Source: an uncultured bacterium (GTDB lineage: Bacteria; Krumholzibacteriota; Krumholzibacteriia; LZORAL124-64-63). From it: a stretch of 64,000 bases of DNA. Where the stretch lies: the NCBI GenBank assembly GCA_937864225.1, contig CALMJK010000005.1, forward strand, positions 456,212 through 520,211, read 5' to 3'. The notes under the pieces were generated by a model that worked only from the letters and a program-made list of their open reading frames with translations, was not told the origin of the DNA and ran no database searches. The translations under genes were made by a program, and so were the position numbers. The stretch's first letter is position 1, and each line of letters opens with the position of its first letter. Shown piece after piece: positions 1 to 64,000 of the stretch.

Positions 1-852
1 GCCGCCGCCCGCTTGCGCGCTCTCTACGTGCAAGGCCCGCGCAGCGAACTGGAGACGGTCTTGCTGGCCCGCAGTTACACGGCGCTGGTCGCGCGTCTGA
101 AGTATGCCACGACCATGGCCCGTCTCGACCGCCAGCTGCTGGAGCGCACCCGCCAGCAAGGGTTGGCCGTCATGCAGCAGGAGCAGCAGTTGCGGGAAGC
201 GATGGCCGGAGTCTGGGAGGCGCGCGAGGAGGCCCGCAACGAGAGCGTGCGGCTGGTCGACATCGAAGCGGAAAGACGGAGCAGCCTGCTGGGCGTGCGC
301 CAGCAGAAGCGGGCCGCCCAGAGCAGCCTCGCCGAATTGGAGGCCAACGCCGGGCGCTTGACCGATCTGCTCGCCCAACTGGAGCAGCGACGCGTCGGTT
401 ACCGCGGGCCAGCGGAAGCATCGCCGCCGGACGCCGCGGGCGGCTTCGCGGCCATGGCGGGCTGGCTGGAGTGGCCCGTGGCCGGAGGCCTGATGAGACC
501 GTTCGGCCGTTCGGTGCACCCCGAATTCAAGACGGTCACAGTCCACAACGGCATCACCATCGCCGCGGTGCTGGGCGCGCCGATCAAGGCCGTCGCGGCA
601 GGCACGGTGGCCTTCGTCGATCGTTTGCCCGGCTACGGGCAGTGCGTTATCCTTGACCACGGCCAGGGGTACTACTCCCTGTACGCCCATGCCGCCAGCG
701 TCGCCGTCGCGCGCGGCGCAACGGTGGCCCGGGGGCAGGTCGTGGCCCAGGTCGGCGAACCGGAGGGCGGGGACAGACCCCAGCTCTATTTCGAGATCCG
801 CCAAGGGCGCGCGCCGGTCGATCCGCAGCTCTGGCTGCGCCCGCAACCCTGA
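1..852 (+). CDS. M23 family metallopeptidase with N-terminal coiled-coil (EnvC-like murein hydrolase activator); 5' end outside window
   Basis: Frame open from nt 1; C-terminal LytM/M23 signature (…HNGITIAA…GYGQCVILDHGQGYYSLYAHAASV…) after Q/E/R-rich coiled-coil. Confidence 0.85.
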   Translation, partial: AAARLRALYVQGPRSELETVLLARSYTALVARLKYATTMARLDRQLLERTRQQGLAVMQQEQQLREAMAGVWEAREEARNESVRLVDIEAERRSSLLGVRQQKRAAQSSLAELEANAGRLTDLLAQLEQRRVGYRGPAEASPPDAAGGFAAMAGWLEWPVAGGLMRPFGRSVHPEFKTVTVHNGITIAAVLGAPIKAVAAGTVAFVDRLPGYGQCVILDHGQGYYSLYAHAASVAVARGATVARGQVVAQVGEPEGGDRPQLYFEIRQGRAPVDPQLWLRPQP

Positions 853-869
853 ACCGACAGGAGCCTTCC

Positions 870-2045
870 TTGTCGCAGGCCGGATTCTGGGCGCGGCCGG
901 CCGTGCTCGCGCGTCTGCGGCAAGCGTTCGGCGGGGACGCGGCGGGACGGGCTTGGCTGTTGGTCGGACCCGAAGGGTCGGGCAAGGAGGGCACGGCGCT
1001 CGAGGCGGCGCGCCTGGCCAACTGTCCTCGCCCCAGCGCCTGCGAGGGCCCGCCGTTGTGCGAGAGCTGCCAGAAGGCCGTCACCTTCCAGCACCCCGAC
1101 ATCCGCTGGTTCGGCCCGGCGCCGGCTTCGCTGACGGAGGACGAGGCGCGGGCGGTGCTCCAAGCCAAGCGTCAGGACCCTTTCTTTCAGCCGCCGTTCG
1201 CGGCTTCCGCCGAGATCACCATCGGATCGCCGGAGGATCCCGGTCCGTTCACCGTGAGGGCCTTGTTGCGTTTTCTGCGCCTGCAACCCTTTCAGGGCCG
1301 TTTCAAGCTCGCGATTCTGGCCGGCGCTCACCGGCTGACCCCCGAGGCCGCCAACGCGCTGCTGAAGACCCTCGAAGAGCCGCCGCCCGCGGCCCTCATC
1401 TTTCTGCTCACTTCGAATCGGGCGGCCTTGCTGCCGACCATCGTTTCGCGGTGCCAGCTCGTGCGCTTCGACCCCTACGCCGAGGAGGAGTTGGTGGCGC
1501 TGCTGATCGCGCGCGGCCTCGACGCCGAGCAGGCGGCGGCGCTGGCGCGGACCGCGGACGGGAGCGTCCGCAAGGCGCTCGCGCTGTGCGAGCCGGCCGC
1601 GGCGGCGGTCCTGGCCTGGGCCGGCGACCTGATCGAACGGATCCACGCGGGCGGCGGGGCCGCGGCCCAGGTCGCGGCGGAGATGCTGCACAAGGGCACG
1701 GCGCCGGCCGCTGCCGACGGCCCGGAAGCGCTTCCGCCCGCCAGCGATCTGGCGGCCAAGCGCGAGCGCGCCATGCAGCTGTGCGAGATGCTCGTTCTGT
1801 ATTACAGTGAGCTGGTGTCTTGCCGCGAAAGGGGCGAGCTGTGGCGGCCGCGGGCCGGCCGGGCCCGCTCCCTGGCGGCGCTGGCGAAGCAGCGCTCGAG
1901 CCGTGGTTTGCTCGCCGACATCCAGCTCATCGAGCGCGCCAAGCGCGACATCGATCGCAACCTGAACATCGGCCTGACGATGGCCGTGCTCCTGCAGGGG
2001 CTGATAGACAATGCCCAACTCGACGGGGCCGGCGCCGGCCGCTGA
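870..2045 (+). CDS. holB: DNA polymerase III delta' subunit
   Basis: AAA+ P-loop GPEGSGKE, Zn-finger CESCQ, sensor motifs KLAILAGAHRLTPEAANALLKTLEEPP…TIVSRCQLVRF; TTG start per track. Confidence 0.85.
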   Translation: MSQAGFWARPAVLARLRQAFGGDAAGRAWLLVGPEGSGKEGTALEAARLANCPRPSACEGPPLCESCQKAVTFQHPDIRWFGPAPASLTEDEARAVLQAKRQDPFFQPPFAASAEITIGSPEDPGPFTVRALLRFLRLQPFQGRFKLAILAGAHRLTPEAANALLKTLEEPPPAALIFLLTSNRAALLPTIVSRCQLVRFDPYAEEELVALLIARGLDAEQAAALARTADGSVRKALALCEPAAAAVLAWAGDLIERIHAGGGAAAQVAAEMLHKGTAPAAADGPEALPPASDLAAKRERAMQLCEMLVLYYSELVSCRERGELWRPRAGRARSLAALAKQRSSRGLLADIQLIERAKRDIDRNLNIGLTMAVLLQGLIDNAQLDGAGAGR

Positions 2046-2970
2046 AGGACAGCGCAACCCGCGGCGTCGCCGCTCGGCGGGGCGCGACGCGGATTTCACG
2101 CCTCCCGAGGGCGAGAATCTCGTTCTGGTGCGCTTCAAGGGGCGGCGCAAGGGGTGCTACCACAACCGCCGCGGCGTGCCGGTGGCCAAGGGCGACTACT
2201 GCGTGGTCGAGGCCGATCGCGGCAAGGACCTCGGCCGGGCCGAGTACGTGGGGCCCGGCCGCCCGCATTGGTGGCGAGAGGCGCTCGAGCAGGGCGTCAT
2301 CGCCCTCGCCCGACCCGAGGATCTGGCCCGGCTGCACGACGGCCGCGCCGACGAGGGTCAGTTTCTCGACATCTGTCGCGAGAAGATCCACGCCCGCGCC
2401 CTGCCGATGGATCTGGTCGGCGTGGAGCGGCGTTTCGACCACAACAAGATCACGTTCTACTTCACGGCCGAACAGCGGGTCGATTTTCGCGATCTCGTGC
2501 GGGACCTGGCCGCCGTCTTCCGCACGCGCATCGAGCTGCGCCAGATCGGCGTGCGCGACGAGGCCAGGCTCAAGGGCGGCCTCGGCATCTGTGGTCGCGA
2601 GCTGTGCTGCAGCGGTTTTCTCGCGGACTTCGTGTCGGTGACCCTGAAGATGGCCAAGGATCAGCAGTTGCCGTTGAGTCCGAACAAGCTGTCCGGTCTG
2701 TGCGGGCGCCTGCGTTGCTGCCTGACCTATGAGCAGGAGGCGTACCGCGACGCGCTGGCGCGGTCGCCACGCGTGGGGGCCAGCGTGCGCGCGGGGGACC
2801 GCGACGGCGTGGTGCGCAAGATCGACCTCGTGCGCGAGACCGTGACGGTCCAATTCACGGACGGCGAAGAGGTCGCGGTGCTCTCGCCCGACCACCTGAC
2901 GTGGGACCGCGACCAGGGTCTGCCCGCGGCCCGGTCGCGCGGGCCAAGGCGTTGCAAGCGGCCCCGCTGA
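2011..2970 (+). CDS. yaaT: PSP1 C-terminal domain protein (YaaT/RicT-like); true start probably downstream of 2045
   Basis: PSP1 domain hallmarks (…KITFYFTAEQRVDFRDLVRDLAAVFRTRIELRQIG…ICGRELCCSGFL…CGRLRCCLTYE); follows holB as in Bacillus. Confidence 0.8.
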   Translation: MPNSTGPAPAAEGQRNPRRRRSAGRDADFTPPEGENLVLVRFKGRRKGCYHNRRGVPVAKGDYCVVEADRGKDLGRAEYVGPGRPHWWREALEQGVIALARPEDLARLHDGRADEGQFLDICREKIHARALPMDLVGVERRFDHNKITFYFTAEQRVDFRDLVRDLAAVFRTRIELRQIGVRDEARLKGGLGICGRELCCSGFLADFVSVTLKMAKDQQLPLSPNKLSGLCGRLRCCLTYEQEAYRDALARSPRVGASVRAGDRDGVVRKIDLVRETVTVQFTDGEEVAVLSPDHLTWDRDQGLPAARSRGPRRCKRPR

Positions 2971-2978
2971 GGCGCGGC

Positions 2979-3791
2979 GTGTTCGTCGACAGCCACATTC
3001 ACCTCGGTCGCGACGACTTCGCGCCGGACCGCGCCGAGACGATCGGGCGCGCGGTCGCCGCGGGCGTGGCCCGCTTCCTGGAGGTCGGCTACGACCTCGC
3101 CAGCAGCGAGCGGGCGGTGCAACTCGCCGCCGCCGAGCCGCGGTTCCAGGCCACGGTCGGCGTGCATCCCCACGATGCCGCGGGCTTGGCCTCTGCCGAC
3201 GGGCGGATCACGGCCGAGGGGGAGGCCGCGCTGGCGCGGCTGGCGGAGTTGGCCGCGCACCCGGCGGTGGCGGCCGTCGGCGAAATCGGGCTCGACTTCT
3301 TCCGCGACCTTTCGCCGCGTCCCGCCCAGGCGGCGGCGCTGCGGGCGCAACTCGCGCTCGCCGAGCGCCTGCGGCTGCCGGTCGTGCTGCACGTGCGCGA
3401 CGCTTACGCCCAGGCCATCGCCCTGCTCCAGGAAGCGGGCTTGCCGTCGCGCCGCGGCGTCTTCCACAGCTTCGCCGGCGACGCGGCGACGGCCCGCTGG
3501 GCGCTGGCCCATGGCTTTCGCCTGGGCATCGGCGGGCCGATCACGTACCGCGGCGGCCGGCTGGCCGACGTCGTGCGCGAAACCGGCGGCCACGGTCTGC
3601 TGTTGGAAACCGACGCGCCCTGGCTGCCGCCCCACCCTCACCGCGGCCGGCGCAACGAACCGGCTTGGCTGCCTTTGATCGCCGAGGCCGTGGCCGCGGC
3701 TTGCGGCGAGACCGTGGAAGAAGTGGCGCGCCGCACGACGGCGGGATACGCTGCCCTGTTCGCGGGCCCGGACGGCGCCTGCGACGCTTGA
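2979..3791 (+). CDS. TatD family metal-dependent hydrolase/DNase
   Basis: VDSHIHL…GEIGLDF…LPVVLHVRDA…FHSFAG…ETDAPWL motifs; GTG start 9 nt after yaaT stop (track ORF begins earlier at 2901). Confidence 0.85.
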   Translation: MFVDSHIHLGRDDFAPDRAETIGRAVAAGVARFLEVGYDLASSERAVQLAAAEPRFQATVGVHPHDAAGLASADGRITAEGEAALARLAELAAHPAVAAVGEIGLDFFRDLSPRPAQAAALRAQLALAERLRLPVVLHVRDAYAQAIALLQEAGLPSRRGVFHSFAGDAATARWALAHGFRLGIGGPITYRGGRLADVVRETGGHGLLLETDAPWLPPHPHRGRRNEPAWLPLIAEAVAAACGETVEEVARRTTAGYAALFAGPDGACDA

Positions 3792-3817
3792 CACGAATGG
3801 GACTGTTTTGGTACAAT
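3788..3817 (+). promoter_or_regulatory. Near-consensus sigma70 promoter TTGACA-N18-TGgTACAAT (extended -10) overlapping the tatD stop codon; ~180-nt leader before ksgA
   Basis: Read directly: ttgaca(3788-3793) … tg g tacaat(3809-3817), in a locally AT-richer stretch of a 70% GC genome. Confidence 0.55.
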
Positions 3818-3998
3818 CTTTGCTAATACCGCTCCGTACCCACCTGGCTCGCTCTGGCGCGGAGGCAGATCCGCACATCCTTTCGCTATCGCGTTCCGGT
3901 GCCAATTCCGTCCAGACGTTTCGTACACCGCGGGTGGCCGCTGCGCCCGCGGGCGTGGAGCACGTCGAGGACACAGTGTTCACCCGCGTGGCCGGCGG

Positions 3999-4850
3999 GT
4001 GGGGGGCGCGGCGGTGAAGGAAACCCAGTTGGACCTCTTGCGCGCCCACGGGATCCGCCCCGTCCGGCGGCGCGGACAAAATTTTCTCCTCGATGCCAAC
4101 CTGGCCCGGGCGATCGCGGCCGACGTCGTCGCCCTGGGACGGGACGTCCTGGAGCTGGGGGCGGGGGCGGGCGCGCTGACGCGGCCCTTGCTCGAGGCCG
4201 GCGCGGCGGTCACGGCCGTGGAAGTCGACCGCCGACTGTGCGCGGTGCTCAGGGAGCAATTGGGCGAGCGGCCGGGTTTCCGGCTTTGCGAGGCCGATCT
4301 GGCGCAACTCGACTGGGCGCGGGCGCTGGCCGAGTCCGGCCCGCGTCCGGTCGTGGCCGGCAACCTGCCGTACGTGCTCACGAGCACGGTCCTGTTCGCG
4401 CTGGCGGCGCAGCGCGAGCGGGTCGCGGGCGCGGTCCTGATGGTCCAGCGGGAGGTCGCGCAGCGTTTGACCGCCTCGCCCGGCGGCCGCGATTACGGCG
4501 TGCTGGCGGCGCTCCTAGGCGCGGCGTTCAGGTGCCGGGTGGTGCGGTCGGTGCCGCCGACGGTGTTCTGGCCACGCCCGGACGTGGATTCGGCCGTCGT
4601 GCGCCTGGTCCCGCTGGCGGCGAACTGGCCGGAGGCTGAATGGCGCCGCTATCAGGCGGCCGTGAAGGCTCTGTTCGGCCAGCGACGCAAGAAGACGGGC
4701 ACGCTCCTGCGGTCCCTCTGGGGACTGACGGCGGCGGAAGCGGCGGCGGTCGCGCAGGCGGCCGGCGTGACGCTGGACGCGCGGCCGGAGCAGCTGCCCA
4801 CGGCGCAACTGCGGGCCCTCGCGGCGCGGTTGCCGGAGGACGGCGCGTGA
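3999..4850 (+). CDS. rsmA: 16S rRNA (adenine1518/1519-N6)-dimethyltransferase
   Basis: GQNFLLD, LELGAGAGALT, GNLPY motifs; likely true start GTG ~4012 (VKETQLD) after G-rich RBS. Confidence 0.9.
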   Translation: MGGAAVKETQLDLLRAHGIRPVRRRGQNFLLDANLARAIAADVVALGRDVLELGAGAGALTRPLLEAGAAVTAVEVDRRLCAVLREQLGERPGFRLCEADLAQLDWARALAESGPRPVVAGNLPYVLTSTVLFALAAQRERVAGAVLMVQREVAQRLTASPGGRDYGVLAALLGAAFRCRVVRSVPPTVFWPRPDVDSAVVRLVPLAANWPEAEWRRYQAAVKALFGQRRKKTGTLLRSLWGLTAAEAAAVAQAAGVTLDARPEQLPTAQLRALAARLPEDGA

Positions 4851-6916
4851 GGCCCCGCACCGCGCTGGCGGCCGCCGCGGGCCTGATCGTGGCGATGGGG
4901 CTGGCGGCGCCGCTGCGGGCCCTGCCTGGGGCGCTGTTGCTGGCCGTCGCGGCCGGCGACTCCTCGCAGGAAAACGTCCTCGACCTGGGGGGGCTGGTGC
5001 AGCAGCAGCAGGGGGCCGTCGCCGACTCCAGCGTTGCCGGCGCGGACACGACGGCCGGGGGCGCGCCGAGCCTGCCGCTCATCTGGACGCGGTCGCCGGC
5101 GGCGAAGCTGAAGGCCGACGTCCGCACGCTGCTTTGGCAGGGCATGTTCGAGAACACGTTGATGCTGCGCGACGAGTCGGTCCTGGCTGCCAACGGACGG
5201 TGGTCGTCGGAGGATTACCGCCAGCAGGACAAGACGATCGAGACGCGCAGCGGCTCGCTGCGCTACGCCAACGCCGGAGATTCGCGCTTGGAGCTGGGCG
5301 CCGAGTTGAACAACGAGTGGACGGAGGACCGCACCGTGAACCTCACGGGCAGCGCCAACGTCAACAAGCGCGACTTCAAGCAGGCCCGCGTGACCATGGA
5401 CAGCCTGCAGGCCAGCACGGCCGGCTTCGACCACAGCCTGCGGCTGGAGGGGCGGTTCGCGGACCAACGAGGGGCCAGCCTGGGCGTGCGCAACGAGTTT
5501 CGCGAGGGAACGGTGTCCGGGCGCCTCGCCAGCCGCTGCGCCGTCGCGCCGGGGCTGACCTTGGTGGCGTCGCTCTACGGCGAGAAGACCAAGGGGGACC
5601 GCGTGCTCGGCGCGGAAGCGCAGTCCTCAGCTTCGGTCGGCGACACGCTCGGCACCTGGGTCGGCTGGAAACGCGGCGGTCTGACGGGCTCGTTCGACCT
5701 GCGCGCCTCGGCCTTCACCAAGGACTATCTCGATTTTCGGCGCAACGCCAACGGCGTCGTCGACACGCTGGGCGCTTTGGAGAAGATCGTGCAGGAACTC
5801 GAGAGTCAGGATGCCCTCAAGCTCGCTTGGCAGAGCGCGTTCGAGGCGGGTCGGCTGCGCCTGAGAGGCTCGGCGGCGCGCACGGCGCGCCGTCACAACT
5901 TCCGCGCCAGCGGCGTGGGCGAGCGCGAGGCCGAGGACAACACGCTCGATCTGAACACGGCGTGGAACGCGCCGTCCGACTCGCTCATGCTCGGTTACGG
6001 CTACGAATGGCGCTGGGACGACCAGACCTACAAGGACGCGACTTCCTCGCGCGGACGCCAGTACCGGAAGCGGCGCCGAGCCGACGTCGGCTGGACGCAT
6101 CGTCTCTTTCGCCACACGAGCCTGCGGACGGTGTGGCAGACGAGCCTGCAGCAGGAGATCGCGCAGAACCAGTTCAACGAGAACGATCGCGACCGCTACG
6201 AGTCGAATTTCTCGACGCGGCTCGAGACCGACTGGAACAAGCGCTTCCGGACCTCGATGATTTTCGCCTACCGCCACATCGAGGAGATCTCGATCCGGCG
6301 CACCCGTTCCGCCAACAACAACGCCAAGGACACCTACGAGATAGCTCCGGGCTACTACTGGCCCGTGGCGAGCTGGCTGAAGGTCCAGCAGGACTACCGG
6401 CTCTCCATCCAGTACACGGAGTACCTGTTCGCCGGCTACCCGGGCGTGAGCGGGCGCGATGCCTACAACAAGCGCGGCACGATCAACACGAAGGTCTCGC
6501 TGCGGCCCAGCTCGCGCCTGACCCTCACGGCCGGGCACGACTGGAACGTGCGCATCGACGCCACGAAGAGCGGCGTGAGCGCCGACGGCGACGCTCTCTA
6601 CAGCGGCGACCTCGACCAGCGCATCTCGACGCTGAATTTCGGCCTGACCTACGTCGTGTCCAAGGCCCTGACGCTGCATGGGGCGACCAAGCGCGCGAAG
6701 GACGAGAAGGAGACCTTCGGATCGCGGGGCTCGTTCCTGGATCGGCGCGGGCGCGAGCTGAGCGTGGGGGCCGTCGTCAAGCAGACCTGGCAGGGGCGTC
6801 TCGGCTCCGGCGATCTGTCGGGCAGGCTGAGCCGCAACCTCGCGCAGGGCCCGAACGTGCAGCCGGCCGCCGCGGACTACTGGGACGCCGACATCTCCTT
6901 CACCTGGAGGTTTTGA
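4847..6916 (+). CDS. Outer-membrane beta-barrel protein, hypothetical
   Basis: GTG start overlapping ksgA stop (GTGA); signal peptide RPRTALAAAAGLIVAMGLAAPLRA; alternating amphipathic beta-strand pattern, C-terminal …ISFTWRF (aromatic terminal residue). Confidence 0.7.
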   Translation: MRPRTALAAAAGLIVAMGLAAPLRALPGALLLAVAAGDSSQENVLDLGGLVQQQQGAVADSSVAGADTTAGGAPSLPLIWTRSPAAKLKADVRTLLWQGMFENTLMLRDESVLAANGRWSSEDYRQQDKTIETRSGSLRYANAGDSRLELGAELNNEWTEDRTVNLTGSANVNKRDFKQARVTMDSLQASTAGFDHSLRLEGRFADQRGASLGVRNEFREGTVSGRLASRCAVAPGLTLVASLYGEKTKGDRVLGAEAQSSASVGDTLGTWVGWKRGGLTGSFDLRASAFTKDYLDFRRNANGVVDTLGALEKIVQELESQDALKLAWQSAFEAGRLRLRGSAARTARRHNFRASGVGEREAEDNTLDLNTAWNAPSDSLMLGYGYEWRWDDQTYKDATSSRGRQYRKRRRADVGWTHRLFRHTSLRTVWQTSLQQEIAQNQFNENDRDRYESNFSTRLETDWNKRFRTSMIFAYRHIEEISIRRTRSANNNAKDTYEIAPGYYWPVASWLKVQQDYRLSIQYTEYLFAGYPGVSGRDAYNKRGTINTKVSLRPSSRLTLTAGHDWNVRIDATKSGVSADGDALYSGDLDQRISTLNFGLTYVVSKALTLHGATKRAKDEKETFGSRGSFLDRRGRELSVGAVVKQTWQGRLGSGDLSGRLSRNLAQGPNVQPAAADYWDADISFTWRF

Positions 6917-7506
6917 TGCCGCGCGCGAGAGCAGGGGCGGCGACGCTGTTGCTTCTGGCGGTCGGACCGCTCGCGGGCGGCTGCCTGCTGGCGCCCCGCG
7001 AGGCCGAGCCGCCCGGCGGGAGCGTCATCGGCTATCTCCCGGACAGCGAGCCCGGCGCGGTGCTCGCGAACCTGGACAAGGCGCTGGCCGGCCAAGACGC
7101 CTCCGGCTACATCCAGCGCCTGGGGCCGGAGTTTCGCTACATCCCCGATTCGCAAACGTTGGCCGACTATCCGGCGACGGACTGGGAGAACTGGGACCGG
7201 GCGCGCGAGGAGGCGTTCATCACGTCCTTTCTCAACAGCGTCGACGCGGTCGAGTCGTCGCTCACGGAAGTCGTGCTCTTCGACGACTGGAGCGGCGCCA
7301 CGGCGGAATGGGAAATGGTCTATTCCCTGCAGGTGACGAGCCCCGGCGCGACGCAGCCGACGGCGTACCGGGGCCGGGCGTTCTTCAGGTTGGAGATCGT
7401 CGACACCTTCTGGCGGCTCGTGCAGTGGCGCGATGTGCAGGGGGAGGCCGACCCGGTCAGCGGGGCCACGCTCCAGACGATGGGCGCCCTGCGGGGCGCG
7501 TTCTGA
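6916..7506 (+). CDS. Lipoprotein, hypothetical (NTF2-like fold suspected)
   Basis: ATG overlaps OMP stop (TGATG); lipobox LAGGC after signal peptide; start fixed by codon arithmetic from 7506. Confidence 0.75.
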   Translation: MPRARAGAATLLLLAVGPLAGGCLLAPREAEPPGGSVIGYLPDSEPGAVLANLDKALAGQDASGYIQRLGPEFRYIPDSQTLADYPATDWENWDRAREEAFITSFLNSVDAVESSLTEVVLFDDWSGATAEWEMVYSLQVTSPGATQPTAYRGRAFFRLEIVDTFWRLVQWRDVQGEADPVSGATLQTMGALRGAF

Positions 7507-7533
7507 GCCGGACGGCCGTTTGGCGCGGGAGGG

Positions 7534-7562
7534 TGGTCAAAAGGGTCTTGATAGGCTATACT
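7534..7562 (+). promoter_or_regulatory. Candidate sigma70 promoter TGGTCA-N17-TATACT upstream of lipoprotein 7653
   Basis: Sequence read directly; GGAGG RBS 8 nt before ATG 7653. Confidence 0.3.
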
Positions 7563-7652
7563 TGTACGGATTTCATCTTTCTTCGCTCGCCACCCGAGAC
7601 AACGCCCCGCGCCGGCGCGCGCGGGTCGCCGATATGACGTGGAGGTCAGACG

Positions 7653-8261
7653 ATGCGCAACCGAAACCTGCTGCTGGCCCTGTCCGTGGCCCTGATGTGC
7701 GCCGCTTCCGGCTGCATCTTCTCGCCGGACGACGACGGCGGCGGCGGCGGCACGACCGTCGTGCGCCCCTTCCCCGGCACCCCGGACCAGGTCATGGAGA
7801 ACTTCCGCACCGCCTACTCGACCCGCGACCTCGACTTCTACAACGAGGTGCTGCACGCCGACTACCGCTTCTACTTCACCCAGGAGGACGTCCTGAGCGG
7901 GGCGGTGCCGACCGAGTTCTGGGGCAAGGCCGAGGAAATGGAGGCGACCGAGAACATCTTCTCGGGCAACGCCTACCAGAGCCCGGACGGCGGCAGCGAG
8001 GCGGGCGTCTCCGCCATCACCTTCAGCCAACTCGATCAGACGGTGGATTGGCAGCCCGTGGGCCCCGAGGATCCGGACTTTCCCAGTACCCAATGGGCGT
8101 CGTTCACCGTGGCCATCGACTTCGAGCGGACCGGCGACACGACGATCCAGGTGCGCGGCCAACAGCTCTTCTGGGTCTCCTGCGACACGGTCGTCGTCGA
8201 CGGCCTCAGGAAGGCGTACTACCAGGTGCGGGGCCAGCGCGACTACACCAGCGTGAAGTGA
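7653..8261 (+). CDS. Lipoprotein, hypothetical
   Basis: Signal peptide + lipobox AASGC, Gly-rich linker DDDGGGGG; GGAGG RBS. Confidence 0.75.
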   Translation: MRNRNLLLALSVALMCAASGCIFSPDDDGGGGGTTVVRPFPGTPDQVMENFRTAYSTRDLDFYNEVLHADYRFYFTQEDVLSGAVPTEFWGKAEEMEATENIFSGNAYQSPDGGSEAGVSAITFSQLDQTVDWQPVGPEDPDFPSTQWASFTVAIDFERTGDTTIQVRGQQLFWVSCDTVVVDGLRKAYYQVRGQRDYTSVK

Positions 8262-8285
8262 GCGCCTGATCCCGAGAGCGGACGC

Positions 8286-8322
8286 GCGCAGCGGGGGGCC
8301 GGCAGGTCCCCCGCGCGCTTTT
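8286..8322 (+). terminator. Rho-independent terminator after lipoprotein gene
   Basis: GCGCAGCGGGGGG-loop-CCCCCGCGCGC stem (11 bp, 1 bulge) followed by TTTT. Confidence 0.6.
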
Positions 8323-8360
8323 GCTGGTCCCGCACCGGCGCGCGCGCTTATGGTGGCCAG

Positions 8361-9782
8361 ATGCCATCCACGCGTCGCAGCCCAGACCGCCGGCGCCGGC
8401 GCCGCCCCGGCGCGCGGCTGCTGTGGCTGGCCCTGCTGGTGGCGGCGGCCGGGACGTCGCTCTTGTGCTGGGCGCGCACGCCGCGCGGCGGCCGGGCGCT
8501 GCTGGCGTTGGGGGCGTCGCCGCCCTACGGGCCGGCGCAGCAGCGGATCGGAGCCGCCCTGCTCGGCGCGCTGCCCGGCGCCGCCGCCGCGCCGGTCCAC
8601 CACGCCCCGCTGTCCGAGGCCGGCAAGCAGGCGGCGGTCGAGTGCCGCGCCGTGTCGCTGCCGCCGGGCGACCGCCCCGCCGAGGTCCAGGCGCGCCTGG
8701 CGACGGCGGCGCGGGAGGCCGGTGGCGAGCTGCTCTGGGCGGAGGAGCTGCCGCGCCCCGCGGGCAGCGGCCCGCCCGGCGCCGGCGGGCGCGGCGACCC
8801 GCCCCGCCGCCTCGATTTCGGCCTGCGCGGCCGTCCGACCCACACGCTGGTTCTCCTGCCGTCCGACAGCCGGGATCTTCTGGTGCGCTGGGCACGGCCG
8901 GCGCCCGCGCCGCGGGCGGCCCCGGCCGCGGGCGAGGCAGATCCGATGCTGGCCATCGTCATCGACGACTGGGGCTGCTGCGACACCGCGCCCATGCGCG
9001 AACTGCTGTCCCTCGAGGAACCGTTGACCCTCGCGGTGATCCCTCACCAGCCGCACACGCGGCGCTACGCAGCGCTGGCCACGCCCGCGCCCGCGGCGGC
9101 GCCCGCGGAGGCGGCAGGCGAGCGCGCGCGCCGGAGCGAACGGCGGGCCCGCGGCTGCCGCGTGGAGGTCTCGCTGGCGTCGCCGTCCCGGCGAGGGATC
9201 GAGCCGATCGCCCCCCCGGCGCCGCGTCGCGAGGTGATCCTGCACCTGCCGATGGAGGCCGACGGGCACGACGCCAGGGACGGGGCGCTCGGCGCGGACG
9301 CGGTGCGGGTTGGTATGCCGGCCGGCGAAATCGCGCGGCGGCTCGCGGACGCTCTGGCCGACGTGCCCGGCGCCGCCGGGGTGAGCAACCACATGGGCAG
9401 CCGCGTCACCGCGGACTCGGCCGCAATGGACGCGGTGATGTCCGAACTGGCGCGCCGCCGGCTCTGGTTTCTCGACAGCCTCACGACCGCGCGATCGGTC
9501 GCGGCGGCCGCGGGCCGCCGCCACGGCGTGGCCGTCGTCGCGAATCACCTATTCCTGGACGAGGGCGAGCCGGACGCGCCGGAGATCCAGCGGCGGATCG
9601 AGCGCCTGGCGCGGATCGCCCGTGCCCAGGGCTGGGCCGTGGGGATCGGCCACCCGCGGCCCGCCACCGCCGCCGCGCTGCGGGAAGCGCTGCCGCGGCT
9701 GAGCGCCGACGGCATTCGTCTGGTCACGGTTGGCGAACTGCCCGATCTGCGCGGTGCACCGCCCGGGCCAGGCAGAGAATGA
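8361..9782 (+). CDS. Divergent polysaccharide deacetylase family protein (YibQ-like) with N-terminal membrane anchor and Pro/Ala/Arg-rich insertion
   Basis: …AIVIDDWGCCDTAPMRELL…LAVIPHQPH… and …NHMGSRVTADSAAMDAVM…LWFLDSLTTARSVA…VANHLFLDEGE… match the YibQ family blocks. Confidence 0.8.
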   Translation: MPSTRRSPDRRRRRRPGARLLWLALLVAAAGTSLLCWARTPRGGRALLALGASPPYGPAQQRIGAALLGALPGAAAAPVHHAPLSEAGKQAAVECRAVSLPPGDRPAEVQARLATAAREAGGELLWAEELPRPAGSGPPGAGGRGDPPRRLDFGLRGRPTHTLVLLPSDSRDLLVRWARPAPAPRAAPAAGEADPMLAIVIDDWGCCDTAPMRELLSLEEPLTLAVIPHQPHTRRYAALATPAPAAAPAEAAGERARRSERRARGCRVEVSLASPSRRGIEPIAPPAPRREVILHLPMEADGHDARDGALGADAVRVGMPAGEIARRLADALADVPGAAGVSNHMGSRVTADSAAMDAVMSELARRRLWFLDSLTTARSVAAAAGRRHGVAVVANHLFLDEGEPDAPEIQRRIERLARIARAQGWAVGIGHPRPATAAALREALPRLSADGIRLVTVGELPDLRGAPPGPGRE

Positions 9783-10458
9783 TCGTCGCCTCCAGGCCCG
9801 CCAGCGCCAGGTCCGCGCCACGCAGCAGCCACAGCTGGCGCTGCAACTGGGCCTCGAGTTGCGGCGATTCCTGCGCGAAGAAGAGCGCCACCGCGCGCGA
9901 CGCCCCCGGCACGAAGTAGCTGTAGGCCTGGATCTGGATCGTCAGCAGCGTGCGGGAGACGTTGCCCAGGACGTCCACCCAGGCGCCCAGCAGCGGCTGG
10001 ATCGACGTGCCGTGGAAGAGCAGTTGGAGCGGCACGAGCAGCAGCAGTGCGCCGCGGGCTGCCCCCGCCCCGGGCAGCTCCGGCCGCTCGGGCGACCGCC
10101 GCCGTCGCCGGGCCCAGGGCGCCAGCGCCAGAACGAAAAAGAGAGGCGCGGCCAGCCAGCGGTCCGGCCGGCGGTGGGCCGCCACGAGCGAGCGCGCGAA
10201 TCCGTCCGCGGCGAAGTCGATCTCCGTCGTGTACTCGCGGGACAAGCGGCTGAACGTGGAGTCGGGCAGGTCGGGGCGCAACGGGCGCGTGACCGCGGTC
10301 GTGACGGCCGGGGCGACCCAGGCCGGCACACCCGGCCGGGTGCAAAGCGGGGGCAGGGTGCCGAGCAGACCGACGAGCCCAACGGCCGTCAACCCCCAGC
10401 GCAGGCGATCCGGCCAGCGGGCGGGGGCGGGGCGAGGCGGGGACTGCGGCGTCGGCAT
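9724..10458 (-). CDS. Hypothetical polytopic membrane protein (3' terminal 244 codons of the 1233-aa antisense track ORF)
   Basis: ATG MPTPQSPP at 10458 (minus); 4-5 hydrophobic helices; lies in the only gap between deacetylase and the secD promoter; alternative frames here are P/R/S-rich junk. Confidence 0.4.
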   Translation of the reverse strand: MPTPQSPPRPAPARWPDRLRWGLTAVGLVGLLGTLPPLCTRPGVPAWVAPAVTTAVTRPLRPDLPDSTFSRLSREYTTEIDFAADGFARSLVAAHRRPDRWLAAPLFFVLALAPWARRRRRSPERPELPGAGAARGALLLLVPLQLLFHGTSIQPLLGAWVDVLGNVSRTLLTIQIQAYSYFVPGASRAVALFFAQESPQLEAQLQRQLWLLRGADLALAGLEATIILCLARAVHRADRAVRQP

Positions 10459-10559
10459 GGTGCAATTCCCAGGTTCGTTTTCATCGCGCCGGCGCGGCGC
10501 GCCCTCGCGCGAATGTACGACGACCGGAGCCGGGCGTCCAGGGCCGGGGTTGAGCGGGA

Positions 10560-10587
10560 TTGACACCCCCGTCCGGCGGGCTATACT
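10560..10587 (+). promoter_or_regulatory. Strong sigma70 promoter TTGACA-N16-TATACT upstream of secD (~155-nt leader)
   Basis: Sequence read directly at 10560-10565 and 10582-10587. Confidence 0.5.
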
Positions 10588-10743
10588 TTGGGCCCCTGCG
10601 GCTGAGTGGGCGCGCGCGACGCCTCGAGCGGAACTTGCCGCGCGGCGGGAGGCCTGGCTCGAGGGCGTGTTTTTTTGTGTCCGGAGCGCCGTCGCGAGCG
10701 GCCGCGTGGGTTTCCTTCTCATCGCCGAGCCGGAGCGAGGTCC

Positions 10744-12441
10744 ATGAATCGTACCCAACAGATCAGGTTTGGCCTGACCGCCGCCCTGACCCTCCTGTCG
10801 ATCTACCTGCTCATCCCCACGTTCCGCGCGGCCGGCATTTCTCAGGCCGACCGCGCCGCCGCGGCGAGCGATCCGGACGCGAAGGCCCGGATCGACGGCA
10901 TCGATGCCCGGGCCATCCGGCGCGGGCTCGACCTGCAGGGCGGCATGTACCTGGTGCTCGAGGTCGAGCAGGAGGGGATGACCGGCGACCAGGCGCAGGA
11001 CGCCCTGCGTCGCGTGCGGGAGATCATCACCAATCGCGTGGATCAGTTCGGCGTGAGCGAGCCGGTCATCCAGACGCAGGGCAACAGCCGCATCATCGTG
11101 CAGTTGCCCGGCCTGCAGGATCCGGAGCGCGCCAAGAGCCTGATCGGCCGCACGGCGCGGCTGGAGTTCCGCCTGGTGCGAGCCCTCGAGGAGATTCCCG
11201 GGGTAGTGGCGCGGCTGGACGAGGCCTTCCGCGCGGCCGGCGCCGCGCGCGGCGACACGAGCGCGCTCGCCAGCGCGCCCTTGGCCTCTGGCGAGCCCGC
11301 CGACCCGGGCGCCGCGGCGTCGGATCTGCCGCAGCTGCCCACGCCGGTGGATCGCGACGAGGACGCCCAGTACGTGCGCGACCATCCGTTCTCGGCCTAC
11401 GTCTCGCAGGACGAGGACTTCGCGCGCATGTACGGCACGCCGCTCTACTCCGAAGAAGGCGATGTCGCGCGCGTGGAGAGCCTGCTGCAGCAGCCCGCGG
11501 CGCGGGTGCTGGGCACCGCTCTCGAGTTCCAGTACGACACCGAGGCCTTGACCTACGGTGCCTTGCGCGTGCGTCCGCTCTATCTGCTCAACGCGACGCC
11601 CAGCCTCACGGGGGATCGGCTGACCAACGCGCGCAGCGCGCCCGACCCGGAGCGGCCGGGCGGCTGGCAGGTCGAGATGACGCTCGACCGGCGCGGCGCG
11701 CGCGAGTTCGCGCGGGTCACGGGCGAGAACGTGGGACGCAACCTGGCCATCACGCTCGACGGCCGGGTCGCCTCGGCGCCGAACATCCGCACCAAGATCC
11801 CCAGCGGCAAGGCGTCGATCAGCGGCAGCTTCACCAACGTCGAGGCCGCGGATCTCGCCCTGCTCCTGCGCGCGGGAGCCCTGCCGGCCAACGTGCGGAT
11901 CGAAGAAGAGCGCACGGTGGGGCCGGGCCTGGGACGCGACTCCATCCGCCTGGGCGTGCGCGCCGGCCTGATCGGCGCGGCGCTGGTCGTGCTCTTCATG
12001 ATCATCTACTACCGGTTCTCCGGCGTGATCGCCGTGGTCGGGCTGATCGTCAACCTGCTGATCCTGATGGCGGCCCTGGCCCAGTTCGGCCTCACGCTCA
12101 CGCTCCCCGGCATCGCGGGCATCGTGCTCACGGTCGGCATGGCCGTCGACGCCAACGTGCTGATCAACGAGCGCATCCGCGAGGAGCTGCGCAAGAACAA
12201 GACCGTGCGCGCGGCGGTGGACTCCGGTTTCAACAACGCCATGCGCACGATCCTCGACGCCAACATCACGACCCTCATCACGGGCATCATCCTGCTCTGG
12301 TTCGGCACCGGCCCGATCAAGGGCTTCGCGGTGACCTTGAGCATCGGCATCTGCACGACCGTGTTCGTCGCGCTGGTTTTGAACCGCGCGATCATGGAGT
12401 CCCTCGCGCGCGATCCGGCGCGCACGACGCTGAGCATCTGA
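10744..12441 (+). CDS. secD: Protein translocase subunit SecD
   Basis: MNRTQQIRFGLTAALTLLSIYLL…LDLQGGMYLVLEV…NRVDQFGVSEPVIQ…; C-terminal 6 TM; start at MNRTQ rather than track 10606. Confidence 0.9.
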   Translation: MNRTQQIRFGLTAALTLLSIYLLIPTFRAAGISQADRAAAASDPDAKARIDGIDARAIRRGLDLQGGMYLVLEVEQEGMTGDQAQDALRRVREIITNRVDQFGVSEPVIQTQGNSRIIVQLPGLQDPERAKSLIGRTARLEFRLVRALEEIPGVVARLDEAFRAAGAARGDTSALASAPLASGEPADPGAAASDLPQLPTPVDRDEDAQYVRDHPFSAYVSQDEDFARMYGTPLYSEEGDVARVESLLQQPAARVLGTALEFQYDTEALTYGALRVRPLYLLNATPSLTGDRLTNARSAPDPERPGGWQVEMTLDRRGAREFARVTGENVGRNLAITLDGRVASAPNIRTKIPSGKASISGSFTNVEAADLALLLRAGALPANVRIEEERTVGPGLGRDSIRLGVRAGLIGAALVVLFMIIYYRFSGVIAVVGLIVNLLILMAALAQFGLTLTLPGIAGIVLTVGMAVDANVLINERIREELRKNKTVRAAVDSGFNNAMRTILDANITTLITGIILLWFGTGPIKGFAVTLSIGICTTVFVALVLNRAIMESLARDPARTTLSI

Positions 12442-12510
12442 CGCCGTCCGGGACGGCGGCCGGCCGGCGCGCGGTCCGACGGCGCGCGGGACGGGAAAGG
12501 TCCGGAAGAC

Positions 12511-13437
12511 ATGTTGCAGCTCTTCCACAACGCGAACTACGACATCATGGGGAAGATGAAGGTGGCCTTCATCCTCTCCGCCCTCATCATCGGCGCCGGT
12601 CTGGTGTCGCTGGTGGCGCGCGGCGGGCCGCGCTGGAGCATCGACTTCACCGGCGGCTCGGTGCTGCAGGTGGTCATCCAGCCCACGCCCGGCACGGCCG
12701 AGGTGCGGCGCATCATCGCGGGCGCCGGCTTCCGGGACGCCCAGGTGCAGGACTTCGGTTCGCCGCAGGAGTTCCTCATCACGCTGCCCGGCGTCGAAAG
12801 CGGCGGGACGAGCGCGGCCAACCAGGCCGAGGCGGCCCTGCGGGCGGCGCTGCCGCAGGCGCAGGTCGAGTTGCGTCGCGAGGAGAAGGTCGGCCCCAAG
12901 ATCGGCGGCGAGCTCAAGACCGCGGCCCTCAACTCGGTGCTGGCCGCCTGCTTCCTGGTCGTGGGCTACCTGAGCGTGCGCTTCATCTTCCGGTACGGCG
13001 TGGCGGCGCTGCTGGCCACGCTGCACGACGTGATCATCACGCTGGGCGTGTTCTCGCTCCTGAACAAGGAGATCTCCCTGTCCATCGTCGCGGCGTTCCT
13101 GACGATCATCGGCTACTCCCTCAACGACACGATCGTGGTCTTCGACCGGATCCGGGAGAACATGCGGCTGCGCCGGCGCGAGGGGTATCGCGAGGTGCTC
13201 AACCGCTCCATCAACGAGACCCTCAGCCGCACCGTGCTGACCGCGGGCACCACGCTGCTGACCGCGTTCACCCTCTGGTTGCTGGGCGGCCCGGTCATTC
13301 ACGATTTCGCCTTCTGCATGACTTTCGGCGTGCTGACGGGGACCTTCTCGTCGATCTTCATCGCCTCCCCCCTGCTGCTGCTGTGGCACGAGCGGGCGGC
13401 GCGCGGCGAGCGGCGGCGGGCGCAACCGGCCATGTAG
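12511..13437 (+). CDS. secF: Protein translocase subunit SecF
   Basis: FDIMGK…IDFTGGS…LNDTIVVFDRIREN… SecF signatures. Confidence 0.9.
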   Translation: MLQLFHNANYDIMGKMKVAFILSALIIGAGLVSLVARGGPRWSIDFTGGSVLQVVIQPTPGTAEVRRIIAGAGFRDAQVQDFGSPQEFLITLPGVESGGTSAANQAEAALRAALPQAQVELRREEKVGPKIGGELKTAALNSVLAACFLVVGYLSVRFIFRYGVAALLATLHDVIITLGVFSLLNKEISLSIVAAFLTIIGYSLNDTIVVFDRIRENMRLRRREGYREVLNRSINETLSRTVLTAGTTLLTAFTLWLLGGPVIHDFAFCMTFGVLTGTFSSIFIASPLLLLWHERAARGERRRAQPAM

Positions 13438-13465
13438 GCCGGGGCGCCGGCGGCGATCCCTTCAA

Positions 13466-13491
13466 CAGGCGCGGCCCACGGGCCGCGCCTG
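13466..13491 (+). terminator. Perfect 11-bp GC hairpin (CAGGCGCGGCC-CACG-GGCCGCGCCTG) after secF, no U-tract
   Basis: Inverted repeat read directly. Confidence 0.45.
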
Positions 13492-13685
13492 CGCCTTGGC
13501 GGGGATTGTCTTCTATTGGGGCCGGATCGCCCTCTGGCCGCCACGGCGCCGCGCCGGCGCTTTCCCGCGCGGCCCGCGTGCGTTAGAATGGCGTGGTTCG
13601 GCGCCGGCCGGGTCTGGCACGGCCCTTGCGCCGTGGGCAAAGGCATCCGGAGTCCCTACCTTGTCCCGCACGCGAAGGCGTCCCC

Positions 13686-14141
13686 GTGCAGCGAGGCCCC
13701 GACAACAAGCGTTCCCTGTGGCTGGCCGTGGCGCTGGTCGGTGCCCTGGCGGGCGCAGCCGCGGCGGCGCCGGCGGCCGATCCCGCTCAAGACGCCTTCA
13801 GCGCGATCGCGCGGGCTTGGCTCGTGGAGGATCACGCGGCGTTGGCGAATCTGATCGCGCCCGACGGTGCGGAGATCGCGCTGGGCCCGCGGCCGGGGGC
13901 GCGCCGTTACAGCGCCAGCCAGGCGTTCTATTTCTTCAAGACCCTTTTCCGGTCCACCGACACGGATGCCTTCCGCTTCTCGCTGCAGCGCTCCGAGTCG
14001 GACGCTGCCCTCGCGCACGCGGTGGCCGACTGGAGCTACCGCCGGGCCGGGCAGGAGGGGGCGCGCGTCGAGCGCCTGGTCTTCACCCTCGCGCGGGGAG
14101 AGACGGGTTGGGGTCTGACCGACATCCACGCCATCCGCTGA
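13686..14141 (+). CDS. Secreted NTF2/SnoaL-like (DUF4783-like) protein, hypothetical
   Basis: GTG start VQRGPDNKRSLWLAVALVGALAGAAAA signal peptide; track ORF starts earlier (13593) in R-rich leader. Confidence 0.6.
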   Translation: MQRGPDNKRSLWLAVALVGALAGAAAAAPAADPAQDAFSAIARAWLVEDHAALANLIAPDGAEIALGPRPGARRYSASQAFYFFKTLFRSTDTDAFRFSLQRSESDAALAHAVADWSYRRAGQEGARVERLVFTLARGETGWGLTDIHAIR

Positions 14142-14172
14142 CCCGCCGGACGCGGCCGCGCGTCGCCCGCCG

Positions 14173-17100
14173 ATGAGCCGCGCACTGGCCAGCCGAGCCG
14201 TGCCCCTGGTCGCCCTTCTGCTGCAGGCGGGGTCGGTGCTGGTTTCCGCCGGGACGCAGCGGCTGCCGGCGCCGGCGTGGCCCGTGGCCGCGGCGGCGGT
14301 CGCGCTCGTCGCCGTGGCGGCCGTGGGCTGGTCGTGGCCGGCCGCCCCGCACCGGCGCCGCCCGGCCCTGGCGCTGCTGATCGCCGCGCAACTCGCGCTG
14401 GTCGCACTCTTCTGGGCGGCCCGCCCCGAGCGAGCTTCCGACACCACCTGGGTCGAGGCCCGGCGGCGGGATCTGTCGGCCCGCGCCGTCGCGCTGGAAC
14501 CGATCGTCGAGCGATTGGGCCTCGCGCTGGACGGTGTGGCGGCGGCCGCCGGCCGGACCCCGGGCGCCGACGCCTTCGACCTGGTCGAGACGCTCGCGAG
14601 CGAATGGACCCGCGACCGACAGACGGCGGCGGTCTGGCCCTTGGCCGTCGTCCTCTGGCGGGACGGCGAGCGCCTGGCATGGAGCAGCCGGGCCCAGCCG
14701 CTGCCCCCGCCGGGGCCGGACGCCGTGAACGCCGAGGGGCGCGGCGGTCGCGTGGCGGCCGGCCGCGACGGCTGGTACTGGCGCCGCTATCACCGCCTGC
14801 CCGGAGCCGCCGGGGGGCCGGCCGTGCTCGAGCTGCAGCTCTGGCTCGCGCCCCAGGAAGGGGCGGCGGGCGCCGGGCAGGTGACGCTGGCCGGAGCGGC
14901 ATCGCCGGCGTCGCGCGTGGAGCCGGGGGCGGTCGCCGAGCCGCTGCGCCTCGAGGGCGACGCGCGCGCGGGGCTGATGGCGACGCTGGCCCGTCCCCTG
15001 CCCGATCCGGGAGACGACGGCTTCGCGCGGCGCCTGCGCCTTGTGCTGGCGGAGCCGGCCCGCGGCATGGCCGCCCACGCGCCGGCGGCGCGCCGGCTCG
15101 TGGCGCTGCTGGCGGTCTGGGCCGTGGCGCTGGCGGCGTGGGGAGCGGCCGTGGCGGGCACGAGCGGAGCGCTGGCCGGCGCGTGGGCGGCCCGCCTGCT
15201 GTGTGCCCGCGTCGACTTGCTGCGCTGGGCGCAGCCGGCCTCCGGGCGCGAGATCTCGACGGTCTCGCCCGAGGGGCTGTCCAGCCTGATCGACCCCGCG
15301 TATTTCGCCACTCCGGCCCTGGGAGGCCTGCTGGCTTCCGTCGCGGACGCCCTGGCCACGGCGCTCTTGCTGGCCGCGACGGCGGCGCTGCTTTGGCGGC
15401 GCACGTCGGCGCGCACGGCGCCGGCGTCGCCCGCCGGCCGCGCGCGGCGGGCGGACTTCGCAACCGCGGCGCTGTGGGGCCTGGCCGCCGTCGCCGTCTT
15501 GCTGGCCACGCGCTGGCTGGCGCTGACGCTGGCCGAAAGCGCCAATCCCCGGCTGATCGGCCCGAGGATCCCGTACCGCCATCTCAGCTTCTGGGCCTTG
15601 CACCTGAGCCTGCTGGCGGCGTGCGCGTCGCTCGTGGGACTGCTGCACCGGGGCGCGACCCGGCTGGGGCGAGGGTGGGGCGTCGCACTGAGTGTCGCGG
15701 TCGCGGTCGTCGCGGGCGGCGCCGCGGCGCGCGGACTCGACGGGGTGGCACGCGTCGCCCTACTGCTGGCCTCGCTGCTGCTCTGCGGAGGCGGCGCCCT
15801 GGCGCGCAAGGCGACGCCGACCGCGCGCCGGCTCGCCCTGCTGGCGCCGGCCCTGGTGACCGTGACCTGGATCTACGGTTCCCTCGCCGAGGCGTACCGC
15901 CGGGCCGAAACGGCTTGGCTGGAGCGCAAGGCGGCGGAGATCGTCGCGCCGCAGCAGGAGTGGCTGAGCTTTCTGCTGGGCGACGCGCTGGCGGGCATGG
16001 CGGCCGCCGACGCGCAAAGCGAAGGGCAGATCGCCGCCGTCTCGGTCGCCTCTGCCGAATTGTGGCGCAACTGGCCGGCGTTCGATCTGTGGCGACGTTC
16101 GACCGTGCGCGATCTGGGCCTGCCGTGCTTGGTCGAGCTGATCGACGGCGAAGGACGCGGCGAAAGCTTCTTCGCCTCCGGCTTCTTTCGCGACTTCGGC
16201 TACGAAGTGGGCGAGCGGCAGCCGTGGGTTTCGCTGGAACCGCGAGGGGAGCAGACGCCGGCCGGCGCGGAGATCCGCGCCCAAGCCGAGCGCAGGCGCT
16301 TCCCGGCCGGCGACGAATGGATCCTGCGCGGCGAGATCGCGCGCGCGAACGGGTCCGGGTGGATCCGTCTGGAACTGCCGATGCAGTCGCGACGCATCGC
16401 CACGCTGCTGGCGGGTCTGGAGGGAGCGGCGGCGGCTGGGCCCGGCCCGGCCTACCAGCCGCGGGCCGAGGTGGACCGTGGCGTCCTGCTCGTGCGCGGC
16501 GGCGCGCGCGGCTGGCTCGACGCGGGCTCGGGGCCGTTTCCCGACGTGGCGGCCGAGAGGGTGATCGCCGCGCGCGGAGCCCCGGGCGCGCCGTGGACCA
16601 CCGTGCGCGCGGGCGAGACCTCCTATCGTTGCGTCTGGCAGCCGGTGCCCGCCGCGCGCGCCACCGAGGCGGGCGAGGGCTTCCTGCTGGGGGTCGAAGA
16701 GCCCGGCTTCGGCGACCGCCTGCTCGATCTTTCCCGGCTCAGCCTGCTGCACCTGCTTTTGGCGGCCGTTCTCGTCGTCCCCGTGCTGCTGGGACGGCTG
16801 GCGCGCCGGGGGCGCCCGCTCGCGCTCGGTTTCCAGGAGCGGTTCTTCGCCGCCTACCTGGTGCTGGGGATGTTGCCGCTGTTGCTCGCGGGCACCTTCA
16901 TCGACCGACTCACCGTGCAGGGGCTCGCGGCCGCGGCGCGCGCCCAGGCCAGGGACGGGTTGGAGGCGGCCCTGGCGCAGCTGCAGGGGCTGCTGGGAGA
17001 GCAGGCCCGGGCCCTGGCCGGCAGCGAGTACATTGCGGATCTGCTGGCAAGCCGCATGGAAGGCTTGCGACCGGTGGGACCGTTCGAAGCGCGACAGGCG

Positions 17101-18966
17101 ATCCTGTTCGACGGCGACGGGCGACTGCTGCTGGACGAGACGCTCAGCGACCTCGACGAGGTGGAGGCGGCACGACTGCTCGACACCGCGCGCGCGGCGC
17201 CGCTGGTGGTCATGGAGGCTGACAGGCAGCTTTACCTGGGCCTGATCGTTCCCGTGGACCTGTCGGACCTGATGCTCTCCCCGGCCGAGGCGCGCGCCGA
17301 CGAAGCGGCGGCCAGGGACCGCCAGGCCAACGGCTGGTTCTTCTATCGACAGCTGGTCGGCGACGCCTTGCTTGCCGGGCTGGCCGAGATCGTTCAGGGG
17401 GAAGTGGCCCTGAGCGAAGACGGCGAGATCGTGCTGGCCAGCCATCCGGAACGGGTGTTCGCCGGCGCGCAGCCGCCGCTCATGGCGCCGTCGACCGCGC
17501 GGCGCCTGTCGCGCTGGCCAGGCAGCCCAGACGTCGCGACGGCTCCCGGCACGCGGCTTTCGTTCACGGCCAGCCTGGCCCTGCCCGCGCTGGCGCTCGA
17601 CGAGGACGGCGGACTGCGCCGCCGGACCGTGCCGGCGGCGCTGTCGATCGCCTTCCCCGCGCGCGAGCGCGAGCTGTCGCAGCAGCGGGAAAGGACCGTG
17701 CTGTCCCTCGCCGGCCTGGCCACGCTCATCTTCCTGACCGCCGCCGCGCTCGGGCTGGCGCTGGCGTGGCGGATCTTCGGGCCGGTGCGCGTGCTGGTCA
17801 ACGCCACGCGCCGGCTGGCCGGCGGTGATTTCGCGGCTCCGCTGCCGGAAACGGGGCGCGACGAGGTGGGTCTGCTGTCGGCCTCCTTCCAAGCCATGCG
17901 CGACGACTTGGCGCGCGCGCAGGGCGAACTGGCCTCGCGCGAGCGCTTCCTCGCCACCGTCCTGGCGCGCGTGCCCGTGGGGGTCGTGGTCTTCCGCGCG
18001 GATGGGTCCGTGACCGTGCTCAATCCCGCGGCGGCGGACATTCTTGCGGCCGCGAGCGGCGAGGCGGCCGAGCCGCCGGAAGCCGCGGCCGTGGCGTTGC
18101 GCGAGGCGTTTCGGGCCCGGATCGCGGATCTCGCCGAAGGCGAGGCCGAGCTGCGCCGCGGGCACCGCACGCTGCGCGGCCGACTGGCCCCGCTGCGGGC
18201 GGAAGCCGGCGAGGGCGAACTGCTGCTCGTGTTCGAGGACGTGACGGAGTTCCTCGACACCAAGCGGCTGGCGCTCAACGCGGAGCTGGCGCGTCAGGTC
18301 GCGCACGAGATCAAGAACCCGCTGACGCCCATCCAGCTCTCCATCCAGTTCCTCGAGCAGGCGTTCCGCGACCGCGCGCCCGGCCTCGACGACGTTGTGC
18401 GCGACACGGTGCGCCAGGTGCTCGGGCAGGTCGCGCTCCTGCGGCAGATCGCGACCGAGTTCAGCCTGCTCGGCAAGCCAGGCGCGCTGCCGGTCGCGCC
18501 GCTCGAATTGCCCCGACTCGTCCGGCGGCTGACGGACCGCTACCGCAACGCGGGGGCTGCCGGCGGCCCGCGCGTGGACATCGCCCCGGACGCGGTGCCG
18601 GCGGTGCTGGCCGACGCGGAATCGCTGGAGAAGGTGCTGGCCAATCTGATGGAAAATTCGCTGCAGGCGGTCGGCGACCCGGCGCGGCTGGAGTTGACCG
18701 TGACCTGGGAGGTCACGCCGCGCGAGGTGACCCTGCAGTGGGCCGACAACGGCGGCGGCCTGCCGCCGGACGTGGCCGAGAGGCTGTTCGAGCTCTATTT
18801 TTCCACCAAGAGCCAGGGCACGGGTCTCGGTCTGGCCATCTGCCGCAGCCTGCTCGAACGGATGGGCGGGCGGATCGCGCTGTCCAATCGCCGCGACGGC
18901 GCGGGCGCGGTGGCGGCCGTCACGCTGCCCCGCGCCGCGCCTGAGACGTCATCGACAGGGGGTTGA
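14173..18966 (+). CDS. NtrY-like sensor histidine kinase, unusually long (1597 aa): ~1100-aa polytopic/extracytoplasmic N-terminus, HAMP, PAS, HisKA, HATPase_c
   Basis: H-box VAHEIKNPLTPIQLSIQFLE (NtrY signature), HAMP RRLAGGDFAAPLPETGRDEVGLL, N/G boxes LMENSLQAV…DNGGGLP…GTGLGLAI; start uncertain. Confidence 0.8.
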   Translation: MSRALASRAVPLVALLLQAGSVLVSAGTQRLPAPAWPVAAAAVALVAVAAVGWSWPAAPHRRRPALALLIAAQLALVALFWAARPERASDTTWVEARRRDLSARAVALEPIVERLGLALDGVAAAAGRTPGADAFDLVETLASEWTRDRQTAAVWPLAVVLWRDGERLAWSSRAQPLPPPGPDAVNAEGRGGRVAAGRDGWYWRRYHRLPGAAGGPAVLELQLWLAPQEGAAGAGQVTLAGAASPASRVEPGAVAEPLRLEGDARAGLMATLARPLPDPGDDGFARRLRLVLAEPARGMAAHAPAARRLVALLAVWAVALAAWGAAVAGTSGALAGAWAARLLCARVDLLRWAQPASGREISTVSPEGLSSLIDPAYFATPALGGLLASVADALATALLLAATAALLWRRTSARTAPASPAGRARRADFATAALWGLAAVAVLLATRWLALTLAESANPRLIGPRIPYRHLSFWALHLSLLAACASLVGLLHRGATRLGRGWGVALSVAVAVVAGGAAARGLDGVARVALLLASLLLCGGGALARKATPTARRLALLAPALVTVTWIYGSLAEAYRRAETAWLERKAAEIVAPQQEWLSFLLGDALAGMAAADAQSEGQIAAVSVASAELWRNWPAFDLWRRSTVRDLGLPCLVELIDGEGRGESFFASGFFRDFGYEVGERQPWVSLEPRGEQTPAGAEIRAQAERRRFPAGDEWILRGEIARANGSGWIRLELPMQSRRIATLLAGLEGAAAAGPGPAYQPRAEVDRGVLLVRGGARGWLDAGSGPFPDVAAERVIAARGAPGAPWTTVRAGETSYRCVWQPVPAARATEAGEGFLLGVEEPGFGDRLLDLSRLSLLHLLLAAVLVVPVLLGRLARRGRPLALGFQERFFAAYLVLGMLPLLLAGTFIDRLTVQGLAAAARAQARDGLEAALAQLQGLLGEQARALAGSEYIADLLASRMEGLRPVGPFEARQAILFDGDGRLLLDETLSDLDEVEAARLLDTARAAPLVVMEADRQLYLGLIVPVDLSDLMLSPAEARADEAAARDRQANGWFFYRQLVGDALLAGLAEIVQGEVALSEDGEIVLASHPERVFAGAQPPLMAPSTARRLSRWPGSPDVATAPGTRLSFTASLALPALALDEDGGLRRRTVPAALSIAFPARERELSQQRERTVLSLAGLATLIFLTAAALGLALAWRIFGPVRVLVNATRRLAGGDFAAPLPETGRDEVGLLSASFQAMRDDLARAQGELASRERFLATVLARVPVGVVVFRADGSVTVLNPAAADILAAASGEAAEPPEAAAVALREAFRARIADLAEGEAELRRGHRTLRGRLAPLRAEAGEGELLLVFEDVTEFLDTKRLALNAELARQVAHEIKNPLTPIQLSIQFLEQAFRDRAPGLDDVVRDTVRQVLGQVALLRQIATEFSLLGKPGALPVAPLELPRLVRRLTDRYRNAGAAGGPRVDIAPDAVPAVLADAESLEKVLANLMENSLQAVGDPARLELTVTWEVTPREVTLQWADNGGGLPPDVAERLFELYFSTKSQGTGLGLAICRSLLERMGGRIALSNRRDGAGAVAAVTLPRAAPETSSTGG

Positions 18967-19769
18967 AGCGCTTGCCCACGGAGGTCGCGAGGCTGGCGCG
19001 GCAGCCGCGGGGTTCGTCCCGGGCGCCGAGGCGAGCGGGCCCTGCGGCCCTGGTCCGCGGCGTCGCGGCCTGTCTGGCGCTGCTGTCGCTGTGGCCCGCG
19101 ATCGGGCTCGCCCAACGGACGGCGGAGCGGGGCGCCGTTTCGCCGCGCCTGGCGGCCCCGGCGGCGCCGCCGGAGCCGGAAGTGCGCGTGGCGCGCTGGC
19201 ATTATCCCGGCGGGGGCGACTGGTACGCCAATCCCAGTTCCTTGCCCAACTGGTTGCGGGAGTTCACGGCGCGCACGGGCATCCCGGCCGCGCGGGAAGA
19301 GGTGGTCGTCACCCTCGGCAGCGAGGATCTCTATCGTTATCCGCTGCTGTACGCGACGGGGCACGGCCGCATCGCGCTCGACGACCGGGAAACGGAGGCG
19401 TTGCGCCGGTGGCTGCAGGCCGGCGGAATGCTGTGGGTGGACGACAACTACGGTCTGGACCGCTCGTTCCGCGAGTTGGCGGCGCGGCTGTTCCCGGACA
19501 CGCCGCTGGCGCGGCTCGGATCCGACCATGCGATCTACCATGCCTACTACGACCTGCCCGGCTTGCCCAAGATCCACGAGCACGACGGGGAGCCGGCCCA
19601 AGGCTTCGGCGTGACGCGACAGGGACGGCTGCTCGTGCTCTACACCTGGTCCAGCGACATCGGCGACGGGCTCGAGGATCCCGACGTGCACGGCGATCCG
19701 GCGCTCGTGCGCGAGGCGGCCGCGCGCATGGCGGTCAACGTGCTCGTCTATGCCCTCACGCATCCCTAG
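18963..19769 (+). CDS. DUF4159-like domain protein (GATase1-like fold family)
   Basis: TTG start overlapping HK stop (TTGA); …WYANPSSLPNWLREF…YPLLYATGHGRIALDDRETEALRRWLQAGGMLWVDDNYG… typical of DUF4159. Confidence 0.7.
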   Translation: MKRLPTEVARLARQPRGSSRAPRRAGPAALVRGVAACLALLSLWPAIGLAQRTAERGAVSPRLAAPAAPPEPEVRVARWHYPGGGDWYANPSSLPNWLREFTARTGIPAAREEVVVTLGSEDLYRYPLLYATGHGRIALDDRETEALRRWLQAGGMLWVDDNYGLDRSFRELAARLFPDTPLARLGSDHAIYHAYYDLPGLPKIHEHDGEPAQGFGVTRQGRLLVLYTWSSDIGDGLEDPDVHGDPALVREAAARMAVNVLVYALTHP

Positions 19770-19788
19770 GCGGCGCGGAGGCCTGGCC

Positions 19789-22700
19789 ATGTCCGATGCC
19801 CTTTCGCGCGAACGCTTCGACCGGCGGCTGGGAAGCCTGCATGCCGCGGCGCGTCGCCGGGCGCTGCTGCGCGGCCTGCTGGCGACCGTCGCGATCGGCG
19901 CCGGCGCCTTCGGCGCGGCCGCGTGGGCGGTGGGGGGCGACACCGAACCGTCGGCGACCTGGCGCGTCTGGATGCTCGGCGGCGTCGCGCTGTTGACCGC
20001 GCGATCGCTGCACGCGCACTGGTGGCAGCCGCTGCGCGCGCTGCGCGACCGCGCGGCGCTCAGCCGCCTGCTCGACCACGACGGCGCGCTGCGCAACCTG
20101 ACCGTCGCGGCCGAGGAGGCCGGACGCCGGCCCGAACGCTGGGGCGCCGCGGCCGGCGTGCCCGCGGCGCTGCGGGAGCGCCTCTATGCCGGCGCGACGC
20201 AGGCGATCGCCGGCGTGCGCCTCGGCCGGCGGATGCCGCTGCGCGGAGTCTGGGCCGGCGTCGTCGGCGCCGCCGTGACGGCGGCGGCGTTGCTGCTGTT
20301 GGCCGCGGCGGCGCCGGAGCGCCTGTCCCGCGGCGCCGCGCGCTTGCTGCACCCTTGGCGCCCGGACGCGCCGCCGGCCGAGGTCGGGTTGTATCTGGTG
20401 CGCCCGGAGCTGTCCGTCGTGGCGGGGACCGACGCCGAGCTCGCAGCGCGGGATTTCGGGCGGCCGCGCAACGGCGTGATCTGCGAGGTGCGGGTCGGCG
20501 AAGGTTTGTGGCAGCCCCTGGCCGCCAGGCGGGAGCATCGCCCGTACGCTCCCTACGACCTGTGGATCGCGCGGCTGCCCGCCGCGCGCGAATCGTTCGC
20601 CTACCGTTTCCGGCGCGACGGCATGACGACCCCGGCGGGATGGGCGGACGTCGTCCACCCGCCGCTGCTCGCCGCGTGGGGAGGTCGCCTGAGCCCGCCA
20701 TCCTACACGCGGCTGCCGGCGCAGGCGCTGCCGCAGCTGCCGTCGCGGCTGCGGGCGCCCGAGGGCAGTCGTCTGGCCTGGGAGGGCTTCGCGCGCGGCC
20801 GCCTCGCTTGGGCGTCCGTCGTGCCGACCGCCGGCGACACCCTGCCGCTGCTGGTCCGGGGCGACACGCTGCGGGGCGAGGCGCGGCTTTGCGCCTCGCT
20901 GCAGTACACGGTGGCGTTGCGCGACGAGCGCGGTCTCGAGAACGCGCCGCGCGTGATCTACGCCGTCGACGTCGTGCCCGACGCGCCGCCGGTGGCCACG
21001 CTCGCGCGGGAGGGCGACGACGGTCGCCTCCCCGCCGAAGGCCCGGTGCGGCTGTCGGCGCAAGCCAGCGACGATTGGGGCGTTTCGCGGCTGAGCCTGC
21101 TGCTGCGGCGCGAAAGCGCCGGCGCGGTCGTGCCCGACTCGGCGCAGGCCGCGGTCGGCTGGAGCAGCCTGACGATCTGGCCGACGCCCGCGCGCGGCGG
21201 ACCCGCGTCGCCCGCGGACAGCCTGGACACCCCCTGGGGAACCGTCGCGGTGCGAGCGGAGGGACCGGCCGGACCGCTGTCGGCGGGACCGCTCGCCTTC
21301 GACCTCGCGCTCGACGTCGCGCGGCTCGATCTGCTGCCCGGGGACGCGCTGGCGGTCTGCGTCGAAGCGCTCGACAACCGGCAGCCCGGCCCGCCGGGGC
21401 GCGGCCGCTCGGCCGTCGTGCGCCTGGTGCTGCCTTCGGCGGCGGATCTGCTGGCCGAGCAGATGGGCGAGGGCGAAAAGCGCGCCGACGGCCTCGACCT
21501 GCTGCGCAGTCGCGGCGAGGACCTCGGGCAGCAGCTCGAGGAGCTCGCGCGCGAATTGAAAAAGGAGCCGACGCCCGCTTGGGAGAAGCGGCAGCAACTG
21601 CAGGCGGCGTTGGAGCAGCAGCGAGCGTTGCGCGAGGAGTTCCGGCGGGTCGCCGGCGAACTTCAGCGCGACATCGAGAGGATGGCGCGGGAGGACCTCG
21701 GTTCCGTCGCGCTGCTGGAGAAGATGCAGCAGGTCTCCGAACTGATCGAGCAGGTGGAGAGCCGAGAACTGGATCAGCTGCTCGCGCAGCTGAGGGAGCA
21801 GGCGCGCAGCCTCACGCCCGAAGAGGTGCGCGCCGCGATCGAGGCGGCGGCGCGTGACCGGCAAGAGTACGAGCAGCGGCTGGACCGCGCCATCGGATTG
21901 CTGCGCGAGCTGGTCCGCGAGCAACAGATGCAGGGATTGACCTCGGTCACGGAGCGGCTGCTGCGCGAACAGCAGACCCTGATCGACGCCGCCCGCGCCG
22001 ACAGCGCCGGGGCGCGCGCGTCGGCCCGCGACGAGGACCGCCAGACACAGGGGCAACGCCAGGCGGCTCTGGCCGACGAGGCCAGGAAGTTGGCCGAGCA
22101 AGTGCGCGAGGCGCTGGCGCGCCTGCGGGCGGAGCAGCAGGAGGGCGGCGCTCCCCGCAGCCCGGCGGCCGACGAAATGCGGCGCGCGCTGGAGGAGGCG
22201 GCGCGCCGGCTGGAGCAGGGCCGGCCCGATCGGCCGATGGACGAGGCGGCGAGGGACCTGCACGAGAAGACGCCGCCGGCCTCGCCGGTGGAGGCGCAGC
22301 AGCAGGCGCTGCGAGAGTTGGCGGCGCTGTACCACGTGCTGCTCAAGGGACAGTCCGGCATGCAGATGGCCATGGAGCAGCACGCCAAGCTGAGTCTGCG
22401 GCGGCTGGCCGCGGACTTGCTGGCGCTTTCGGCGCGCGAAGAAGAGATCGCCGGAAAGGTGCCGTCGGATCTGCGCGGCGTCGCGGCGGGAGATCTCACG
22501 CGAGGCCAGAACCGGATCCTCAAGGCGACGCTCGCCGTGCAGGAACGCCTGCAGGCGCTCGGCACCCAGTCGCCAGCCGTCTCGATGCGCTTGCTGCGCG
22601 ACCTGAGCAAGCTGGTCGACCACCTCGACGCGGCGGTGCGCGCGCTTGAGATCGGGATAGGGGCGCTCGCCGGACGGCAGGCGCGCGAGTGCCTGGGCGA

Positions 22701-23391
22701 TCTGAATCGGATGGTGATCGGACTGTTGACGGCGGCCCAGCAGTCGAGTTCAGGCGGCGGCAGCGGCATGCCGATGCCTGCCGCCAGCGAGCAATTGCAG
22801 CAGATGGCGCGCGAGCAGGCGGGATTGAATGGGCTCGCGGACCAGCTGTGGCGCCAACTGCGCCAGCGGGGGCTGAGCGAGGAAACGCGCGCCGGCATGC
22901 GCCGGCTGCAGAGCGAGCAAGGGGGACTGGCGGGTCGCCTCGCCGAGCTGGACCGGCAAGCCGACGCCAAGGCGGACGGCGAGCGCATTCTGGGCGATCT
23001 GCGAGAACTGGCCCGCGAGATGGAGCAGGTCGCGGAAGAGCTGGGCACGGGACGGCTCGACGAGGAGGTGCTCGTCCGCCAGGAGCGCATCCTGGGCCGC
23101 CTGCTCGATGCCCACAATTCGGTGCGCAAGAGGGATTTCGCGCAGCGACGCGCCAGCCGCAGCGCTCTGGAACCCTTCGCCCCGCAGAGCGGCGAGTCCG
23201 CGGCGGCGGACGGGGCCGGCCGGGACGACCCTTATCGCCGGCGCAGCGAATCGGTGGAGAAGGCGCCGCCGGACTATCGCGAACTCGTGCGCCGCTATTT
23301 CAGGGCGCTGGAGGCGTTGCGGCCGGACGCCGCGGGACAAGCGGCGCCGGCGCCGTCCGGGACGCCGCCCGGCGCGACGGGAGAGCCATGA
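19789..23391 (+). CDS. Large (1200 aa) membrane-anchored coiled-coil protein, DUF4175-like
   Basis: Three N-terminal TM helices, long E/R/Q/L/A coiled-coil C-terminal half, C-terminal PDYRELVRRYFRALE; ATG 19789 (in frame with track 19750). Confidence 0.75.
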   Translation: MSDALSRERFDRRLGSLHAAARRRALLRGLLATVAIGAGAFGAAAWAVGGDTEPSATWRVWMLGGVALLTARSLHAHWWQPLRALRDRAALSRLLDHDGALRNLTVAAEEAGRRPERWGAAAGVPAALRERLYAGATQAIAGVRLGRRMPLRGVWAGVVGAAVTAAALLLLAAAAPERLSRGAARLLHPWRPDAPPAEVGLYLVRPELSVVAGTDAELAARDFGRPRNGVICEVRVGEGLWQPLAARREHRPYAPYDLWIARLPAARESFAYRFRRDGMTTPAGWADVVHPPLLAAWGGRLSPPSYTRLPAQALPQLPSRLRAPEGSRLAWEGFARGRLAWASVVPTAGDTLPLLVRGDTLRGEARLCASLQYTVALRDERGLENAPRVIYAVDVVPDAPPVATLAREGDDGRLPAEGPVRLSAQASDDWGVSRLSLLLRRESAGAVVPDSAQAAVGWSSLTIWPTPARGGPASPADSLDTPWGTVAVRAEGPAGPLSAGPLAFDLALDVARLDLLPGDALAVCVEALDNRQPGPPGRGRSAVVRLVLPSAADLLAEQMGEGEKRADGLDLLRSRGEDLGQQLEELARELKKEPTPAWEKRQQLQAALEQQRALREEFRRVAGELQRDIERMAREDLGSVALLEKMQQVSELIEQVESRELDQLLAQLREQARSLTPEEVRAAIEAAARDRQEYEQRLDRAIGLLRELVREQQMQGLTSVTERLLREQQTLIDAARADSAGARASARDEDRQTQGQRQAALADEARKLAEQVREALARLRAEQQEGGAPRSPAADEMRRALEEAARRLEQGRPDRPMDEAARDLHEKTPPASPVEAQQQALRELAALYHVLLKGQSGMQMAMEQHAKLSLRRLAADLLALSAREEEIAGKVPSDLRGVAAGDLTRGQNRILKATLAVQERLQALGTQSPAVSMRLLRDLSKLVDHLDAAVRALEIGIGALAGRQARECLGDLNRMVIGLLTAAQQSSSGGGSGMPMPAASEQLQQMAREQAGLNGLADQLWRQLRQRGLSEETRAGMRRLQSEQGGLAGRLAELDRQADAKADGERILGDLRELAREMEQVAEELGTGRLDEEVLVRQERILGRLLDAHNSVRKRDFAQRRASRSALEPFAPQSGESAAADGAGRDDPYRRRSESVEKAPPDYRELVRRYFRALEALRPDAAGQAAPAPSGTPPGATGEP

Positions 23392-25319
23392 ACGCCCCGC
23401 GTGGACACGCGGCCTTCCTGTGCGTCTGCCTGATGGCGATCGCGCCGGCGGCGGCGCCCGCGCGCCCGGACGAGCGGCAAACAGTGCCGGCCTTCATGCC
23501 GCGTCTGGATTGGCAGATGAGGCTGTCCGAGGTGGACAAGCTGCTCGCCCTGGGCAACGTGGCGCGAGCGGAGCAACTCCTGAAGGGGCTCGAGGCGGGG
23601 CCGGCGCCCCGCCGCGACCTGGCGACGCGCTGGCTCGCCGTCGCGCAGCGGCGGGGCGATCACGCGACCGCGGTGACGCTCTGCCGCGAAATCCTGGCGG
23701 GGCAGCCGCGCAATCCGCGCTTCCTGCGCGAGCTGGCGCGCTCGTCGATGGCCCTGGGCGACCTGCCGGCGGCGCGCGCGGCCGTCGACAGCTTCGTGGC
23801 CGTCAGCCCGGATCCCCACAGCGGCGCGCTGATCGCGACCGACCTGTGGCAGCGCGCGGGCCGGCACGAGGAGGCGCTCGCCCTCATCGACGCCCAACGG
23901 CGAGCGCGAGCGGACCCGCGGGTGTACGCGCGCCAGAGAGGCGCGAGCCTCATCGCGCTGGAACGCCTGGCGGAAGGGGCCGCCGAACTGGTGGCGGAAG
24001 GGGCCGCGAACCTCGTGAACCTGCCGCTGCTGCGCGCCGAACTGCTCGAGATGAGCGGGGACGCCGCCACGGCGGTCCGACTGGCGCGTTGCTTCGCCGT
24101 CCACGCCAACGACGTCGGCGACGGCGGCACGGCCGCGGCGGTGCTGGCGGCCAGCCTGGAGTTGCGCGCGGCGCGGGCGGCCGAAGCGTTGGCGGTGGTG
24201 GAGCCGCTCCACGGCGAGCGCAACCGGGCGGCGATCCTGCTGCAACTGGCCTCGGTGCTCGTGCGCGAGGCGCCGCTTGGCGAGGACCGCCCGGCGCGAA
24301 CGGCCACGACCGAGTTCCTGCTCACGGCGCTGGAAAGGCTAGGCGCGCCCGGCGTGCTCGACTCCGGGTTCCGGATCCGCGCCCTCGGCCTGCTCGCGCA
24401 GACGGCGGAGGACGCGCTGCGCGATGGAGTGCTGGCCGCCGCCCCGGAGGACGCGGAGCGCCGCCTGGCGCGGGTGCTCGACCTGGTGCGGCAAGGCAGT
24501 CCGGGCTCGGCGCACCTCTACGCGGCGCAGATCCTGCTGGCCCATCACACGCGCGACGTGCTGAGGCGGCCGGCCGAGGCGGCCGCGCGCCTGGAGCGCC
24601 TGCTCACCGATCTCGACCTGCCGCTGGAGGGGGTGACGCTGGCGCGCCTGGCGCTGGGAGAGTGCTACCTGGCGGCCGGGGACACGGCGCGGGGACGCCT
24701 CGTGCTGACGCGGCTGGCGCGCGGCGCCCCGGGTCCGCACCGCGCCGCGGCCGGGCAGGCCAACTGGGCCCTGGCCCGCCTCGATCTGGCCCAGGGGCAC
24801 TTCGCAACGGCGCGCGATCGCCTCGCCGCCGTGGCGCTCGACAACCCGCTGGCGGACTACGCCAACGATGCCCTGGAACTGGGTCTGGTCGTGGCCGAGG
24901 AGCTCGAGAGCGCGGCGAGAGGCCAGGAGCGGCTCGCGCTGTACGCGCAGAGCGTTCGTCACCAGCTCGGCGCGGCTGCCGATTCCCAGCTCGTGGCCCT
25001 CGAGCACTTCGTGGCGGCGGTCGGCGCCGACACGGCGCAGGCGCGGCCCCCGCATCTGCTCGAGAGGGGACGGCTCGAATTGGCTCGCCTGTACCGCGAC
25101 CGGGGCAACGCGCAGGGCGCGCTGACGCAGTGCGACCGCATCATCCTCGACCATCCGGACGGACGCCACCCGGCGGACGCCCTGGTGCTCAAGGGCGAGA
25201 TCGCCATGGCCGGCGGAAATCCCGCGGCGGCCCGCGAGGCCTGGGAAAGGCTGCTGCTGCAATACCCGGACTGGCTGTTCGCAGACGATGTCCGGGACCG
25301 CATGCGGAGCCTGCCGTGA
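23388..25319 (+). CDS. Secreted tetratricopeptide-repeat protein
   Basis: ATG overlaps upstream stop (ATGA); signal peptide MNAPRGHAAFLCVCLMAIAPAAAPA; repeated A/L-rich TPR-like helices. Confidence 0.8.
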   Translation: MNAPRGHAAFLCVCLMAIAPAAAPARPDERQTVPAFMPRLDWQMRLSEVDKLLALGNVARAEQLLKGLEAGPAPRRDLATRWLAVAQRRGDHATAVTLCREILAGQPRNPRFLRELARSSMALGDLPAARAAVDSFVAVSPDPHSGALIATDLWQRAGRHEEALALIDAQRRARADPRVYARQRGASLIALERLAEGAAELVAEGAANLVNLPLLRAELLEMSGDAATAVRLARCFAVHANDVGDGGTAAAVLAASLELRAARAAEALAVVEPLHGERNRAAILLQLASVLVREAPLGEDRPARTATTEFLLTALERLGAPGVLDSGFRIRALGLLAQTAEDALRDGVLAAAPEDAERRLARVLDLVRQGSPGSAHLYAAQILLAHHTRDVLRRPAEAAARLERLLTDLDLPLEGVTLARLALGECYLAAGDTARGRLVLTRLARGAPGPHRAAAGQANWALARLDLAQGHFATARDRLAAVALDNPLADYANDALELGLVVAEELESAARGQERLALYAQSVRHQLGAAADSQLVALEHFVAAVGADTAQARPPHLLERGRLELARLYRDRGNAQGALTQCDRIILDHPDGRHPADALVLKGEIAMAGGNPAAAREAWERLLLQYPDWLFADDVRDRMRSLP

Positions 25320-25345
25320 GGGGCCGCCGGCGCGACCGGGCCGGG

Positions 25346-26593
25346 ATGTCGGTCCTGCTGCTGGCCATTCTGCTCGGCGCGGCGCCGGCGGCGGCCGAGG
25401 ACTGGCTGCTGATCCCGATGGACCTCGCCCAGACGAATCACCTGCGCGCCTACGGCCATGCCTTCCACTCGCTCCAAGCCGGCGAGAACGTGAGCTGGCT
25501 GCTCAATTACCGCGGCGGGAGCTTTCTCATGCGCGCCACCGCCCGGGCCCGGCTCGACGCGCGGCTGTTGGGGGTCGCGTGCGAGGAGTTGGGCGATGCG
25601 GCCGCCGCCGCCGTCCGGACGCTGGTCGCGACGGAGAACATGGAGGACGTGCTGCTGGAGAAGGCCCCGCGCATCGCGGTGTACACGCCTCCCTACGCGC
25701 AACCCTGGGACGACGCGGTCATGCTGGCGCTCGACTACGCGGACATCCCATACGACGTGGTGTACGACCGCGAGGTGCTGGTGGATCGGCTGCGCGAATA
25801 CGACTGGCTGCACCTGCACCACGAGGATTTCACCGGCCAGTCCGGCAAGTTCTATTCCCTGCAACTCGAGCCGTGGTACCTGGAGCAGAAGGAGTTCAAC
25901 GAGAACCTCGCGCGCGAGCTCGGCTTCGACGGCGTGTGGCGGCTCAAGCACGCCGTGGCCCTGAAGATCGCGCAGTACGTCGAGGAGGGCGGTTTCCTGT
26001 TCGCGATGTGCTCGGCGACCGACACGATCGACATCGCTCTTGCCTTCCTGGGCGTAGACATCGTGCCGTCCGAGTACGACGGCGATCCCCTCGACGCGCT
26101 CCACGAGGACAAGCGGGACGACGCGCGGGCCTTCGCCTTCACGGGTTTCTCGCTCGTGACCGACCCGTTGGTGTACGAATACTCCAACATCGACACGAGC
26201 GATTATGCACAGCTGCGCGGCCCGGAGGCCGACTACTTCACCCTGTTCTCCTTTTCGGCCAAGATCGATCCCGTGCCGACGATGCTCGTGCAGGATCACG
26301 TCGCCGTCGTGAACGGATTCATGGGCCAGACCACCGGTTTCCGCCGGCCGCTGCTCAAGCGCGCCGTCACCATCCTGGCGCAGGTGGAGGGCACGGACGA
26401 GGTGCGTTACCTGCACGGCAAGCGCGGTCGCGGCACCTTCACCTTCCTGGGCGGGCACGATCCGGAGGATTATCAGCATGCCGTCGGCGACCCGCCGACG
26501 GACCTCGACCTGCACCCGACCTCCCCGGGCTACCGTCTCGTCCTGAACAACGTCCTGTTCCCGGCCGCCCGTAAGAAGCCCCAGAAAACGTGA
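25346..26593 (+). CDS. Secreted 415-aa protein, ThuA/GATase1-like family (often database-labelled 'asparagine synthetase B')
   Basis: Signal peptide MSVLLLAILLGAAPAAAEDW; …RIAVYTPPYAQPWDD…YDWLHLHHEDFTG…GGFLFAMCSATDTIDIA…; function call low-confidence. Confidence 0.75.
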   Translation: MSVLLLAILLGAAPAAAEDWLLIPMDLAQTNHLRAYGHAFHSLQAGENVSWLLNYRGGSFLMRATARARLDARLLGVACEELGDAAAAAVRTLVATENMEDVLLEKAPRIAVYTPPYAQPWDDAVMLALDYADIPYDVVYDREVLVDRLREYDWLHLHHEDFTGQSGKFYSLQLEPWYLEQKEFNENLARELGFDGVWRLKHAVALKIAQYVEEGGFLFAMCSATDTIDIALAFLGVDIVPSEYDGDPLDALHEDKRDDARAFAFTGFSLVTDPLVYEYSNIDTSDYAQLRGPEADYFTLFSFSAKIDPVPTMLVQDHVAVVNGFMGQTTGFRRPLLKRAVTILAQVEGTDEVRYLHGKRGRGTFTFLGGHDPEDYQHAVGDPPTDLDLHPTSPGYRLVLNNVLFPAARKKPQKT

Positions 26594-26614
26594 GACTTAA
26601 ATAGATACCAAAAA

Positions 26615-27496
26615 CTAGGATTTTAGGCTGGCGGGCGCGCGCCGCGCGGCCTGGAGCCGGGCGGCGCGGCCGAGCATCGCGATCGCCACGGCCAGCGCGG
26701 GCAGGGACGCGGCGAGGTACGTTGCGGCGGTCGCATCGAAGCCACCGGCGGCCGTCTCCTGCCCGTCGGCGCGCAGCATCATGGTCAGGGCCACGCCGTT
26801 GTGCGCGGCGTGGGCCGCGGCGCAAGCGGTGACCGAGCGCGTGAGCGCCCAGACACAGCCCATGAGCAGGCCGACGCCCACCAGTCCGAACAGGTACCAC
26901 GGTTCGCCGTGCAACAGCGCGAAGGCGAGGGCGGCCAGCACGGCCGCCGGCCAGGCGCCCCAGAGCCGCGCGGCGAGCCGCTGCAGGATCCCCCGGAAGA
27001 GCAATTCCTCCGCCACGGGAGCGACGAGCATGACCGCGGCGTAGGCCATAACGATCGCCGGGCCGGAGCGCGGCAACTGACGGGCGTACAACTCCTGCCA
27101 ATGCTGCGGCACGGGGTGCAGGCGCGTGGACAGGTCCGCCAGCACGGATGTCGGCGCGAGCGAGGCGAGGGCGGCCGCCACCGACCAAACCAGCACGCCG
27201 GCCGACGGGCGGTCGAGGGCGAAGTCTCGCCTCAGTGAGCCCCCGGTCCCGCGCGCGAGCAGCGCGCACGGCAGCAAGACTCCCAGCAGGCCGCCCGCCG
27301 CGACCGCCGCGAAGATCCGGTCGGTGAGCGCGAACGTCGCGGCCTGCACGCCGGCGTTCGCCGTCAGGCACGCCAGCGCCCAGACCAGCAGGCGCAGGCC
27401 GCCCCAGGTTCGCCACAGGTCCGGCCGGGGGCCGGGGCCACCGTTTCCTGCTGGGCCCGGCGGGTCGGGGCTTGGATCGCGCGGCTCGTCTTGCAT
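26615..27496 (-). CDS. CPBP family intramembrane glutamic endopeptidase (CAAX protease-like)
   Basis: Motifs EELLFRG, FALLHGE, HAAHNG in order. Confidence 0.85.
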   Translation of the reverse strand: MQDEPRDPSPDPPGPAGNGGPGPRPDLWRTWGGLRLLVWALACLTANAGVQAATFALTDRIFAAVAAGGLLGVLLPCALLARGTGGSLRRDFALDRPSAGVLVWSVAAALASLAPTSVLADLSTRLHPVPQHWQELYARQLPRSGPAIVMAYAAVMLVAPVAEELLFRGILQRLAARLWGAWPAAVLAALAFALLHGEPWYLFGLVGVGLLMGCVWALTRSVTACAAAHAAHNGVALTMMLRADGQETAAGGFDATAATYLAASLPALAVAIAMLGRAARLQAARRAPASLKS

Positions 27497-27612
27497 GACC
27501 TGGAACGTCCCGGATGGGGGTCAGACCCCCTTGGCAGGGGGCGCGCCAGCGCCTAAGATGCCACGGTCCGCGACAGGGCGCCAGGCGGCAACGGCCGCGG
27601 GAAGGGAGGGGT

Positions 27613-28356
27613 ATGCCCCGCAAGAGCGCGCAACGCTCGATCCAGGCCGTCATCTTCGATCTCGACAACACCCTCTACGATTTCCTCGGGGCGAAGGACC
27701 AGGCGATCCGGGCCGCGATCGATGCCATGATCGACACCGGACTGCCCCTGACGCCCGAGCAGGCGCGGGAGCGGATCGACCGCATCTATCGCGACAAGGG
27801 CATCGAGTACCAGAAGGTGTTCGATGCCTTCCTGCACGAGGTCCTCGGCGAGATCGACGACCGGATGCTGGCCGCGGCGGTGGTGGGCTACCGGCGTTCC
27901 CGCGACGGCACGCTGGTGCTCTATCCGCACGTGCTGCCCACGCTCACCCGGCTGCAAAAGGAGGGCTACCGCCTGGCCGTGCTGAGCGACGCGCCGCGCT
28001 ACGAGGCCTGGATCCGCCTGTGCATGCTGCGCTTGCACCACGTCTTCGACCTGGTGCTGACCTTCGACGACACGGGCATCCGCAAGCCCAGCCCCGCGGG
28101 CTTCCGGCTGGCCCTCAAGCGCCTGGGGCTGGAGCCCCGGCAGGCCGTGATGGTGGGGGACTGGCCCGAGCGCGACATCGTCGGGGCGAAACGGGCCGGG
28201 ATCCACACCGTCTACGCGCGCTATGGCGACGCGCCGGGCCCGGATCGGCCCTCGCCGCAGGCCGGCTCCGGCGCGGACTTCGAGATCGACGACCTGCTGC
28301 AACTGCTCGACGTGCTCAACCGGCTCAACGCGGGCGAGGGAGGCGAGGGCGGGTGA
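27613..28356 (+). CDS. HAD-IA family hydrolase
   Basis: VIFDLDNTLYDF, VLSDAP, KPSPAGF, MVGDW…D motifs; GGGAGGGG RBS before ATG 27613. Confidence 0.85.
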   Translation: MPRKSAQRSIQAVIFDLDNTLYDFLGAKDQAIRAAIDAMIDTGLPLTPEQARERIDRIYRDKGIEYQKVFDAFLHEVLGEIDDRMLAAAVVGYRRSRDGTLVLYPHVLPTLTRLQKEGYRLAVLSDAPRYEAWIRLCMLRLHHVFDLVLTFDDTGIRKPSPAGFRLALKRLGLEPRQAVMVGDWPERDIVGAKRAGIHTVYARYGDAPGPDRPSPQAGSGADFEIDDLLQLLDVLNRLNAGEGGEGG

Positions 28357-29933
28357 GAGTCGCGACGGCTGGCGAAATGGCCGCCATCGACCGCGACACC
28401 ATCGCGGGCGGCGTGCCAGGCAGCGAGCTGATGGAGCGGGCGGGCCGCGAGATCGTGCGCGCCGCGCTGGATCTCTTCCCCGAACTCGCTCCTCCCGCCG
28501 GCGTCGCCATCTGCTGCGGCAAGGGCAACAACGGGGGCGACGGTCTGGTCATGGCGCGGCTGCTGGACAGCCTCGGCTTCGCCGTGCGCGTGATGCTGCT
28601 GGCGCTGCCGGAGGATCTGTCCCCCGACGCGCGGCTCAACCTCGATCGTCTGCCGCCCGGCGTGCCGGTGATCGCGGTGCCGCCCGAGGAATGGAGCGAG
28701 CGTTGGCTGGCCATGTGCGGCGAATCGGAGCTGGCGGTGGACGCCGTGCTGGGCACCGGCGTCAAGCTGCCCCTGACGCCGCCGTACGCGGCGCTCTGCG
28801 CCGCTTTCGCCCGCGTGCCGACGCCGGTGCTGAGCGTCGACATCCCGTCGGGCGTGGCCGGCGACAGCGGGCGCGTCGACCCGGTGGCGGTGCGCGCCGA
28901 CGCCACGGTCACGGTGGGACTGCCGAAGCTCGGGCTGCTGCTGCCGCCGGGACGCGATCACATCGGCGACCTGGCGGTCGTCGACATCGGCTTCGACGCC
29001 GCCCTCGTGCGCGCGCGGACGGCCGACCGGCACTGGCTGGCGCCGGACGAGCTGGCGGATCTGCTGCCGCCGCGTCCCACCGACGGTCACAAGTACCTTT
29101 TCGGCGCCTTGCTCGTGCTGGCCGGCTCGCGCGCCTACGGCGGCGCGGCCGCCCTGGCCGGCCTGGGCGCCTTGCGCTCCGGCGCGGGCCTGGTCACGGT
29201 GGCGGCGCCGGCGCCGCTCGAAACGCCGCTGCGGATCGCGCTGCCGGAGGCGTTGATCGCGCCCCTGGCGGCGACCGCGGCCGGCACCGTGGCGCCGTTG
29301 CCGCCGTCGGACGTCGCGCGCCTGCTCGACAGGCGCCACGCGGTGGCGGTGGGGCCGGGTTTGGGCGAGGATCCGGCGACCGACGCTTGGGTCGTGGATT
29401 TCCTCGCCGGCCTGAAGCAGCCGGCGGTCGTGGACGCCGATGCCCTTTCCGCCTTCGCGAGGCTGGGCAGGACGCCCGCCTTCGGTTCGTCCGAGGTGGT
29501 GGTCACGCCCCACGCCGGGGAGCTCGCGCGCTTGGTCGGCGTGCGGCCGGCCGAGGTGGAGCGGCGCCGACTCGAGCTGGCGCCGGAGCTGGCGGCGCGC
29601 TGGCGGGCCGTGGTGCTGCTCAAGGGTTCGCCCACGCTCATCGCGACGCCTGACGGCGCGGTGGCGATCAACCACACGGGACACGACGCGCTCGCCCACG
29701 CCGGGACCGGCGATGTGCTGACGGGCCTGATCGGCGGCCTGCTCGCCCAGGGCTGCGCGGCGCGGGACGCGGCGCTGCTCGGCGCATGGCTGCACGGTCG
29801 GGCAGGCGAGACGGCCGCGGCCGGCCGCTCCAGGCGGTGCGTCCTGGCGCGCGAGGTGGCCGACGCCCTCCCCGACGCCTACGCGGACCTCGAGGCCGTC
29901 GCGGACGCCGACCGCCCGCGGCGCGGGCGGTGA
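28353..29933 (+). CDS. nnr: Bifunctional NAD(P)H-hydrate epimerase / ADP-dependent dehydratase
   Basis: YjeF-N (ICCGKGNNGGDGLVMAR) + YjeF-C (GHKY…LLKGSPT…GTGDVLTGLIGGLLAQG); GTG overlaps HAD stop (GTGA). Confidence 0.85.
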   Translation: MRVATAGEMAAIDRDTIAGGVPGSELMERAGREIVRAALDLFPELAPPAGVAICCGKGNNGGDGLVMARLLDSLGFAVRVMLLALPEDLSPDARLNLDRLPPGVPVIAVPPEEWSERWLAMCGESELAVDAVLGTGVKLPLTPPYAALCAAFARVPTPVLSVDIPSGVAGDSGRVDPVAVRADATVTVGLPKLGLLLPPGRDHIGDLAVVDIGFDAALVRARTADRHWLAPDELADLLPPRPTDGHKYLFGALLVLAGSRAYGGAAALAGLGALRSGAGLVTVAAPAPLETPLRIALPEALIAPLAATAAGTVAPLPPSDVARLLDRRHAVAVGPGLGEDPATDAWVVDFLAGLKQPAVVDADALSAFARLGRTPAFGSSEVVVTPHAGELARLVGVRPAEVERRRLELAPELAARWRAVVLLKGSPTLIATPDGAVAINHTGHDALAHAGTGDVLTGLIGGLLAQGCAARDAALLGAWLHGRAGETAAAGRSRRCVLAREVADALPDAYADLEAVADADRPRRGR

Positions 29934-29939
29934 ACCGGC

Positions 29940-30950
29940 GTGCGGGTGCTCGGCATCGAAACGAGCTGCGACGATACCAGCGTGGCCCTCTATGACGAGG
30001 CGAGGGGCGTCGTGGCCAACCTCGTCTCGTCACAGCTCGATCTTCACGAGCCGTTCGGGGGCGTGGTGCCGGAACTCGCTTCGCGGGCGCACCTGGTCAA
30101 CCTTTTGCCGATGATCGACCATCTCCTCGCCCGCCAGTCGCTGCGCCTGCGCGATCTGGACGGCGTCGCCGTCACGGCCGGCCCTGGTCTCATCGGCGCC
30201 CTGCTGGTCGGGCTGTCCACGGCCAAGGCGATCGCTTTCGGCGCGGGCCTGAAGCTGATCGGCGTGCATCACATCGAGGGGCACATCCTGGCCAACGCGC
30301 TCTCGGGGCCGCTCGTCCTGCCGGCGGCGGTCCTGGTCGTCTCGGGCGGCCACACCGAAGTGGTCATGATGGAGGCGGTCGGCCGCTACGAGAGGCTCGG
30401 CGCGACGCTCGACGACGCGGCGGGCGAGGCGTTCGACAAGACGGCCCAACTGCTGGGCTTGCCGTATCCGGGAGGCCCGGCGATCGACCGGGCCGCCGAG
30501 GGCGGGCGTTCGGGCCGTTTCCGGTTTCCCCGGCCGATGCTCGACGACGCGCGCGTCGTGTTCAGCTTCAGCGGCCTCAAAACGGCCGTGCGGCTCGCGG
30601 CCGCCGGTCTGCCTCGGCCCCTGTCGCCGGAGGATGTCGCGGACCTGGCCCGGGAAACACAGGAGGCGATCGTCGAGGTTCTCGTCGCGCGGCTGTTGCA
30701 GGCCGCCCGGCAGCGACGCGCGCGCGCCGTGTACCTGGCGGGAGGGGTGGCGGCCAACCGGCGCCTGCGCGCCGCGACCGCCGCGGCGGCCCGGGACGCC
30801 GGGCTGCATTTCCTGCCACTGCAGCCGGCATACTGCACCGATAATGCCGCGATGATCGCCTATGCCGGTTGGTGCCGGTTGGCCCACGGCCAGGCGGACG
30901 GCTGGGATCTGGACAGTTTTGCCCGCGCTCCCGTGGTTTCCTGGCGCTGA
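29940..30950 (+). CDS. tsaD: tRNA N6-adenosine threonylcarbamoyltransferase
   Basis: MRVLGIETSCDDTSVAL…HHIEGH…SGGHTE Kae1/TsaD signatures. Confidence 0.9.
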   Translation: MRVLGIETSCDDTSVALYDEARGVVANLVSSQLDLHEPFGGVVPELASRAHLVNLLPMIDHLLARQSLRLRDLDGVAVTAGPGLIGALLVGLSTAKAIAFGAGLKLIGVHHIEGHILANALSGPLVLPAAVLVVSGGHTEVVMMEAVGRYERLGATLDDAAGEAFDKTAQLLGLPYPGGPAIDRAAEGGRSGRFRFPRPMLDDARVVFSFSGLKTAVRLAAAGLPRPLSPEDVADLARETQEAIVEVLVARLLQAARQRRARAVYLAGGVAANRRLRAATAAAARDAGLHFLPLQPAYCTDNAAMIAYAGWCRLAHGQADGWDLDSFARAPVVSWR

Positions 30951-31100
30951 CAGGCCCTTCTCTTGCCCGTCGTGCCCCGTGCCGGCCCTTTGGCTCCCGC
31001 AGATCCTCCCATGGCATGCAAATTGCCCAATCGGGCCGGAAATGCCAACGGACGCGGCCAATGCATCAGTTTGCACTCCCAACCGGTTTCGGGGGCGGGC

Positions 31101-32087
31101 ATGAGCACGGGTCGAAAGATCCTCGTCGTCGATGACGAACCCCACATCCGCAAGATCCTGCAGTTCCTGCTGACCCAGGAGGGGTTCGACGTCGTCCTGG
31201 CCGAGAACGGCGTGGTCGCGCTGGAGAAGGTGGCGGAGTCGACGCCCGACCTGGTTCTGCTCGACGTGATGATGCCCAAAATGGACGGCTTCACGGTCTT
31301 GCAGCACCTGCGCGAGAACGTGCGCACGAGCTGGGTGCCCATCATCATGCTCACGGCCAAGGGGGAGAGCGCCGAGAAGGTCCGGGGCCTGCGCGGCGGC
31401 GCCAACGACTACCTGACCAAACCTTTCAATCACGACGAACTGATGCTGCGGATGCGCAACATGCTCGACTGGAGCCAGGCCCAGCGCGACGCCAATCCGC
31501 TGACGGGATTGCCCGGCAACCGCGCCATCGAGCAGGAGATGCAGCGGCGCACGCAGGTCGGGCGGCCGTTCAGCTTCCTGTATCTGGACATCGACAATTT
31601 CAAGAGCTTCAACGACTACTACGGTTACTCGCGCGGGGACCAAGCCATCACCTTCCTGGCGCGGGTGCTGGTGGAGTCGGTCGCCGCGGTCCAGGACGGC
31701 GGCGCCTTCATCGGCCACGTCGGGGGCGACGATTTCATCCTGATCAGTTCGCCCGCCTGCTCCGACGAGGTGGCCCAGCGCATCATCGAGAGCTTCGATG
31801 CGGGCGTCGTCGAGCTCTACGATCCGGCCGATCGCGAGCGGGGCTACATCCAGGTGCGGAACCGGGCGGGCCTGGAGCGCACCCTGCCGCTCATCACGTT
31901 GACCATCGCCCTTGTTTCGGACGCAACCTGCCAAGCGCAGCACATCGCCCGCCTGAGCGACATCGCCGCGGAGCTGAAAGCCTACGGCAAGACGATCACC
32001 GGCAGTTGCGTCGTTCACGAGCGCCGTCTGCCCAGCGAAACGCCAGCCGTGACCACCGTGACCAACGGCGGCAAGGATACGCGCTGA
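31101..32087 (+). CDS. Response regulator: REC domain fused to GGDEF-like domain with GGDDF signature and no RxxD I-site
   Basis: REC: VVDDEP…LLDVMMPKMDG…TAKGE…TKPF; GGDEF fold: NPLTGLPGNRA…LDIDNFKSFNDYYGYSRGDQ…HVGGDDFILIS. Confidence 0.85.
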   Translation: MSTGRKILVVDDEPHIRKILQFLLTQEGFDVVLAENGVVALEKVAESTPDLVLLDVMMPKMDGFTVLQHLRENVRTSWVPIIMLTAKGESAEKVRGLRGGANDYLTKPFNHDELMLRMRNMLDWSQAQRDANPLTGLPGNRAIEQEMQRRTQVGRPFSFLYLDIDNFKSFNDYYGYSRGDQAITFLARVLVESVAAVQDGGAFIGHVGGDDFILISSPACSDEVAQRIIESFDAGVVELYDPADRERGYIQVRNRAGLERTLPLITLTIALVSDATCQAQHIARLSDIAAELKAYGKTITGSCVVHERRLPSETPAVTTVTNGGKDTR

Positions 32088-32091
32088 GCGT

Positions 32092-35067
32092 TTGCTGCCC
32101 GATGTCCGACGAGGGCGGGAGCCGTCAGTGGAACGCCTTTTCGACAGTCGCGACTTCCTGCTGAGGCAGCTGCGTTGGGCGGAGCTGACGGTGGGCTTGG
32201 TCGTCGTGCTCGTCTCGCGCGAGCTCGCCGATTTCCCTTTCCCGCTGCTGCCGGTGCTGATTCTCTTCGCGGGCGCCTTCGGGCTGCAGGCGTGCCTGGT
32301 GCTGCTGACCCGATCCTGCGCGGCGTCTTTGCCCGTTCTGCCCATCCTGGTCGCGGACGCGGCGACGTGGCTGCCGCTGCTGGCGCTCACCGGCGGCGCG
32401 GCCAGCCCATATCCCTTTTTTCTGCTGTTTCCCGCCGCCCACGTTGGCCTGCTGGCCGCGACGCTGCGCGCCGGCCTTTGCGCCACGGGGGTCCTGCTCG
32501 GTCTGTTCGCCGCGACGGTCGCCGTGCGCTGGCCCGGCGAAATCGCCGCGCCGCCCGATGGCGGATTGGTGCTGGGGATCACGCTGCTGCTGGGCGTCCT
32601 GCTGTCCTCGGTGACCTATCTCGTGCGGACCGCCCGCAGCACGCTGCCGCCCGGCTGGGTGGCCTTGCCGGAACCGGTCGAGAACCTGGCGCAGCGGGCC
32701 GCCGGCGAAACCGGTCTCATCCTGGGGGAGAACGGCGACCTGCCCGACCTGCTCGAGGAGGCCGTGCTGGCGCTGACGCGCATCCCGGGCGTCGTCTTCG
32801 CGGCCGCCGTCACGGCGCCCGGGTGGCCGGCTTCGGCGCGCCTCGGCGGCGAGGCCGCCGGCCCCAAGCGCTGCATCGTCTCAGGCGAGGGCCATCTGTG
32901 GCCGCAATGGTTCGATCTGCCGCGCGAAGCGGCGGTTTTCTTCGATCTGGTCGAACACGACCCGGAACAGCCGTTCGTGGCCGGCGCGGCCGACGCGCTG
33001 CGCAAGATCCATTTCCCACTCACGGCCGGCGCGCAATTCGACCGCTGGCTGATGGCGCCGTTCGGCCACCGCGACGAAGCCGGCCTGGTCGTGCTGGTGG
33101 GCATGCGCTCGCGAGAGGCCGACCCGGCCTACGTGCGCCTGACGCTGGCTCACCTCGACAGCCAGATCGCGCCGCTTCTGGCGGCGAGCGGCAACCTCGC
33201 GCGGCTGCGGGGCGAGCTGGACAGCCTGCACGCCGAGAACGAGACCCTGGCGCGAATCAACAAGATGCAGAGCGACTTCGTGGCCGTGGCGAGCCATGAG
33301 CTGAAGACGCCGCTCACCGCGATCACCGCCTACGTCGAAGCCCTGCAACGGAACTGGGGGCGGCCGGATTTCCGGCAAGCCGAGGATTTCATGGGGATCA
33401 TCCGCGAAGAAGCCGGGCGGCTGCTGCGGATGGTCAACCGCATTCTGGACTTTTCGCGCCTCGAGTTCGGCCAGCGCCTGCTGAACCGGCGGGTGATGGA
33501 CATCGAACCTCTCTTGCGCGACACGCTGCGCGCGATCGAGCCGCTGGCCGTCCAGAAACGGCAACGCCTGTCCATTGAATGTCCGCCACTCTTGCCGCGC
33601 GTGGAGATCGACGAGGATCTGATCCGCCAGGTCATGGTCAATCTCGTCAACAACGCCGTCAAATACACGCCCGACGGCGGATCGATCACCGTGCGCGTGA
33701 GCGAGGACGCCGCGACGGTGCGCGTGGAAGTGCAGGACAACGGCGCGGGCATCGCCGCCGAAGAGTTGCACCGCATCTTCCGCCAGTTCTACCGGGCGGG
33801 CGGCGCTAGCGAGACCGTGGAGGGTTTCGGGCTGGGCCTGTCGATCGTCAAGAACATCATCGATCTGCACGGCGGACACATCGACGTGCAGAGCGAAGTG
33901 GGGCGGGGCTCGACGTTCGTGGTGCACTTGCCCAAGGAGCACCACCTGAACCCGGTCACCGCCGCGATTCTGGGCGATCTCACCACGCGACCGCAATTCC
34001 AGCAGCTGCTCCGTTTGACCGTGCGCATGGTCGCCGAAATGACCGAATCGAAGATCGTGTCGCTGATGCTGCTCGATCGGGAGGGACGCAGCCTGGTCGT
34101 GCAGTCGGCTTACGGGCTGAACGAATCCATCGTCAAGAGCGCGCACGTGACCATCGGCAAGGGCATCGCGGGCAAAGTGTTGCAATCGGGCCGGCCTTTG
34201 CTGGTCAAGGATGTCGAAAAGGACGGGCTGCTTGCGACGAACAACCGCGGCCAGTACGAGACCAATTCGCTGGTGTCGGTGCCGCTGAAGATCGAGGACA
34301 GGGTCGTCGGCGTCATCAACGTCAACAACAAGGTCTCCGGCCTGCCGTTCGCCGAGGACGACCTGGTGCTCGTGACGACGCTGGCGGACAAGGTCTCCGC
34401 CGCCCTCGCCGAGGCGATGAAGGTCGATTCCTCGCAGCGGCGCGTCGAGAAGATCGTCGACGCGCTGCAGGCCCTGATCGTCATGAAACGCAAGGCCGTG
34501 CCCACGGCCACGCCGCTGGCCCTGCGGCTGATCGTGCAGACGGCGCGGCGGTTGGGCTTGTCGCCGTCGGAGATCCAGCGCCTCCAGTACGTGGCTTCCA
34601 TGCACGACGTCGGCATGGTGACCGTCGACGGCGAGATCCTCGCCAAGTGCGGTCCTCTCACCGACGATGAGCGCGACGAGGTCGGCCAGCATCCGGAACA
34701 GGGCGTGACCCTGATGCAGCCGTTGCTGCAGGCGCCCGACATGGACAGCATCATCATGGCCCACCATGAGCGCCCCGATGGGCGCGGCTATCCGCTGGGG
34801 CTGCGGGGCGGCGACATCCCCGTCGGCGCGCGCATTCTGGCCGTTGTGGACGCCTTCTTCGCGATGGTGCAGCGACGGCCGTGGCGAGCGCGCTCCTCGG
34901 TGCCCGACGCGGTCGCCGAATTGCGCGCCAACGCGGGCTGCCAATTCGATTCGCCGGTCGTGACGGCCTTCGTCGCGATTCTCCAGCAAGAGGGACTGCT
35001 CACGAGCGACAGGCCGGCGGTGGCCCAGCCGGCGGGCGCTCCCGCGGGCGGCGGCGGGGAGGGTTGA
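32092..35067 (+). CDS. Hybrid sensor: multi-TM / GAF-like / HisKA / HATPase_c / GAF / HD-GYP (intact HD…HHExxDGxGYP)
   Basis: H-box ASHELKTPLTAI; N/G boxes VNLVNNAVKYT…DNGAGIA…GFGLGLSI; GAF; HD-GYP: SMHDVGM…HPEQG…HHERPDGRGYP…VVDAFFAM; TTG start per track (alt GTG ~32138). Confidence 0.85.
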   Translation: MLPDVRRGREPSVERLFDSRDFLLRQLRWAELTVGLVVVLVSRELADFPFPLLPVLILFAGAFGLQACLVLLTRSCAASLPVLPILVADAATWLPLLALTGGAASPYPFFLLFPAAHVGLLAATLRAGLCATGVLLGLFAATVAVRWPGEIAAPPDGGLVLGITLLLGVLLSSVTYLVRTARSTLPPGWVALPEPVENLAQRAAGETGLILGENGDLPDLLEEAVLALTRIPGVVFAAAVTAPGWPASARLGGEAAGPKRCIVSGEGHLWPQWFDLPREAAVFFDLVEHDPEQPFVAGAADALRKIHFPLTAGAQFDRWLMAPFGHRDEAGLVVLVGMRSREADPAYVRLTLAHLDSQIAPLLAASGNLARLRGELDSLHAENETLARINKMQSDFVAVASHELKTPLTAITAYVEALQRNWGRPDFRQAEDFMGIIREEAGRLLRMVNRILDFSRLEFGQRLLNRRVMDIEPLLRDTLRAIEPLAVQKRQRLSIECPPLLPRVEIDEDLIRQVMVNLVNNAVKYTPDGGSITVRVSEDAATVRVEVQDNGAGIAAEELHRIFRQFYRAGGASETVEGFGLGLSIVKNIIDLHGGHIDVQSEVGRGSTFVVHLPKEHHLNPVTAAILGDLTTRPQFQQLLRLTVRMVAEMTESKIVSLMLLDREGRSLVVQSAYGLNESIVKSAHVTIGKGIAGKVLQSGRPLLVKDVEKDGLLATNNRGQYETNSLVSVPLKIEDRVVGVINVNNKVSGLPFAEDDLVLVTTLADKVSAALAEAMKVDSSQRRVEKIVDALQALIVMKRKAVPTATPLALRLIVQTARRLGLSPSEIQRLQYVASMHDVGMVTVDGEILAKCGPLTDDERDEVGQHPEQGVTLMQPLLQAPDMDSIIMAHHERPDGRGYPLGLRGGDIPVGARILAVVDAFFAMVQRRPWRARSSVPDAVAELRANAGCQFDSPVVTAFVAILQQEGLLTSDRPAVAQPAGAPAGGGGEG

Positions 35068-35453
35068 TGGCCCAGCGCGTTTTGATCGTCGATGACGAAG
35101 CGCCGCTCGTGAACCTGCTCGCGCAGGCCTTGAGCGACCATCGATTCCAGGTCGCCAGCGCGCGCGACGGCGTGGACTGCATGAACAAGGTGGCGACCTT
35201 CAAGCCCGACGTCGTCGTGATGGACGTGATGATGCCCCGGCTGGACGGGGTGGACGCCACGCGGCTGATCCGGCGCAACCGCAGCTGGAGCGACGTGATC
35301 ATCATCGCCCTGTCGGCGCGGTCGGACCCCGCCTCGCGGGACCAGATCATCCAGGCCGGCGCGGACCTGTTCGTGAGCAAACCGTTCTCCATCCAGCGGC
35401 TGATCGGGCAGATCCAACGGCTGCTCGTCGCGCGGGCGCGACCGGCAGGCTAG
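35067..35453 (+). CDS. Single-domain response regulator (CheY-like)
   Basis: ATG overlaps upstream stop (TGATG); LIVDDE…VVMDVMMPRLDG…ALSARSD…VSKPF. Confidence 0.85.
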   Translation: MAQRVLIVDDEAPLVNLLAQALSDHRFQVASARDGVDCMNKVATFKPDVVVMDVMMPRLDGVDATRLIRRNRSWSDVIIIALSARSDPASRDQIIQAGADLFVSKPFSIQRLIGQIQRLLVARARPAG

Positions 35454-35467
35454 GAGCGAAGCACTCG

Positions 35468-38400
35468 ATGGTGCCCGAAACGGGAGCGAGACTCGGCAGC
35501 GGAGTGGGACCGTTGGTGGCGGCGGTCGACGTCGGGGTTCATCAACTGCTCCTGATCGGCTTGGCGCTTGGGCTGGCCTTCATAGGACGCCGGACGCGGA
35601 CACGCGCGGGACGGCCAGCGCACGGCCGGCTGTTCGCGGCCGGCGTTTTCCTGGCCGCGCTCGCCGCCGTCCGTCTGCTGGCCGCGCTGGCGACGTGGGG
35701 GACGGCTCCCGCGGCGGCGCTCTCCCTCGCCGCCCTGGAACTGGGCGGAGCGCTTTGGCTGCTCGACGCGTGGCGGCGTCTGCGCGCCGACGGCGCGCTG
35801 GGCGGCGGTTGGTTGGCTGGCGCAGGCGCGCTGGCGGCCGTCGCGGCCGGTGCCGCCATCGCGGCCGTGGCTGCCGGAGGCGGCGGCTCCGGCGCGGCCC
35901 TGGCGAGCGCTTGCCGCGCCCTGGCGCAGGGGCTGTTCCTCGCGGCTCCCCTGTTCTGGTGCGCCCGGCTGTGGGCGCGCGAGCAGCGCGAAGACAGCAC
36001 GGCCTGCCGAGACTTGCTCGAGGCGGCCAGAAAAGAACGGGACTTGGCGGCCCGGCAACGCGACGAGGCCCGCCGCGCGGCCGAGGACGTCGAACACACG
36101 CTGGAGGGCCAGCGGGAACAGGCGAAGCTGCTGGCTCGCCGGGCTTCCACCGTCGAGCGCATTCTGCAGCTCTCGGCGCAGATCAACGCCACGAGATCGC
36201 TCAACGCCGTGCTCCAGCAGGTGGCCGAGGCCGTGCGGGAATCGCTCGGCTTCCGCGTGGTGCTGGTGCGGATCTGGTCCCCCTCGGCGCAGGTTTTCGA
36301 GGCGCGGGCGTTCGCCGGCATATCCGAGGAGGGGAAGGCGCACCTCACGGCGCGACAGGTGGTCATGGACGAATATCGCACCATGACCCAACCGCGCTTT
36401 CGCAGATCGCAGAGCTACTTCATCAGCCATATGGACAAGGATTGGGAGGAGGCCACCGCTGGGGGCTGGACCACGAGTCTGGGACAGCGCGCGGACGACG
36501 AGTGGCACGAGGACGACATGCTGATCGTGCCGCTCCTGTCCGCGGGCGACGAGGTGCGGGGCTATCTGAGCGTGGACGATCCGGTCGACCGGCGGCTGCC
36601 GTCGCTGGAGGTCATTCGCCAGCTCGAGATCTTCGCCAGCCAGGCCACGACCGCCATCGAATCGGCGGAATTGTACGACCGGCTGGCCCGCAACAATCTC
36701 GAGCTCTCGCGCGCTTCGCAGCAGCTGCAGAATCTGAACGAGCTCAAGAGCAATTTCGTGGCGAACGTCAGCCACGAGCTGCGCACGCCGCTCACCTCCA
36801 TCAAGGCCTACACCGAGACGCTCTGTCACAACCACGCCGCCATGCCCGAGGAAACGAGGCGCGAGTTTCTGGAGGTCATTCACGCCGAGAGCGAGAAGAT
36901 CACCGCCATCATGAACGACATCCTCGACCTGGCGCGGGGCGATGACCCGTCCAGGCGCGCCCGCCGCACGGACAGCGATCTGTGCCAATTGATTCGCGGC
37001 GCCGTCGCGAACATCGAGGCCGCGCGGGCGGAGAAGAGCCTGGAGCTGCGACTCGATCTGCCGCCCGAAAGCGTGCGCCTGAGCGTCGATCCGAAGCAGC
37101 TGGAACAGGTCGTCGAGCACCTGCTCAACAACGCCATAAAGTTCACGTCCTCGGGCGGGAGCATTCGCGTCGCCTTGCAGGACGGCATGACCGCCGTGCG
37201 GCTCGTGGTCGAGGATAGCGGCATCGGCATCCCGGAGAACGAGCTCGAGCAGATTTTCGATCGCTTCTATCAAGTGGACGGCTCCTCCACGCGCGAGCAT
37301 GGCGGACAAGGCGTCGGACTCGCCATCTGCCGCGACATCGTGCTCTGGCACGAGGGTCGGATCTGGGCCGAGAATCTGCAGCCGCGAGGCGCGCGACTGG
37401 TCGTCTCCTTGCCCCGCTCCGGCGAGGTCGTGCACCGGGGGGTCGCGAAGGAGTCCTTGCCGAGCTACAACGATCCGCAAGAATTCATGGAAAAGCTCAT
37501 GCACTGGATCGGCGAGACGGTCGGCGTGCGCAACATCTCCTTGATGGTCCCGGACGAAAGCGGGGAAAACCTTGTGATCGAGGCCGCCGTGGGCCTGTCC
37601 GAGAGCGTGGTGCAGAGCACCCGGCTCCGTCGCGGCGAAGGGATCGCGGGCAAGGTGTGGGTCAGCGGTCGCGCCTTGCTGGTCGGCGACGTGGTGGCCG
37701 ATGGCCGCTTCGGCAAGCGGGTGAACGCCCCCCAGTACTCCACGCCCTCCCTGCTGAGCGTGCCGGTGATCGACGGCATCGAATGCCACGCCGTGCTCAA
37801 CGTGAACAACCGTATCGACGGCAAGCCGTTCTCGGCGGACGAGCGGCTGTTGATCGAGGCTTTGGCGCCGCGAATCGCGTACCTCCTGCGTCGGCGCGCG
37901 GCGTGGCAGGCGCAAGCGCGCGAACTCGGCGCGTTGCGCGACACGATGCGCGCGGCGGTCGCCGTCCGTCGGGAGCGCCATGACAGCTGGACGGACCTGG
38001 TGCAGGAGATCTGCATGGCCACGGCCCGCCGGATCAAGCTGCCTCAGGAGGATCTCGAGGCCCTCTCGCTGGCGTTGCAGGTATACGACCTGGGTCTGGT
38101 GCGGTTGAGCGAGTCGCTGCTGCGCAAGGCGGCGCCGCTCACGGACGAGGAAAAGGAACTGATCCGGCACCACGTGCATCACACGCTCGATCTGCTCTCT
38201 CCGCTCGACGTGCCGTCGAAGGTGCGCCAGCTCATCCTGCACCACCATGAACGCTTCGACGGCGGCGGCTACCCCGACGGCCTGGCGGGCGAGGCGATCC
38301 CGGTCGGCGCCCGTCTGCTGGCCTTGTCCGACGCCCTCAACGCCATCCTGCAGGGAAGGGCTTGGCGTCCGGCGTGCCGGCTGGAGCAGGCGCTGGTCGA

Positions 38401-38596
38401 GATCGAGAAACACGTCGGTGCCCAGTTCTGCCCCCGGCTGGCCGCGGCCTTCCTGGCCGAGGCCGGCGCGAGCGCCCGGGCGCTGTGCGCGGCGGATGAG
38501 CGCGTGCCGGACGCCGCCGTTTCGCCCTTGCCGGAAACGCCTCCGCCAGCGGGTGAAGCCGTGCCGGTCTCAAGCGGCGTGGGCTGCGGCCGATAA
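35468..38596 (+). CDS. Paralogous hybrid sensor: multi-TM / GAF / HisKA / HATPase_c / GAF / HD-GYP-like with degenerate first metal motif (YDLG instead of HDxG) but intact HHHERFDGGGYP
   Basis: H-box VSHELRTPLTSI; N/G boxes LLNNAIKFT…DSGIGIP…GQGVGLAI; two GAF regions; C-terminal LQVYDLGL…HHVHH…HHHERFDGGGYP. Confidence 0.85.
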   Translation: MVPETGARLGSGVGPLVAAVDVGVHQLLLIGLALGLAFIGRRTRTRAGRPAHGRLFAAGVFLAALAAVRLLAALATWGTAPAAALSLAALELGGALWLLDAWRRLRADGALGGGWLAGAGALAAVAAGAAIAAVAAGGGGSGAALASACRALAQGLFLAAPLFWCARLWAREQREDSTACRDLLEAARKERDLAARQRDEARRAAEDVEHTLEGQREQAKLLARRASTVERILQLSAQINATRSLNAVLQQVAEAVRESLGFRVVLVRIWSPSAQVFEARAFAGISEEGKAHLTARQVVMDEYRTMTQPRFRRSQSYFISHMDKDWEEATAGGWTTSLGQRADDEWHEDDMLIVPLLSAGDEVRGYLSVDDPVDRRLPSLEVIRQLEIFASQATTAIESAELYDRLARNNLELSRASQQLQNLNELKSNFVANVSHELRTPLTSIKAYTETLCHNHAAMPEETRREFLEVIHAESEKITAIMNDILDLARGDDPSRRARRTDSDLCQLIRGAVANIEAARAEKSLELRLDLPPESVRLSVDPKQLEQVVEHLLNNAIKFTSSGGSIRVALQDGMTAVRLVVEDSGIGIPENELEQIFDRFYQVDGSSTREHGGQGVGLAICRDIVLWHEGRIWAENLQPRGARLVVSLPRSGEVVHRGVAKESLPSYNDPQEFMEKLMHWIGETVGVRNISLMVPDESGENLVIEAAVGLSESVVQSTRLRRGEGIAGKVWVSGRALLVGDVVADGRFGKRVNAPQYSTPSLLSVPVIDGIECHAVLNVNNRIDGKPFSADERLLIEALAPRIAYLLRRRAAWQAQARELGALRDTMRAAVAVRRERHDSWTDLVQEICMATARRIKLPQEDLEALSLALQVYDLGLVRLSESLLRKAAPLTDEEKELIRHHVHHTLDLLSPLDVPSKVRQLILHHHERFDGGGYPDGLAGEAIPVGARLLALSDALNAILQGRAWRPACRLEQALVEIEKHVGAQFCPRLAAAFLAEAGASARALCAADERVPDAAVSPLPETPPPAGEAVPVSSGVGCGR

Positions 38597-38653
38597 TTTC
38601 CGCAGGATAGGTCGCGAGGCCGGCGCGGGTGCCCGGCCAAGGGAGGTCGCGCG

Positions 38654-39028
38654 TTGCGCAAGATCCTGGTCTGCGACGACGAGTCCAGCATCCTGAACAT
38701 CCTCGACTTCAGCCTCAGCGCCGAGGGCTACCGGGTGATCCAGGCCGCGGACGGCGACGCCGCCCTGGCGCTGGCGAGCGCGGAGCAGCCGGATCTGATC
38801 ATTCTCGACGTCATGATGCCCAAGCGCAGCGGCTTCGAGGTCTGCCGCCTGCTGAAGGCGCAGCGGGTCACCGCGGACATACCGGTGATCCTGCTCACCG
38901 CGCGCGGCAGCCGCGACGACCGCGAGCTGGGGCGCGAAGCCGGCGCCGATATCCACATGACCAAGCCCTTCAGCCCGCAGCGCCTGCTCGACAAGGTGCA
39001 CCTGCTGCTCGGCGTGCGGCACGGCTGA
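38654..39028 (+). CDS. Single-domain response regulator (CheY-like)
   Basis: TTG start after AAGGGAGG RBS; LVCDDE…LIILDVMMPKRSG…LTARGS…MTKPF. Confidence 0.85.
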   Translation: MRKILVCDDESSILNILDFSLSAEGYRVIQAADGDAALALASAEQPDLIILDVMMPKRSGFEVCRLLKAQRVTADIPVILLTARGSRDDRELGREAGADIHMTKPFSPQRLLDKVHLLLGVRHG

Positions 39029-39030
39029 GC

Positions 39031-39070
39031 CCGTGCCGGCGCTCCCGCGTCGCGACGCCCGCCGGCACGG
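39031..39070 (+). terminator. 11-bp GC stem-loop (CCGTGCCGGCG…CGCCGGCACGG) immediately after RR stop; no U-tract
   Basis: Inverted repeat read directly. Confidence 0.4.
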
Positions 39071-39145
39071 CCGGCGGGCGTTGCCGTTTCGCGGCCCGCG
39101 CGCTACCATCCGCCGGCGCCGCGCCGGCGCGGAAAGGCGGGCCAG

Positions 39146-41188
39146 GTGCCTCGTCCCGATTCGCTCGCGGCGGGTCCGGGCACCTTGCTGGTCGAGGTGG
39201 CCGTCCCGGTTCCGCTCGATCAATTTTTCACGTACAGGTGGACCCCCGGCGGCGCGGACGAGAGTCCGCCCGCGCGCGGAGATCTCGTCGTGGCGCCGTT
39301 CGGGCGGCGCCGTCGCGTGATCGGCCTCGTGGTCGCGGTCCGCCCGGCGGGCGAGACCGAGGTGACCGTCGGCGGCCACGACATTCGTCCCCTCGAGCGC
39401 GTGCTGCCGCCGGCCTATCGGCTGGCGAGCGATCGTCTGCGGCTGGCGGAGTGGCTGGCCGCCTACTACGCGCTGCCGCTCGGCGAGGTCGTGCCGCTGT
39501 TCCACCCCCCGGATCCCGGCACCCGCCGGCGCGCCAGCCGCGCGCCCACTCCGGCTTACCCGCTTCAGGACGGGACCGCCGAGATCGTGCTGTCGGCCGC
39601 GCAGCAAGCGGCCACCAGCGCCGCCTTGCAGCAACTCGACGACGGACACTTCGGCGTGGTGATGCTGCACGGCATCACGGGCAGCGGCAAGACCGAGGTC
39701 TACCTGCAGGTCATCGGCGAAGCGCTCGCCCGGGGCCGCGGCGCGCTGTTTCTATTGCCGGAGATCGCGCTCACCCCGCAGACCTTGGCGCGCATCGTGG
39801 CGCGCTTTGGGCCGGTGGCCGCGACCGTGCACAGCGGTTTGTCGTCCGGCGAACGTTGCCGCGTGCACGAGGCGGCGGCGGCCGGCGAAGTGCGCCTCGT
39901 CGTGGGCCCGCGGTCGGCGCTCTTCGCGCCGGTGCGGGATTTGGGCGTGATCGTCGTCGACGAAGAGCACGAGACCTCCTACAAGCAGGAGGAGAAGCCG
40001 CGTTACCACGCGCGCCACGCGGCGCTGGCGAGGGGGCGGGAAGCCGGGGCGGTCGTGCTGTTGGGATCGGCCACGCCCGATCTGGAGAGCTGGGACAACG
40101 GCCGGCGCGGCGCGTATCGTCTGTTCACCCTCACCGACCGTCCCGTCGGGGTGCTGCCGGACGTCGAGGTCGTGGACCTGCGGGGGGAACAGGCGCCGGA
40201 CGGTTTTTCGCCGCGCCTGACGGAGGCGCTCGCGGCGGAGCTGAACGAAGGGCGTCAGGCCATCCTCTACTACAACCGCCGCGGCTTCGCGCGCTCGCTG
40301 CAGTGCGCCGCCTGCGGGCGGGCCGATGCCTGCCCGAGTTGCGACATCGGTCTGGTCTACCACCTGCGCCCGCGCCGACTGCTGTGCCATTACTGCGGCT
40401 TCTCGCGCGCCGCGCCCGTGGCGTGCTCCCACTGCGGCGGCCGGGATTTCTTGCCGGCGGGCGGGGGAACGGAGCGCCTCGAACTGAGCCTGCAGGCGAC
40501 GTTTCCGGGCGTGAAGGTGCTGAGACTCGATCAGGACACGACCCGCCGCCGCGGCAGCCACGCCCGGATCCTGGGCGCCTTCGCTGGCGCGCGGGCGCAG
40601 ATCCTGGTCGGGACCCAGATGGTGGCCAAGGGGCACCATTTCCCCGGCGTCGGCCTGGTGGGCGTGCTGGCGGCCGACGACGGGCTCACCTTGCCCGATT
40701 ATCGCGCGGACGAGCGTGCTTTCCAGCTGTTGACGCAGGTCGCCGGTCGCACCGGCAGGGTGCGACCGGGCCTGGTGATCTTCCAGTCGTGGCAGCCAGA
40801 TCACCCGATCGTGCGGTTGGCGGCGCACCACGACTACGCCGGGTTCGCCGAAGCGGAATTGGCCAACCGACGGGCGCTCGGGTATCCCCCGGCGCGACGG
40901 CTGCTGCGCATCGCGGTCGCGTCGCGGCGCGCGGCGGCGGCGCAGCAAGGCGTGGACGAACTCGCGGGTGTGCTGCGCGAGGGATTGACTGGCGGCGACC
41001 GGGAAGTGCTCGGGCCGGCGCCCGGCGTGTTCGCACGCCTGCAGGATCGCCACCGCTGGCAGGTGCTGATCAAGGGCACGCTCGGGAGCGCGCAGAAGCG
41101 CTGGCTGGCCGCTTGCGCGAAGGCCACCGAGGCGCGGGTCGGCGGCGTGGAAGTGCTGATCGACGTGGACCCCGTGGGTCTGTACTGA
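39146..41188 (+). CDS. priA: Primosomal protein N' (replication restart helicase)
   Basis: Walker A GITGSGKT, DEEH, Cys4 Zn-finger CAACGRADACPSCD…CHYCG…CSHCGG, helicase C motifs. Confidence 0.9.
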   Translation: MPRPDSLAAGPGTLLVEVAVPVPLDQFFTYRWTPGGADESPPARGDLVVAPFGRRRRVIGLVVAVRPAGETEVTVGGHDIRPLERVLPPAYRLASDRLRLAEWLAAYYALPLGEVVPLFHPPDPGTRRRASRAPTPAYPLQDGTAEIVLSAAQQAATSAALQQLDDGHFGVVMLHGITGSGKTEVYLQVIGEALARGRGALFLLPEIALTPQTLARIVARFGPVAATVHSGLSSGERCRVHEAAAAGEVRLVVGPRSALFAPVRDLGVIVVDEEHETSYKQEEKPRYHARHAALARGREAGAVVLLGSATPDLESWDNGRRGAYRLFTLTDRPVGVLPDVEVVDLRGEQAPDGFSPRLTEALAAELNEGRQAILYYNRRGFARSLQCAACGRADACPSCDIGLVYHLRPRRLLCHYCGFSRAAPVACSHCGGRDFLPAGGGTERLELSLQATFPGVKVLRLDQDTTRRRGSHARILGAFAGARAQILVGTQMVAKGHHFPGVGLVGVLAADDGLTLPDYRADERAFQLLTQVAGRTGRVRPGLVIFQSWQPDHPIVRLAAHHDYAGFAEAELANRRALGYPPARRLLRIAVASRRAAAAQQGVDELAGVLREGLTGGDREVLGPAPGVFARLQDRHRWQVLIKGTLGSAQKRWLAACAKATEARVGGVEVLIDVDPVGLY

Positions 41189-41190
41189 GC

Positions 41191-41209
41191 CGGACGCAGA
41201 TTTCGTCCG
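41191..41209. terminator. Short bidirectional hairpin (CGGACG-N7-CGTCCG) between convergent priA and aroB
   Basis: Inverted repeat in the 26-nt convergent spacer. Confidence 0.35.
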
Positions 41210-41214
41210 CGCGC

Positions 41215-42345
41215 TCAGTCGCGCATGGCCTCGCGCAGCTCGGCGAGATCCACGCTCTCGTCCAGCCGGACGGCGCCGATGCCGGCCGGCAAGACCCAGC
41301 GCACCCGTCCGCCCAGCCGTTTCTTGTCGCCCGCGATCAGCCGCGCCAAGCGCGCGCGGGGCGGCAGCGCGGCGACGACCGGCAGGCCGCAGGCGCGCAG
41401 CAGGGCGTGGATCCGGCCCGCGTCAACGGCCGGGCAGAGGCCGCGGCGGGCGGCCAGCGCCGCCGCGGTCGCCATGCCGATCGCCACGGCTTCCCCGTGG
41501 GACCAGCCGCCCGCGCTCTCGATCGCGTGCCCGAGCGTGTGCCCCAGGTTCAGGGCGCGTCGCGGTCCCTGTTCGCGGAAATCGCGGCTTACGATCGCCG
41601 CCTTCACGCGCGCGGCGCGGGCGATCCAGGCGGGCCAAGGCAGGGCAAGGGCCGCGGATCCGACCCGATCCTCGCGGCCGCGACGTGGGCCGGCGAAGGC
41701 GCGCGCCAGCGAGGGGGCGTGCCGTTCGAGGTCGCGGAACAGACCGGGCGAGCCGATCACCGCTGCCTTGACCGCTTCGGCCAGCCCGCAGCGCCACTGG
41801 CGACGCGGCAGGGTCGCCAGGAAGCGGGGATCCGCGAGCACGTCCGACGCCGGATGGAAGGCGCCCACGCCGTTCTTGAGCATCCCGACATCGATGGCTG
41901 TCTTGCCGCCGATCGCGGCGTCGACCATGCCCAGCAGGGTCGTGGGCAGTGCCACGAAGCGGACTCCGCGCTGCCAGGTCGCGGCCGCCAGTCCAGCCAG
42001 GTCGAGCACGGCGCCGCCGCCGACGGCGACCAGCGTGCCGTCGCGCGGCAGCTGTCGCGCCGCCAGCCAACGCCAGACCTGCGCCAGGCGCGCCGCGCGC
42101 TTGGCCGCCTCGCCGCCGGGCACGAGCAACAGGGGCAGGGACGAGCCGTCGGCGGCGCGCAGGACGCGCCGCAGCGCCGGGGCGTGCGCCCGCCAGACGC
42201 CGCGATCCACGAGGGCGACGGCCGGCCCCGCGCCCAGGCGCGCGGGCAGTCCGTCGCGCGCGCCGGGGCTGAGCCAGTAGTCGCTTGTCCGCTCCGCCAG
42301 GCGGATGCGCAGCAGACGCTCGGGGGGGGGCTGCCGGTGTGTCAT
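41215..42345 (-). CDS. aroB: 3-dehydroquinate synthase
   Basis: …GGGAVLDLAG…LPTTLLGMVDAAIGGKTAID…NLGHTLGHAIE…; start taken at internal ATG (MTHRQ) 42345 rather than track 42549. Confidence 0.85.
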   Translation of the reverse strand: MTHRQPPPERLLRIRLAERTSDYWLSPGARDGLPARLGAGPAVALVDRGVWRAHAPALRRVLRAADGSSLPLLLVPGGEAAKRAARLAQVWRWLAARQLPRDGTLVAVGGGAVLDLAGLAAATWQRGVRFVALPTTLLGMVDAAIGGKTAIDVGMLKNGVGAFHPASDVLADPRFLATLPRRQWRCGLAEAVKAAVIGSPGLFRDLERHAPSLARAFAGPRRGREDRVGSAALALPWPAWIARAARVKAAIVSRDFREQGPRRALNLGHTLGHAIESAGGWSHGEAVAIGMATAAALAARRGLCPAVDAGRIHALLRACGLPVVAALPPRARLARLIAGDKKRLGGRVRWVLPAGIGAVRLDESVDLAELREAMRD

Positions 42346-42538
42346 GAAACCTCCCGCGCCGCGCGGCGTGACGCCGCCGGGCCGACTCAGGCTAAGGCCG
42401 GAAGAAGCGGCCGGCAACGAAGATCCCGCGCGCGGCGCGCCCGCGCGCGAGCCGGTTTTTCTTTGGTTTTGGTCAGCGCGGGGGCTACTTTTGGCGCGTG
42501 GCCGGGGCGCGTCGCGCCCGGCGCAAGGAGCGTGATCC

Positions 42539-43120
42539 ATGGCAGGCAAGATGGTCGAAATCCGCTGGCACGGACGCGGCGGGCAGGGCGCGAAGACCGC
42601 CGCGATCTTTCTCGCGGAGGCGGTCCTGGACCGCGGTAAGTACAGCCAGGGCTTCCCGGAGTACGGTCCGGAGCGCCGGGGAGCGCCGATGCGCGGCTAC
42701 ACGCGCATCGCCGACGAGCCGATCCGCCGTCACTGCGGCATCGAGAGCCCGGACATCGTCATCATTCTGGACCCGACACTGCTCGAATCGGCCGCGGCCG
42801 GCGTGACCGCGGGTTCGCGGGACGATACGGTCTACCTCGTGAACACCGCCGAACAACCGGCGAACATCCGCCGGCGCCTCGGCTTGGCGAACGGGAAGGT
42901 CTTCACGGTCGACGCGACGCAGATCGCGCTCGACTGCTTCGGCCGCTCCATTCCCAACATGCCGATGGTCGGCGCGCTTTTGGCGGCCACGCAGCTGCTG
43001 CCGCTGGACGACATGAAGAGTTCTCTTTCCGAGCGATTCAAGAGCAAGTTCTCCCAGGCCGTCATCGACGGGAATCTCGCCGCCGTGGAGCGCGCCTACA
43101 AGGAGATGGTGCGGGAATGA
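42539..43120 (+). CDS. porG: 2-oxoacid:ferredoxin oxidoreductase gamma subunit
   Basis: MVEIRWHGRGGQGAKTAA…; AAGGAG RBS; first of a gamma-delta-alpha-beta array. Confidence 0.85.
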   Translation: MAGKMVEIRWHGRGGQGAKTAAIFLAEAVLDRGKYSQGFPEYGPERRGAPMRGYTRIADEPIRRHCGIESPDIVIILDPTLLESAAAGVTAGSRDDTVYLVNTAEQPANIRRRLGLANGKVFTVDATQIALDCFGRSIPNMPMVGALLAATQLLPLDDMKSSLSERFKSKFSQAVIDGNLAAVERAYKEMVRE

Positions 43121-43425
43121 CCCTCAAGCGCGCGCACGAGCTGCCCGCGGGCGGCATCATCGTCGAGGCGGGCAACGCCGACGCCTACAACACGGGCGAC
43201 TGGCGCACCTTCAAGCCGGAGTTCGTGGCGGAGAACTGCATCCACTGCATGTTCTGCTGGATCTACTGTCCGGACACGGCCGTGAACATCGACACGACCG
43301 CAGAGAAGAGCCGCATGATCGGCTTCGACTACGACCATTGCAAGGGTTGCGGCATCTGCGCCCAGCACTGTCCGCCGGCGGCCAAGGGCAAGGCGGCCAT
43401 CGTCATGGTTCGCGACGAGAAATAG
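43117..43425 (+). CDS. porD: 2-oxoacid:ferredoxin oxidoreductase delta subunit (2x[4Fe-4S] ferredoxin)
   Basis: CIHCMFCWIYCP and CKGCGICAQHCP cluster motifs; ATGA overlap with porG. Confidence 0.85.
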   Translation: MTLKRAHELPAGGIIVEAGNADAYNTGDWRTFKPEFVAENCIHCMFCWIYCPDTAVNIDTTAEKSRMIGFDYDHCKGCGICAQHCPPAAKGKAAIVMVRDEK

Positions 43426-43447
43426 CGGCGGAAAGGAAGGGATCGGG

Positions 43448-44632
43448 ATGGCCAAGCAGGAGCAAGTTTCGCTGACCGGCAACGAGGCCGTGGCATACGC
43501 CTTCAAACAGGCGCGGCCGCACGTCGCGTCGGCTTTTCCCATCACTCCGCAGACGGAGATGATGCACAAGTTCGCCGACTTCGTCGCCAACGGCGAGGTC
43601 GACACCGAGATGATCCTGGTCGAGAGCGAACACTCCGCGATGTCCGCCGCCGTCGGCGCCGCCGCGGCGGGCGCGCGCGTCATTACCGCGACGAGTTCGG
43701 CCGGCTTCGCCCTCATGTGGGAGATCGTGTACGTCGCGGCTTCGTTGCGGCTGCCGATCTGCATGGCGCTGGTCAACCGCGCCCTCTCGGGCAACATCAA
43801 CATCCATTGCGATCACAGCGACGCCATGGGAGGCCGTGACGCCGGATGGATCCACCTCTTTTGCGAGAGCGCGCAGGAGGCGTACGACAACGCCCTCATG
43901 GCGTTCCGCATCGGCGAGCATCCTGATGTGCGGCTGCCGGTCATGATCAACTACGACGGTTTCATCATCAGCCACACCGCCGATTCGCTGCGCATGCTGT
44001 CCGCGGACGACGCCTGGAAGTTCGTGGGGCCCTACAAGGCGGCCTACTCCGTGCTGGACACGGAAAATCCGATCACGGTCGGCCCGCTGGATCTGACCGA
44101 CTACTATTTCGAGCACAAGGTCGGCGAGATCGAGGCGCACAAGCGCGCCTTCGACGTCGTGCGGGCGGTCAGCGCGCAGTACGGCGCGCTGAGCGGGCGC
44201 GGCTACGACTTCTTCGAATCCTACCGTCTCGACGACGCGGAGATCGCGATCGTGTTGATGGGCTCCACGGCCGGCACGGCCAAGGACGTGGTGGACGCGC
44301 ATCGCGAGAAGGGCGTCAAGGCGGGGCTGCTCAAACTGCGTCTGTTCCGCCCCTTCCCGGCGGCGGAGCTCGCCAAGGCGCTCGCCGGCAAGAAGGCGGT
44401 CGGGGTCATGGACCGCGCGGCCTCCTTCGGCGCGTGGGGCGGACCGTTGTTCACAGAGGTCCGCTCGGCGCTGTACGGCGCCGACCGACAGCCGCCGGTC
44501 CTGAATTGGATTTACGGACTCGGCGGCCGCGATTGCGACCTGCGGCAGATCGATTCCGTGCTCGAGCGGCTGGCCGACGCGGCCCGCGGCAAGTCGGGCG
44601 AAACCGTGAACCTGCTGGGCGTCCGGCTGTAA
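43448..44632 (+). CDS. porA: 2-oxoacid:ferredoxin oxidoreductase alpha subunit
   Basis: Size/composition and position; typical N-terminal …LTGNEAVAYA…FPITPQTE. Confidence 0.9.
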   Translation: MAKQEQVSLTGNEAVAYAFKQARPHVASAFPITPQTEMMHKFADFVANGEVDTEMILVESEHSAMSAAVGAAAAGARVITATSSAGFALMWEIVYVAASLRLPICMALVNRALSGNINIHCDHSDAMGGRDAGWIHLFCESAQEAYDNALMAFRIGEHPDVRLPVMINYDGFIISHTADSLRMLSADDAWKFVGPYKAAYSVLDTENPITVGPLDLTDYYFEHKVGEIEAHKRAFDVVRAVSAQYGALSGRGYDFFESYRLDDAEIAIVLMGSTAGTAKDVVDAHREKGVKAGLLKLRLFRPFPAAELAKALAGKKAVGVMDRAASFGAWGGPLFTEVRSALYGADRQPPVLNWIYGLGGRDCDLRQIDSVLERLADAARGKSGETVNLLGVRL

Positions 44633-44647
44633 AGGGAGGGCGGAAAG

Positions 44648-45598
44648 ATGGCTGTCACTCTGCAACAGCTCACGAAGCACGACGACCTCCTGGCCGGCGG
44701 TCACCGCGCCTGCGCCGGCTGCACGGGGGCCAACATCCTGCGCCAGGTCTTGCTGACCGCGGGCCGGGACACGGTCCTGGGCTGCGCCACCGGCTGCATG
44801 GAAGTCATCACCACGATCTATCCGTACACGGCGTGGCGGATCCCGTTCATCCACAGCGCTTTCGAGAATTCCGCGGCCACGGTTTCCGGCGCGGAGACGG
44901 CTTTCCGCGCGCTCAAGAAGCGGGGTGAGCTGCCCGTGGCCCGCGAGCGGATCAATTTCATCGCCATGGGCGGCGACGGCGGCACCTACGACATCGGCCT
45001 GCAGTCGCTTTCTGGCGCGATGGAGCGCGGTCACAACATGGTCTACATCTGCTACGACAACGAGGCCTACATGAACACCGGCATCCAGCGGTCGAGCGCG
45101 ACGCCCTTCGGCGCCCACACCTCGACGGCCCCGGCCGGGAAGGTCAGGCAGGGCAAGGAGCAGCATCGCAAGGACCTGACGCGCATCATGGTCGCGCACA
45201 ACATCCCCTATGCCGCGCAGACCACGCCCTTCCACTGGCGCGATCTGGCCGCCAAGGTGCAGAAGGCGCTCGACACGCCCGGTCCCGCGTTCATCAACGT
45301 GTTGATGCCGTGCACGGTGGGTTGGCACTTCGAGATGGCGCTGGGCATGGAGATGGCGCGCATCGCCGTCGAGACCAATTTCTGGCCGCTGTTCGAGGTC
45401 GAGAACGGGCAGTACAAGCTCAACCACAAGCCCAAGCAGCGGACGCCCATCGTCGAGTGGCTCAAGGCGCAAGGGCGGTTCAAGCACCTGTTCAAACCGG
45501 GCAACGAGGCGATCATCGAGGAACTGCAGCGCCGCGTGGACGCTGATTGGGAGAAGCTCCTGCGCGAAGCGGGCGAGCCGGCCGCCACGCCGGCCTGA
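44648..45598 (+). CDS. porB: 2-oxoacid:ferredoxin oxidoreductase beta subunit (TPP-binding)
   Basis: CAGCTGAN…GGDGGTYDIG TPP/Fe-S motifs. Confidence 0.9.
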   Translation: MAVTLQQLTKHDDLLAGGHRACAGCTGANILRQVLLTAGRDTVLGCATGCMEVITTIYPYTAWRIPFIHSAFENSAATVSGAETAFRALKKRGELPVARERINFIAMGGDGGTYDIGLQSLSGAMERGHNMVYICYDNEAYMNTGIQRSSATPFGAHTSTAPAGKVRQGKEQHRKDLTRIMVAHNIPYAAQTTPFHWRDLAAKVQKALDTPGPAFINVLMPCTVGWHFEMALGMEMARIAVETNFWPLFEVENGQYKLNHKPKQRTPIVEWLKAQGRFKHLFKPGNEAIIEELQRRVDADWEKLLREAGEPAATPA

Positions 45599-45704
45599 CC
45601 CCCGGAGCGCCCTTGGTCGCCGTGGACGAGAGCCCTGCCGCCGCCGGCGGTCGGGCTGTCGTCCGCGGCCGTGCTCGTGTCGGTTTCAACGGGAGGTCGT
45701 TGTT

Positions 45705-47585
45705 TTGAAACGCATCGTCTTGCTTCGCGGCGCGATCGTCGCGCTCCTGTCGTGCTCGGCGGTCGTCGCCGCGTCGGCGGCGTCGAAGACGCCCATCGCG
45801 AGCCTGGACGACCTGCCCCGGCACGCGTACAAGATCGAGGGCACCGTCAGCGCTCTGCTCGCCGACGACGTCGCGTTCGGCGATTTCTGCGCGCGCGTGC
45901 GGGCGGACGTCGAGTCCGACCTCGCCACGTACGAGATCGGCGACAAGTCGGCGATGCAGCGCCTGCTCAACACGCTGCTCTCGCTCGACATGCTGGACGG
46001 GCGCGACGACGACGCGTTGAGTCGCGTGGAAGCCGTGCGCGCGTTGGAGGACAAGGAGGCGACGCGCCTGACCATGGGTCTGGTGGCGAGATCCTGGATC
46101 GCGACCAAGCGCGCGACCCAGACAGACGCGGCGCACCCGGCTTTCCGCACCACATTCCGCTTGGCGATGGACCGGGAACTGGCCGCTCTGCCCGCCGAAC
46201 TGGTGCGCGACCACATCCAATCCCAGAAGGGGCGCCTGGAGCTGATGAGTCCGGCGTTGATCCTGGGCTCGGTGCAGAGCCACCTCGACCCCGTGGTCGC
46301 GGCCGCGGGCGAGGTGAGTTCCGATCTGGCCGGCCAGATCATCGGCATGGGCGCGGCGATGCGCACGGTGCTTCCCTTGAAGGACGAACTGGTGGCGGCC
46401 TATGCCGCGTTCCTGGCCGCCGGCGTGGAGACGGTGGAGGACATCTGGGCCGCTCGCGACGTATCCCTGGAGGGGCGATCGGATCTGACGGCCGTCACGA
46501 TCGCGATCTGGGACTCCGGCGTGGATGTTGACGTGTTCGCCGGCCGGCTGTTCACCAACGCGGCGGAGACGCCGGACGGACGCGACGACGACGGAAACGG
46601 CTTCGTGGACGACGTCCACGGCATCGCCTGGGACTACGAGGGCCTGGCGTCGCCGGAACTCCTGCATCCGCTGGGGGACCAGACGGGTCGTCTCGAAACG
46701 GCCATGCAGTCGATGAAGGGCTACACGGACCTGACATCGGGCATCGAAAGCCCGGAGGTCGCCGTGCTGCGGGCGCGGATGGGCGGCATGTCCCCCGAAG
46801 AGGTCGGGCCGTTCATGGAATCGCTCAGCTTCGCCGGCTTGCACGCGCACGGGACCCACGTCGCGGGCATCGCGCTGGCCGGCAATCCGGCGGCGCAGGT
46901 GCTCGTGGCGCGGATCGCCTTCGACTACCATGCGCTCCCCAGGCCGCTCACGCGCGAGTCGGTGCTGCGCCACGCCGAGTCGTACGCGCGCGCGGTCGAG
47001 TATTTCAAAGCCCACGGCGTGCGGGGCGTGAACATGAGCTGGGGCTGGTCCCTGAAGGAGATCGAGTCGATCCTCGAGGCGAACAACCTCGGCGGCGACG
47101 CGCAGCAGCGGGCGGCGCTGGCCGCGGAACTGCTGGGCATTCTGCGCGACGCGATGAGGCAGGCGATGGCCTCCGCGCCGGAGATCCTGTTCGTGGCGGC
47201 CGCCGGCAATGAGGACAACGACGTGGATTTCGATCAATCGATTCCGGGTTGCATCGACCTGCCCAATCTGCTGATGGTCGGCGCCGTCAACCAGGCGGGC
47301 CGCAGGACCGGATTCACGAGCAGCGGGCGCAACGTGCAGGTCTACGCCAACGGGTTCGAAGTCGAGAGCTTCGTGCCGGGCGGACAGCGCATGAAATTGT
47401 CGGGCACCTCGATGGCTTCGCCCAACGCGCTCAATCTGGCGGCCAAGCTCTGGGCGCTGCGCCCGGACCTGACGCCGGAGCAGGTGATCGATCTGATCAA
47501 GCGCGGCGCCGACGCCGTGGAGGGGCAAACACAGCTGCGCCTGCTGAATCCGCAGGCGACCGTGGAGTTGTTGGCACAGGGCTGA
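45705..47585 (+). CDS. Secreted S8 family serine peptidase (subtilase) with ~250-aa N-terminal extension
   Basis: Signal peptide; catalytic triad context IWDSGVD, HGTHVAGIA, GTSMASP; TTG start after GGGAGG. Confidence 0.85.
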   Translation: MKRIVLLRGAIVALLSCSAVVAASAASKTPIASLDDLPRHAYKIEGTVSALLADDVAFGDFCARVRADVESDLATYEIGDKSAMQRLLNTLLSLDMLDGRDDDALSRVEAVRALEDKEATRLTMGLVARSWIATKRATQTDAAHPAFRTTFRLAMDRELAALPAELVRDHIQSQKGRLELMSPALILGSVQSHLDPVVAAAGEVSSDLAGQIIGMGAAMRTVLPLKDELVAAYAAFLAAGVETVEDIWAARDVSLEGRSDLTAVTIAIWDSGVDVDVFAGRLFTNAAETPDGRDDDGNGFVDDVHGIAWDYEGLASPELLHPLGDQTGRLETAMQSMKGYTDLTSGIESPEVAVLRARMGGMSPEEVGPFMESLSFAGLHAHGTHVAGIALAGNPAAQVLVARIAFDYHALPRPLTRESVLRHAESYARAVEYFKAHGVRGVNMSWGWSLKEIESILEANNLGGDAQQRAALAAELLGILRDAMRQAMASAPEILFVAAAGNEDNDVDFDQSIPGCIDLPNLLMVGAVNQAGRRTGFTSSGRNVQVYANGFEVESFVPGGQRMKLSGTSMASPNALNLAAKLWALRPDLTPEQVIDLIKRGADAVEGQTQLRLLNPQATVELLAQG

Positions 47586-47623
47586 GCGGGTTGCCCGTCC
47601 GCAGCGGGCCATTCGTCTCCGCG

Positions 47624-47664
47624 CGGCGCGGGGCGCGCCCGAGGGCTCGCCCCGCGCCGGTTTT
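47624..47664 (+). terminator. Rho-independent terminator after S8 peptidase
   Basis: CGGCGCGGGGCG…CGCCCCGCGCCG 12-bp stem followed by GTTTTGG. Confidence 0.6.
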
Positions 47665-47712
47665 GGCGCCGGCGCTGGACAACGGGACCGGGTCGGCCTA
47701 CTGTCGGTCACC

Positions 47713-48297
47713 ATGAAGATCGCATTCATCGGCGCCCACGGCGTCGGCAAGACCACGCTCTGCTTCGAACTGGCGGCCTGCCTGAAACGGCTCGACCTGA
47801 GCGTCGACGTCGTGAAGGAGGTCGCCCGGGCGTGCCCGCTGCCGATCAACCGCGACACGAACGTCGCGGCGCAATCGTGGATCCTGCACACGCAAGTGGC
47901 GCGCGAGATCGAGCTAGCGGCGCGTTACGAGGCGATCGTCTGTGATCGGTCGGTCGTGGACAATTACGCCTACCTCGTGCACGCGGCCGGCCGCCGCGCC
48001 GAATTGGAGCCGCTGCTGCGCCACTGGATGGGCACCTACACGCTCCTGGTGAAGGTCCCGGTCATCAAGCCTCCCAGCTTCGACGGCACCCGCGACATGT
48101 CGGTGGACTTCCAAAACGCCATCGACCACACCATCGACGAATTGCTCGATGCCTTCGGGCTGGCTCGCCTGAGCCTCGGCTCGCGCGACCGGGACGGCTG
48201 GATCGAGGCCGTGCTGGGACGGCTCGGCCTGCCGCTGCATCCCCCGCAGTTGGACCTGTTCAACCAGGCGGGGCGGCGCCGGCGGGCGGGGCGCTGA
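47713..48297 (+). CDS. P-loop NTPase (AAA_28 / NadR-like kinase-type ATP-binding protein)
   Basis: Walker A IAFIGAHGVGKTTL near N-terminus, Walker B-like IVCDRSVVD. Confidence 0.75.
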   Translation: MKIAFIGAHGVGKTTLCFELAACLKRLDLSVDVVKEVARACPLPINRDTNVAAQSWILHTQVAREIELAARYEAIVCDRSVVDNYAYLVHAAGRRAELEPLLRHWMGTYTLLVKVPVIKPPSFDGTRDMSVDFQNAIDHTIDELLDAFGLARLSLGSRDRDGWIEAVLGRLGLPLHPPQLDLFNQAGRRRRAGR

Positions 48298-48535
48298 CGG
48301 GGCTGCCCCGGCGAAATCAGATCAGACTATTTTAATCCCGTTATCGGGTCAATTTGGCGCGAATTATGCAGTTACGCTCCCACCGACGCCCGCTGGCGGC
48401 CCGCCGCGCCGACCCGGACTTGCGGCCGCCGCGCGGCGGTCCGACATTGCAACCGCTGCCTTGCCGCGGGAACCGCGCCCGGTCCCGCCGCCCTCCGGGA
48501 GAACGACCGCCTTGCACACTGCAACCCTGCGCGTC

Positions 48536-49393
48536 ATGACGTTCAACCTGCTCACCTCCACGCAGCTGCGCCGGAGCCATCCGTGGCGTCTGCGCAAACG
48601 CGGCATCGCCCGGATCTTCCGGCACTACGGGCCGGACGTGGTCGGCACGCAGGAAGCGAATCTGCCGCAATTGCTCGAACTGGCCGAGCTGCTGCCCGAA
48701 TACGATTTCGTGGGCGAGGGGAACCTGGCCCACACCGATCTCTCCGGCTCCCTGCGCGACTGGTACTGCGCGATCTTCTACCGGCGCGACCGCGTGCGTC
48801 CGGCCGAAGGCGAGAGCGACACCTGGTGGCTGTCGCCCACGCCGGCCGTGCCGGCGTCTCGCTTCCTCCTCGGCACGCGGCCCCGCGTGGTGACGTGGCA
48901 CAGCTTCGAATTGATTCCCGCCGGGCGCGAATTCGTCATGGGCACGACCCACCTCGAGGCCTTCAACGGCCTGACGCGCCGGCGCAGCGCGACCCTCCTG
49001 CGCGATTACGTGACCGACCGGGTGCGCCGCCTGGGCGCCGGCACGCCTCTGTTCCTGACCGGAGATTTCAACGCCGTCGCGAATTCGCCCGAGATCCGCG
49101 CCCTGTTCGGGGCGCATCGCCCCGGCGTGCCGCTCTTCGACGCGTGGCGCGAGGCGGGTCCCGCCGACCCCGACGCGGGCGCGACGTTCCGCGGCCTGGG
49201 CCGGTGGCGAGGCGTCAAGCGCGCCATGTTGGGACCGCGCCGGATCGACTATGTCTTCTACCGGCCACGCCTGGAGGTCGCCCGCGTGGAGCGGGTCGAT
49301 TTCGACCGCCTGATCGGACACGAGCGGGCGCGACCCTCGGATCATTTCCCCGTCGTCGCCGATTTCCGGCTATCCGGCGCGCTCCAGGCCTGA
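48536..49393 (+). CDS. Endonuclease/exonuclease/phosphatase (EEP) family protein
   Basis: MTFNLLT…GTQE…LTGDFNAV…SDHFPV motifs. Confidence 0.8.
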   Translation: MTFNLLTSTQLRRSHPWRLRKRGIARIFRHYGPDVVGTQEANLPQLLELAELLPEYDFVGEGNLAHTDLSGSLRDWYCAIFYRRDRVRPAEGESDTWWLSPTPAVPASRFLLGTRPRVVTWHSFELIPAGREFVMGTTHLEAFNGLTRRRSATLLRDYVTDRVRRLGAGTPLFLTGDFNAVANSPEIRALFGAHRPGVPLFDAWREAGPADPDAGATFRGLGRWRGVKRAMLGPRRIDYVFYRPRLEVARVERVDFDRLIGHERARPSDHFPVVADFRLSGALQA

Positions 49394-49440
49394 ATCCGGC
49401 CGTCCGTCCCCCTGCCGGCGACCGGCGGCGCGCTGGGCTC

Positions 49441-49468
49441 TTGCGCTTCCCCGCGCGCGGGCTAAGAT
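49441..49468 (+). promoter_or_regulatory. Candidate sigma70 promoter TTGCGC-N16-TAAGAT upstream of cupin gene
   Basis: Read directly; GAGGAGG RBS before ATG 49520. Confidence 0.4.
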
Positions 49469-49519
49469 GTGCGCGAAACGATTGAGCGACGGCCTCGAGG
49501 CTTGTGCGAGGAGGAGCGC

Positions 49520-49882
49520 ATGGAGACAGGCAAGACACGCGCCGACAATGGCAACCTCTGGCCCCCGGAAATCAAGGCCTTGCCCAAGGTCGTCGTGCCG
49601 GTGTCCGGAGTCACCGGACATTGTCTCAGGGACGGCACCCGGCAGATCGTCTTCTTCGAGATCGATGAGGGCACTTCCTTTCCCGACCACAGCCACTGCG
49701 CGCAGTGGGGGACGGTCGTGGCGGGAGAGCTGACCCTCGAGGTCGGGGGCCAGGTGGAACTGTTCGGGCCCGGCGACACCTATCACATCCCGGAGGGAGC
49801 CAAGCACCGCGCCTCCTTCAGCAAGCGCACGTATCTCATCGATTTCTTCGGCGCGCCCGATCGGTACCCGGTCCAGGCGTAG
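49520..49882 (+). CDS. Cupin domain protein
   Basis: Cupin motifs …FPDHSHCAQWGTVVAGE…GPGDTYHIPEGAKH…. Confidence 0.75.
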   Translation: METGKTRADNGNLWPPEIKALPKVVVPVSGVTGHCLRDGTRQIVFFEIDEGTSFPDHSHCAQWGTVVAGELTLEVGGQVELFGPGDTYHIPEGAKHRASFSKRTYLIDFFGAPDRYPVQA

Positions 49883-49904
49883 CGCCGCCACGGAGAGGCC
49901 CGTC

Positions 49905-51095
49905 ATGAGCACCGACCCAGGCGGGCGGGCGCGTTTGCGCACGCGCGTCGTCCACCACTCGCCGGCCGCGCCGGCCTCGGAACCGGTCTCCACCGCCCTC
50001 TACCAGAGCGCCACCTTCCGCCTGCAGGATGCCGCCACGGGCGGGCGCTACGCCGAGACGGTGCAGCCGACGGCGTTCTACACGCGCTGGGGCAACCCCA
50101 CGACCGAAGTGTGGGAGAAGGCCGTGGCCGACGCCGAAGGGGGCGAGCGCGCCCTGGCGTTCGCTTCGGGCATGGCGGCCATCAGCACCAGCCTGTTGGC
50201 CTGCCTCGAGCCCGGCGATCACGTCGTCGCGGCGGACTCCCTCTACGCCGCCACCATCGAGCTCCTCAATCGCGATCTGCGCGCCCTGGGCGTCGAGGTC
50301 GATTTCGTGGATCCGCGCGACCCCGACGCCTTCGCCCGCGCCACGCGACCGCGCACGCGCCTCTACTATGTCGAGACGCCGGACAATCCCAAGCTGGTCC
50401 TGACGGACATCGCCGCCGTGGCGGCCGCGGCGCGCGCGCGCGGGATCCTCCTGTTCGCCGACAACACCTTCGCCTCGCCCATCAACCAGAACCCGCTCGC
50501 GCTGGGGGCGGACCTCGTGCTGCACAGCGCGACGAAGTACCTCTCGGGACATTCCGACGTGGTGGCCGGGGTCGCCGTGGGCGGGCAGGAGCTGATCGAG
50601 CGCATCTGGCGCAAGCAGAAGGTGCTGGGCGGCTGCCTGGATCCCTTCGCCGCCTGGCTCCTGCTGCGCGGCATGAAGACGCTGGCGGTCCGCGTCGAGC
50701 GCCACAACGAGAACGCCCTCGCCGTCGCACGCTTCCTGGCCGCTCACCCGGCGGTCGAGCGGGTGCACTACCCGGGCCTGCCCGAGCACCCCCAGCACGC
50801 CTTGGCGGCGCGCCAGATGCGGGGATTCGGCGGCATGGTCGGGTGCGAGCTGCGCGGCGGCCGTCAAGCGGGTCTGCGCCTCGTGGAGTCGACCCGGTTG
50901 ATGGTGCTGGCGGTCAGTCTCGGCGGCGTCGAGACGCTGATCGAACACGCGGCGTCGATGACGCACGGGCCGCTCAGCGACGAAGAACTGGCGCGAGCCG
51001 GCGTCGCGCCGGGCCTCGTCCGCATCTCGGTCGGCATCGAGGACGCGGACGACCTCACCGCCGATCTCGCGCAGGCGCTGGCGCGCTGCCGTTGA
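49905..51095 (+). CDS. Cys/Met-metabolism PLP-dependent enzyme (cystathionine gamma-synthase/lyase or methionine gamma-lyase family)
   Basis: …SATKYLSGHSDVVAGVAV… PLP-lysine context; fold-type I trans-sulfuration family. Confidence 0.85.
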   Translation: MSTDPGGRARLRTRVVHHSPAAPASEPVSTALYQSATFRLQDAATGGRYAETVQPTAFYTRWGNPTTEVWEKAVADAEGGERALAFASGMAAISTSLLACLEPGDHVVAADSLYAATIELLNRDLRALGVEVDFVDPRDPDAFARATRPRTRLYYVETPDNPKLVLTDIAAVAAAARARGILLFADNTFASPINQNPLALGADLVLHSATKYLSGHSDVVAGVAVGGQELIERIWRKQKVLGGCLDPFAAWLLLRGMKTLAVRVERHNENALAVARFLAAHPAVERVHYPGLPEHPQHALAARQMRGFGGMVGCELRGGRQAGLRLVESTRLMVLAVSLGGVETLIEHAASMTHGPLSDEELARAGVAPGLVRISVGIEDADDLTADLAQALARCR

Positions 51096-52701
51096 TCGGC
51101 GCCGCGAGGCGGCCGTCTCCCTCGATGAGGCGAAACACTTCCCACTGGGGGTCGACGAGGATCGCGGACGGCCGGGGATCCACCGGCAGGCGCCAGGTCG
51201 CCTCGGTATGGTCCATTACGACCCAGACGGCGGGGGCCGAGCTGCCGGCCGGCTGGATCGGCAGCCGCAGAGGCCAGGGCGAGCGCTGCCGAAGGCCGCG
51301 GGACGTCGGGCGCGAGACCAGCTGCGCGACGGTCAGACGCACTTCCCGCCGGGAGCGATCGTAGCCTGCTTCGCGGATTTCGAAGCGGGGGGCGCCGGTC
51401 TGCTCGAGCCAGGCTCCGAACAGCGGCGCGAGCCGGGTGTCGCCCGGCACGGCCAAACAGGCGTACACGTCCGCCCAGGTGGCCGCCGCGCCGCGCCGTC
51501 GCGCCAGCAATTCCCGCCAGCCCGCGTGGAAACGCTCCGCTCCCACCTCGCGCCTGAGCGCCAGCTGGAAGAAGAGGCCCTTGCCGTAGGTGAGGGGAGC
51601 CGAGGCCGGATCGGCGGCGGGGCAATCCGCCAGCGGCACGTCGCGCGGCCCCCCGGCCAGCTGGGTGAACTGCCAGAGCAGACCGTGCCTGAAGGTCGCC
51701 GCGGCCGCCGGGTCGGCATGGGCGCGCAGGTCGTGGTCGGCCAGCAGCGCGCATAGACCCTCGCTCCAGTCTCCTTGCGCGGGCGCGCGCACGGCCAACC
51801 CGAACCAGCCGTGCAACAGCTCGTGCAGCAGCGCCACGTCGGCCGCCAGACTCGTGTCCGCGCGCGCCGAGGCCGGCAGCTCGATCAATCCCGGCCAGCT
51901 GCGGGGCGCCGCGGCCGGATCGGCGTCCGCCACCACGAGCAAGCGTTGCCAGGGCCAGGGTCCCCAGGCGCGCTCGGCCCAGGCCAACAGACGCAGCGCG
52001 CGTCGCGCCAGCGGGCCGGCGTCGGCCCCCGGCTCCGCCGCCAGACAGGCCAACGCGGTGGCGTCGCCCGCCGTGGACGCGCGCCACGGCAGCGGACCGT
52101 CGCGCGAGACCACAAGACATGGGCAGACGCAGGGCAGGGGCACGGCGACGACCGCGCCGCCGGCCTCGTCGTCGACGGCCCGGCCCGCGCCCCCCACGGA
52201 CGCGGGGTCGCAGCCCGGCAGCTCGATCACCCACCAGGGGGCCGCGCCGGGCGCGATAGGCAGGCAGCCCTGCCGCGGGTCCAGACGCAGGGCCCACGGG
52301 TCGGGGGCAGGCGGCGCGCCGTGGTAGCTGACGGTGAACCGGACCCTGGGCCGCTCAGCGGCGCCCGCCGCGGGAGGAGGCAGCGGCACGATCACGCGGC
52401 GGGCGGCGGCCTGGCCGGCCGCCGGCGGCGCGGTCTGCTCGCTCCAGGCGAGCGGGCCCGTCGTGCCGCGGACACTGTCGACGCCGAAATCCACCCCCAG
52501 CAGGAAGGCCGCCTCCGCGCCGGCGGCGGACGCGGCGTAGCTCAGCCGCGCGGTGGCGAAGAGCTGGCCGCTTCGCAGCTCGACGCGCACGCGCACCGAA
52601 TCGGGGTTCGTGCGCGGCAGCGCGGCGCCGGCCGACGCCGCCCAGGCCACGGTCAGGCCGGCCGCCAGCCAGGTCAGCTTCGCCAGACGGTTTCTTCGCA
52701 T
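51055..52701 (-). CDS. Secreted M1-like zinc metallopeptidase (HExxH)
   Basis: HELLHGWFG zinc motif; signal peptide from internal ATG (MRRNRLAKLTWLAAGL) at 52701 with GAGG RBS; track ORF extends to 52893. Confidence 0.7.
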   Translation of the reverse strand: MRRNRLAKLTWLAAGLTVAWAASAGAALPRTNPDSVRVRVELRSGQLFATARLSYAASAAGAEAAFLLGVDFGVDSVRGTTGPLAWSEQTAPPAAGQAAARRVIVPLPPPAAGAAERPRVRFTVSYHGAPPAPDPWALRLDPRQGCLPIAPGAAPWWVIELPGCDPASVGGAGRAVDDEAGGAVVAVPLPCVCPCLVVSRDGPLPWRASTAGDATALACLAAEPGADAGPLARRALRLLAWAERAWGPWPWQRLLVVADADPAAAPRSWPGLIELPASARADTSLAADVALLHELLHGWFGLAVRAPAQGDWSEGLCALLADHDLRAHADPAAAATFRHGLLWQFTQLAGGPRDVPLADCPAADPASAPLTYGKGLFFQLALRREVGAERFHAGWRELLARRRGAAATWADVYACLAVPGDTRLAPLFGAWLEQTGAPRFEIREAGYDRSRREVRLTVAQLVSRPTSRGLRQRSPWPLRLPIQPAGSSAPAVWVVMDHTEATWRLPVDPRPSAILVDPQWEVFRLIEGDGRLAAPINGSAPAPARDRR

Positions 52702-52913
52702 CGACGCTTCGCCTCGCTGTGAGGGGGGGCATGCCGCGCGCGTGGCCGCCAGCCTAAGCCGAGGTCGCCCGCCTGTCCACGCCGCGCTCGACCGCGGGCG
52801 CGTCGCGCCGCGGACCGCGCCGGCCGGGCGAGGCACCGCTGGCGTTTTTGCCCACGCTGGTGCTAGCCTCGACGGCGCGCGGGCGCGGCGCAAGCGCCAC
52901 GCGGGGGGTTGGC

Positions 52914-53573
52914 ATGACCGGCGGAACGGGATACTTCGCGCGACCTCGGCCCGAAATGGTGCCGTTCGTGCCTCCGGGCAGCCGCCGCATTCTCGAGGTG
53001 GGCTGCGGGCAGGGCGTGTTCGGCGCCCGGTTGCGCGCGGAGTTGGGGGCGCAGGTGTGGGGGATCGAACTGGATCCGCTGGCGGCCGCCATGGCGGCCG
53101 AACGTCTCGACCGCGTCCTGGTGGGCGATGCCTGCGCGCTGTCCGACACGCTCCCCGACGCGTTCTTCGACTGCGTCGTGCTCAACGACCTGCTCGAGCA
53201 CCTCGTCCAGCCCGAGTCCTTGCTGGCCCGCCTGCGGCCGAAGCTCGCGCCCGCCGGATGCGTCGTCGCGTCGCTGCCCAACGTGCGGCATTTCGCGAAT
53301 CTCTGGAATCTGGTCGTGAAGGGGGAATGGCGCTACGCGGACGAGGGGATTCTCGACCGCACGCACTTGCGCTTCTACACGCGGCGCAGCCTGCCCGTCC
53401 TCTTCGCCGCGGCAGGCTATTCCCTGGAAAGGGTGCAGGGCATCACGCCCACCCGCTCCTGGAAGTTCAGGATCTGCAACCTGCTCGCCCTCGGCCGGCT
53501 GGGCGAGACGCGCTGGCTGCAGTTCGCCTGCGTGGCCTTGCCCGCGCAGCCGCCGCCGGAGCGCCCCGCATGA
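52914..53573 (+). CDS. Class I SAM-dependent methyltransferase (Methyltransf_11-like)
   Basis: ILEVGCGQGVFG…GIELD… motif I/II; ATG 52914 (track TTG 52848 possible). Confidence 0.8.
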   Translation: MTGGTGYFARPRPEMVPFVPPGSRRILEVGCGQGVFGARLRAELGAQVWGIELDPLAAAMAAERLDRVLVGDACALSDTLPDAFFDCVVLNDLLEHLVQPESLLARLRPKLAPAGCVVASLPNVRHFANLWNLVVKGEWRYADEGILDRTHLRFYTRRSLPVLFAAAGYSLERVQGITPTRSWKFRICNLLALGRLGETRWLQFACVALPAQPPPERPA

Positions 53574-54448
53574 GCGTCGCGCCGGACATCCTGACCATCG
53601 ACGTCGAGGAATGGTTCCACGGGCACAATTACCTGCAGGCCGCGCCGCCCGCGCGCTGGGACGAACAGGAATCGCGCGTCGTCGCCAACACCGAGCGCTG
53701 CCTCGACCTGCTGGCGGCCCACGCCGTGCGCGCGACGTTCTTCGTGCTGGGGTGGGTGGCCGAGCGACAGCCCGGACTCGTGCGGCGCATCGCGGCGGCC
53801 GGGCACGAGATCGGTTGCCACAGCTATGGCCACCCCGAACTGCACCGTCTCGGCCGGGAGGAGTTCTCGGCGGACCTGGATCGCGCCCTGGCCGCCCTGC
53901 GCGCGGCCGGCGCGTCGGACGTGGCGGGCTATCGCGCGCCCAGCTTCACGCTGACACCAGCCGTCCACGGCTACCTCGAGGTCTTGCGCGCGCGCGGCCT
54001 GCGCTTCGACAGCTCGCTCTTCCCGATCCGGCACGCCCGCTACGGACAGCCGAGGTCGCCCCGCCTGCCGTTCCGTTTGGCAGGGCCGGGCGACTTCGTC
54101 GAGGTGCCGATGACCACGGCGCGCGTGGCCGGCGTGAACGTGCCGTTCTCAGGCGGCGGCTACCTGCGGATCCTGCCGCTGGCCGCCTACCGGGCGCTGC
54201 GGCGAGTCGCGCGGCGGCAGGGGGCGCCCTGCCTCATCTATTTCCACCCCTGGGAGCTGGATGACTGGCGCCCCGCGGCGGCCGGGCTGGCGCCGGCCAC
54301 GCGCTGGCGCAGCCAGGCGGGACAGCTTTCGATGCCGCGCAAGCTGGCGTCGCTGATCGGAAGCGGCGATTTTTGCACCCTGGGAGAGTATGTCGCCGCC
54401 CGTCTGGCGTCCGGCGATCTGCCGACGCGGGCGCTGCCCATGGCGTGA
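53570..54448 (+). CDS. Polysaccharide deacetylase family protein (NodB-like; resembles PEP-CTERM-locus subfamily)
   Basis: ATGA overlap with methyltransferase; DVEEWFH…TFFVLGWVAE…GHEIGCHSYGH… blocks. Confidence 0.8.
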   Translation: MSVAPDILTIDVEEWFHGHNYLQAAPPARWDEQESRVVANTERCLDLLAAHAVRATFFVLGWVAERQPGLVRRIAAAGHEIGCHSYGHPELHRLGREEFSADLDRALAALRAAGASDVAGYRAPSFTLTPAVHGYLEVLRARGLRFDSSLFPIRHARYGQPRSPRLPFRLAGPGDFVEVPMTTARVAGVNVPFSGGGYLRILPLAAYRALRRVARRQGAPCLIYFHPWELDDWRPAAAGLAPATRWRSQAGQLSMPRKLASLIGSGDFCTLGEYVAARLASGDLPTRALPMA

Positions 54449-54566
54449 TCGCCAGGCGCGTCGCAGACAGACGCGGCGGCGCGCGGTATGCTGCTGACCG
54501 AACTGCGCGTGGGTTTCGCCTCCGACGCCACGGCTCGCGATCTGGACCAACGCCGGGAGTGCACCG

Positions 54567-56798
54567 ATGCCGGCCACCGAACTCGCTGTCGTCGTGCTCT
54601 GGCACATGCACCAGCCGGATTACCGGGATCCGGAGGGAGGCCGGACCATCCTGCCCTGGGTGCGGCTGCACGCGTGCCTGAGTTATTTCGACATGGTGCG
54701 CCTGGCGCAGGAGACCGCGGGCGCGCGCGCGGTCTTCAACGTCGTGCCCACGCTGCTGGAACAGCTGACGGAGATCGCCCGCGGGGCCGGCGACGATTTC
54801 CTCGACCTGGCGCGGGCGGAGCCCGGCGATTTGACCGCCGAGGATCGCGCGCTGATCCTGCGCCGCTTCTTCGCCTTCCACCACGGCCGGCGCTTCGCGG
54901 AACTGCCGCGCCTGGGCGAGATCTGGCGCAAGCGGGAAGGTCTCGGGAGCGGTCGCGACGCGGGGGCCGCGGCGGCCTTCAGCGACGCCGAATTGCGGGA
55001 CCTGCAGGTGGGCTTCCATCTGGCCTGGTGCGGGCGCTCGCTGCGCGAGGAACCGCTGGTCGGCGCGCTGCTGCGCAAGGGGCGCCGGTTCACCGCGGCC
55101 GAAAAGCACGAACTGCTCGACCTGCAGCGCGAGTTCGTGGGGCGGGTCGTGCCGGCGTACCGCCAGTGGGCGGCGAGCGGCGACGGAGAAATCGCGTGCA
55201 CGCCGTGGGCGCATCCGATCCTGCCGCTGTTGTGCGACACGCGCAGCGCGCGGGAGGCGGTGCCCAACCTGCCGCTGCCGGCCGTGGGGACGCGCCGCGT
55301 GGGCGACGCCTTCTTCCACGTGACGGCCGCCCTCGACGCCACCGAGCGCTTGCTCGGGGTGCGCCCCGAAGGGATGTGGCCGGCCGAGGGGGGCTTGAGC
55401 CAGGAGGCGGTGCGCGTCTTCGGCGCCGCCGGGGTGCGCTGGATCGGTGGCGACCAGGACGTCCTTTTCGCTTCGCTCGCGGGCGAGGCGCCGCCGCCGG
55501 GAGGACATTTCCAGCCGTGGCGCCTGGCCGGCGCGGACGCACCCTGGATCTTCTTCCGGGACAAGGGGCTCTCCGACCGCATCGGATTCGTGTACGGCGG
55601 CTGGCAGGCCCAGCAGGCCGCCGCCGATTTCGTCGGGCATCTGCAGCGCATCCGCTCCCTGCTGCCCCCAGGCCGTTTCGTGGTGCCGATCATCCTGGAT
55701 GGAGAGAACGCGTGGGAGGGGTATCCCGGCAACGGCGTGGATTTCCTACGGGCCCTGTACGCCGGCGTCGCCGGCGCTTCCGGTCTGCGCTGGTCGACTT
55801 TCGGCGAGCAGCTGCGCGCCGGCGGCGCACCCGTCCCGTTGCCGCGCCTGATCGCGGGCTCGTGGATCCGGCGCGATTTCACGACCTGGATCGGACATCC
55901 GGAGAAGAACCGCGCCTGGGAACTCCTCGCGCGCGCGCGCGAGCGCCTCGAGCCGCGGCTGGCGGCCGCAGGTGCGCTGCGCCGGGGACATCTGCCCGAC
56001 GGCACCGAATTCGCCGGACCCGACCCGGCGCTGGCGGACCCGGAGCGCGACGAGCCTCTGGCCAGGGCCTGGCGCGCGCTCGCCGCCGCCCAGGGGAGCG
56101 ATTGGTTCTGGTGGTTCGGGGACGAGCACCAGACGGAGTTCGCCGCCGAATTCGACGCGCTCTTTCGGGGGCATCTCGTGGCCGCGCACAGATTGGCGGG
56201 GGAAGAGCCGCCGGCCGAACTGGCCGTGCCGGTCCGCGCCGGCCGCCAGGCGGTCGCCGGCCGGCCGCCCCGCGCGCCGCTGGCCGTGGTGCTGGACGGG
56301 CGTGTCTCGCACTACTACGAGTGGCTGGACGCCGGCCGCTGCGACGCCCGCGGCGCGCGCGGGGCGATGCACCAGGCTGTTTCGCCCCTGGCCGAGCTGC
56401 ATTACGGGGCGGACGATCGGTCGTTGCTTCTGCGCCTCGACCCCGCCGCCGAGGCGGGGGCGTCCAATTTGCAGGAGTTGGTCGTCGCCGTGCATGTGCT
56501 GCCCTTCGCGTCCGCGGCAGGGCTCGGAGATGGCGTGACGGCGCGCCGCGCCGGCCAGGTGGCGTTGAACAGGGGAGCGACGCGCCTGCCGCGCGCGGAC
56601 GGTCCCCAGGCCGCGCTGGAGCGCATCGGGGAGATCGCCTTCCCCTGGAACGGGCTGGGCTTGAAGCCCGGCGAAGCTTTTGCTTTCTTCCTGACCCTGG
56701 AGCGGGAAGGCCAAGCGGAACTGCGGGTGCCCGCCGCGGGAACGCTGGCCATGCGCGTGCCCGTGGGTCCGGGTGACACGGAGGACTGGATCGTCTGA
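54567..56798 (+). CDS. Glycoside hydrolase family 57 alpha-glucan-active enzyme (743 aa)
   Basis: GH57 region I WHMHQPDY, region III-like MWPAEGG, region IV-like ILDGENAWE. Confidence 0.85.
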   Translation: MPATELAVVVLWHMHQPDYRDPEGGRTILPWVRLHACLSYFDMVRLAQETAGARAVFNVVPTLLEQLTEIARGAGDDFLDLARAEPGDLTAEDRALILRRFFAFHHGRRFAELPRLGEIWRKREGLGSGRDAGAAAAFSDAELRDLQVGFHLAWCGRSLREEPLVGALLRKGRRFTAAEKHELLDLQREFVGRVVPAYRQWAASGDGEIACTPWAHPILPLLCDTRSAREAVPNLPLPAVGTRRVGDAFFHVTAALDATERLLGVRPEGMWPAEGGLSQEAVRVFGAAGVRWIGGDQDVLFASLAGEAPPPGGHFQPWRLAGADAPWIFFRDKGLSDRIGFVYGGWQAQQAAADFVGHLQRIRSLLPPGRFVVPIILDGENAWEGYPGNGVDFLRALYAGVAGASGLRWSTFGEQLRAGGAPVPLPRLIAGSWIRRDFTTWIGHPEKNRAWELLARARERLEPRLAAAGALRRGHLPDGTEFAGPDPALADPERDEPLARAWRALAAAQGSDWFWWFGDEHQTEFAAEFDALFRGHLVAAHRLAGEEPPAELAVPVRAGRQAVAGRPPRAPLAVVLDGRVSHYYEWLDAGRCDARGARGAMHQAVSPLAELHYGADDRSLLLRLDPAAEAGASNLQELVVAVHVLPFASAAGLGDGVTARRAGQVALNRGATRLPRADGPQAALERIGEIAFPWNGLGLKPGEAFAFFLTLEREGQAELRVPAAGTLAMRVPVGPGDTEDWIV

Positions 56799-56839
56799 GC
56801 CGCGCGACGCCGCCGCGGCGCGTCGCCAGGAGGCCACGG

Positions 56840-57883
56840 ATGTCTCAGCTGCGCTACGACCCGATCCAGGGCCGTTGGGTGATCATCGCGGCCGATCGGA
56901 GCCGCCGCCCTCGCGATCTCCAGGTGACGGCGAGCAGCTCCGGCGGCCCGCTCTATTGCCCGTTCTGCCCGGGGCACGAGAGCCGGACCCCGCCCGAGAT
57001 CCTCGCGCTGGGCAGGCCGGCGGGCGGCCGGCGCGACGGACCCGGCTGGCGCGTGCGGGTCTTTCCGAACAAATATCCGGCGCTCGTCGTCGAGGGCGAA
57101 CTGGGCCGGCACGGCGTCGGCATCTACGACGCCATGCACGGGATCGGCGCCCACGAGGTGATCGTGGACACCGATCAGCACGTGCTTGGCCTGGCCGAGC
57201 TGCCGGCCGCGCAGGTCGAGCTGCTCATGCAGGCGGCCGCCGAGCGGATGCGCGACCTGCACCGGGACCGCCGCCTGAAGTACGTGCAGTTCTTCAAGAA
57301 CCACGGCGCGATCGCCGGCTCGACCCTGACGCATCCCCACAGCCAGATCATCGCCACGCCGGTCATCCCGCGGCTGGTCATCGCGGAGCTCAACCAGGCG
57401 CGCACGCACTACCAGCGCAAGGAGCGCTGCCTGTTCTGCGACGTGTTGCAGGAGGAACTGGAACGCGGCGAGCGGATCGTCTGCGAAACCGGCCGGTTCG
57501 TGGCCTTCGCCCCCTGGGCCAGCCGCTTCCCCTTCGAGATCATGATCCTGCCGCGACGGCACGGCAGCGACTACGGGACCGTCTCGGCCGAGGATCTCGC
57601 CGACCTAGGCGCGTGTCTGGGCGAGGTCGCGCGGCGCCTGCGGGCGGTGCTGCTGGACGCGCCCTTCAATCTGTTGCTGCACACCGCGCCGAATGCCGAG
57701 GCCTTCGGCAGCGAACGCGGGCTGTGGAAGACACTCCTCTGGGACTACCACTGGCACCTCGAACTGCTGCCGCGGCTGACCCAGGTGGCCGGATTCGAGG
57801 CGGGGACCGACTTCTACATCAACCCGGTTGCGCCGGAGGAGGCCGCCCGCTTCCTGCGCGAGGCCGAGGTCGAGCGGCCATGA
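56840..57883 (+). CDS. GalT-like HIT-family nucleotidyltransferase (galactose-1-P uridylyltransferase / possible ADP-glucose phosphorylase-type)
   Basis: Zn site CPFCPGHE, active-site HPHSQI; GGAGG RBS. Confidence 0.85.
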   Translation: MSQLRYDPIQGRWVIIAADRSRRPRDLQVTASSSGGPLYCPFCPGHESRTPPEILALGRPAGGRRDGPGWRVRVFPNKYPALVVEGELGRHGVGIYDAMHGIGAHEVIVDTDQHVLGLAELPAAQVELLMQAAAERMRDLHRDRRLKYVQFFKNHGAIAGSTLTHPHSQIIATPVIPRLVIAELNQARTHYQRKERCLFCDVLQEELERGERIVCETGRFVAFAPWASRFPFEIMILPRRHGSDYGTVSAEDLADLGACLGEVARRLRAVLLDAPFNLLLHTAPNAEAFGSERGLWKTLLWDYHWHLELLPRLTQVAGFEAGTDFYINPVAPEEAARFLREAEVERP

Positions 57884-59379
57884 GCGCCCGCGTGTCGCCG
57901 CCGGACGGCGCGCTGCGCATCCTGATGGTGACCGCCGAGCTGGCGCCGCTGGCCAAGGTGGGCGGCCTGGGTGACATGACCGCGTCGCTCGCCTCCGCGC
58001 TCGCGGCGCGCGGGCACGACGTCCGGGTCGTGATGCCGCTGTACGGGGACCTGGACCGGACGGCGCATGCGGTCCGCCCCCTGCGGCGCATGCCGCCGGT
58101 CGCCCTGCGGGTGGGGCAAGCGCTGCGCCCTTTGCAGTGGCACCGGCAGGGTTCGGGCTCGGCCGCCGTCCGGATCTGCCTGGCCGACAATGCCGAGCTC
58201 TTCGGGCGGGCCGGCGTTTACGTCGACGCGCAGGGACGCCCCTTCCCGGACGCGCTCGCACGCGCGGCGTTCCTGGCGCAGGCGGCGCTCTCGCTGCCGG
58301 TGCAGTTTGGCTGGACGCCGCACATCGTGCACGCGCACGACGTGCACGCCGCGCTGGCGGTGGTCTATCTGCGGCGCTGGGGCGCGACCGCCCGTCCGCT
58401 GGCGGGGACAGGCGGCCTGCTGACGATCCACAATCTGGCGCACCAGCTCGAGACGCCGCGGGCGCAGTTGGACGTGATCGGCCTGCCGCCGGCGCTGGCC
58501 GAGTACCCGGGGGCGCTCGAGTACCACGGGCGGCTGAACGTCATGAAGGCGGGCATCCTGGAGGCCGACCTGGTCAACACGGTCAGCCCCACCTACGCCC
58601 GCGAGGTGGTCGCCGACGAACGTTCGGGCTGCGGGCTCGACGGGGTGCTCGCGTCGCGGGGCGCGGATTTCGTGGGCATCCTCAACGGCGCCGACTATGT
58701 GGCCTGGAATCCCGCCCGCGATCCGCACCTGCCGGCCCGCTTCGACGCCGCGCGCCCGGCCGGCAAGGCGATCTGCCGGCGCGAGCTGGCCCGCGAGGCG
58801 GGTTTGGCGCAGTCCGACGGTCTGCTGGTCGGTTTCGTCGGGCGCCTGGTGGAGCAGAAGGGACCTCAGTTGCTGGTGCCGCTGCTCGACGAGCTGGCCG
58901 CCGCGGGTCTGCGCCTCGTCGTGCTCGCCGCCGGCGAGGAGCGCTGGCGAGCGGCGTTGGCGGCGGCGGCGGCGCGCCACCCCGGACGGCTGGCCTTCTT
59001 CGACCGGTTCGACGAGGCCCTGGCGCATCGGATCTACGGCGGCAGCGATCTGTTCCTCATGCCGTCGCGCTACGAACCGTGCGGTCTGGCGCAGCTGTAC
59101 GCGTTGCGCTACGGCGCCGTCCCGCTCGTGCACGCGACGGGCGGCTTGGTCGACACGGTCGAGGACGCCGCCCTGCCGGAGGGGACCGGGTTCGTGTTCC
59201 GCGAGTTCACGGTCAAGGCCTTCCGCCGGACGATCGGGCGGGCGCTGGCGCTCTGGCGCGACCAGCCCGCCTGGGAGGCCCTGCGCGAACGCGGGATGCG
59301 GCGCCTGTTCTCCTGGGAGACGTCGGCGGCGGCCTACGAGGAATTGTACGCGCGGCCGCGCAGGAGGGAGCGGAAGTGA
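57880..59379 (+). CDS. glgA: Glycogen synthase (ADP-glucose type)
   Basis: ILMVTAELAPLAKVGGLGD, KXGGL-type motif, C-terminal …YEPCGL…; ATGA overlap with galT-like. Confidence 0.9.
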   Translation: MSARVSPPDGALRILMVTAELAPLAKVGGLGDMTASLASALAARGHDVRVVMPLYGDLDRTAHAVRPLRRMPPVALRVGQALRPLQWHRQGSGSAAVRICLADNAELFGRAGVYVDAQGRPFPDALARAAFLAQAALSLPVQFGWTPHIVHAHDVHAALAVVYLRRWGATARPLAGTGGLLTIHNLAHQLETPRAQLDVIGLPPALAEYPGALEYHGRLNVMKAGILEADLVNTVSPTYAREVVADERSGCGLDGVLASRGADFVGILNGADYVAWNPARDPHLPARFDAARPAGKAICRRELAREAGLAQSDGLLVGFVGRLVEQKGPQLLVPLLDELAAAGLRLVVLAAGEERWRAALAAAAARHPGRLAFFDRFDEALAHRIYGGSDLFLMPSRYEPCGLAQLYALRYGAVPLVHATGGLVDTVEDAALPEGTGFVFREFTVKAFRRTIGRALALWRDQPAWEALRERGMRRLFSWETSAAAYEELYARPRRRERK

Positions 59380-61154
59380 TCCCGTCGGCGCCCGAGACGC
59401 CGGGCGAATTGCCGCTCTGGCCGGTCATCGAGGGCAGCAGCGCGCCGCTGTTCGTCCTGGACGAAGCGCACCGGATCGTGCTGGCCAGCGCCGGCTCCTG
59501 CCGCTTGCTGGCCGCGCTTGCGCACGAGTTGCAGGGTCAGCCGCTGGCCAGGTATTTGGCGCCGGAGTTCGCCTTGGCCGACGCGCTGTCGGCGCAGGAG
59601 GGCGCGATCGCGAGGCCGTGCGAGCTCACGCTGTGTCCGCCGCGAGGCGCGCCGATCCCCGTCGAGGTCGTGTGCGATCATTGCGACGGGCCGGGGGGGC
59701 GCCGCCTGAGCCTGGTCGCCATCCACGACCTCACGCACATCAAGATCCTGGACCAGGACCGGCTGGCGCGCCTGGGCAAGCTTTCCCTGCTCAACCAGAT
59801 CAACGAGGCGCTCTACGGCGCGCGCCTGACGCTCGACCAGATGCTCGAGGCCGTGCTCCACTGCGTGACCGCCGACCAGGGGCTGCGCTTCAATCGCGCG
59901 TTCCTGCTGCTGGTCGAGGAACGGGCCAAGCGACTGAGGGGGGAGGTCGCCATCGGCCCTTCGAACGCCGACGAGGCCGCGCGCATCTGGAGCGACCTCG
60001 CCGACCAGCAGCACGATCTGTTCGCCCTCATGGTCCGTTACGACCGCTCCTGCAAGCAGACCGATGTCGCGGTGAACGAGATCGTCAAGCAGATGGTCGT
60101 GCCCATGGGACACGGCGACCACATCCTCGTGCGGGCCATGCGCGAGCGGCAGGCGTTTCGCGTCGTGGCCAGCGAGATCGATTTCCCCGGCGTCGAGGAT
60201 CTGCGGCGTTGGCTCGGGACGGGCGCCTTCGCCGTGGCTCCCCTGACCACGCGGCGCGGCGCCGTGGGGGTGCTCGTCGCGGACAACGCCATCTCGGGCA
60301 AGGAGATCAGCGACCTCGACCTGGAGTTCCTCCAGTTGCTGGCCAACGTCTCGGCCAACGCGATCGAGAACAGCCGTCTCTACCAGGAATTGCAGCAACG
60401 TCTGGCGGATCTGCGCCGCGCCGCCCAGCGCCAGAAAGAGGACCAGAAGCAGCTGCTGCGCATGGAACGGCTTTCGATCATGGGCGAGACGGCGGGCGTC
60501 GTGGCGCACGAGCTGCGCAACCCGCTGGTGGCCATCGGCGGGTTCGCGCGCGCGCTTCACCGCGCGCTGCCGGAAGGGGACGCGAACCGGCAGTACGCGG
60601 GCATCATCACCGAGGAGGTGGCCCGTCTCGAACAGATCATCCACGACCTGCTCGATTTCATCCGGCCCAAGAAGATCCTGCGCAAGCTGGTGCCGCTGGA
60701 CGAACTGATCACCGACACGGCGCGCATGTACGAGGGCCAGATGAGGGAGCATGGGATCTCGCTCGACATCGCGTGCGGCGCGGAGGGAGTGCGCGTCCGC
60801 GTCAACCCGAGCGAGATCCAGCAGGTGCTCCAGAACCTGCTCATGAACGCGCTGCAGGCCATGGGCAGCGGCGGGCGCATCGCGGTGCGGACTCGCCTTC
60901 AGCCCGGCTGCGTGCGCGTGGAAGTGCAGGATGAGGGACCGGGAGTGCCCGAGGACGTGAAACAGAAATTGTTCACTCCTTTTTTCACGACGAAACCGAG
61001 CGGTTCCGGCCTCGGGCTGGCGATTTCCAACCAGATCGTCAAGGGCCACGGCGGTACCCTGGCGTGCCAGGCGGTGCCCGGCGGAGGCGCCCTGTTCACC
61101 TTCACGGTGCCTCTGCCGCGGCCCCATCCCGCGTCCCCGGAGCGGGAGCAATAG
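59376..61154 (+). CDS. Cytoplasmic PAS-GAF sensor histidine kinase
   Basis: GTG overlaps glgA stop (GTGA); H-box VAHELRNPLVAIGGFA; N/G boxes LLMNALQAM…DEGPGVP…GSGLGLAIS. Confidence 0.85.
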   Translation: MIPSAPETPGELPLWPVIEGSSAPLFVLDEAHRIVLASAGSCRLLAALAHELQGQPLARYLAPEFALADALSAQEGAIARPCELTLCPPRGAPIPVEVVCDHCDGPGGRRLSLVAIHDLTHIKILDQDRLARLGKLSLLNQINEALYGARLTLDQMLEAVLHCVTADQGLRFNRAFLLLVEERAKRLRGEVAIGPSNADEAARIWSDLADQQHDLFALMVRYDRSCKQTDVAVNEIVKQMVVPMGHGDHILVRAMRERQAFRVVASEIDFPGVEDLRRWLGTGAFAVAPLTTRRGAVGVLVADNAISGKEISDLDLEFLQLLANVSANAIENSRLYQELQQRLADLRRAAQRQKEDQKQLLRMERLSIMGETAGVVAHELRNPLVAIGGFARALHRALPEGDANRQYAGIITEEVARLEQIIHDLLDFIRPKKILRKLVPLDELITDTARMYEGQMREHGISLDIACGAEGVRVRVNPSEIQQVLQNLLMNALQAMGSGGRIAVRTRLQPGCVRVEVQDEGPGVPEDVKQKLFTPFFTTKPSGSGLGLAISNQIVKGHGGTLACQAVPGGGALFTFTVPLPRPHPASPEREQ

Positions 61155-61255
61155 CGGTAGCCGTCGGGCGTCGATTTTGCTATCCTGCCCCAGCGGAGTT
61201 CGGGCACGGAAGCCCCAAGGGACGGCCGCGGCAGGCGGCTCAGGGAGGAGGGGCC

Positions 61256-61627
61256 ATGCAGAAGAGAGTGCTTATCGTCGACGATGAACCGCATCTGAGG
61301 CTGCTGTACGAGACGGAGTTGCGGCGAGCGGGTTTCGAGACGATGTCGGCGGCCAACGCGGAGCAGGGGCTGGAGTTCGTGGACTCCATGCGGCCTGACC
61401 TGGTGGTGCTCGACATCCGGATGCCCGGCATGGACGGGGTCGAGGCGCTGCAGCGCATCCTCGACCGGGACAACACGATACCCGTCGTGCTCAACACGGC
61501 CTATTCCAGCTATCGCGACAACTTCATGACGTGGGCCGCCGACGCGTACGTGACCAAGTCGTCCGACCTCGGCGAACTCGTCAGCACGGTCCGGGAGCTG
61601 CTGCACGAGGAGACGGTATCGCAGTGA
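61256..61627 (+). CDS. Single-domain response regulator
   Basis: GGAGGAGGGG RBS; LIVDDEP…VVLDIRMPGMDG…NTAY…VTKS. Confidence 0.85.
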   Translation: MQKRVLIVDDEPHLRLLYETELRRAGFETMSAANAEQGLEFVDSMRPDLVVLDIRMPGMDGVEALQRILDRDNTIPVVLNTAYSSYRDNFMTWAADAYVTKSSDLGELVSTVRELLHEETVSQ

Positions 61628-61679
61628 GGCGGAATCGGCGGCCGGCGGCCGCACTCGGTAGTGGAAAGGCCGCGCGGAC

Positions 61680-62921
61680 GTGAGATCCCTGCAGTGGTTC
61701 CGCAAAATCGTGACCATCGTCCTGGCCGGCGGCCAGGGAGAGCGCCTTTATCCCCTGACCCGGGACCGTTCCAAGCCGGCCGTGCCCTACGGCGGCGGCT
61801 ACCGCATCATCGACTTCACACTTTCCAACTGCGTCAATTCCGGTCTGCGGCGGTTGTACGTGCTGACGCAGTACAAATCGTTCTCCCTCGACAAGCATCT
61901 GCAGAAGGGCTGGAACATCTTCGACTACGAGGCGGACGAGTTCCTGTACCGGATTCCGCCCCAGCGACGCGTCGGCCTGAAGTGGTACGAGGGGACGGCG
62001 GACGCGATCTTCCAGAACATCTACCTGTTGGAGAGGCACAAACCCGAGCACGTGCTGATCCTGTCGGGAGACCACATCTACAAGATGGACTACAACGCCC
62101 TGCTCGATTTCCATCTCGAGCGGGGCGCTGCCCTGACGGTGAGCGCCGCCGTCGTGCCGCGCGAAGGGGCCCAACAGTTCGGCATCATCGAAGCCGACGC
62201 GAAGTGGCGCGTCACCGGCTTCACGGAGAAGCCGGAAGACCCGCTACCGCTGCCGGACGACCCGGAGCGCTGCCTGGTCAACATGGGCGTCTACTGCTTC
62301 GACACGCAGGCGCTCGTGCGCGCCGTCTGTCACGACGCGCGCCTGGCCGACTCGAATCACGATTTCGGGCGCGACATCATTCCGGAGCTCGTGAAGGATG
62401 GGGGCGTGTACGCGTACCCCTTCCGCGATCAGCGGACAGGCAAGCCTGCTTACTGGCGCGACATCGGCACGCTCGACAGCTACTACGCGGCGTCCATGGA
62501 CCTGGTCTCGCGCGATCCTGCCTTCAATCTCTACGATCGCGAGTGGCCTTACCGGACCTGGCAGGCCCCGGTCCCGCCGGCCAAGAGCGTGCACGGCTTC
62601 ACGCCGGACGGTCAGCTGGCGGGCATGATCGCGAACTCCATCGTGGGCGGCGGCACGATCATCAGCGGCGGGCACGTCGAGCGCTCCATCCTGGGACGGA
62701 ACGTCCGCGTGAACTCGTACTGCCGCATCAGCGATTCGATTCTCTTCGACGACGTGTCCGTCGGGCGCTACGCCGAGCTGCACCGCGCGATCGTGGACAA
62801 GGATGTCGTCGTGCCGGAAGGCATGATCATCGGGCGCGATCTCGAGAAGGACCGCCGTCTTTTCAAGGTGACCGAAGAGGGACTGGTCGTCGTGCCCAAG
62901 GGCATGCGCTTCAAGGACTGA
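61680..62921 (+). CDS. glgC: Glucose-1-phosphate adenylyltransferase
   Basis: VLAGGQGERLYPLT…SKPAVPYGG.YRIIDF; C-terminal LbH; GTG start. Confidence 0.9.
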   Translation: MRSLQWFRKIVTIVLAGGQGERLYPLTRDRSKPAVPYGGGYRIIDFTLSNCVNSGLRRLYVLTQYKSFSLDKHLQKGWNIFDYEADEFLYRIPPQRRVGLKWYEGTADAIFQNIYLLERHKPEHVLILSGDHIYKMDYNALLDFHLERGAALTVSAAVVPREGAQQFGIIEADAKWRVTGFTEKPEDPLPLPDDPERCLVNMGVYCFDTQALVRAVCHDARLADSNHDFGRDIIPELVKDGGVYAYPFRDQRTGKPAYWRDIGTLDSYYAASMDLVSRDPAFNLYDREWPYRTWQAPVPPAKSVHGFTPDGQLAGMIANSIVGGGTIISGGHVERSILGRNVRVNSYCRISDSILFDDVSVGRYAELHRAIVDKDVVVPEGMIIGRDLEKDRRLFKVTEEGLVVVPKGMRFKD

Positions 62922-62935
62922 GGACGGGGAGCCGG

Positions 62936-63376
62936 ATGGCAAAGGGCAAGGAACGCAAGCCGGTCGAGGAGAACGCCCGCCGCGACCTGGAGTCCGCCGA
63001 GGCGGCGCTGAACCTGCTCACCGAGCCGGAAGAACGCCTGTGCCTGGCCTGCCTGCGCTGGTTCCGCGGCGACTGGGATCTCTATCTCGATTTTCTGGCC
63101 GGGCCGCGCGCGTCCGAGGAGCAACGGCGCGTCGACATGCCGCTCGTCGCCCGCTTGAAGGAGCGCGACGAGCGCACCAGCTTCCTGGAACTGATGCTCG
63201 AGGACGAGGTCGTGGCGGCGGCCGAGCAACTCGAGTTCGACGGCCTGCTGCGCCTGTGGGACTTGGCGATGCTGCTCGACCCGCGCGCCGACCCGTTCCA
63301 CGAGCCGGATCACCGCGAGGTTGATCTGGACGACGCGGAGGTCGGCAACGACGGGGAATCGCGCCTGTTGCACTGA
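62936..63376 (+). CDS. Acidic hypothetical protein (146 aa)
   Basis: ATG after GGGGAGC RBS 14 nt past glgC; no recognisable motif. Confidence 0.5.
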   Translation: MAKGKERKPVEENARRDLESAEAALNLLTEPEERLCLACLRWFRGDWDLYLDFLAGPRASEEQRRVDMPLVARLKERDERTSFLELMLEDEVVAAAEQLEFDGLLRLWDLAMLLDPRADPFHEPDHREVDLDDAEVGNDGESRLLH

Positions 63377-63475
63377 CGCCGGCACGCGCCGGCCGCTGCC
63401 GTCGAATTCGCTTGGCCGTTTCGCCGCGGGGGTCTATCCTGGCGCCCGGGCGGCGTCCGGAACCCTGGCCGGAGG

Positions 63476-63766
63476 ATGTGCATGAACCGCAGCCGTTGGG
63501 GCCTGTTGATCGTGCTCGCCGTGAGCCTGGTTCTGGGTGTCCTGGCCGGGTGGATCTTCTACCGCACCTTCCAGGCGAACGTGCCCGAGGCGATGCTCTC
63601 GCAGTTCTCGCGCGCCACGGCGCCCATCCAGTTCATCGGCTACGGGCTGCTGCTGGGCTTGGTCATTTTTCTGTGGACCCTGCTCGCCGCTTCGCTCGCG
63701 CGCTTCTTCCGCGGCGCCGGCGCCGCGCCGGTCGCGGGCACGCCGCCGCGCGGCCACGATTCCTGA
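63476..63766 (+). CDS. Small two-TM membrane protein, hypothetical
   Basis: Two hydrophobic helices (WGLLIVLAVSLVLGVLAGWIFY; IGYGLLLGLVIFLWTLLAASLA); may start at ATG 63482. Confidence 0.45.
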   Translation: MCMNRSRWGLLIVLAVSLVLGVLAGWIFYRTFQANVPEAMLSQFSRATAPIQFIGYGLLLGLVIFLWTLLAASLARFFRGAGAAPVAGTPPRGHDS

Positions 63767-63774
63767 CCTTCCGG

Positions 63775-64000
63775 TCACAGCCGGTAGGCCTGCGGGCGGC
63801 GATCCGCGAGGACGTCGTTGCGCGGCGTGATCTGCTTGTCGGTCGCGTCGGGATCGATGAGCGCGACGGCGGCCCCCTCGGCGACGCCGTCACAGCAGGC
63901 GAGACGCTCGCCGCGCGGCGAGACGATCTGGCTCAAGCCGATGAAGCGCAGCTCCTCCCGCGCGCGATGCTCGACGCCGACGCGGTTGGCCGTCACGGCG
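63775..64000 (-). CDS. Carbon-nitrogen hydrolase (nitrilase superfamily) C-terminus; 5' part beyond window
   Basis: C-terminal …SQIVSPRGERLA…VALIDPDATDKQ…DRRPQAY matches CN-hydrolase tail (…RRPxxY). Confidence 0.7.
   Translation of the reverse strand, partial: AVTANRVGVEHRAREELRFIGLSQIVSPRGERLACCDGVAEGAAVALIDPDATDKQITPRNDVLADRRPQAYRL

Follow-up and report, generated by a model that had tools for sequence, protein, structure and literature searches.

Why a giant sensor histidine kinase should be encoded at the head of a row of envelope genes, and what these genes might do together, is the question raised by a locus from an uncultured bacterium of the Krumholzibacteriota. Within the 64-kb stretch of contig CALMJK010000005.1 that was analysed (64,000 nt; hereafter the window), five tightly packed genes on the + strand occupy positions 14173–26593. 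An earlier note on this DNA had proposed five ORFs there; all of them are present, and the same five genes were called independently by two metagenome gene callers. GC3 amounts to 0.89–0.90 in the reading frames of G1, G2 and G3, the three frames covered by a stop-to-stop scan, and homologs give matches as strong as E<1e-100. Thus, the five ORFs are real genes rather than chance products of DNA with 72% GC.

Organization of the operon

The first gene, G1 (14173–18966), encodes a 1597-aa polytopic sensor histidine kinase. It is followed on the same strand by G2 (18963–19769), a DUF4159 protein of 268 aa with a TTG start and an N-terminal signal or anchor; G3 (19789–23391), a 1200-aa inner-membrane protein assigned by orthology and topology to the DUF4175 family as a divergent member; G4 (23388–25319), a secreted TPR protein of 643 aa; and G5 (25316–26593), a secreted protein with a predicted class-I glutamine-amidotransferase-like fold. 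G5 had been described as a secreted protein of 415 aa, a length that corresponds to a start at ATG 25346. Its secretion is upheld, whereas the gene callers place the start at GTG 25316, giving 425 aa. Stop and start codons overlap by 4 nt at G1/G2 (TTGA), G3/G4 (ATGA) and G4/G5 (GTGA), the first two of which had already been noticed, and G2 and G3 are separated by 19 nt. Junction spacing lies between -4 and about +140 nt, and tight junctions are kept in the loci of distant relatives, in agreement with the operon-like block proposed before. Promoter and terminator signals inside the block do not rise above chance. A small gene upstream, G0 (13686–14141, + strand, from the metagenome gene callers), which the earlier reading overlooked, is counted here as the sixth. 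It encodes a secreted protein of 151 aa, possibly NTF2-like, and its stop codon lies 31 nt from the kinase start.

A giant kinase without a linked regulator

Pfam recognises in G1 a HAMP domain (nt 17761–17910), a weak PAS_4 domain (nt 17968–18252), HisKA (nt 18280–18471) and HATPase_c (nt 18613–18933). The H-box, AHEIKNPLTPI, spans residues 1377–1387 (nt 18301–18333) and is of the HEIKNPLTPI type, typical of NtrY and, more broadly, of the NtrB/NtrY/AtoS/ZraS class. G1 shares this H-box and the HAMP-PAS-HisKA-HATPase_c core with NtrY/NtrX, AtoS and ZraS, and its nearest solved kinase core is that of ZraS (E 1.8e-23). The best NCBIfam matches are partial ones to AtoS, WalK and ZraS, none of which reaches its equivalog cut-off; the best of them, AtoS, covers the core with E 1e-43 and 149.6 bits versus a cut-off of 646. 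Unlike NtrY/NtrX kinases, G1 carries a 1176-aa sensor region (residues 1–1176) for which hydropathy analysis indicates ~13 hydrophobic segments ahead of HAMP, two or three large predicted periplasmic loops and a last TM at nt 17707–17763. This region yields zero Pfam matches at E≤10, so that no NtrY_N-type N-terminal domain was detected. It defines a tiny family of its own, with 87 clusters among 1.84 billion representatives, and conserved motifs were found across 26 of its members.

The genomic partner of G1 is also different from that of NtrY, being an envelope module and not ntrX. When the 64 kb were searched in six frames for motifs of a sigma54-type (NtrX/NtrC) regulator, neither GAFTGA nor ESELFG nor a Walker-type EBP motif was found, consistent with the earlier observation that no NtrX-type regulator is adjacent. 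Receiver-domain genes are likewise missing from the operon and from four related loci, leaving the kinase with no linked regulator in five contexts. The earlier designation 'NtrY-like' is supported by the H-box and the domain core, and not by the N-terminus, the neighbouring genes or an equivalog score. The small upstream gene accompanies the kinase: in loci L089, L090 and L091, the gene that directly precedes a distant giant-kinase gene encodes a G0 homolog according to blastp (E 6.5e-7 and 5e-3; E 1.7e-21 between the other homologs). In Pfam, G0 matches DUF4440 and DUF4783 below threshold only.

Linkage of the kinase to a widespread four-gene core

Distant members of the sensor family, at 24–30% identity, are encoded next to, or 8 kb from, genes for a DUF4159 protein and a large protein in four out of four cases. 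The common order is secD-secF-(G0)-HK-DUF4159-large protein-TPR-G5; in one member the kinase gene instead lies 8 kb upstream of the DUF4159 and large-protein genes. The kinase-module linkage is genuine yet confined to one lineage, which answers the question, raised in the earlier note, of whether the combination of a histidine kinase with DUF4159 and DUF4175-type genes is recurrent.

The genes G2-G3-G4-G5 reach much further. All four, in unchanged order, are present in MAGs labelled Krumholzibacteriota, Eisenbacteria, Latescibacterota and Neomarinimicrobiota, as well as in those labelled KSB1, FCB group and Fibrobacteraceae. Of 44 loci that include 6.8 kb or more of upstream DNA, 13 show the complete block, and in 32 of the 67 genome loci with enough upstream DNA the gene just before G5 is a G4-like TPR gene. 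In loci without the kinase, other genes stand directly upstream of G2, including ORFs of about 600 and 320 aa in L012 and L032 that are SecD/SecF-like by length alone, an arrangement in agreement with an insertion of G0-G1. The four-gene core, to which the kinase has been added in this lineage, is also found kinase-free in many phyla of the Fibrobacteres-Chlorobi-Bacteroidetes (FCB) group. In Flavobacteriia, Ignavibacteria, Cloacimonadota and Calditrichota, G5 is found apart from G2 and G3, among housekeeping genes (dnaB, clpX, lepA-lepB-hemW), suggesting that it may also work independently. No functional description of the five-gene block was found in the searchable literature.

It could be argued that the gene order merely reflects a housekeeping envelope synteny in the secDF neighbourhood, with no shared function, and that the kinase regulates something else. 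Indeed, secD-secF stand ahead of the block in many loci, G5 neighbours the above housekeeping genes in other phyla, and no regulator is linked to the kinase. However, start/stop overlaps connect four of the five genes, the order persists although G3 is only 19–25% and the kinase sensor only 24–30% identical, and the sensor family accompanies the module in all the contexts that were examined. We therefore regard shared synteny without shared function as very improbable and, on the evidence of the synteny, infer that G2–G5 may associate physically in a complex.

Predicted envelope proteins G2, G3 and G4

G2 matches PF13709 over model positions 3–202 of 202 with 189.9 bits (gathering threshold 25.9; E 4.8e-56), which bears out its earlier assignment to DUF4159. 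It also matches the uncharacterised protein Hoch_4089 (PDB 4i66) with E 3.9e-18. For structural reasons, Pfam counts DUF4159 among the families of the glutaminase-I clan (PMC4702930). At the position equivalent to Cys232 of G5, following a 'GG-hydrophobic' strand shared by the two proteins, G2 has an Asp.

G3 of the window gives no match to PF13779 at E≤10. In an alignment of 17 sequences, comprising the window copy and 16 syntenic orthologs, 15 match this model (best E 1.3e-23), and the window copy is linked to the L001 ortholog with E 5e-174. By orthology, G3 is thus classified as a DUF4175-family member; the earlier label 'DUF4175-like' is supported by orthology, position and the shared three-TM topology, and not by an HMM match of the window protein. 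The three TM segments recur across the 17 aligned sequences, as had been stated for the window copy, and the positive-inside pattern predicts that the C-terminal ~1000 aa are periplasmic. The predicted periplasmic domain carries a conserved DD.G.S.L.L.Y block (residues 428–441) and is followed by a long A/L/R/E/Q-rich helical region and then by a conserved C-terminal motif. Searches of G3 against PDB sequences returned coiled-coil noise only.

We take TIGR02302 to be equivalent to DUF4175, which would link RSP_0730 of R. sphaeroides to the DUF4175 family. G3 resembles AdvA and RSP_0730 in being a membrane protein of this family, and those two proteins are linked to the envelope or division. 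AdvA, a division protein of A. baumannii, is essential and has two TMs in addition to its DUF4175 region (PMC7481262), and the envelope two-component system CenKR directly targets a gene for a 'TIGR02302 family protein' (PMC9275681). Unlike G3, AdvA and RSP_0730 are proteobacterial, much shorter or differently organised and without TPR or G5 partners, and compared with their family G3 of the window is itself below the reach of the DUF4175 HMM. G4 carries a signal peptide and matches TPR_19 (E 3.8e-15), TPR_16 and TPR_6 in Pfam, confirming the secreted TPR protein reported earlier. Signal peptides or anchors are found on G2, G4 and G5.

G5 has an amidotransferase-like fold

G5 matches no Pfam family at E≤0.01 (noise only at E≤10), no NCBIfam model and no PDB sequence. 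It has >8000 homologs and is present in >600 species genomes across FCB phyla at 53–66% identity, an extreme conservation that had escaped the earlier reading. Cys232 (nt 26009–26011), His381 (nt 26456–26458) and Glu384 (nt 26465–26467) are invariant in 100 of 100 and in 53 of 53 phylum-diverse sequences. Conservation is spread along the whole protein, with a mean column identity of 59–63% and about 110 invariant columns. These include eight His, a single Cys and many Asp/Glu; the motif HLHHEDFTGQ starts at nt 25811.

The AF2 model of G5 has a pLDDT of 87.9 and a pTM of 0.88, with a pLDDT of only 66 in the block 381–390. Foldseek returned 44 PDB matches at E≤1e-3, nearly all of them GATase1-like domains. 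The top matches are STM3548 (2gk3, E 1.4e-7), the GH42 middle domain, the N-terminal domain of IFT52, lin1909 and SpuA; STM1381 is matched as well, and TM-scores are modest (0.46–0.60 on target). We are confident that the modelled fold is of the class-I glutamine-amidotransferase-like type. Of the earlier description 'ThuA/GATase1-like', the second part is retained by the model and Foldseek, and no HMM match to ThuA (PF06283) was obtained. Relative to STM3548, the GH42 middle domain, ThuA, DUF4159 and the GldG/IFT52 GIFT domains, the match is at the level of fold (Foldseek E 1e-7 to 5e-4). HMM-level similarity of G5 to any of these families is absent, and an additional subdomain at the N-terminus and an insertion at 244–330 are found in G5, which is ~180 aa larger.

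Several features of the model suggest that G5 looks like a secreted cysteine enzyme. According to DSSP, Cys232 lies between strand 227–231 and helix 233–243, and His381 three residues past strand 373–378. The residues of the putative Cys-His-Glu triad thus occupy topologically correct secondary-structure positions, in a model whose 381–390 loop has the low pLDDT given above. The same fold is present in lin1909, SpuA/PuuD and gamma-glutamyl hydrolase, where the elbow Cys and the C-terminal His...Glu are topologically equivalent. Unlike these C26-type hydrolases, G5 is secreted, has no sequence-level homology to them and carries non-canonical motifs, A-M-C-S-A and H-D-P-E, instead of G-x-C-x-G and H-P-E.

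Alternatively, G5 could be non-enzymatic, a structural or adaptor subunit with a degenerate GATase1-like fold, comparable to the GH42 middle domain, ThuA-like domains or the GldG/IFT52 'GIFT' domain. Metal or partner binding would then be the role of the invariant Cys, His, Asp and Glu, and the module as a whole would be a purely architectural tether or scaffold across the periplasm. The closest structural relatives, STM3548, the GH42 middle domain and IFT52, together with STM1381, are non-catalytic or uncharacterised, whole-length conservation is more typical of a part of a multi-partner machine than of a simple hydrolase, and the eight invariant His with the many invariant Asp/Glu suggest metal binding. 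Against this, the single invariant Cys falls exactly at the nucleophile elbow, flanked at -2 and +2 by small residues, a His-x-x-Glu stands after the final strand of the core, an arrangement shared with catalytic GATase1 enzymes, and the catalytic lin1909 and SpuA are among the significant fold matches. The GATase1-like families compared above, for which no catalysis is known, presumably lack the combination of an invariant nucleophile-elbow Cys and the His/Glu that G5 has kept. A purely structural role is, in our judgement, doubtful but deserves serious consideration.

In NCBI and UniRef, G5 orthologs are named 'asparagine synthetase B', a misleading name that the earlier reading did not notice. 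It is not supported here: neither of the two domains expected of a cytoplasmic asparagine synthetase B, a class-II (Ntn) GATase domain and an Asn_synthase domain, was detected in the 425-aa protein at E≤10. The signal peptide and the lack of an NCBIfam match also oppose the name. Taken at face value, it would combine with an NtrY-type kinase, whose H-box is of the NtrB/NtrY/AtoS/ZraS class, into a nitrogen-regulation locus. Besides the features of G5 just listed, the kinase has neither a Pfam-detectable N-terminal domain nor a score above an NCBIfam equivalog cut-off, and the 64-kb window holds no NtrX/NtrC-type gene, so that a role in nitrogen regulation is hardly credible.

Relationship to Bat/MoxR loci

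With the Bat ('Bacteroides aerotolerance')/MoxR-DUF58-VWA loci the module has in common a DUF4159 protein, a membrane protein of the DUF4175 family and TPR proteins, all of which are located in the envelope. TPR proteins belong to Bat operons. Unlike in Bat loci, MoxR, DUF58, BatA/BatB (VWA) and BatD are absent from the operon and the 64-kb window, and the module adds the secreted GATase1-fold protein G5 with its Cys/His/Glu and, in this lineage, the giant histidine kinase. No MoxR gene was detected by tblastn anywhere in the window, no BatA, VWA or DUF58 gene was called in any kinase-containing locus, and most of 80 genome loci have no MoxR nearby. MoxR adjoins the module in Latescibacterota loci only: in L066 a MoxR gene (AAA_3, E about 1e-62) directly follows G5, and in L037 G5 is followed by genes for a HEAT protein, MoxR and DUF58. 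The earlier view, in which a kinase takes the place of MoxR/vWA beside the module, goes too far, given that the core exists without the kinase and that MoxR adjoins it in Latescibacterota.

The module might also be a Bat/MoxR-type ('aerotolerance'-like) system in which the DUF4159, DUF4175 and TPR proteins are clients or partners of a MoxR AAA+ ATPase and of VWA/DUF58 proteins encoded elsewhere in the genome. The kinase would be one regulator of several, and G5 an accessory protein comparable to the GATase1-like domain at the C-terminus of long BatA-type proteins. The DUF4159 match of G2, the DUF4175 matches of the G3 orthologs, the two Latescibacterota loci and the TPR proteins favour this, as does the reported control of the MoxR/Bat locus of Riemerella by a two-component system (PMC9603813, PMC11834572). 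The missing MoxR, BatA, VWA and DUF58 genes and the rarity of MoxR near the module speak against it. Moreover, the function of the Bat system is itself unknown (PMC3557215), and this alternative, which we consider rather unlikely, names a neighbourhood and not a mechanism; it is compatible with the explanation preferred below.

A proposed two-layer model

The reading we prefer, to which we give an even chance of being correct as a whole, is that of a six-gene operon of Krumholzibacteriota-like bacteria encoding a periplasmic G2–G5 complex and its dedicated sensor kinase. The first layer, G2–G5, would be an ancient module of the FCB superphylum, an inner-membrane-anchored complex facing the periplasm. 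The periplasmic ~1000 aa of G3, with its conserved domain and long helical region, would act as the scaffold, G4 as a soluble TPR adaptor, and G2 would contribute a DUF4159 GATase1-like fold without nucleophile. G5 is the likely catalytic subunit, with the modelled Cys on a strand-Cys-helix elbow and His-x-x-Glu past the last core strand. An amide or thioester-type bond is its probable target, to be hydrolysed or transferred, and the envelope substrate that carries this bond could be a protein, a peptidoglycan peptide or a lipid-linked molecule. The second layer, G0-G1, would be the lineage-specific addition, inserted between secDF and the module. The large periplasmic loops of the kinase may monitor the state of the module or its substrate, and the signal may pass through an unlinked response regulator, probably NtrC-type because of the H-box class of the kinase.

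More tentatively, nearly all bacteria of the FCB superphylum may possess a so far unrecognised periplasmic machine for envelope maturation, with G5 as its catalytic core and the giant kinase family as its dedicated feedback sensor. Such a machine of DUF4159 protein, DUF4175 scaffold, TPR protein and Cys-hydrolase/transferase could modify or process an envelope component in a way that defines the lineage. If true, this would provide the first mechanistic foothold for DUF4159 and DUF4175 and, by extension, for the genes associated with Bat/MoxR.

Gene organization of the kinase-containing block

The block lies downstream of secD (10744-12441) and secF (12511-13437), and its genes are encoded on the + strand. 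It begins with G0 (13686-14141, 151 aa), coding for a small secreted protein, which ends 31 nt upstream of G1 (14173-18966, 1597 aa), a giant polytopic histidine kinase. These are followed by G2 (18963-19769, 268 aa), a DUF4159 protein, G3 (19789-23391, 1200 aa), a large DUF4175-like protein with three TM segments, G4 (23388-25319, 643 aa), a secreted TPR protein, and G5 (25316-26593, 425 aa, GTG start), a secreted protein with a GATase1-like fold. The G1/G2, G3/G4 and G4/G5 junctions are TTGA, ATGA and GTGA, respectively, and a 19-nt gap separates G2 from G3. Scanning for promoter-like and terminator-like signals within the block yielded none above chance, and an Rfam scan gave no match.

GC content of the window is ~72%, and long spurious ORFs are therefore plentiful, but the genes of the block are distinct from this background. 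In a stop-to-stop ORF scan that resolved the reading frames of G1, G2 and G3, their GC3 is 0.89-0.90, and identical genes are called in independent metagenome assemblies. GC3, gene calls, coordinates and junctions all agree with the five genes described in the earlier note, which had overlooked G0 and taken a later ATG as the start of G5 in place of the GTG at 25316 chosen by gene callers. Two further candidates were rejected. ORF 13496-14176, whose stop overlaps the kinase start codon (ATGA), did not pass the GC3 test, is absent from the gene calls and lacks homologs. ARAGORN reports a 94-nt tRNA-Arg(TCG) within the TPR coding region of G4 (24744-24837, +); no tRNA reaches the Rfam gathering score anywhere in the window, and the call, made in GC-rich coding sequence, is probably spurious.

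An Rce1-like (CPBP-family) intramembrane protease is encoded at 26615-27496 (-), in convergent orientation and 21 nt away from the G5 stop. An Rce1-like gene also follows G5 in the homologous loci L001 and L090 and is found within 2-3 kb in L088, a synteny conserved within the clade. A 689-aa protein that matches no Pfam model is encoded at 4848-6917 (+), between the rRNA adenine dimethylase gene and two small genes also lacking Pfam matches. L090 has a 717-aa gene without a Pfam match in the equivalent place, the two being matched by position; the 689-aa gene is possibly another conserved unknown upstream of the Polysacc_deac_2 gene and secDF. The rest of the window is occupied by housekeeping genes, including those for PriA, 2-oxoacid:ferredoxin oxidoreductase, S8 peptidase, GH57 and GlgC.

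A four-gene module conserved across phyla

In profile searches over 80 genome loci, the order G2-G3-G4-G5, hereafter the module, is found in 13 of the 44 loci with 6.8 kb or more of sequence ahead of G5. They span Krumholzibacteriota, Eisenbacteria, Latescibacterota, Neomarinimicrobiota, KSB1, the 'FCB group' (Fibrobacteres-Chlorobi-Bacteroidetes) and one MAG labelled as Fibrobacteraceae. In 32 of 67 loci, the gene directly upstream of G5 encodes a G4-like TPR protein. Other loci have G5 in the company of housekeeping genes, as in Calditrichota (lepA-lepB-hemW-G4-G5), Cloacimonadota (lepB-hemW-G5), Ignavibacteria (G4-clpX-G5) and Lutibacter profundi (dnaB-G5). That the gene order reflects mere synteny is very improbable.

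The earlier note stated that DUF4159 and DUF4175 genes usually accompany MoxR/vWA (Bat-like) loci, and held that here they do not. The 64-kb window indeed contains no MoxR gene. The usual company was recovered in Latescibacterota, and only there does the module adjoin genes of the classical MoxR/Bat set: a MoxR AAA_3 ATPase directly follows the module in L066 (10890-12272) and L082 (10890-12275), and in L037 (11216-14686) the module is followed by a HEAT/PhyH protein, MoxR and DUF58. This arrangement ties the module to the MoxR/Bat world of the earlier note. A Bat-type system dependent on a MoxR ATPase encoded elsewhere in the genome is unlikely; it would be compatible with the explanation preferred below. 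Bat proteins themselves still lack a defined function (PMC3557215).

DUF4159, DUF4175 and TPR proteins

G2 is a clear DUF4159 protein (Pfam, E 4.8e-56), as proposed from the sequence, and matches the structure of an uncharacterised protein, 4i66 (E 3.9e-18). On structural evidence, Pfam assigns DUF4159 to the glutaminase-I clan (PMC4702930). Pfam also bears out the TPR assignment of the secreted G4. The DUF4175-like label of G3 is less direct: no Pfam model matches the window protein, and PF13779 (DUF4175) is matched by 15 of 17 aligned sequences, comprising the window copy and 16 syntenic orthologs (best E 1.3e-23). By orthology, G3 is a divergent member of the DUF4175 family. Across the alignment of 17, a K/R-rich N-terminus leads into TM1, which a short loop connects to TM2; a K/R-rich loop of ~75 aa, TM3 and ~950 further residues follow, and the bulk of G3 is therefore predicted to be periplasmic. 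This part contains a conserved DD.G.S.L.L.Y block followed by an A/L/R/E/Q-rich helical region, which in PDB matches only coiled-coil proteins.

Full-text literature searches recovered no functional work on DUF4159, and no functional study of the module was found in the literature on DUF4159, PF13709, PF13779, TIGR02302, FCB signature proteins or 'asparagine synthetase B' in Flavobacterium. For DUF4175 the data are tangential only: AdvA, an essential division protein of Acinetobacter, has a DUF4175 region (PMC7481262), and the CenKR envelope regulon of R. sphaeroides includes a gene for a 'TIGR02302 family protein' (PMC9275681).

G5 is a widespread family with a GATase1-like fold

G5 has more than 8000 homologs and is present in at least 600 species genomes (scan of one genome per species), with 53-66% identity to the window protein among the matches listed. 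Carrier MAGs are labelled as Fibrobacteraceae, Ignavibacteria, Chlorobiota, Bacteroidota (including Lutibacter, Owenweeksia and Balneolales), Calditrichota, Cloacimonadota, Neomarinimicrobiota, Latescibacterota, Zixibacteria, KSB1, WOR-3, Eisenbacteria and Krumholzibacteriota. The few loci with labels from outside FCB (Hyphomicrobiales, Limnocylindrales, Lentisphaeria) may be binning errors. An alignment of 100 sequences has about 110 invariant columns. The C-terminal residues F-P-A-A-x-K-K-x-Q-K-T-COOH (window 26561-26590) are nearly invariant across phyla, which is unusual for a protein tail; this tail may be a docking peptide, e.g., for the TPR partner.

Many members are named 'asparagine synthetase B' in NCBI and UniRef. 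This name is unsupported, because G5 has neither an Asn_synthase nor a class-II GATase domain, carries a signal peptide and is 425 aa long. A nitrogen locus, as the database names would have it, is contradicted by these tests and is extremely improbable. No match to G5 was obtained in Pfam, NCBIfam or PDB sequences, whether with the single sequence or with profiles of 25 and 100 sequences.

The fold was recognized by structure. An initial AF2 model based on 25 close homologs scored poorly (pLDDT 59), and its Foldseek matches were no more than suggestive; it is superseded by a confident model from 100 sequences of three clades (pLDDT 87.9, pTM 0.88). Against PDB, the latter gives 44 Foldseek matches at E<=1e-3, nearly all of them class-I glutamine-amidotransferase-like domains. 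They include STM3548 (2gk3, E 1.4e-7), STM1381, the middle domain of GH42 and related glycosidases, the N-terminal (GIFT) domain of IFT52 and the catalytic members lin1909 and SpuA. Thus, of the secreted ThuA/GATase1-like protein proposed in the earlier note, the GATase1-like fold is recovered by AF2 and Foldseek, and no Pfam model matches.

The sole invariant cysteine, C232, is located in A-M-C-S-A between a strand (227-231) and a helix (233-243), and the modelled site has the features of a nucleophile elbow, positions -2 and +2 being occupied by small residues. Invariant H381-D-P-E384 comes after the last core strand (373-378), at the position where GATase1 enzymes have His-Pro-Glu. We infer that G5 carries a putative Cys-His-Glu catalytic set, with pLDDT of 66 in the 381-390 loop and with closest structural relatives that are not known enzymes. 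A non-catalytic, structural role of G5, to which these relatives would point, is rather unlikely. A metal or polar substrate site is a further possibility, suggested by the invariant motif HLHHEDFTGQ (166-175) and six more invariant histidines. At the position of the G5 Cys, which follows the sole short stretch common to both families, G2 carries Asp instead. An hhalign comparison of the two families yields just a 16-column local match with a probability of 18%, which does not constitute evidence of homology.

A rare sensor kinase coupled to the module

Pfam identifies HAMP, a weak PAS_4, HisKA and HATPase_c in G1 residues 1197-1587, and the H-box AHEIKNPLTPI is at residues 1377-1387. Residues 1-1176, with ~13 hydrophobic segments, match no Pfam model even at E<=10, and G1 approaches no NCBIfam equivalog (best AtoS, 150 bits versus a cut-off of 646). 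The description 'NtrY-like' therefore holds only for the core and the H-box class; the nearest solved kinase core is that of ZraS. The sensor-region family is tiny (87 representative clusters at E<=1e-3 among 1.84 billion), most of its full-length members have 1500-1740 aa, and shared motifs include DPAYFATP..GGL and NANPRLIG.

We examined the gene context of four distant members (24-30% identity). Three sit in the order secD-secF-(G0)-HK-DUF4159-large protein-TPR-G5, and in the fourth 8 kb separates the kinase from DUF4159 and the large protein downstream. A G0 homolog is found ahead of the kinase in three of the four loci (L089, L090, L091). G0 itself gives only weak, sub-threshold NTF2-like hints in Pfam (DUF4440/DUF4783), and a profile search outside kinase-containing loci found no credible match. 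The recurrence asked about in the earlier note applies, for kinase, DUF4159 and large protein, to all four distant members; 13 module loci have no kinase upstream of G2 (tblastn). In two kinase-less loci, L012 and L032, ORFs of ~600 and ~320 aa directly upstream of G2 are, by their size and location, presumably SecD and SecF. The kinase is confined to one lineage, where it accompanies the module faithfully; the coupling, though rare, is real.

In none of the contexts examined is a response regulator linked to the kinase, in line with the missing NtrX-type neighbour noticed earlier. A separate signalling cluster at ~31100-36000 (+; L002 15786-21278), conserved in L001, encodes a response regulator-GGDEF protein, a histidine kinase with GAF and HD/HD_5, a single-domain response regulator and a second GAF-HD kinase. 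Candidate partners for the orphan kinase may come from this cluster. In L091, where the kinase and DUF4159 are 8 kb apart, the genes between them include those for FlgD_ig/Por_Secre_tail proteins of the type IX secretion cargo type (10873-14641). These neighbours may be coincidental, yet the phyletic range of the module resembles that of the type IX secretion system.

Biological implications

The explanation we prefer, with about even confidence, is an ancient FCB periplasmic module in which DUF4175 as scaffold and TPR as adaptor would join DUF4159 and a cysteine enzyme of GATase1 fold in a complex, G5 presumably being its catalyst. Krumholzibacteriota-like bacteria would have added a giant sensor kinase dedicated to the module, together with a small secreted protein; the kinase would pass a sensed signal on to an output regulator. 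Of this picture, the analysis shows composition, fold, conservation and synteny, while the complex, the catalysis, the signal and the regulator are inferred.

At the least, thousands of 'asparagine synthetase B' entries merit annotation correction. Named members of the G5 family come from Lutibacter profundi and Caldithrix abyssi. MAGs with G5 found in the genome scan include those of Ignavibacterium and Fibrobacteraceae, whose cultured relatives may carry it too. Since cultured carriers exist, genetics is feasible. The kinase-coupled version provides an experimental handle, being a sensor whose only conserved genomic partner is the module. The wider value lies in G5, a phylum-spanning family without a model and with an unsupported name, and in the fixed four-gene module around it, which brings together DUF4159 and DUF4175, widespread envelope families of no known function. 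For a secreted protein, conservation this high points to some core process of the envelope, so far undescribed.

Follow-up and report, generated by a model that had tools for sequence, protein, structure and literature searches.

Two-component phosphorelays coupled to an HD-GYP domain are known from the RpfC/RpfG-type systems, which consist of a sensor kinase and a REC-HD-GYP regulator. The locus described here likewise joins the two functions. However, its HD-GYP domains are fused to the kinases (HK1 and HK2) past the ATPase domain via a GAF domain, and the receivers are separate small proteins. The Pseudomonas aeruginosa protein PA2572 (REC with a YN-GYP variant), reportedly regulatory rather than catalytic, has Tyr where the HD dyad has His, as does the YD-GYP domain of HK2; unlike HK2, it is a response regulator without a fused kinase, and it has YN instead of YD. 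The soluble GAF-HD-GYP phosphodiesterase PmGH (PDB 4MCW) shares the GAF-helix-HD-GYP order with the HK1 and HK2 tails (GAF match, E 1.8e-7; HD-GYP matches, E 6.6e-17 and 6.9e-19), but it is free-standing and has all eight metal ligands plus K225, whereas here the module sits on a membrane kinase. Among solved structures, the HK1 HD-GYP domain is matched best (E 5.6e-21) by DvhD of Desulfovibrio vulgaris, a dCache-PAS-HD-GYP c-di-GMP receptor (PDB 9RBZ/9RC0). Its non-catalytic HD-GYP domain binds c-di-GMP as a switch that shifts the protein's own stalk helices and signals through a membrane protein (PMC13090378). DvhD has SQ for HD, has lost the HH pair and has no kinase core, while HK1 and HK2 keep the HH pair and the Asp, and HK1 also the HD. 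The kinases SgmT (C-terminal GGDEF receptor domain), ShkA (pseudo-receiver) and CckA carry or make use of a dedicated c-di-GMP-binding element, through which c-di-GMP controls the phosphorelay (PMC3509222, PMC6969517, PMC7010744). They have no HD-GYP domain, and for HK1 and HK2 we only infer such messenger control.

The window, a stretch of 64,000 nucleotides from an uncultured bacterium, holds five co-oriented genes on the + strand, to which all coordinates below refer. The first, g1 (31101-32087, 328 aa), encodes a REC-GGDEF protein. It is followed by HK1 (32092-35067, 991 aa from the first TTG), a membrane sensor kinase fused to GAF-HD-GYP, and by RR1 (35067-35453, 128 aa), which is REC only (Pfam REC E 6.8e-28). 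Then come HK2 (35468-38596, 1042 aa, or 1027 aa from 35513), a paralogous membrane kinase fused to a GAF-HD-GYP-like tail, and RR2 (38654-39028, 124 aa, TTG start), again REC only (E 2.6e-27). Gene callers on identical public contigs place the probable start of HK1 at 32128, which gives 979 aa. The ORF listing, GC3 frame analysis and Pfam agree that all five genes are intact and bear out the domain order of the first-pass annotation, which had extended the feature to 39075; the last gene, RR2, stops at 39028. Pfam places the kinase and the HD-GYP domain in one ORF in both proteins, with no frameshift or stop splitting either. Since the identical HK1 protein was called on 16 independent contigs, this is no artefact of assembly.

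Each kinase gene is followed by an intact single-domain receiver, HK1 by RR1 and HK2 by RR2. The TGATG junction noted earlier between HK1 and RR1 was found as described (GGT TGA TGG CC, stop 35065-35067, ATG 35067-35069), and the two genes overlap or lie at most 10 nt apart in all eight loci that have the pair. RR1 is translationally coupled to HK1, and its acceptor Asp and Lys are invariant. RR2 orthologues follow HK2 wherever the region downstream of HK2 is present (11 of 11 loci). Scanning the cluster for promoters and terminators, we found nothing above chance, so the case for co-transcription comes from spacing and synteny only. We consider it very probable that the cluster is a real, functional and co-regulated two-component plus cyclic-dinucleotide module.

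Both fusion proteins carry a complete kinase. In HK1, an N-terminal transmembrane region (32224-32634) has about 5-6 hydrophobic segments by Kyte-Doolittle analysis and matched no Pfam family. Next comes a cytoplasmic sensor domain, predicted to fold as a GAF domain (32647-33201). The kinase core (33268-33939; HisKA, residues 393-459, E 6.5e-18; HATPase_c, residues 507-616, E 1.4e-32) contains H402 in SHELKTP (33292-33312) and the N, G1 and G2 boxes (33640-33666, 33736-33753 and 33823-33840). H402, N521, D549, G551, G553, G578, G580 and G582 are invariant in 13 aligned sequences. Past the core lie the C-terminal GAF domain (33997-34407, residues 636-772, Pfam GAF_2 E 1.1e-17) and the HD-GYP domain (34474-34986, HD_5/HD at residues 795-954, HD_5 E 7.9e-29). 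The closest solved relative of this GAF domain is 5w10 (E 3.6e-15), whose deposition names it a cGMP-specific phosphodiesterase; the HD-GYP domain is supported also by alignments to PDB 9rbz, 4r8z and 4mcw. HK2 is built alike, with at least three hydrophobic segments by hydropathy (about 35501-35977), an N-terminal GAF domain (about 36155-36667) weakly matched by Pfam and by hhalign (hhalign E 7e-4), HisKA with H436 (36746-36946, residues 427-493), HATPase_c (37088-37417, residues 541-650), a C-terminal GAF domain (37472-37879, residues 669-804) and an HD-GYP-like domain (37946-38428, HD_5 at residues 827-987). The proposed paralogy of the two held: a 572-aa alignment spanning DHp through the HD-GYP end shows 35% identity (E 1e-102). 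Judged by these residues and domains, both proteins are intact sensor kinases of the HisKA type, each combining a polytopic membrane region with GAF-type cytoplasmic input.

This architecture is as uncommon as first suggested. The fusion makes up a single, rare family, with about 44 clusters among 5.8 billion protein clusters, and an exhaustive search recovered it in about 52 of the best 150 representatives. Matches for kinase plus HD-GYP in other phyla turned out to be separate adjoining genes. The accessible portion of the 2021 HD-GYP census text nowhere names HisKA or HATPase, and its seven mentions of histidine kinase concern other contexts.

The first-pass annotation had called the locus an island. 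Instead, it is a vertically conserved chromosomal block running from tsaD to priA in every relative examined. The same setting recurs in 11 of 11 related loci examined, down to 33% kinase identity; its neighbours are housekeeping genes, and its GC content (0.67-0.70) lies inside the normal range of the window. All relatives examined are uncultured, and every source with a name belongs to Candidatus Krumholzibacteria. The complete order tsaD, REC-GGDDF, HK1, RR, HK2, RR, priA occurs in L001, L005-L007, L088 and L091. L092 has one extra gene ahead of priA, L008 and L089 have an extra small kinase and lack RR1, and the L090 locus is cut upstream. Among orthologues, the C-terminal GAF (62%) and HD-GYP (55%) domains equal the ATPase domain (57%) in conservation, and the N-terminal sensor parts are the least conserved at 38-42%. 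By this pattern of conservation, the GAF-HD-GYP modules of the kinases are under purifying selection.

The residues kept in these tails bear on whether they hydrolyze c-di-GMP. HK1 carries MHDVGM (34600-34617), KCG (34645-34659), HHERPDGRGYP (34762-34794) and RPWR (34873-34893). It retains the HD, the His equivalent to H250, the HH pair and the Asp equivalent to D305. Of the eight metal ligands, it has six. The family alignment shows little or no variation in HHExxDGxGYP, H867, D920 and RxW/YR. Two PmGH ligands are missing in HK1 and three in HK2, and K225 in both. Neither a His nor an acidic residue is conserved at the H189 and E185 positions in the HK1 and HK2 families; Xanthomonas RpfG likewise lacks both equivalents. 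The K225 position is Met in HK1 and Met, Leu or Ile across the whole fusion family. HDxGM occurs in 43 of 43 HK1-type sequences, and the canonical HDxGK was found in no fusion examined. In HK2, VYDLGL (38081-38098) has Tyr for the His of the dyad, and the Gly of KPG is lost. YD is present in all four aligned syntenic HK2 orthologues and in P0044; most HK2-type representatives (about 20) have [YF]DxG[LMI], and three HK2-like representatives keep HD.

In PmGH, the H189A, H221A and K225A substitutions essentially abolished hydrolysis and E185A markedly reduced it, while mutants of the GYP motif and of R314/K317 kept most activity (PMC4159591). With the H189, E185 and K225 equivalents absent, and H221 replaced by Tyr in HK2, the c-di-GMP phosphodiesterase output claimed at first is not secure. 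That claim had implied bifunctional kinases with active phosphodiesterase tails and the REC-GGDDF protein as opposing cyclase; signals would therefore set phosphorylation and c-di-GMP turnover simultaneously. The strong Pfam HD_5 and HD matches speak for it, as do the HD, H867, HHE, D920, GYP, KxG and RxWR retained in HK1 and the purifying selection on these domains. Moreover, activity is known from binuclear HD-GYP enzymes without an E185 equivalent, and RpfG-like proteins may be able to do without one His. According to the accessible part of the 2021 census, a Lysobacter RpfG, which is very similar to the Xanthomonas RpfG proteins that lack a key His, hydrolyzes robustly. HK1 could thus be a real phosphodiesterase, because it keeps the HD, His, HH and Asp and this RpfG is robust. 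Against the model stand the family-wide Met/Leu/Ile at K225 and the absence of a conserved His at H189, both positions being essential in PmGH. In HK2, with Tyr/Phe for H221 and the KPG Gly lost, the H-site, which helps to hold the proposed nucleophile, would be essentially gone. We regard this model as unlikely.

The tails could instead be protein-protein docking surfaces, whose invariant GYP region recruits the GGDDF protein or the receivers independently of nucleotide. The GYP motif stays invariant while catalytic residues are lost, and the GGDDF gene is always adjacent and the most conserved of the cluster. The accessible census text also describes catalytically inactive RpfG-family proteins that regulate via protein-protein interactions; docking would be similar to the behaviour reported of RpfG towards GGDEF proteins and of PA2572, whose YN-GYP variant is documented in the literature. 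However, the retained H867, HH, D920, RxW/YR and, in HK1, KxG are metal and nucleotide ligands, not surface residues, and therefore ligand binding fits better than pure docking, which we hold to be improbable. Our tentative preference, held at somewhat under even odds, is that the HD-GYP tails serve chiefly for sensing or feedback and are not robust phosphodiesterases. Against this, the GAF domain ahead of them may bind another ligand, e.g., a cyclic mononucleotide, and dominate regulation.

The remaining partner, g1, has a REC domain (about 31119-31451, E 2.6e-33) with the phospho-acceptor Asp55 in LLDVMMP (31257-31277) and a GGDEF-type domain (about 31497-32030, E 2.6e-16) with GGDDF (31722-31736) in place of GG[D/E]EF. 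It shares the REC-helix-GGDEF layout and fold with WspR, DgcR and PleD, the best PDB matches of its AF2 model (pLDDT 86), but differs from them in GGDDF, in the missing RxxD I-site (AVQD aligns to RAID of PleD) and in the C-terminal third of the GGDEF domain, which diverges from both Pfam and PleD. More than 120 homologue clusters share 51-82% identity with g1, which always adjoins the kinases in the related loci examined. GGDDF is invariant in 5/5 syntenic orthologues and 120/120 database homologues. The more than 120 homologues also share without exception the Asp of DIDNFK that binds metal, and N171 and D180, which bind guanine. GGDDF falls outside [G/A/S]G[D/E]E[F/Y], the motif accepted as active, and degenerate motifs are mostly inactive. 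GSU1937, a membrane Hypr enzyme, demonstrates activity with a GGDDF site (PMC8835794); it is the only active precedent and was an engineered fusion, and it has Ser348 where g1 keeps Asp. Earlier wording of g1 as cyclase-like was fair, since its motif is invariant and shows no decay, and one active GGDDF enzyme has been published. We lean slightly towards g1 being an active cyclase. Alternatively, it could be a phosphorylation-controlled GTP/nucleotide sensor or adaptor; the cluster would then make no c-di-GMP of its own, and the tails would sense or degrade a messenger from elsewhere, possibly cGAMP. The unaccepted motif and the atypical C-terminal third would suit such a role, but the invariance of motif, metal-binding Asp and guanine-binding residues, the lack of an I-site to allow c-di-GMP binding, and the specificity position, which holds Asp where Hypr cGAMP synthases have Ser, make it highly improbable.

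We tentatively propose that the module ties its two two-component branches to c-di-GMP in a closed loop, to which we give a little less than an even chance, and in which we infer the phosphotransfer partners, the cyclase activity and the nucleotide binding alike. Signals sensed by the membrane region or the GAF domains would set the kinase/phosphatase balance, and phosphoryl groups would pass to RR1, RR2 and the REC domain of the GGDDF protein. The latter would dimerize like WspR and DgcR and make c-di-GMP. The HD-GYP tails would mainly be c-di-GMP-binding sensor modules, with HK2 (YD) non-catalytic and HK1 (HD) at most a slow RpfG-like hydrolase. Nucleotide binding would be relayed to the kinase core by the helical GAF/HD-GYP stalk, closing the loop between phosphorelay and second messenger, while RR1 and RR2 would serve as diffusible outputs or phosphate sinks.

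The first-pass annotation could assign no described pathway, and no curated equivalog model matched. The gene set corresponds to no studied system, yet it is assembled from well-known signalling parts. All relatives examined carry it as a signalling module inherited vertically.

Combining frame-specific GC3 with the ORF listing, we placed five co-oriented plus-strand genes across 31101-39028 of the window (GC about 70%), each confirmed by Pfam. The first gene, g1 (31101-32087), encodes a 328-aa protein with a REC and a GGDEF domain. HK1 runs from 32092 or 32128 to 35067 and encodes 991 or 979 aa, with HisKA, HATPase_c, GAF and HD_5/HD matches in one ORF. It is followed by RR1 (35067-35453; 128 aa, REC only), HK2 (35468-38596; 1042 aa, with the domain order of HK1 plus a weak N-terminal GAF) and RR2 (38654-39028; 124 aa, REC only). 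The gene set and domain order proposed in the first-pass annotation were thus borne out, and the HD-GYP lies C-terminal to the kinase core within the same ORF in both kinases. The sequence also confirmed the TGATG in which the stop codon of HK1 overlaps the start codon of RR1. The two kinases are indeed paralogous, sharing 35% identity (E 1e-102) from the DHp domain to the end of the HD-GYP; no sequence relationship links their N-terminal sensor parts. The hydropathy profile has about 5-6 hydrophobic segments for HK1 and three or more for HK2. HK1 is not an assembly artefact and hides no frameshift, because the identical protein, with identical neighbours, occurs on 16 public contigs; these contigs and the intact orthologues at 11 loci rule out a chimeric or frameshifted assembly.

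The cluster is flanked by housekeeping genes: an Rce1-like protease, a HAD hydrolase, NnrD/NnrE and TsaD upstream, and PriA, 3-dehydroquinate synthase and 2-oxoacid:ferredoxin oxidoreductase downstream. The remaining window genes encode the DNA polymerase III delta' subunit, TatD, KsgA, SecDF and similar proteins. We compared this setting with that of eight more HK1 or g1 homologues and of two loci from a genome scan. The complete order tsaD - REC-GGDDF - HK1 - RR - HK2 - RR - priA was found at loci L001, L005-L007, L088 and L091; it persists where HK1 identity is down to 38-41%, and a 3.84-Mb contig also carries it. In L092 this order is kept, with one additional gene ahead of priA; L090 is cut off upstream and is the same for the remainder. 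L008 (GC about 55%) and L089 carry an additional 276-aa soluble kinase between the GGDDF gene and HK1, and no receiver between the large kinases. All named sources are Candidatus Krumholzibacteria or Krumholzibacteriia. Because of this synteny and the common origin of the named sources, the cluster is, on sequence grounds, an old, vertically inherited block of an uncultured Krumholzibacteria lineage. The idea of an island, put forward in the first-pass annotation, did not hold up against the housekeeping flanks, the synteny in relatives and a cluster GC within the window's normal range; horizontal acquisition was rejected on the grounds of the synteny and this ordinary composition.

An HK1/RR1 overlap or a gap of ≤10 nt is kept in 8/8 loci carrying both genes, which argues for coupled expression of the pair, as had been suggested. 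A promoter and terminator consensus scan of 29900-41300 returned 1 promoter-like and 7 terminator-like sites (0.4 and 4.7 expected), and the intergenic gaps of this region contained none. No c-di-GMP riboswitch or other Rfam family was found in the whole window. The extra kinase lies at 6125-6955 in L008 and 3972-4802 in L089; Pfam finds HisKA and HATPase_c in the L008 copy, and HATPase_c is recorded for the L089 copy. HK1 of the lineage represented by these two loci has an N-terminal GAF detectable from sequence. On the 3.84-Mb contig of a relative (L091, 1-2834), chemotaxis genes encoding CheB, CheD, an HDOD protein, CheY and CheX precede the cluster at a distance of about 7-10 kb upstream, which hints at a possible motility link.

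Several other features of the window were recorded. A block from a protein of about 1200 aa through the Rce1-like, HAD, NnrDE and TsaD genes is syntenic in relatives, with HAD missing in L006 and L007. The plus-strand stretch 14173-23391 holds a 1597-aa kinase whose HAMP-PAS-HisKA-HATPase part is confined to the last ~400 residues, the N-terminal ~1190 aa matching no Pfam family. DUF4159 (18963-19769) and a 1213-aa ORF without a Pfam family come after it, and further downstream are a TPR protein and a 425-aa protein of unassigned function. ARAGORN calls a 94-nt tRNA-Arg(TCG) at 24744-24837 (+). At this site Rfam has no tRNA match, even with E up to 1, and the offset from L001 places the position inside an unannotated gene of about 425 aa belonging to the syntenic block upstream, so the call is most likely a false positive. 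The 935-aa mechanical ORF at 27126-29933 (+) overstates its gene: a 526-aa NnrE/NnrD fusion (YjeF_N plus Carb_kinase) is called there on an identical contig, preceded by the separate HAD hydrolase gene, which the 935-aa ORF overlaps in another frame. Coding-like GC3 also marks the ORFs at 4640-6916 and 7653-8261 (both +; 758 and 202 aa), neither of which matches a Pfam family at E up to 1e-5.

We also checked how often a histidine kinase carries an HD-GYP. A word-indexed HK1 search of 5.8 billion protein clusters returned about 44 clusters with HisKA, HATPase_c and HD_5 together, most of them also with GAF. All are of metagenome or MAG origin and none is from UniRef; the next matches are generic kinases at 23% query coverage. 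Performing an exhaustive HMMER search with HK1 residues 380-965 against 1.84 billion representatives, we found about 52 kinase-HD-GYP fusions in the best 150 matches, a list that reaches down to about 290 bits, so that independent fusions could score lower; the other members are giant multi-GAF kinases. The architecture is therefore uncommon, as had been supposed. We also scanned genome contigs with the kinase alignment, the H-box and GYP patterns being generic. Only L008 and L009 were true relatives among the matches listed. Apparent fusions in Solirubrobacterales, Pirellulales, Phycisphaerae and Chloroflexi proved to be separate adjacent genes, the classical pair of a kinase and an HD-GYP regulator rather than a fusion. 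The database protein P0055 is a hybrid form from elsewhere, with REC and Hpt intervening. The text of a 2021 HD-GYP architecture census describes REC-, GAF-, PAS-, DUF3391-, dCache- and MASE-linked forms and never names HisKA or HATPase, the architecture table lying outside that text. An NCBIfam scan gave only generic kinase and receiver matches far under the equivalog cut-offs, so no named system applies, in agreement with the earlier remark that the cluster could not be assigned to any described pathway. To our knowledge, no characterised protein has an HD-GYP placed directly on a histidine kinase.

The kinase cores are intact. HK1 and HK2 both have the H-box His and the N, G1 and G2 boxes by which a HisKA-type sensor histidine kinase is recognised from sequence. 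The H-box reads SHELKTP in HK1 (H402) and SHELRTP in HK2 (H436), and the acceptor His is invariant in a 13-sequence alignment; the ATP-binding boxes N521, D549xGxG and G578xGxG are invariant in the paralogue-family alignment. Pfam E values for HK1 and HK2 are 6.5e-18 and 1.1e-18 (HisKA) and 1.4e-32 and 8e-29 (HATPase_c). Neither protein has a REC match by Pfam, so neither is a hybrid histidine kinase. The N-terminal cytoplasmic region of HK1 gave no signal against GAF profiles by hhalign; structure modelling instead predicted a GAF fold. RR1 and RR2 are single-domain CheY-like regulators with the acidic pocket, acceptor Asp, Thr/Ser and Lys all present. Receiver residues D10, D53 and K105 do not vary; the residue at the Thr/Ser position is Ser among RR1-group and Thr among RR2-group receivers. 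Gene adjacency and the overlapping TGATG are only suggestive of RR1 being the cognate phosphotransfer receiver of HK1. The receivers behind HK1 (RR1 orthologues; 35067-35453 in the window) conserve a DG[IV][DE]CMNK motif, which together with Ser-for-Thr separates them from the RR2 group and the g1 REC domain.

From an alignment of both paralogue families and a comparison with solved HD-GYP structures, we read off the state of each reference position of PmGH, a GAF-HD-GYP phosphodiesterase (PDB 4MCW). HK1 keeps H221, D222, H250, H276/H277 and D305 (its H838, D839, H867, H891/H892 and D920) and the GYP motif. HK2 keeps the same set except H221, where most members have YD or FD and three representatives have HD. 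The dyad reads MHDVGM in HK1, with HD in all 43 HK1-type sequences, and VYDLGL in HK2, with [YF]D in place of HD in about 20 HK2-type representatives. HHExxDGxGYP is invariant in alignment A1 (HHERPDGRGYP in HK1, HHERFDGGGYP in HK2). Of the nucleotide-contact motifs, KPG is KxG in the HK1 family (KCG here) and KAA in HK2, with the Gly lost; RxY[K/R] becomes RPWR and RAWR, respectively. Neither family has a conserved acidic residue at E185 or a conserved His at the N-terminal metal-ligand position H189, where HK1-type sequences have Ala/Thr/Val/Gly and HK2-type ones vary. K225, the Lys of HDxGK, is Met in HK1 and Leu/Met/Ile in HK2, and is replaced by Met/Leu/Ile in every fusion examined (43 HK1-type sequences and all fusion representatives of the best-150 list), with Lys absent from every representative.

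In PmGH, H189A, H221A and K225A essentially abolish hydrolysis and E185A markedly lowers activity (PMC4159591); the acidic E185-type residue is a feature of the trinuclear HD-GYP subgroup. The phosphodiesterase output claimed in the first-pass annotation is therefore not secure: HHExxDGxGYP in both kinases and HD in HK1 favour it, whereas H189, E185 and K225 are missing from both and H221 from HK2. We consider a bifunctional kinase/phosphodiesterase rather unlikely, with one reservation. Xanthomonas RpfG also has no E185 and H189 equivalents (PMC4159591), and for the very similar Lysobacter RpfG robust activity is reported in the text of the 2021 census, so HK1 should not be dismissed as inactive. 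PmGH mutants in the GYP motif and at R314/K317 keep most activity (PMC4159591). That the GYP surface, conserved here in both paralogues, purely docks the GGDDF protein strikes us as improbable.

Judging from conservation, the tail domains are clearly not decaying, because orthologue conservation of the C-terminal GAF (62%) and the HD-GYP (55%) matches that of the ATPase domain (57%); divergence is greatest in the N-terminal sensor parts (38-42%). Among solved structures, the HK1 tail is matched best by DvhD (PDB 9rbz; E 5.6e-21), a non-catalytic HD-GYP that binds c-di-GMP and signals by splaying stalk helices (PMC13090378). The GAF ahead of the HK1 HD-GYP resembles that of 5w10 (E 3.6e-15), whose deposition names it a cGMP-specific phosphodiesterase, and the GAF domains of other cyclic-nucleotide phosphodiesterases; this match may provide a lead to the ligand of the tail GAF. 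We tentatively view the HD-GYP tails as chiefly sensor or feedback elements.

Within the gene cluster, the partner regulator g1 shows the highest conservation (51-82% identity in >120 homologue clusters), and two distant homologues that we checked both lie within the same cluster. GGDDF is present in 120/120 listed homologues and falls outside the accepted active A-site motif [G/A/S]G[D/E]E[F/Y]; the sole active GGDDF precedent is GSU1937, as an engineered fusion (PMC8835794). A Hypr or cGAMP synthase reading of g1 was rejected, since its specificity position is Asp and Hypr enzymes have Ser (PMC8835794). The REC residues D11, D12, D55 (acceptor), T85 and K107 are invariant. So are D163, D165, N171, D172 and D180 (n=52 sequences), covering the metal-binding Asp (DxDxFK) and guanine-binding N171/D180, which align with PleD: DIDFFKKINDTFGHDIGD. 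An RxxD I-site is absent from g1, which has AVQD and a 4-residue insertion opposite PleD RAID; such a site is typical of diguanylate cyclases and not obligatory. The AF2 model (pLDDT 86) finds WspR 3bre (E 8e-22), DgcR 6zxb and PleD as best Foldseek matches, and REC followed by a GGDEF fold is the layout of these proteins. The C-terminal third of the GGDEF domain lies outside the Pfam and PleD alignments. The earlier label of a cyclase-like protein is fair, the fold and the metal and guanine residues favouring it and GGDDF and the divergent C-terminal third speaking against it. On balance, we lean slightly towards g1 being an active cyclase; a non-catalytic role appears very unlikely.

Taken together, two kinases and three receivers are intact, two atypical HD-GYP tails and a tight gene linkage are conserved, and the cyclase-type protein carries an invariant variant motif. 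The cluster is very probably a functional, co-regulated module. In the mechanism we propose, signals perceived at the membrane and the GAF sensor parts would set kinase activity, and phosphoryl groups would pass to the adjacent receivers and the REC domain of g1. Activated g1 would make c-di-GMP, which the tails would bind, HK2 serving purely as a receptor and HK1 perhaps hydrolysing it slowly. Nucleotide binding would feed back to the kinase core, and RR1 and RR2 would carry the output. Messenger-controlled kinases have precedents in SgmT, ShkA and CckA (PMC3509222, PMC6969517, PMC7010744). In its fullest form, which we offer as a doubtful speculation, the HD-GYP would be the built-in c-di-GMP receptor of a histidine kinase, and the messenger from the operon's phosphorylation-activated GGDDF cyclase would toggle HK1 and HK2 between kinase and phosphatase in a self-contained bistable or adaptive loop. 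The HD/YD pair would then be a 'degrading sensor' and a 'pure sensor', and the fixed tsaD-priA position in all relatives examined would mark a core lifestyle or cell-cycle regulator of the lineage. If true, neither this way of controlling a kinase nor this use of HD-GYP would have been described before.

The cluster works like a merger of RpfC/RpfG, PmGH and WspR, and belongs to none of these families because it has no REC-HD-GYP fusion, an incomplete metal site and GGDDF. RpfG has REC N-terminal to HD-GYP in one polypeptide, whereas here the HD-GYP follows HATPase_c-GAF on the kinase and the RECs are separate genes. The tails share the GAF-HD-GYP module of PmGH but not its complete metal site, and g1 is a putative cyclase of similar type to WspR but with GGDDF as the A-site motif. 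HisKA kinase, GAF, HD-GYP, REC and GGDEF are each textbook parts, and domain shuffling is common among signalling proteins; the novelty lies in how the familiar domains are joined. The architecture is lineage-specific and undescribed, and has an active-site signature of its own (HDxGM or YDxGL, lacking equivalents of H189 and K225); 'HD domain-containing phosphohydrolase' is probably a misleading annotation for these kinases. The HD/YD paralogue pair on kinases and its invariant GGDDF partner, a motif usually scored inactive, deserve the attention of specialists. With its five proteins, the cluster is a compact system open to testing. Should the GGDDF protein be active, the accepted cyclase motif would be widened by >120 natural sequences. 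If the tails sense c-di-GMP, they would define a new receptor-kinase class and provide the second natural non-catalytic HD-GYP receptor, after DvhD. Because it is conserved in every relative examined, the cluster is probably central to the decision-making of this uncultured lineage.
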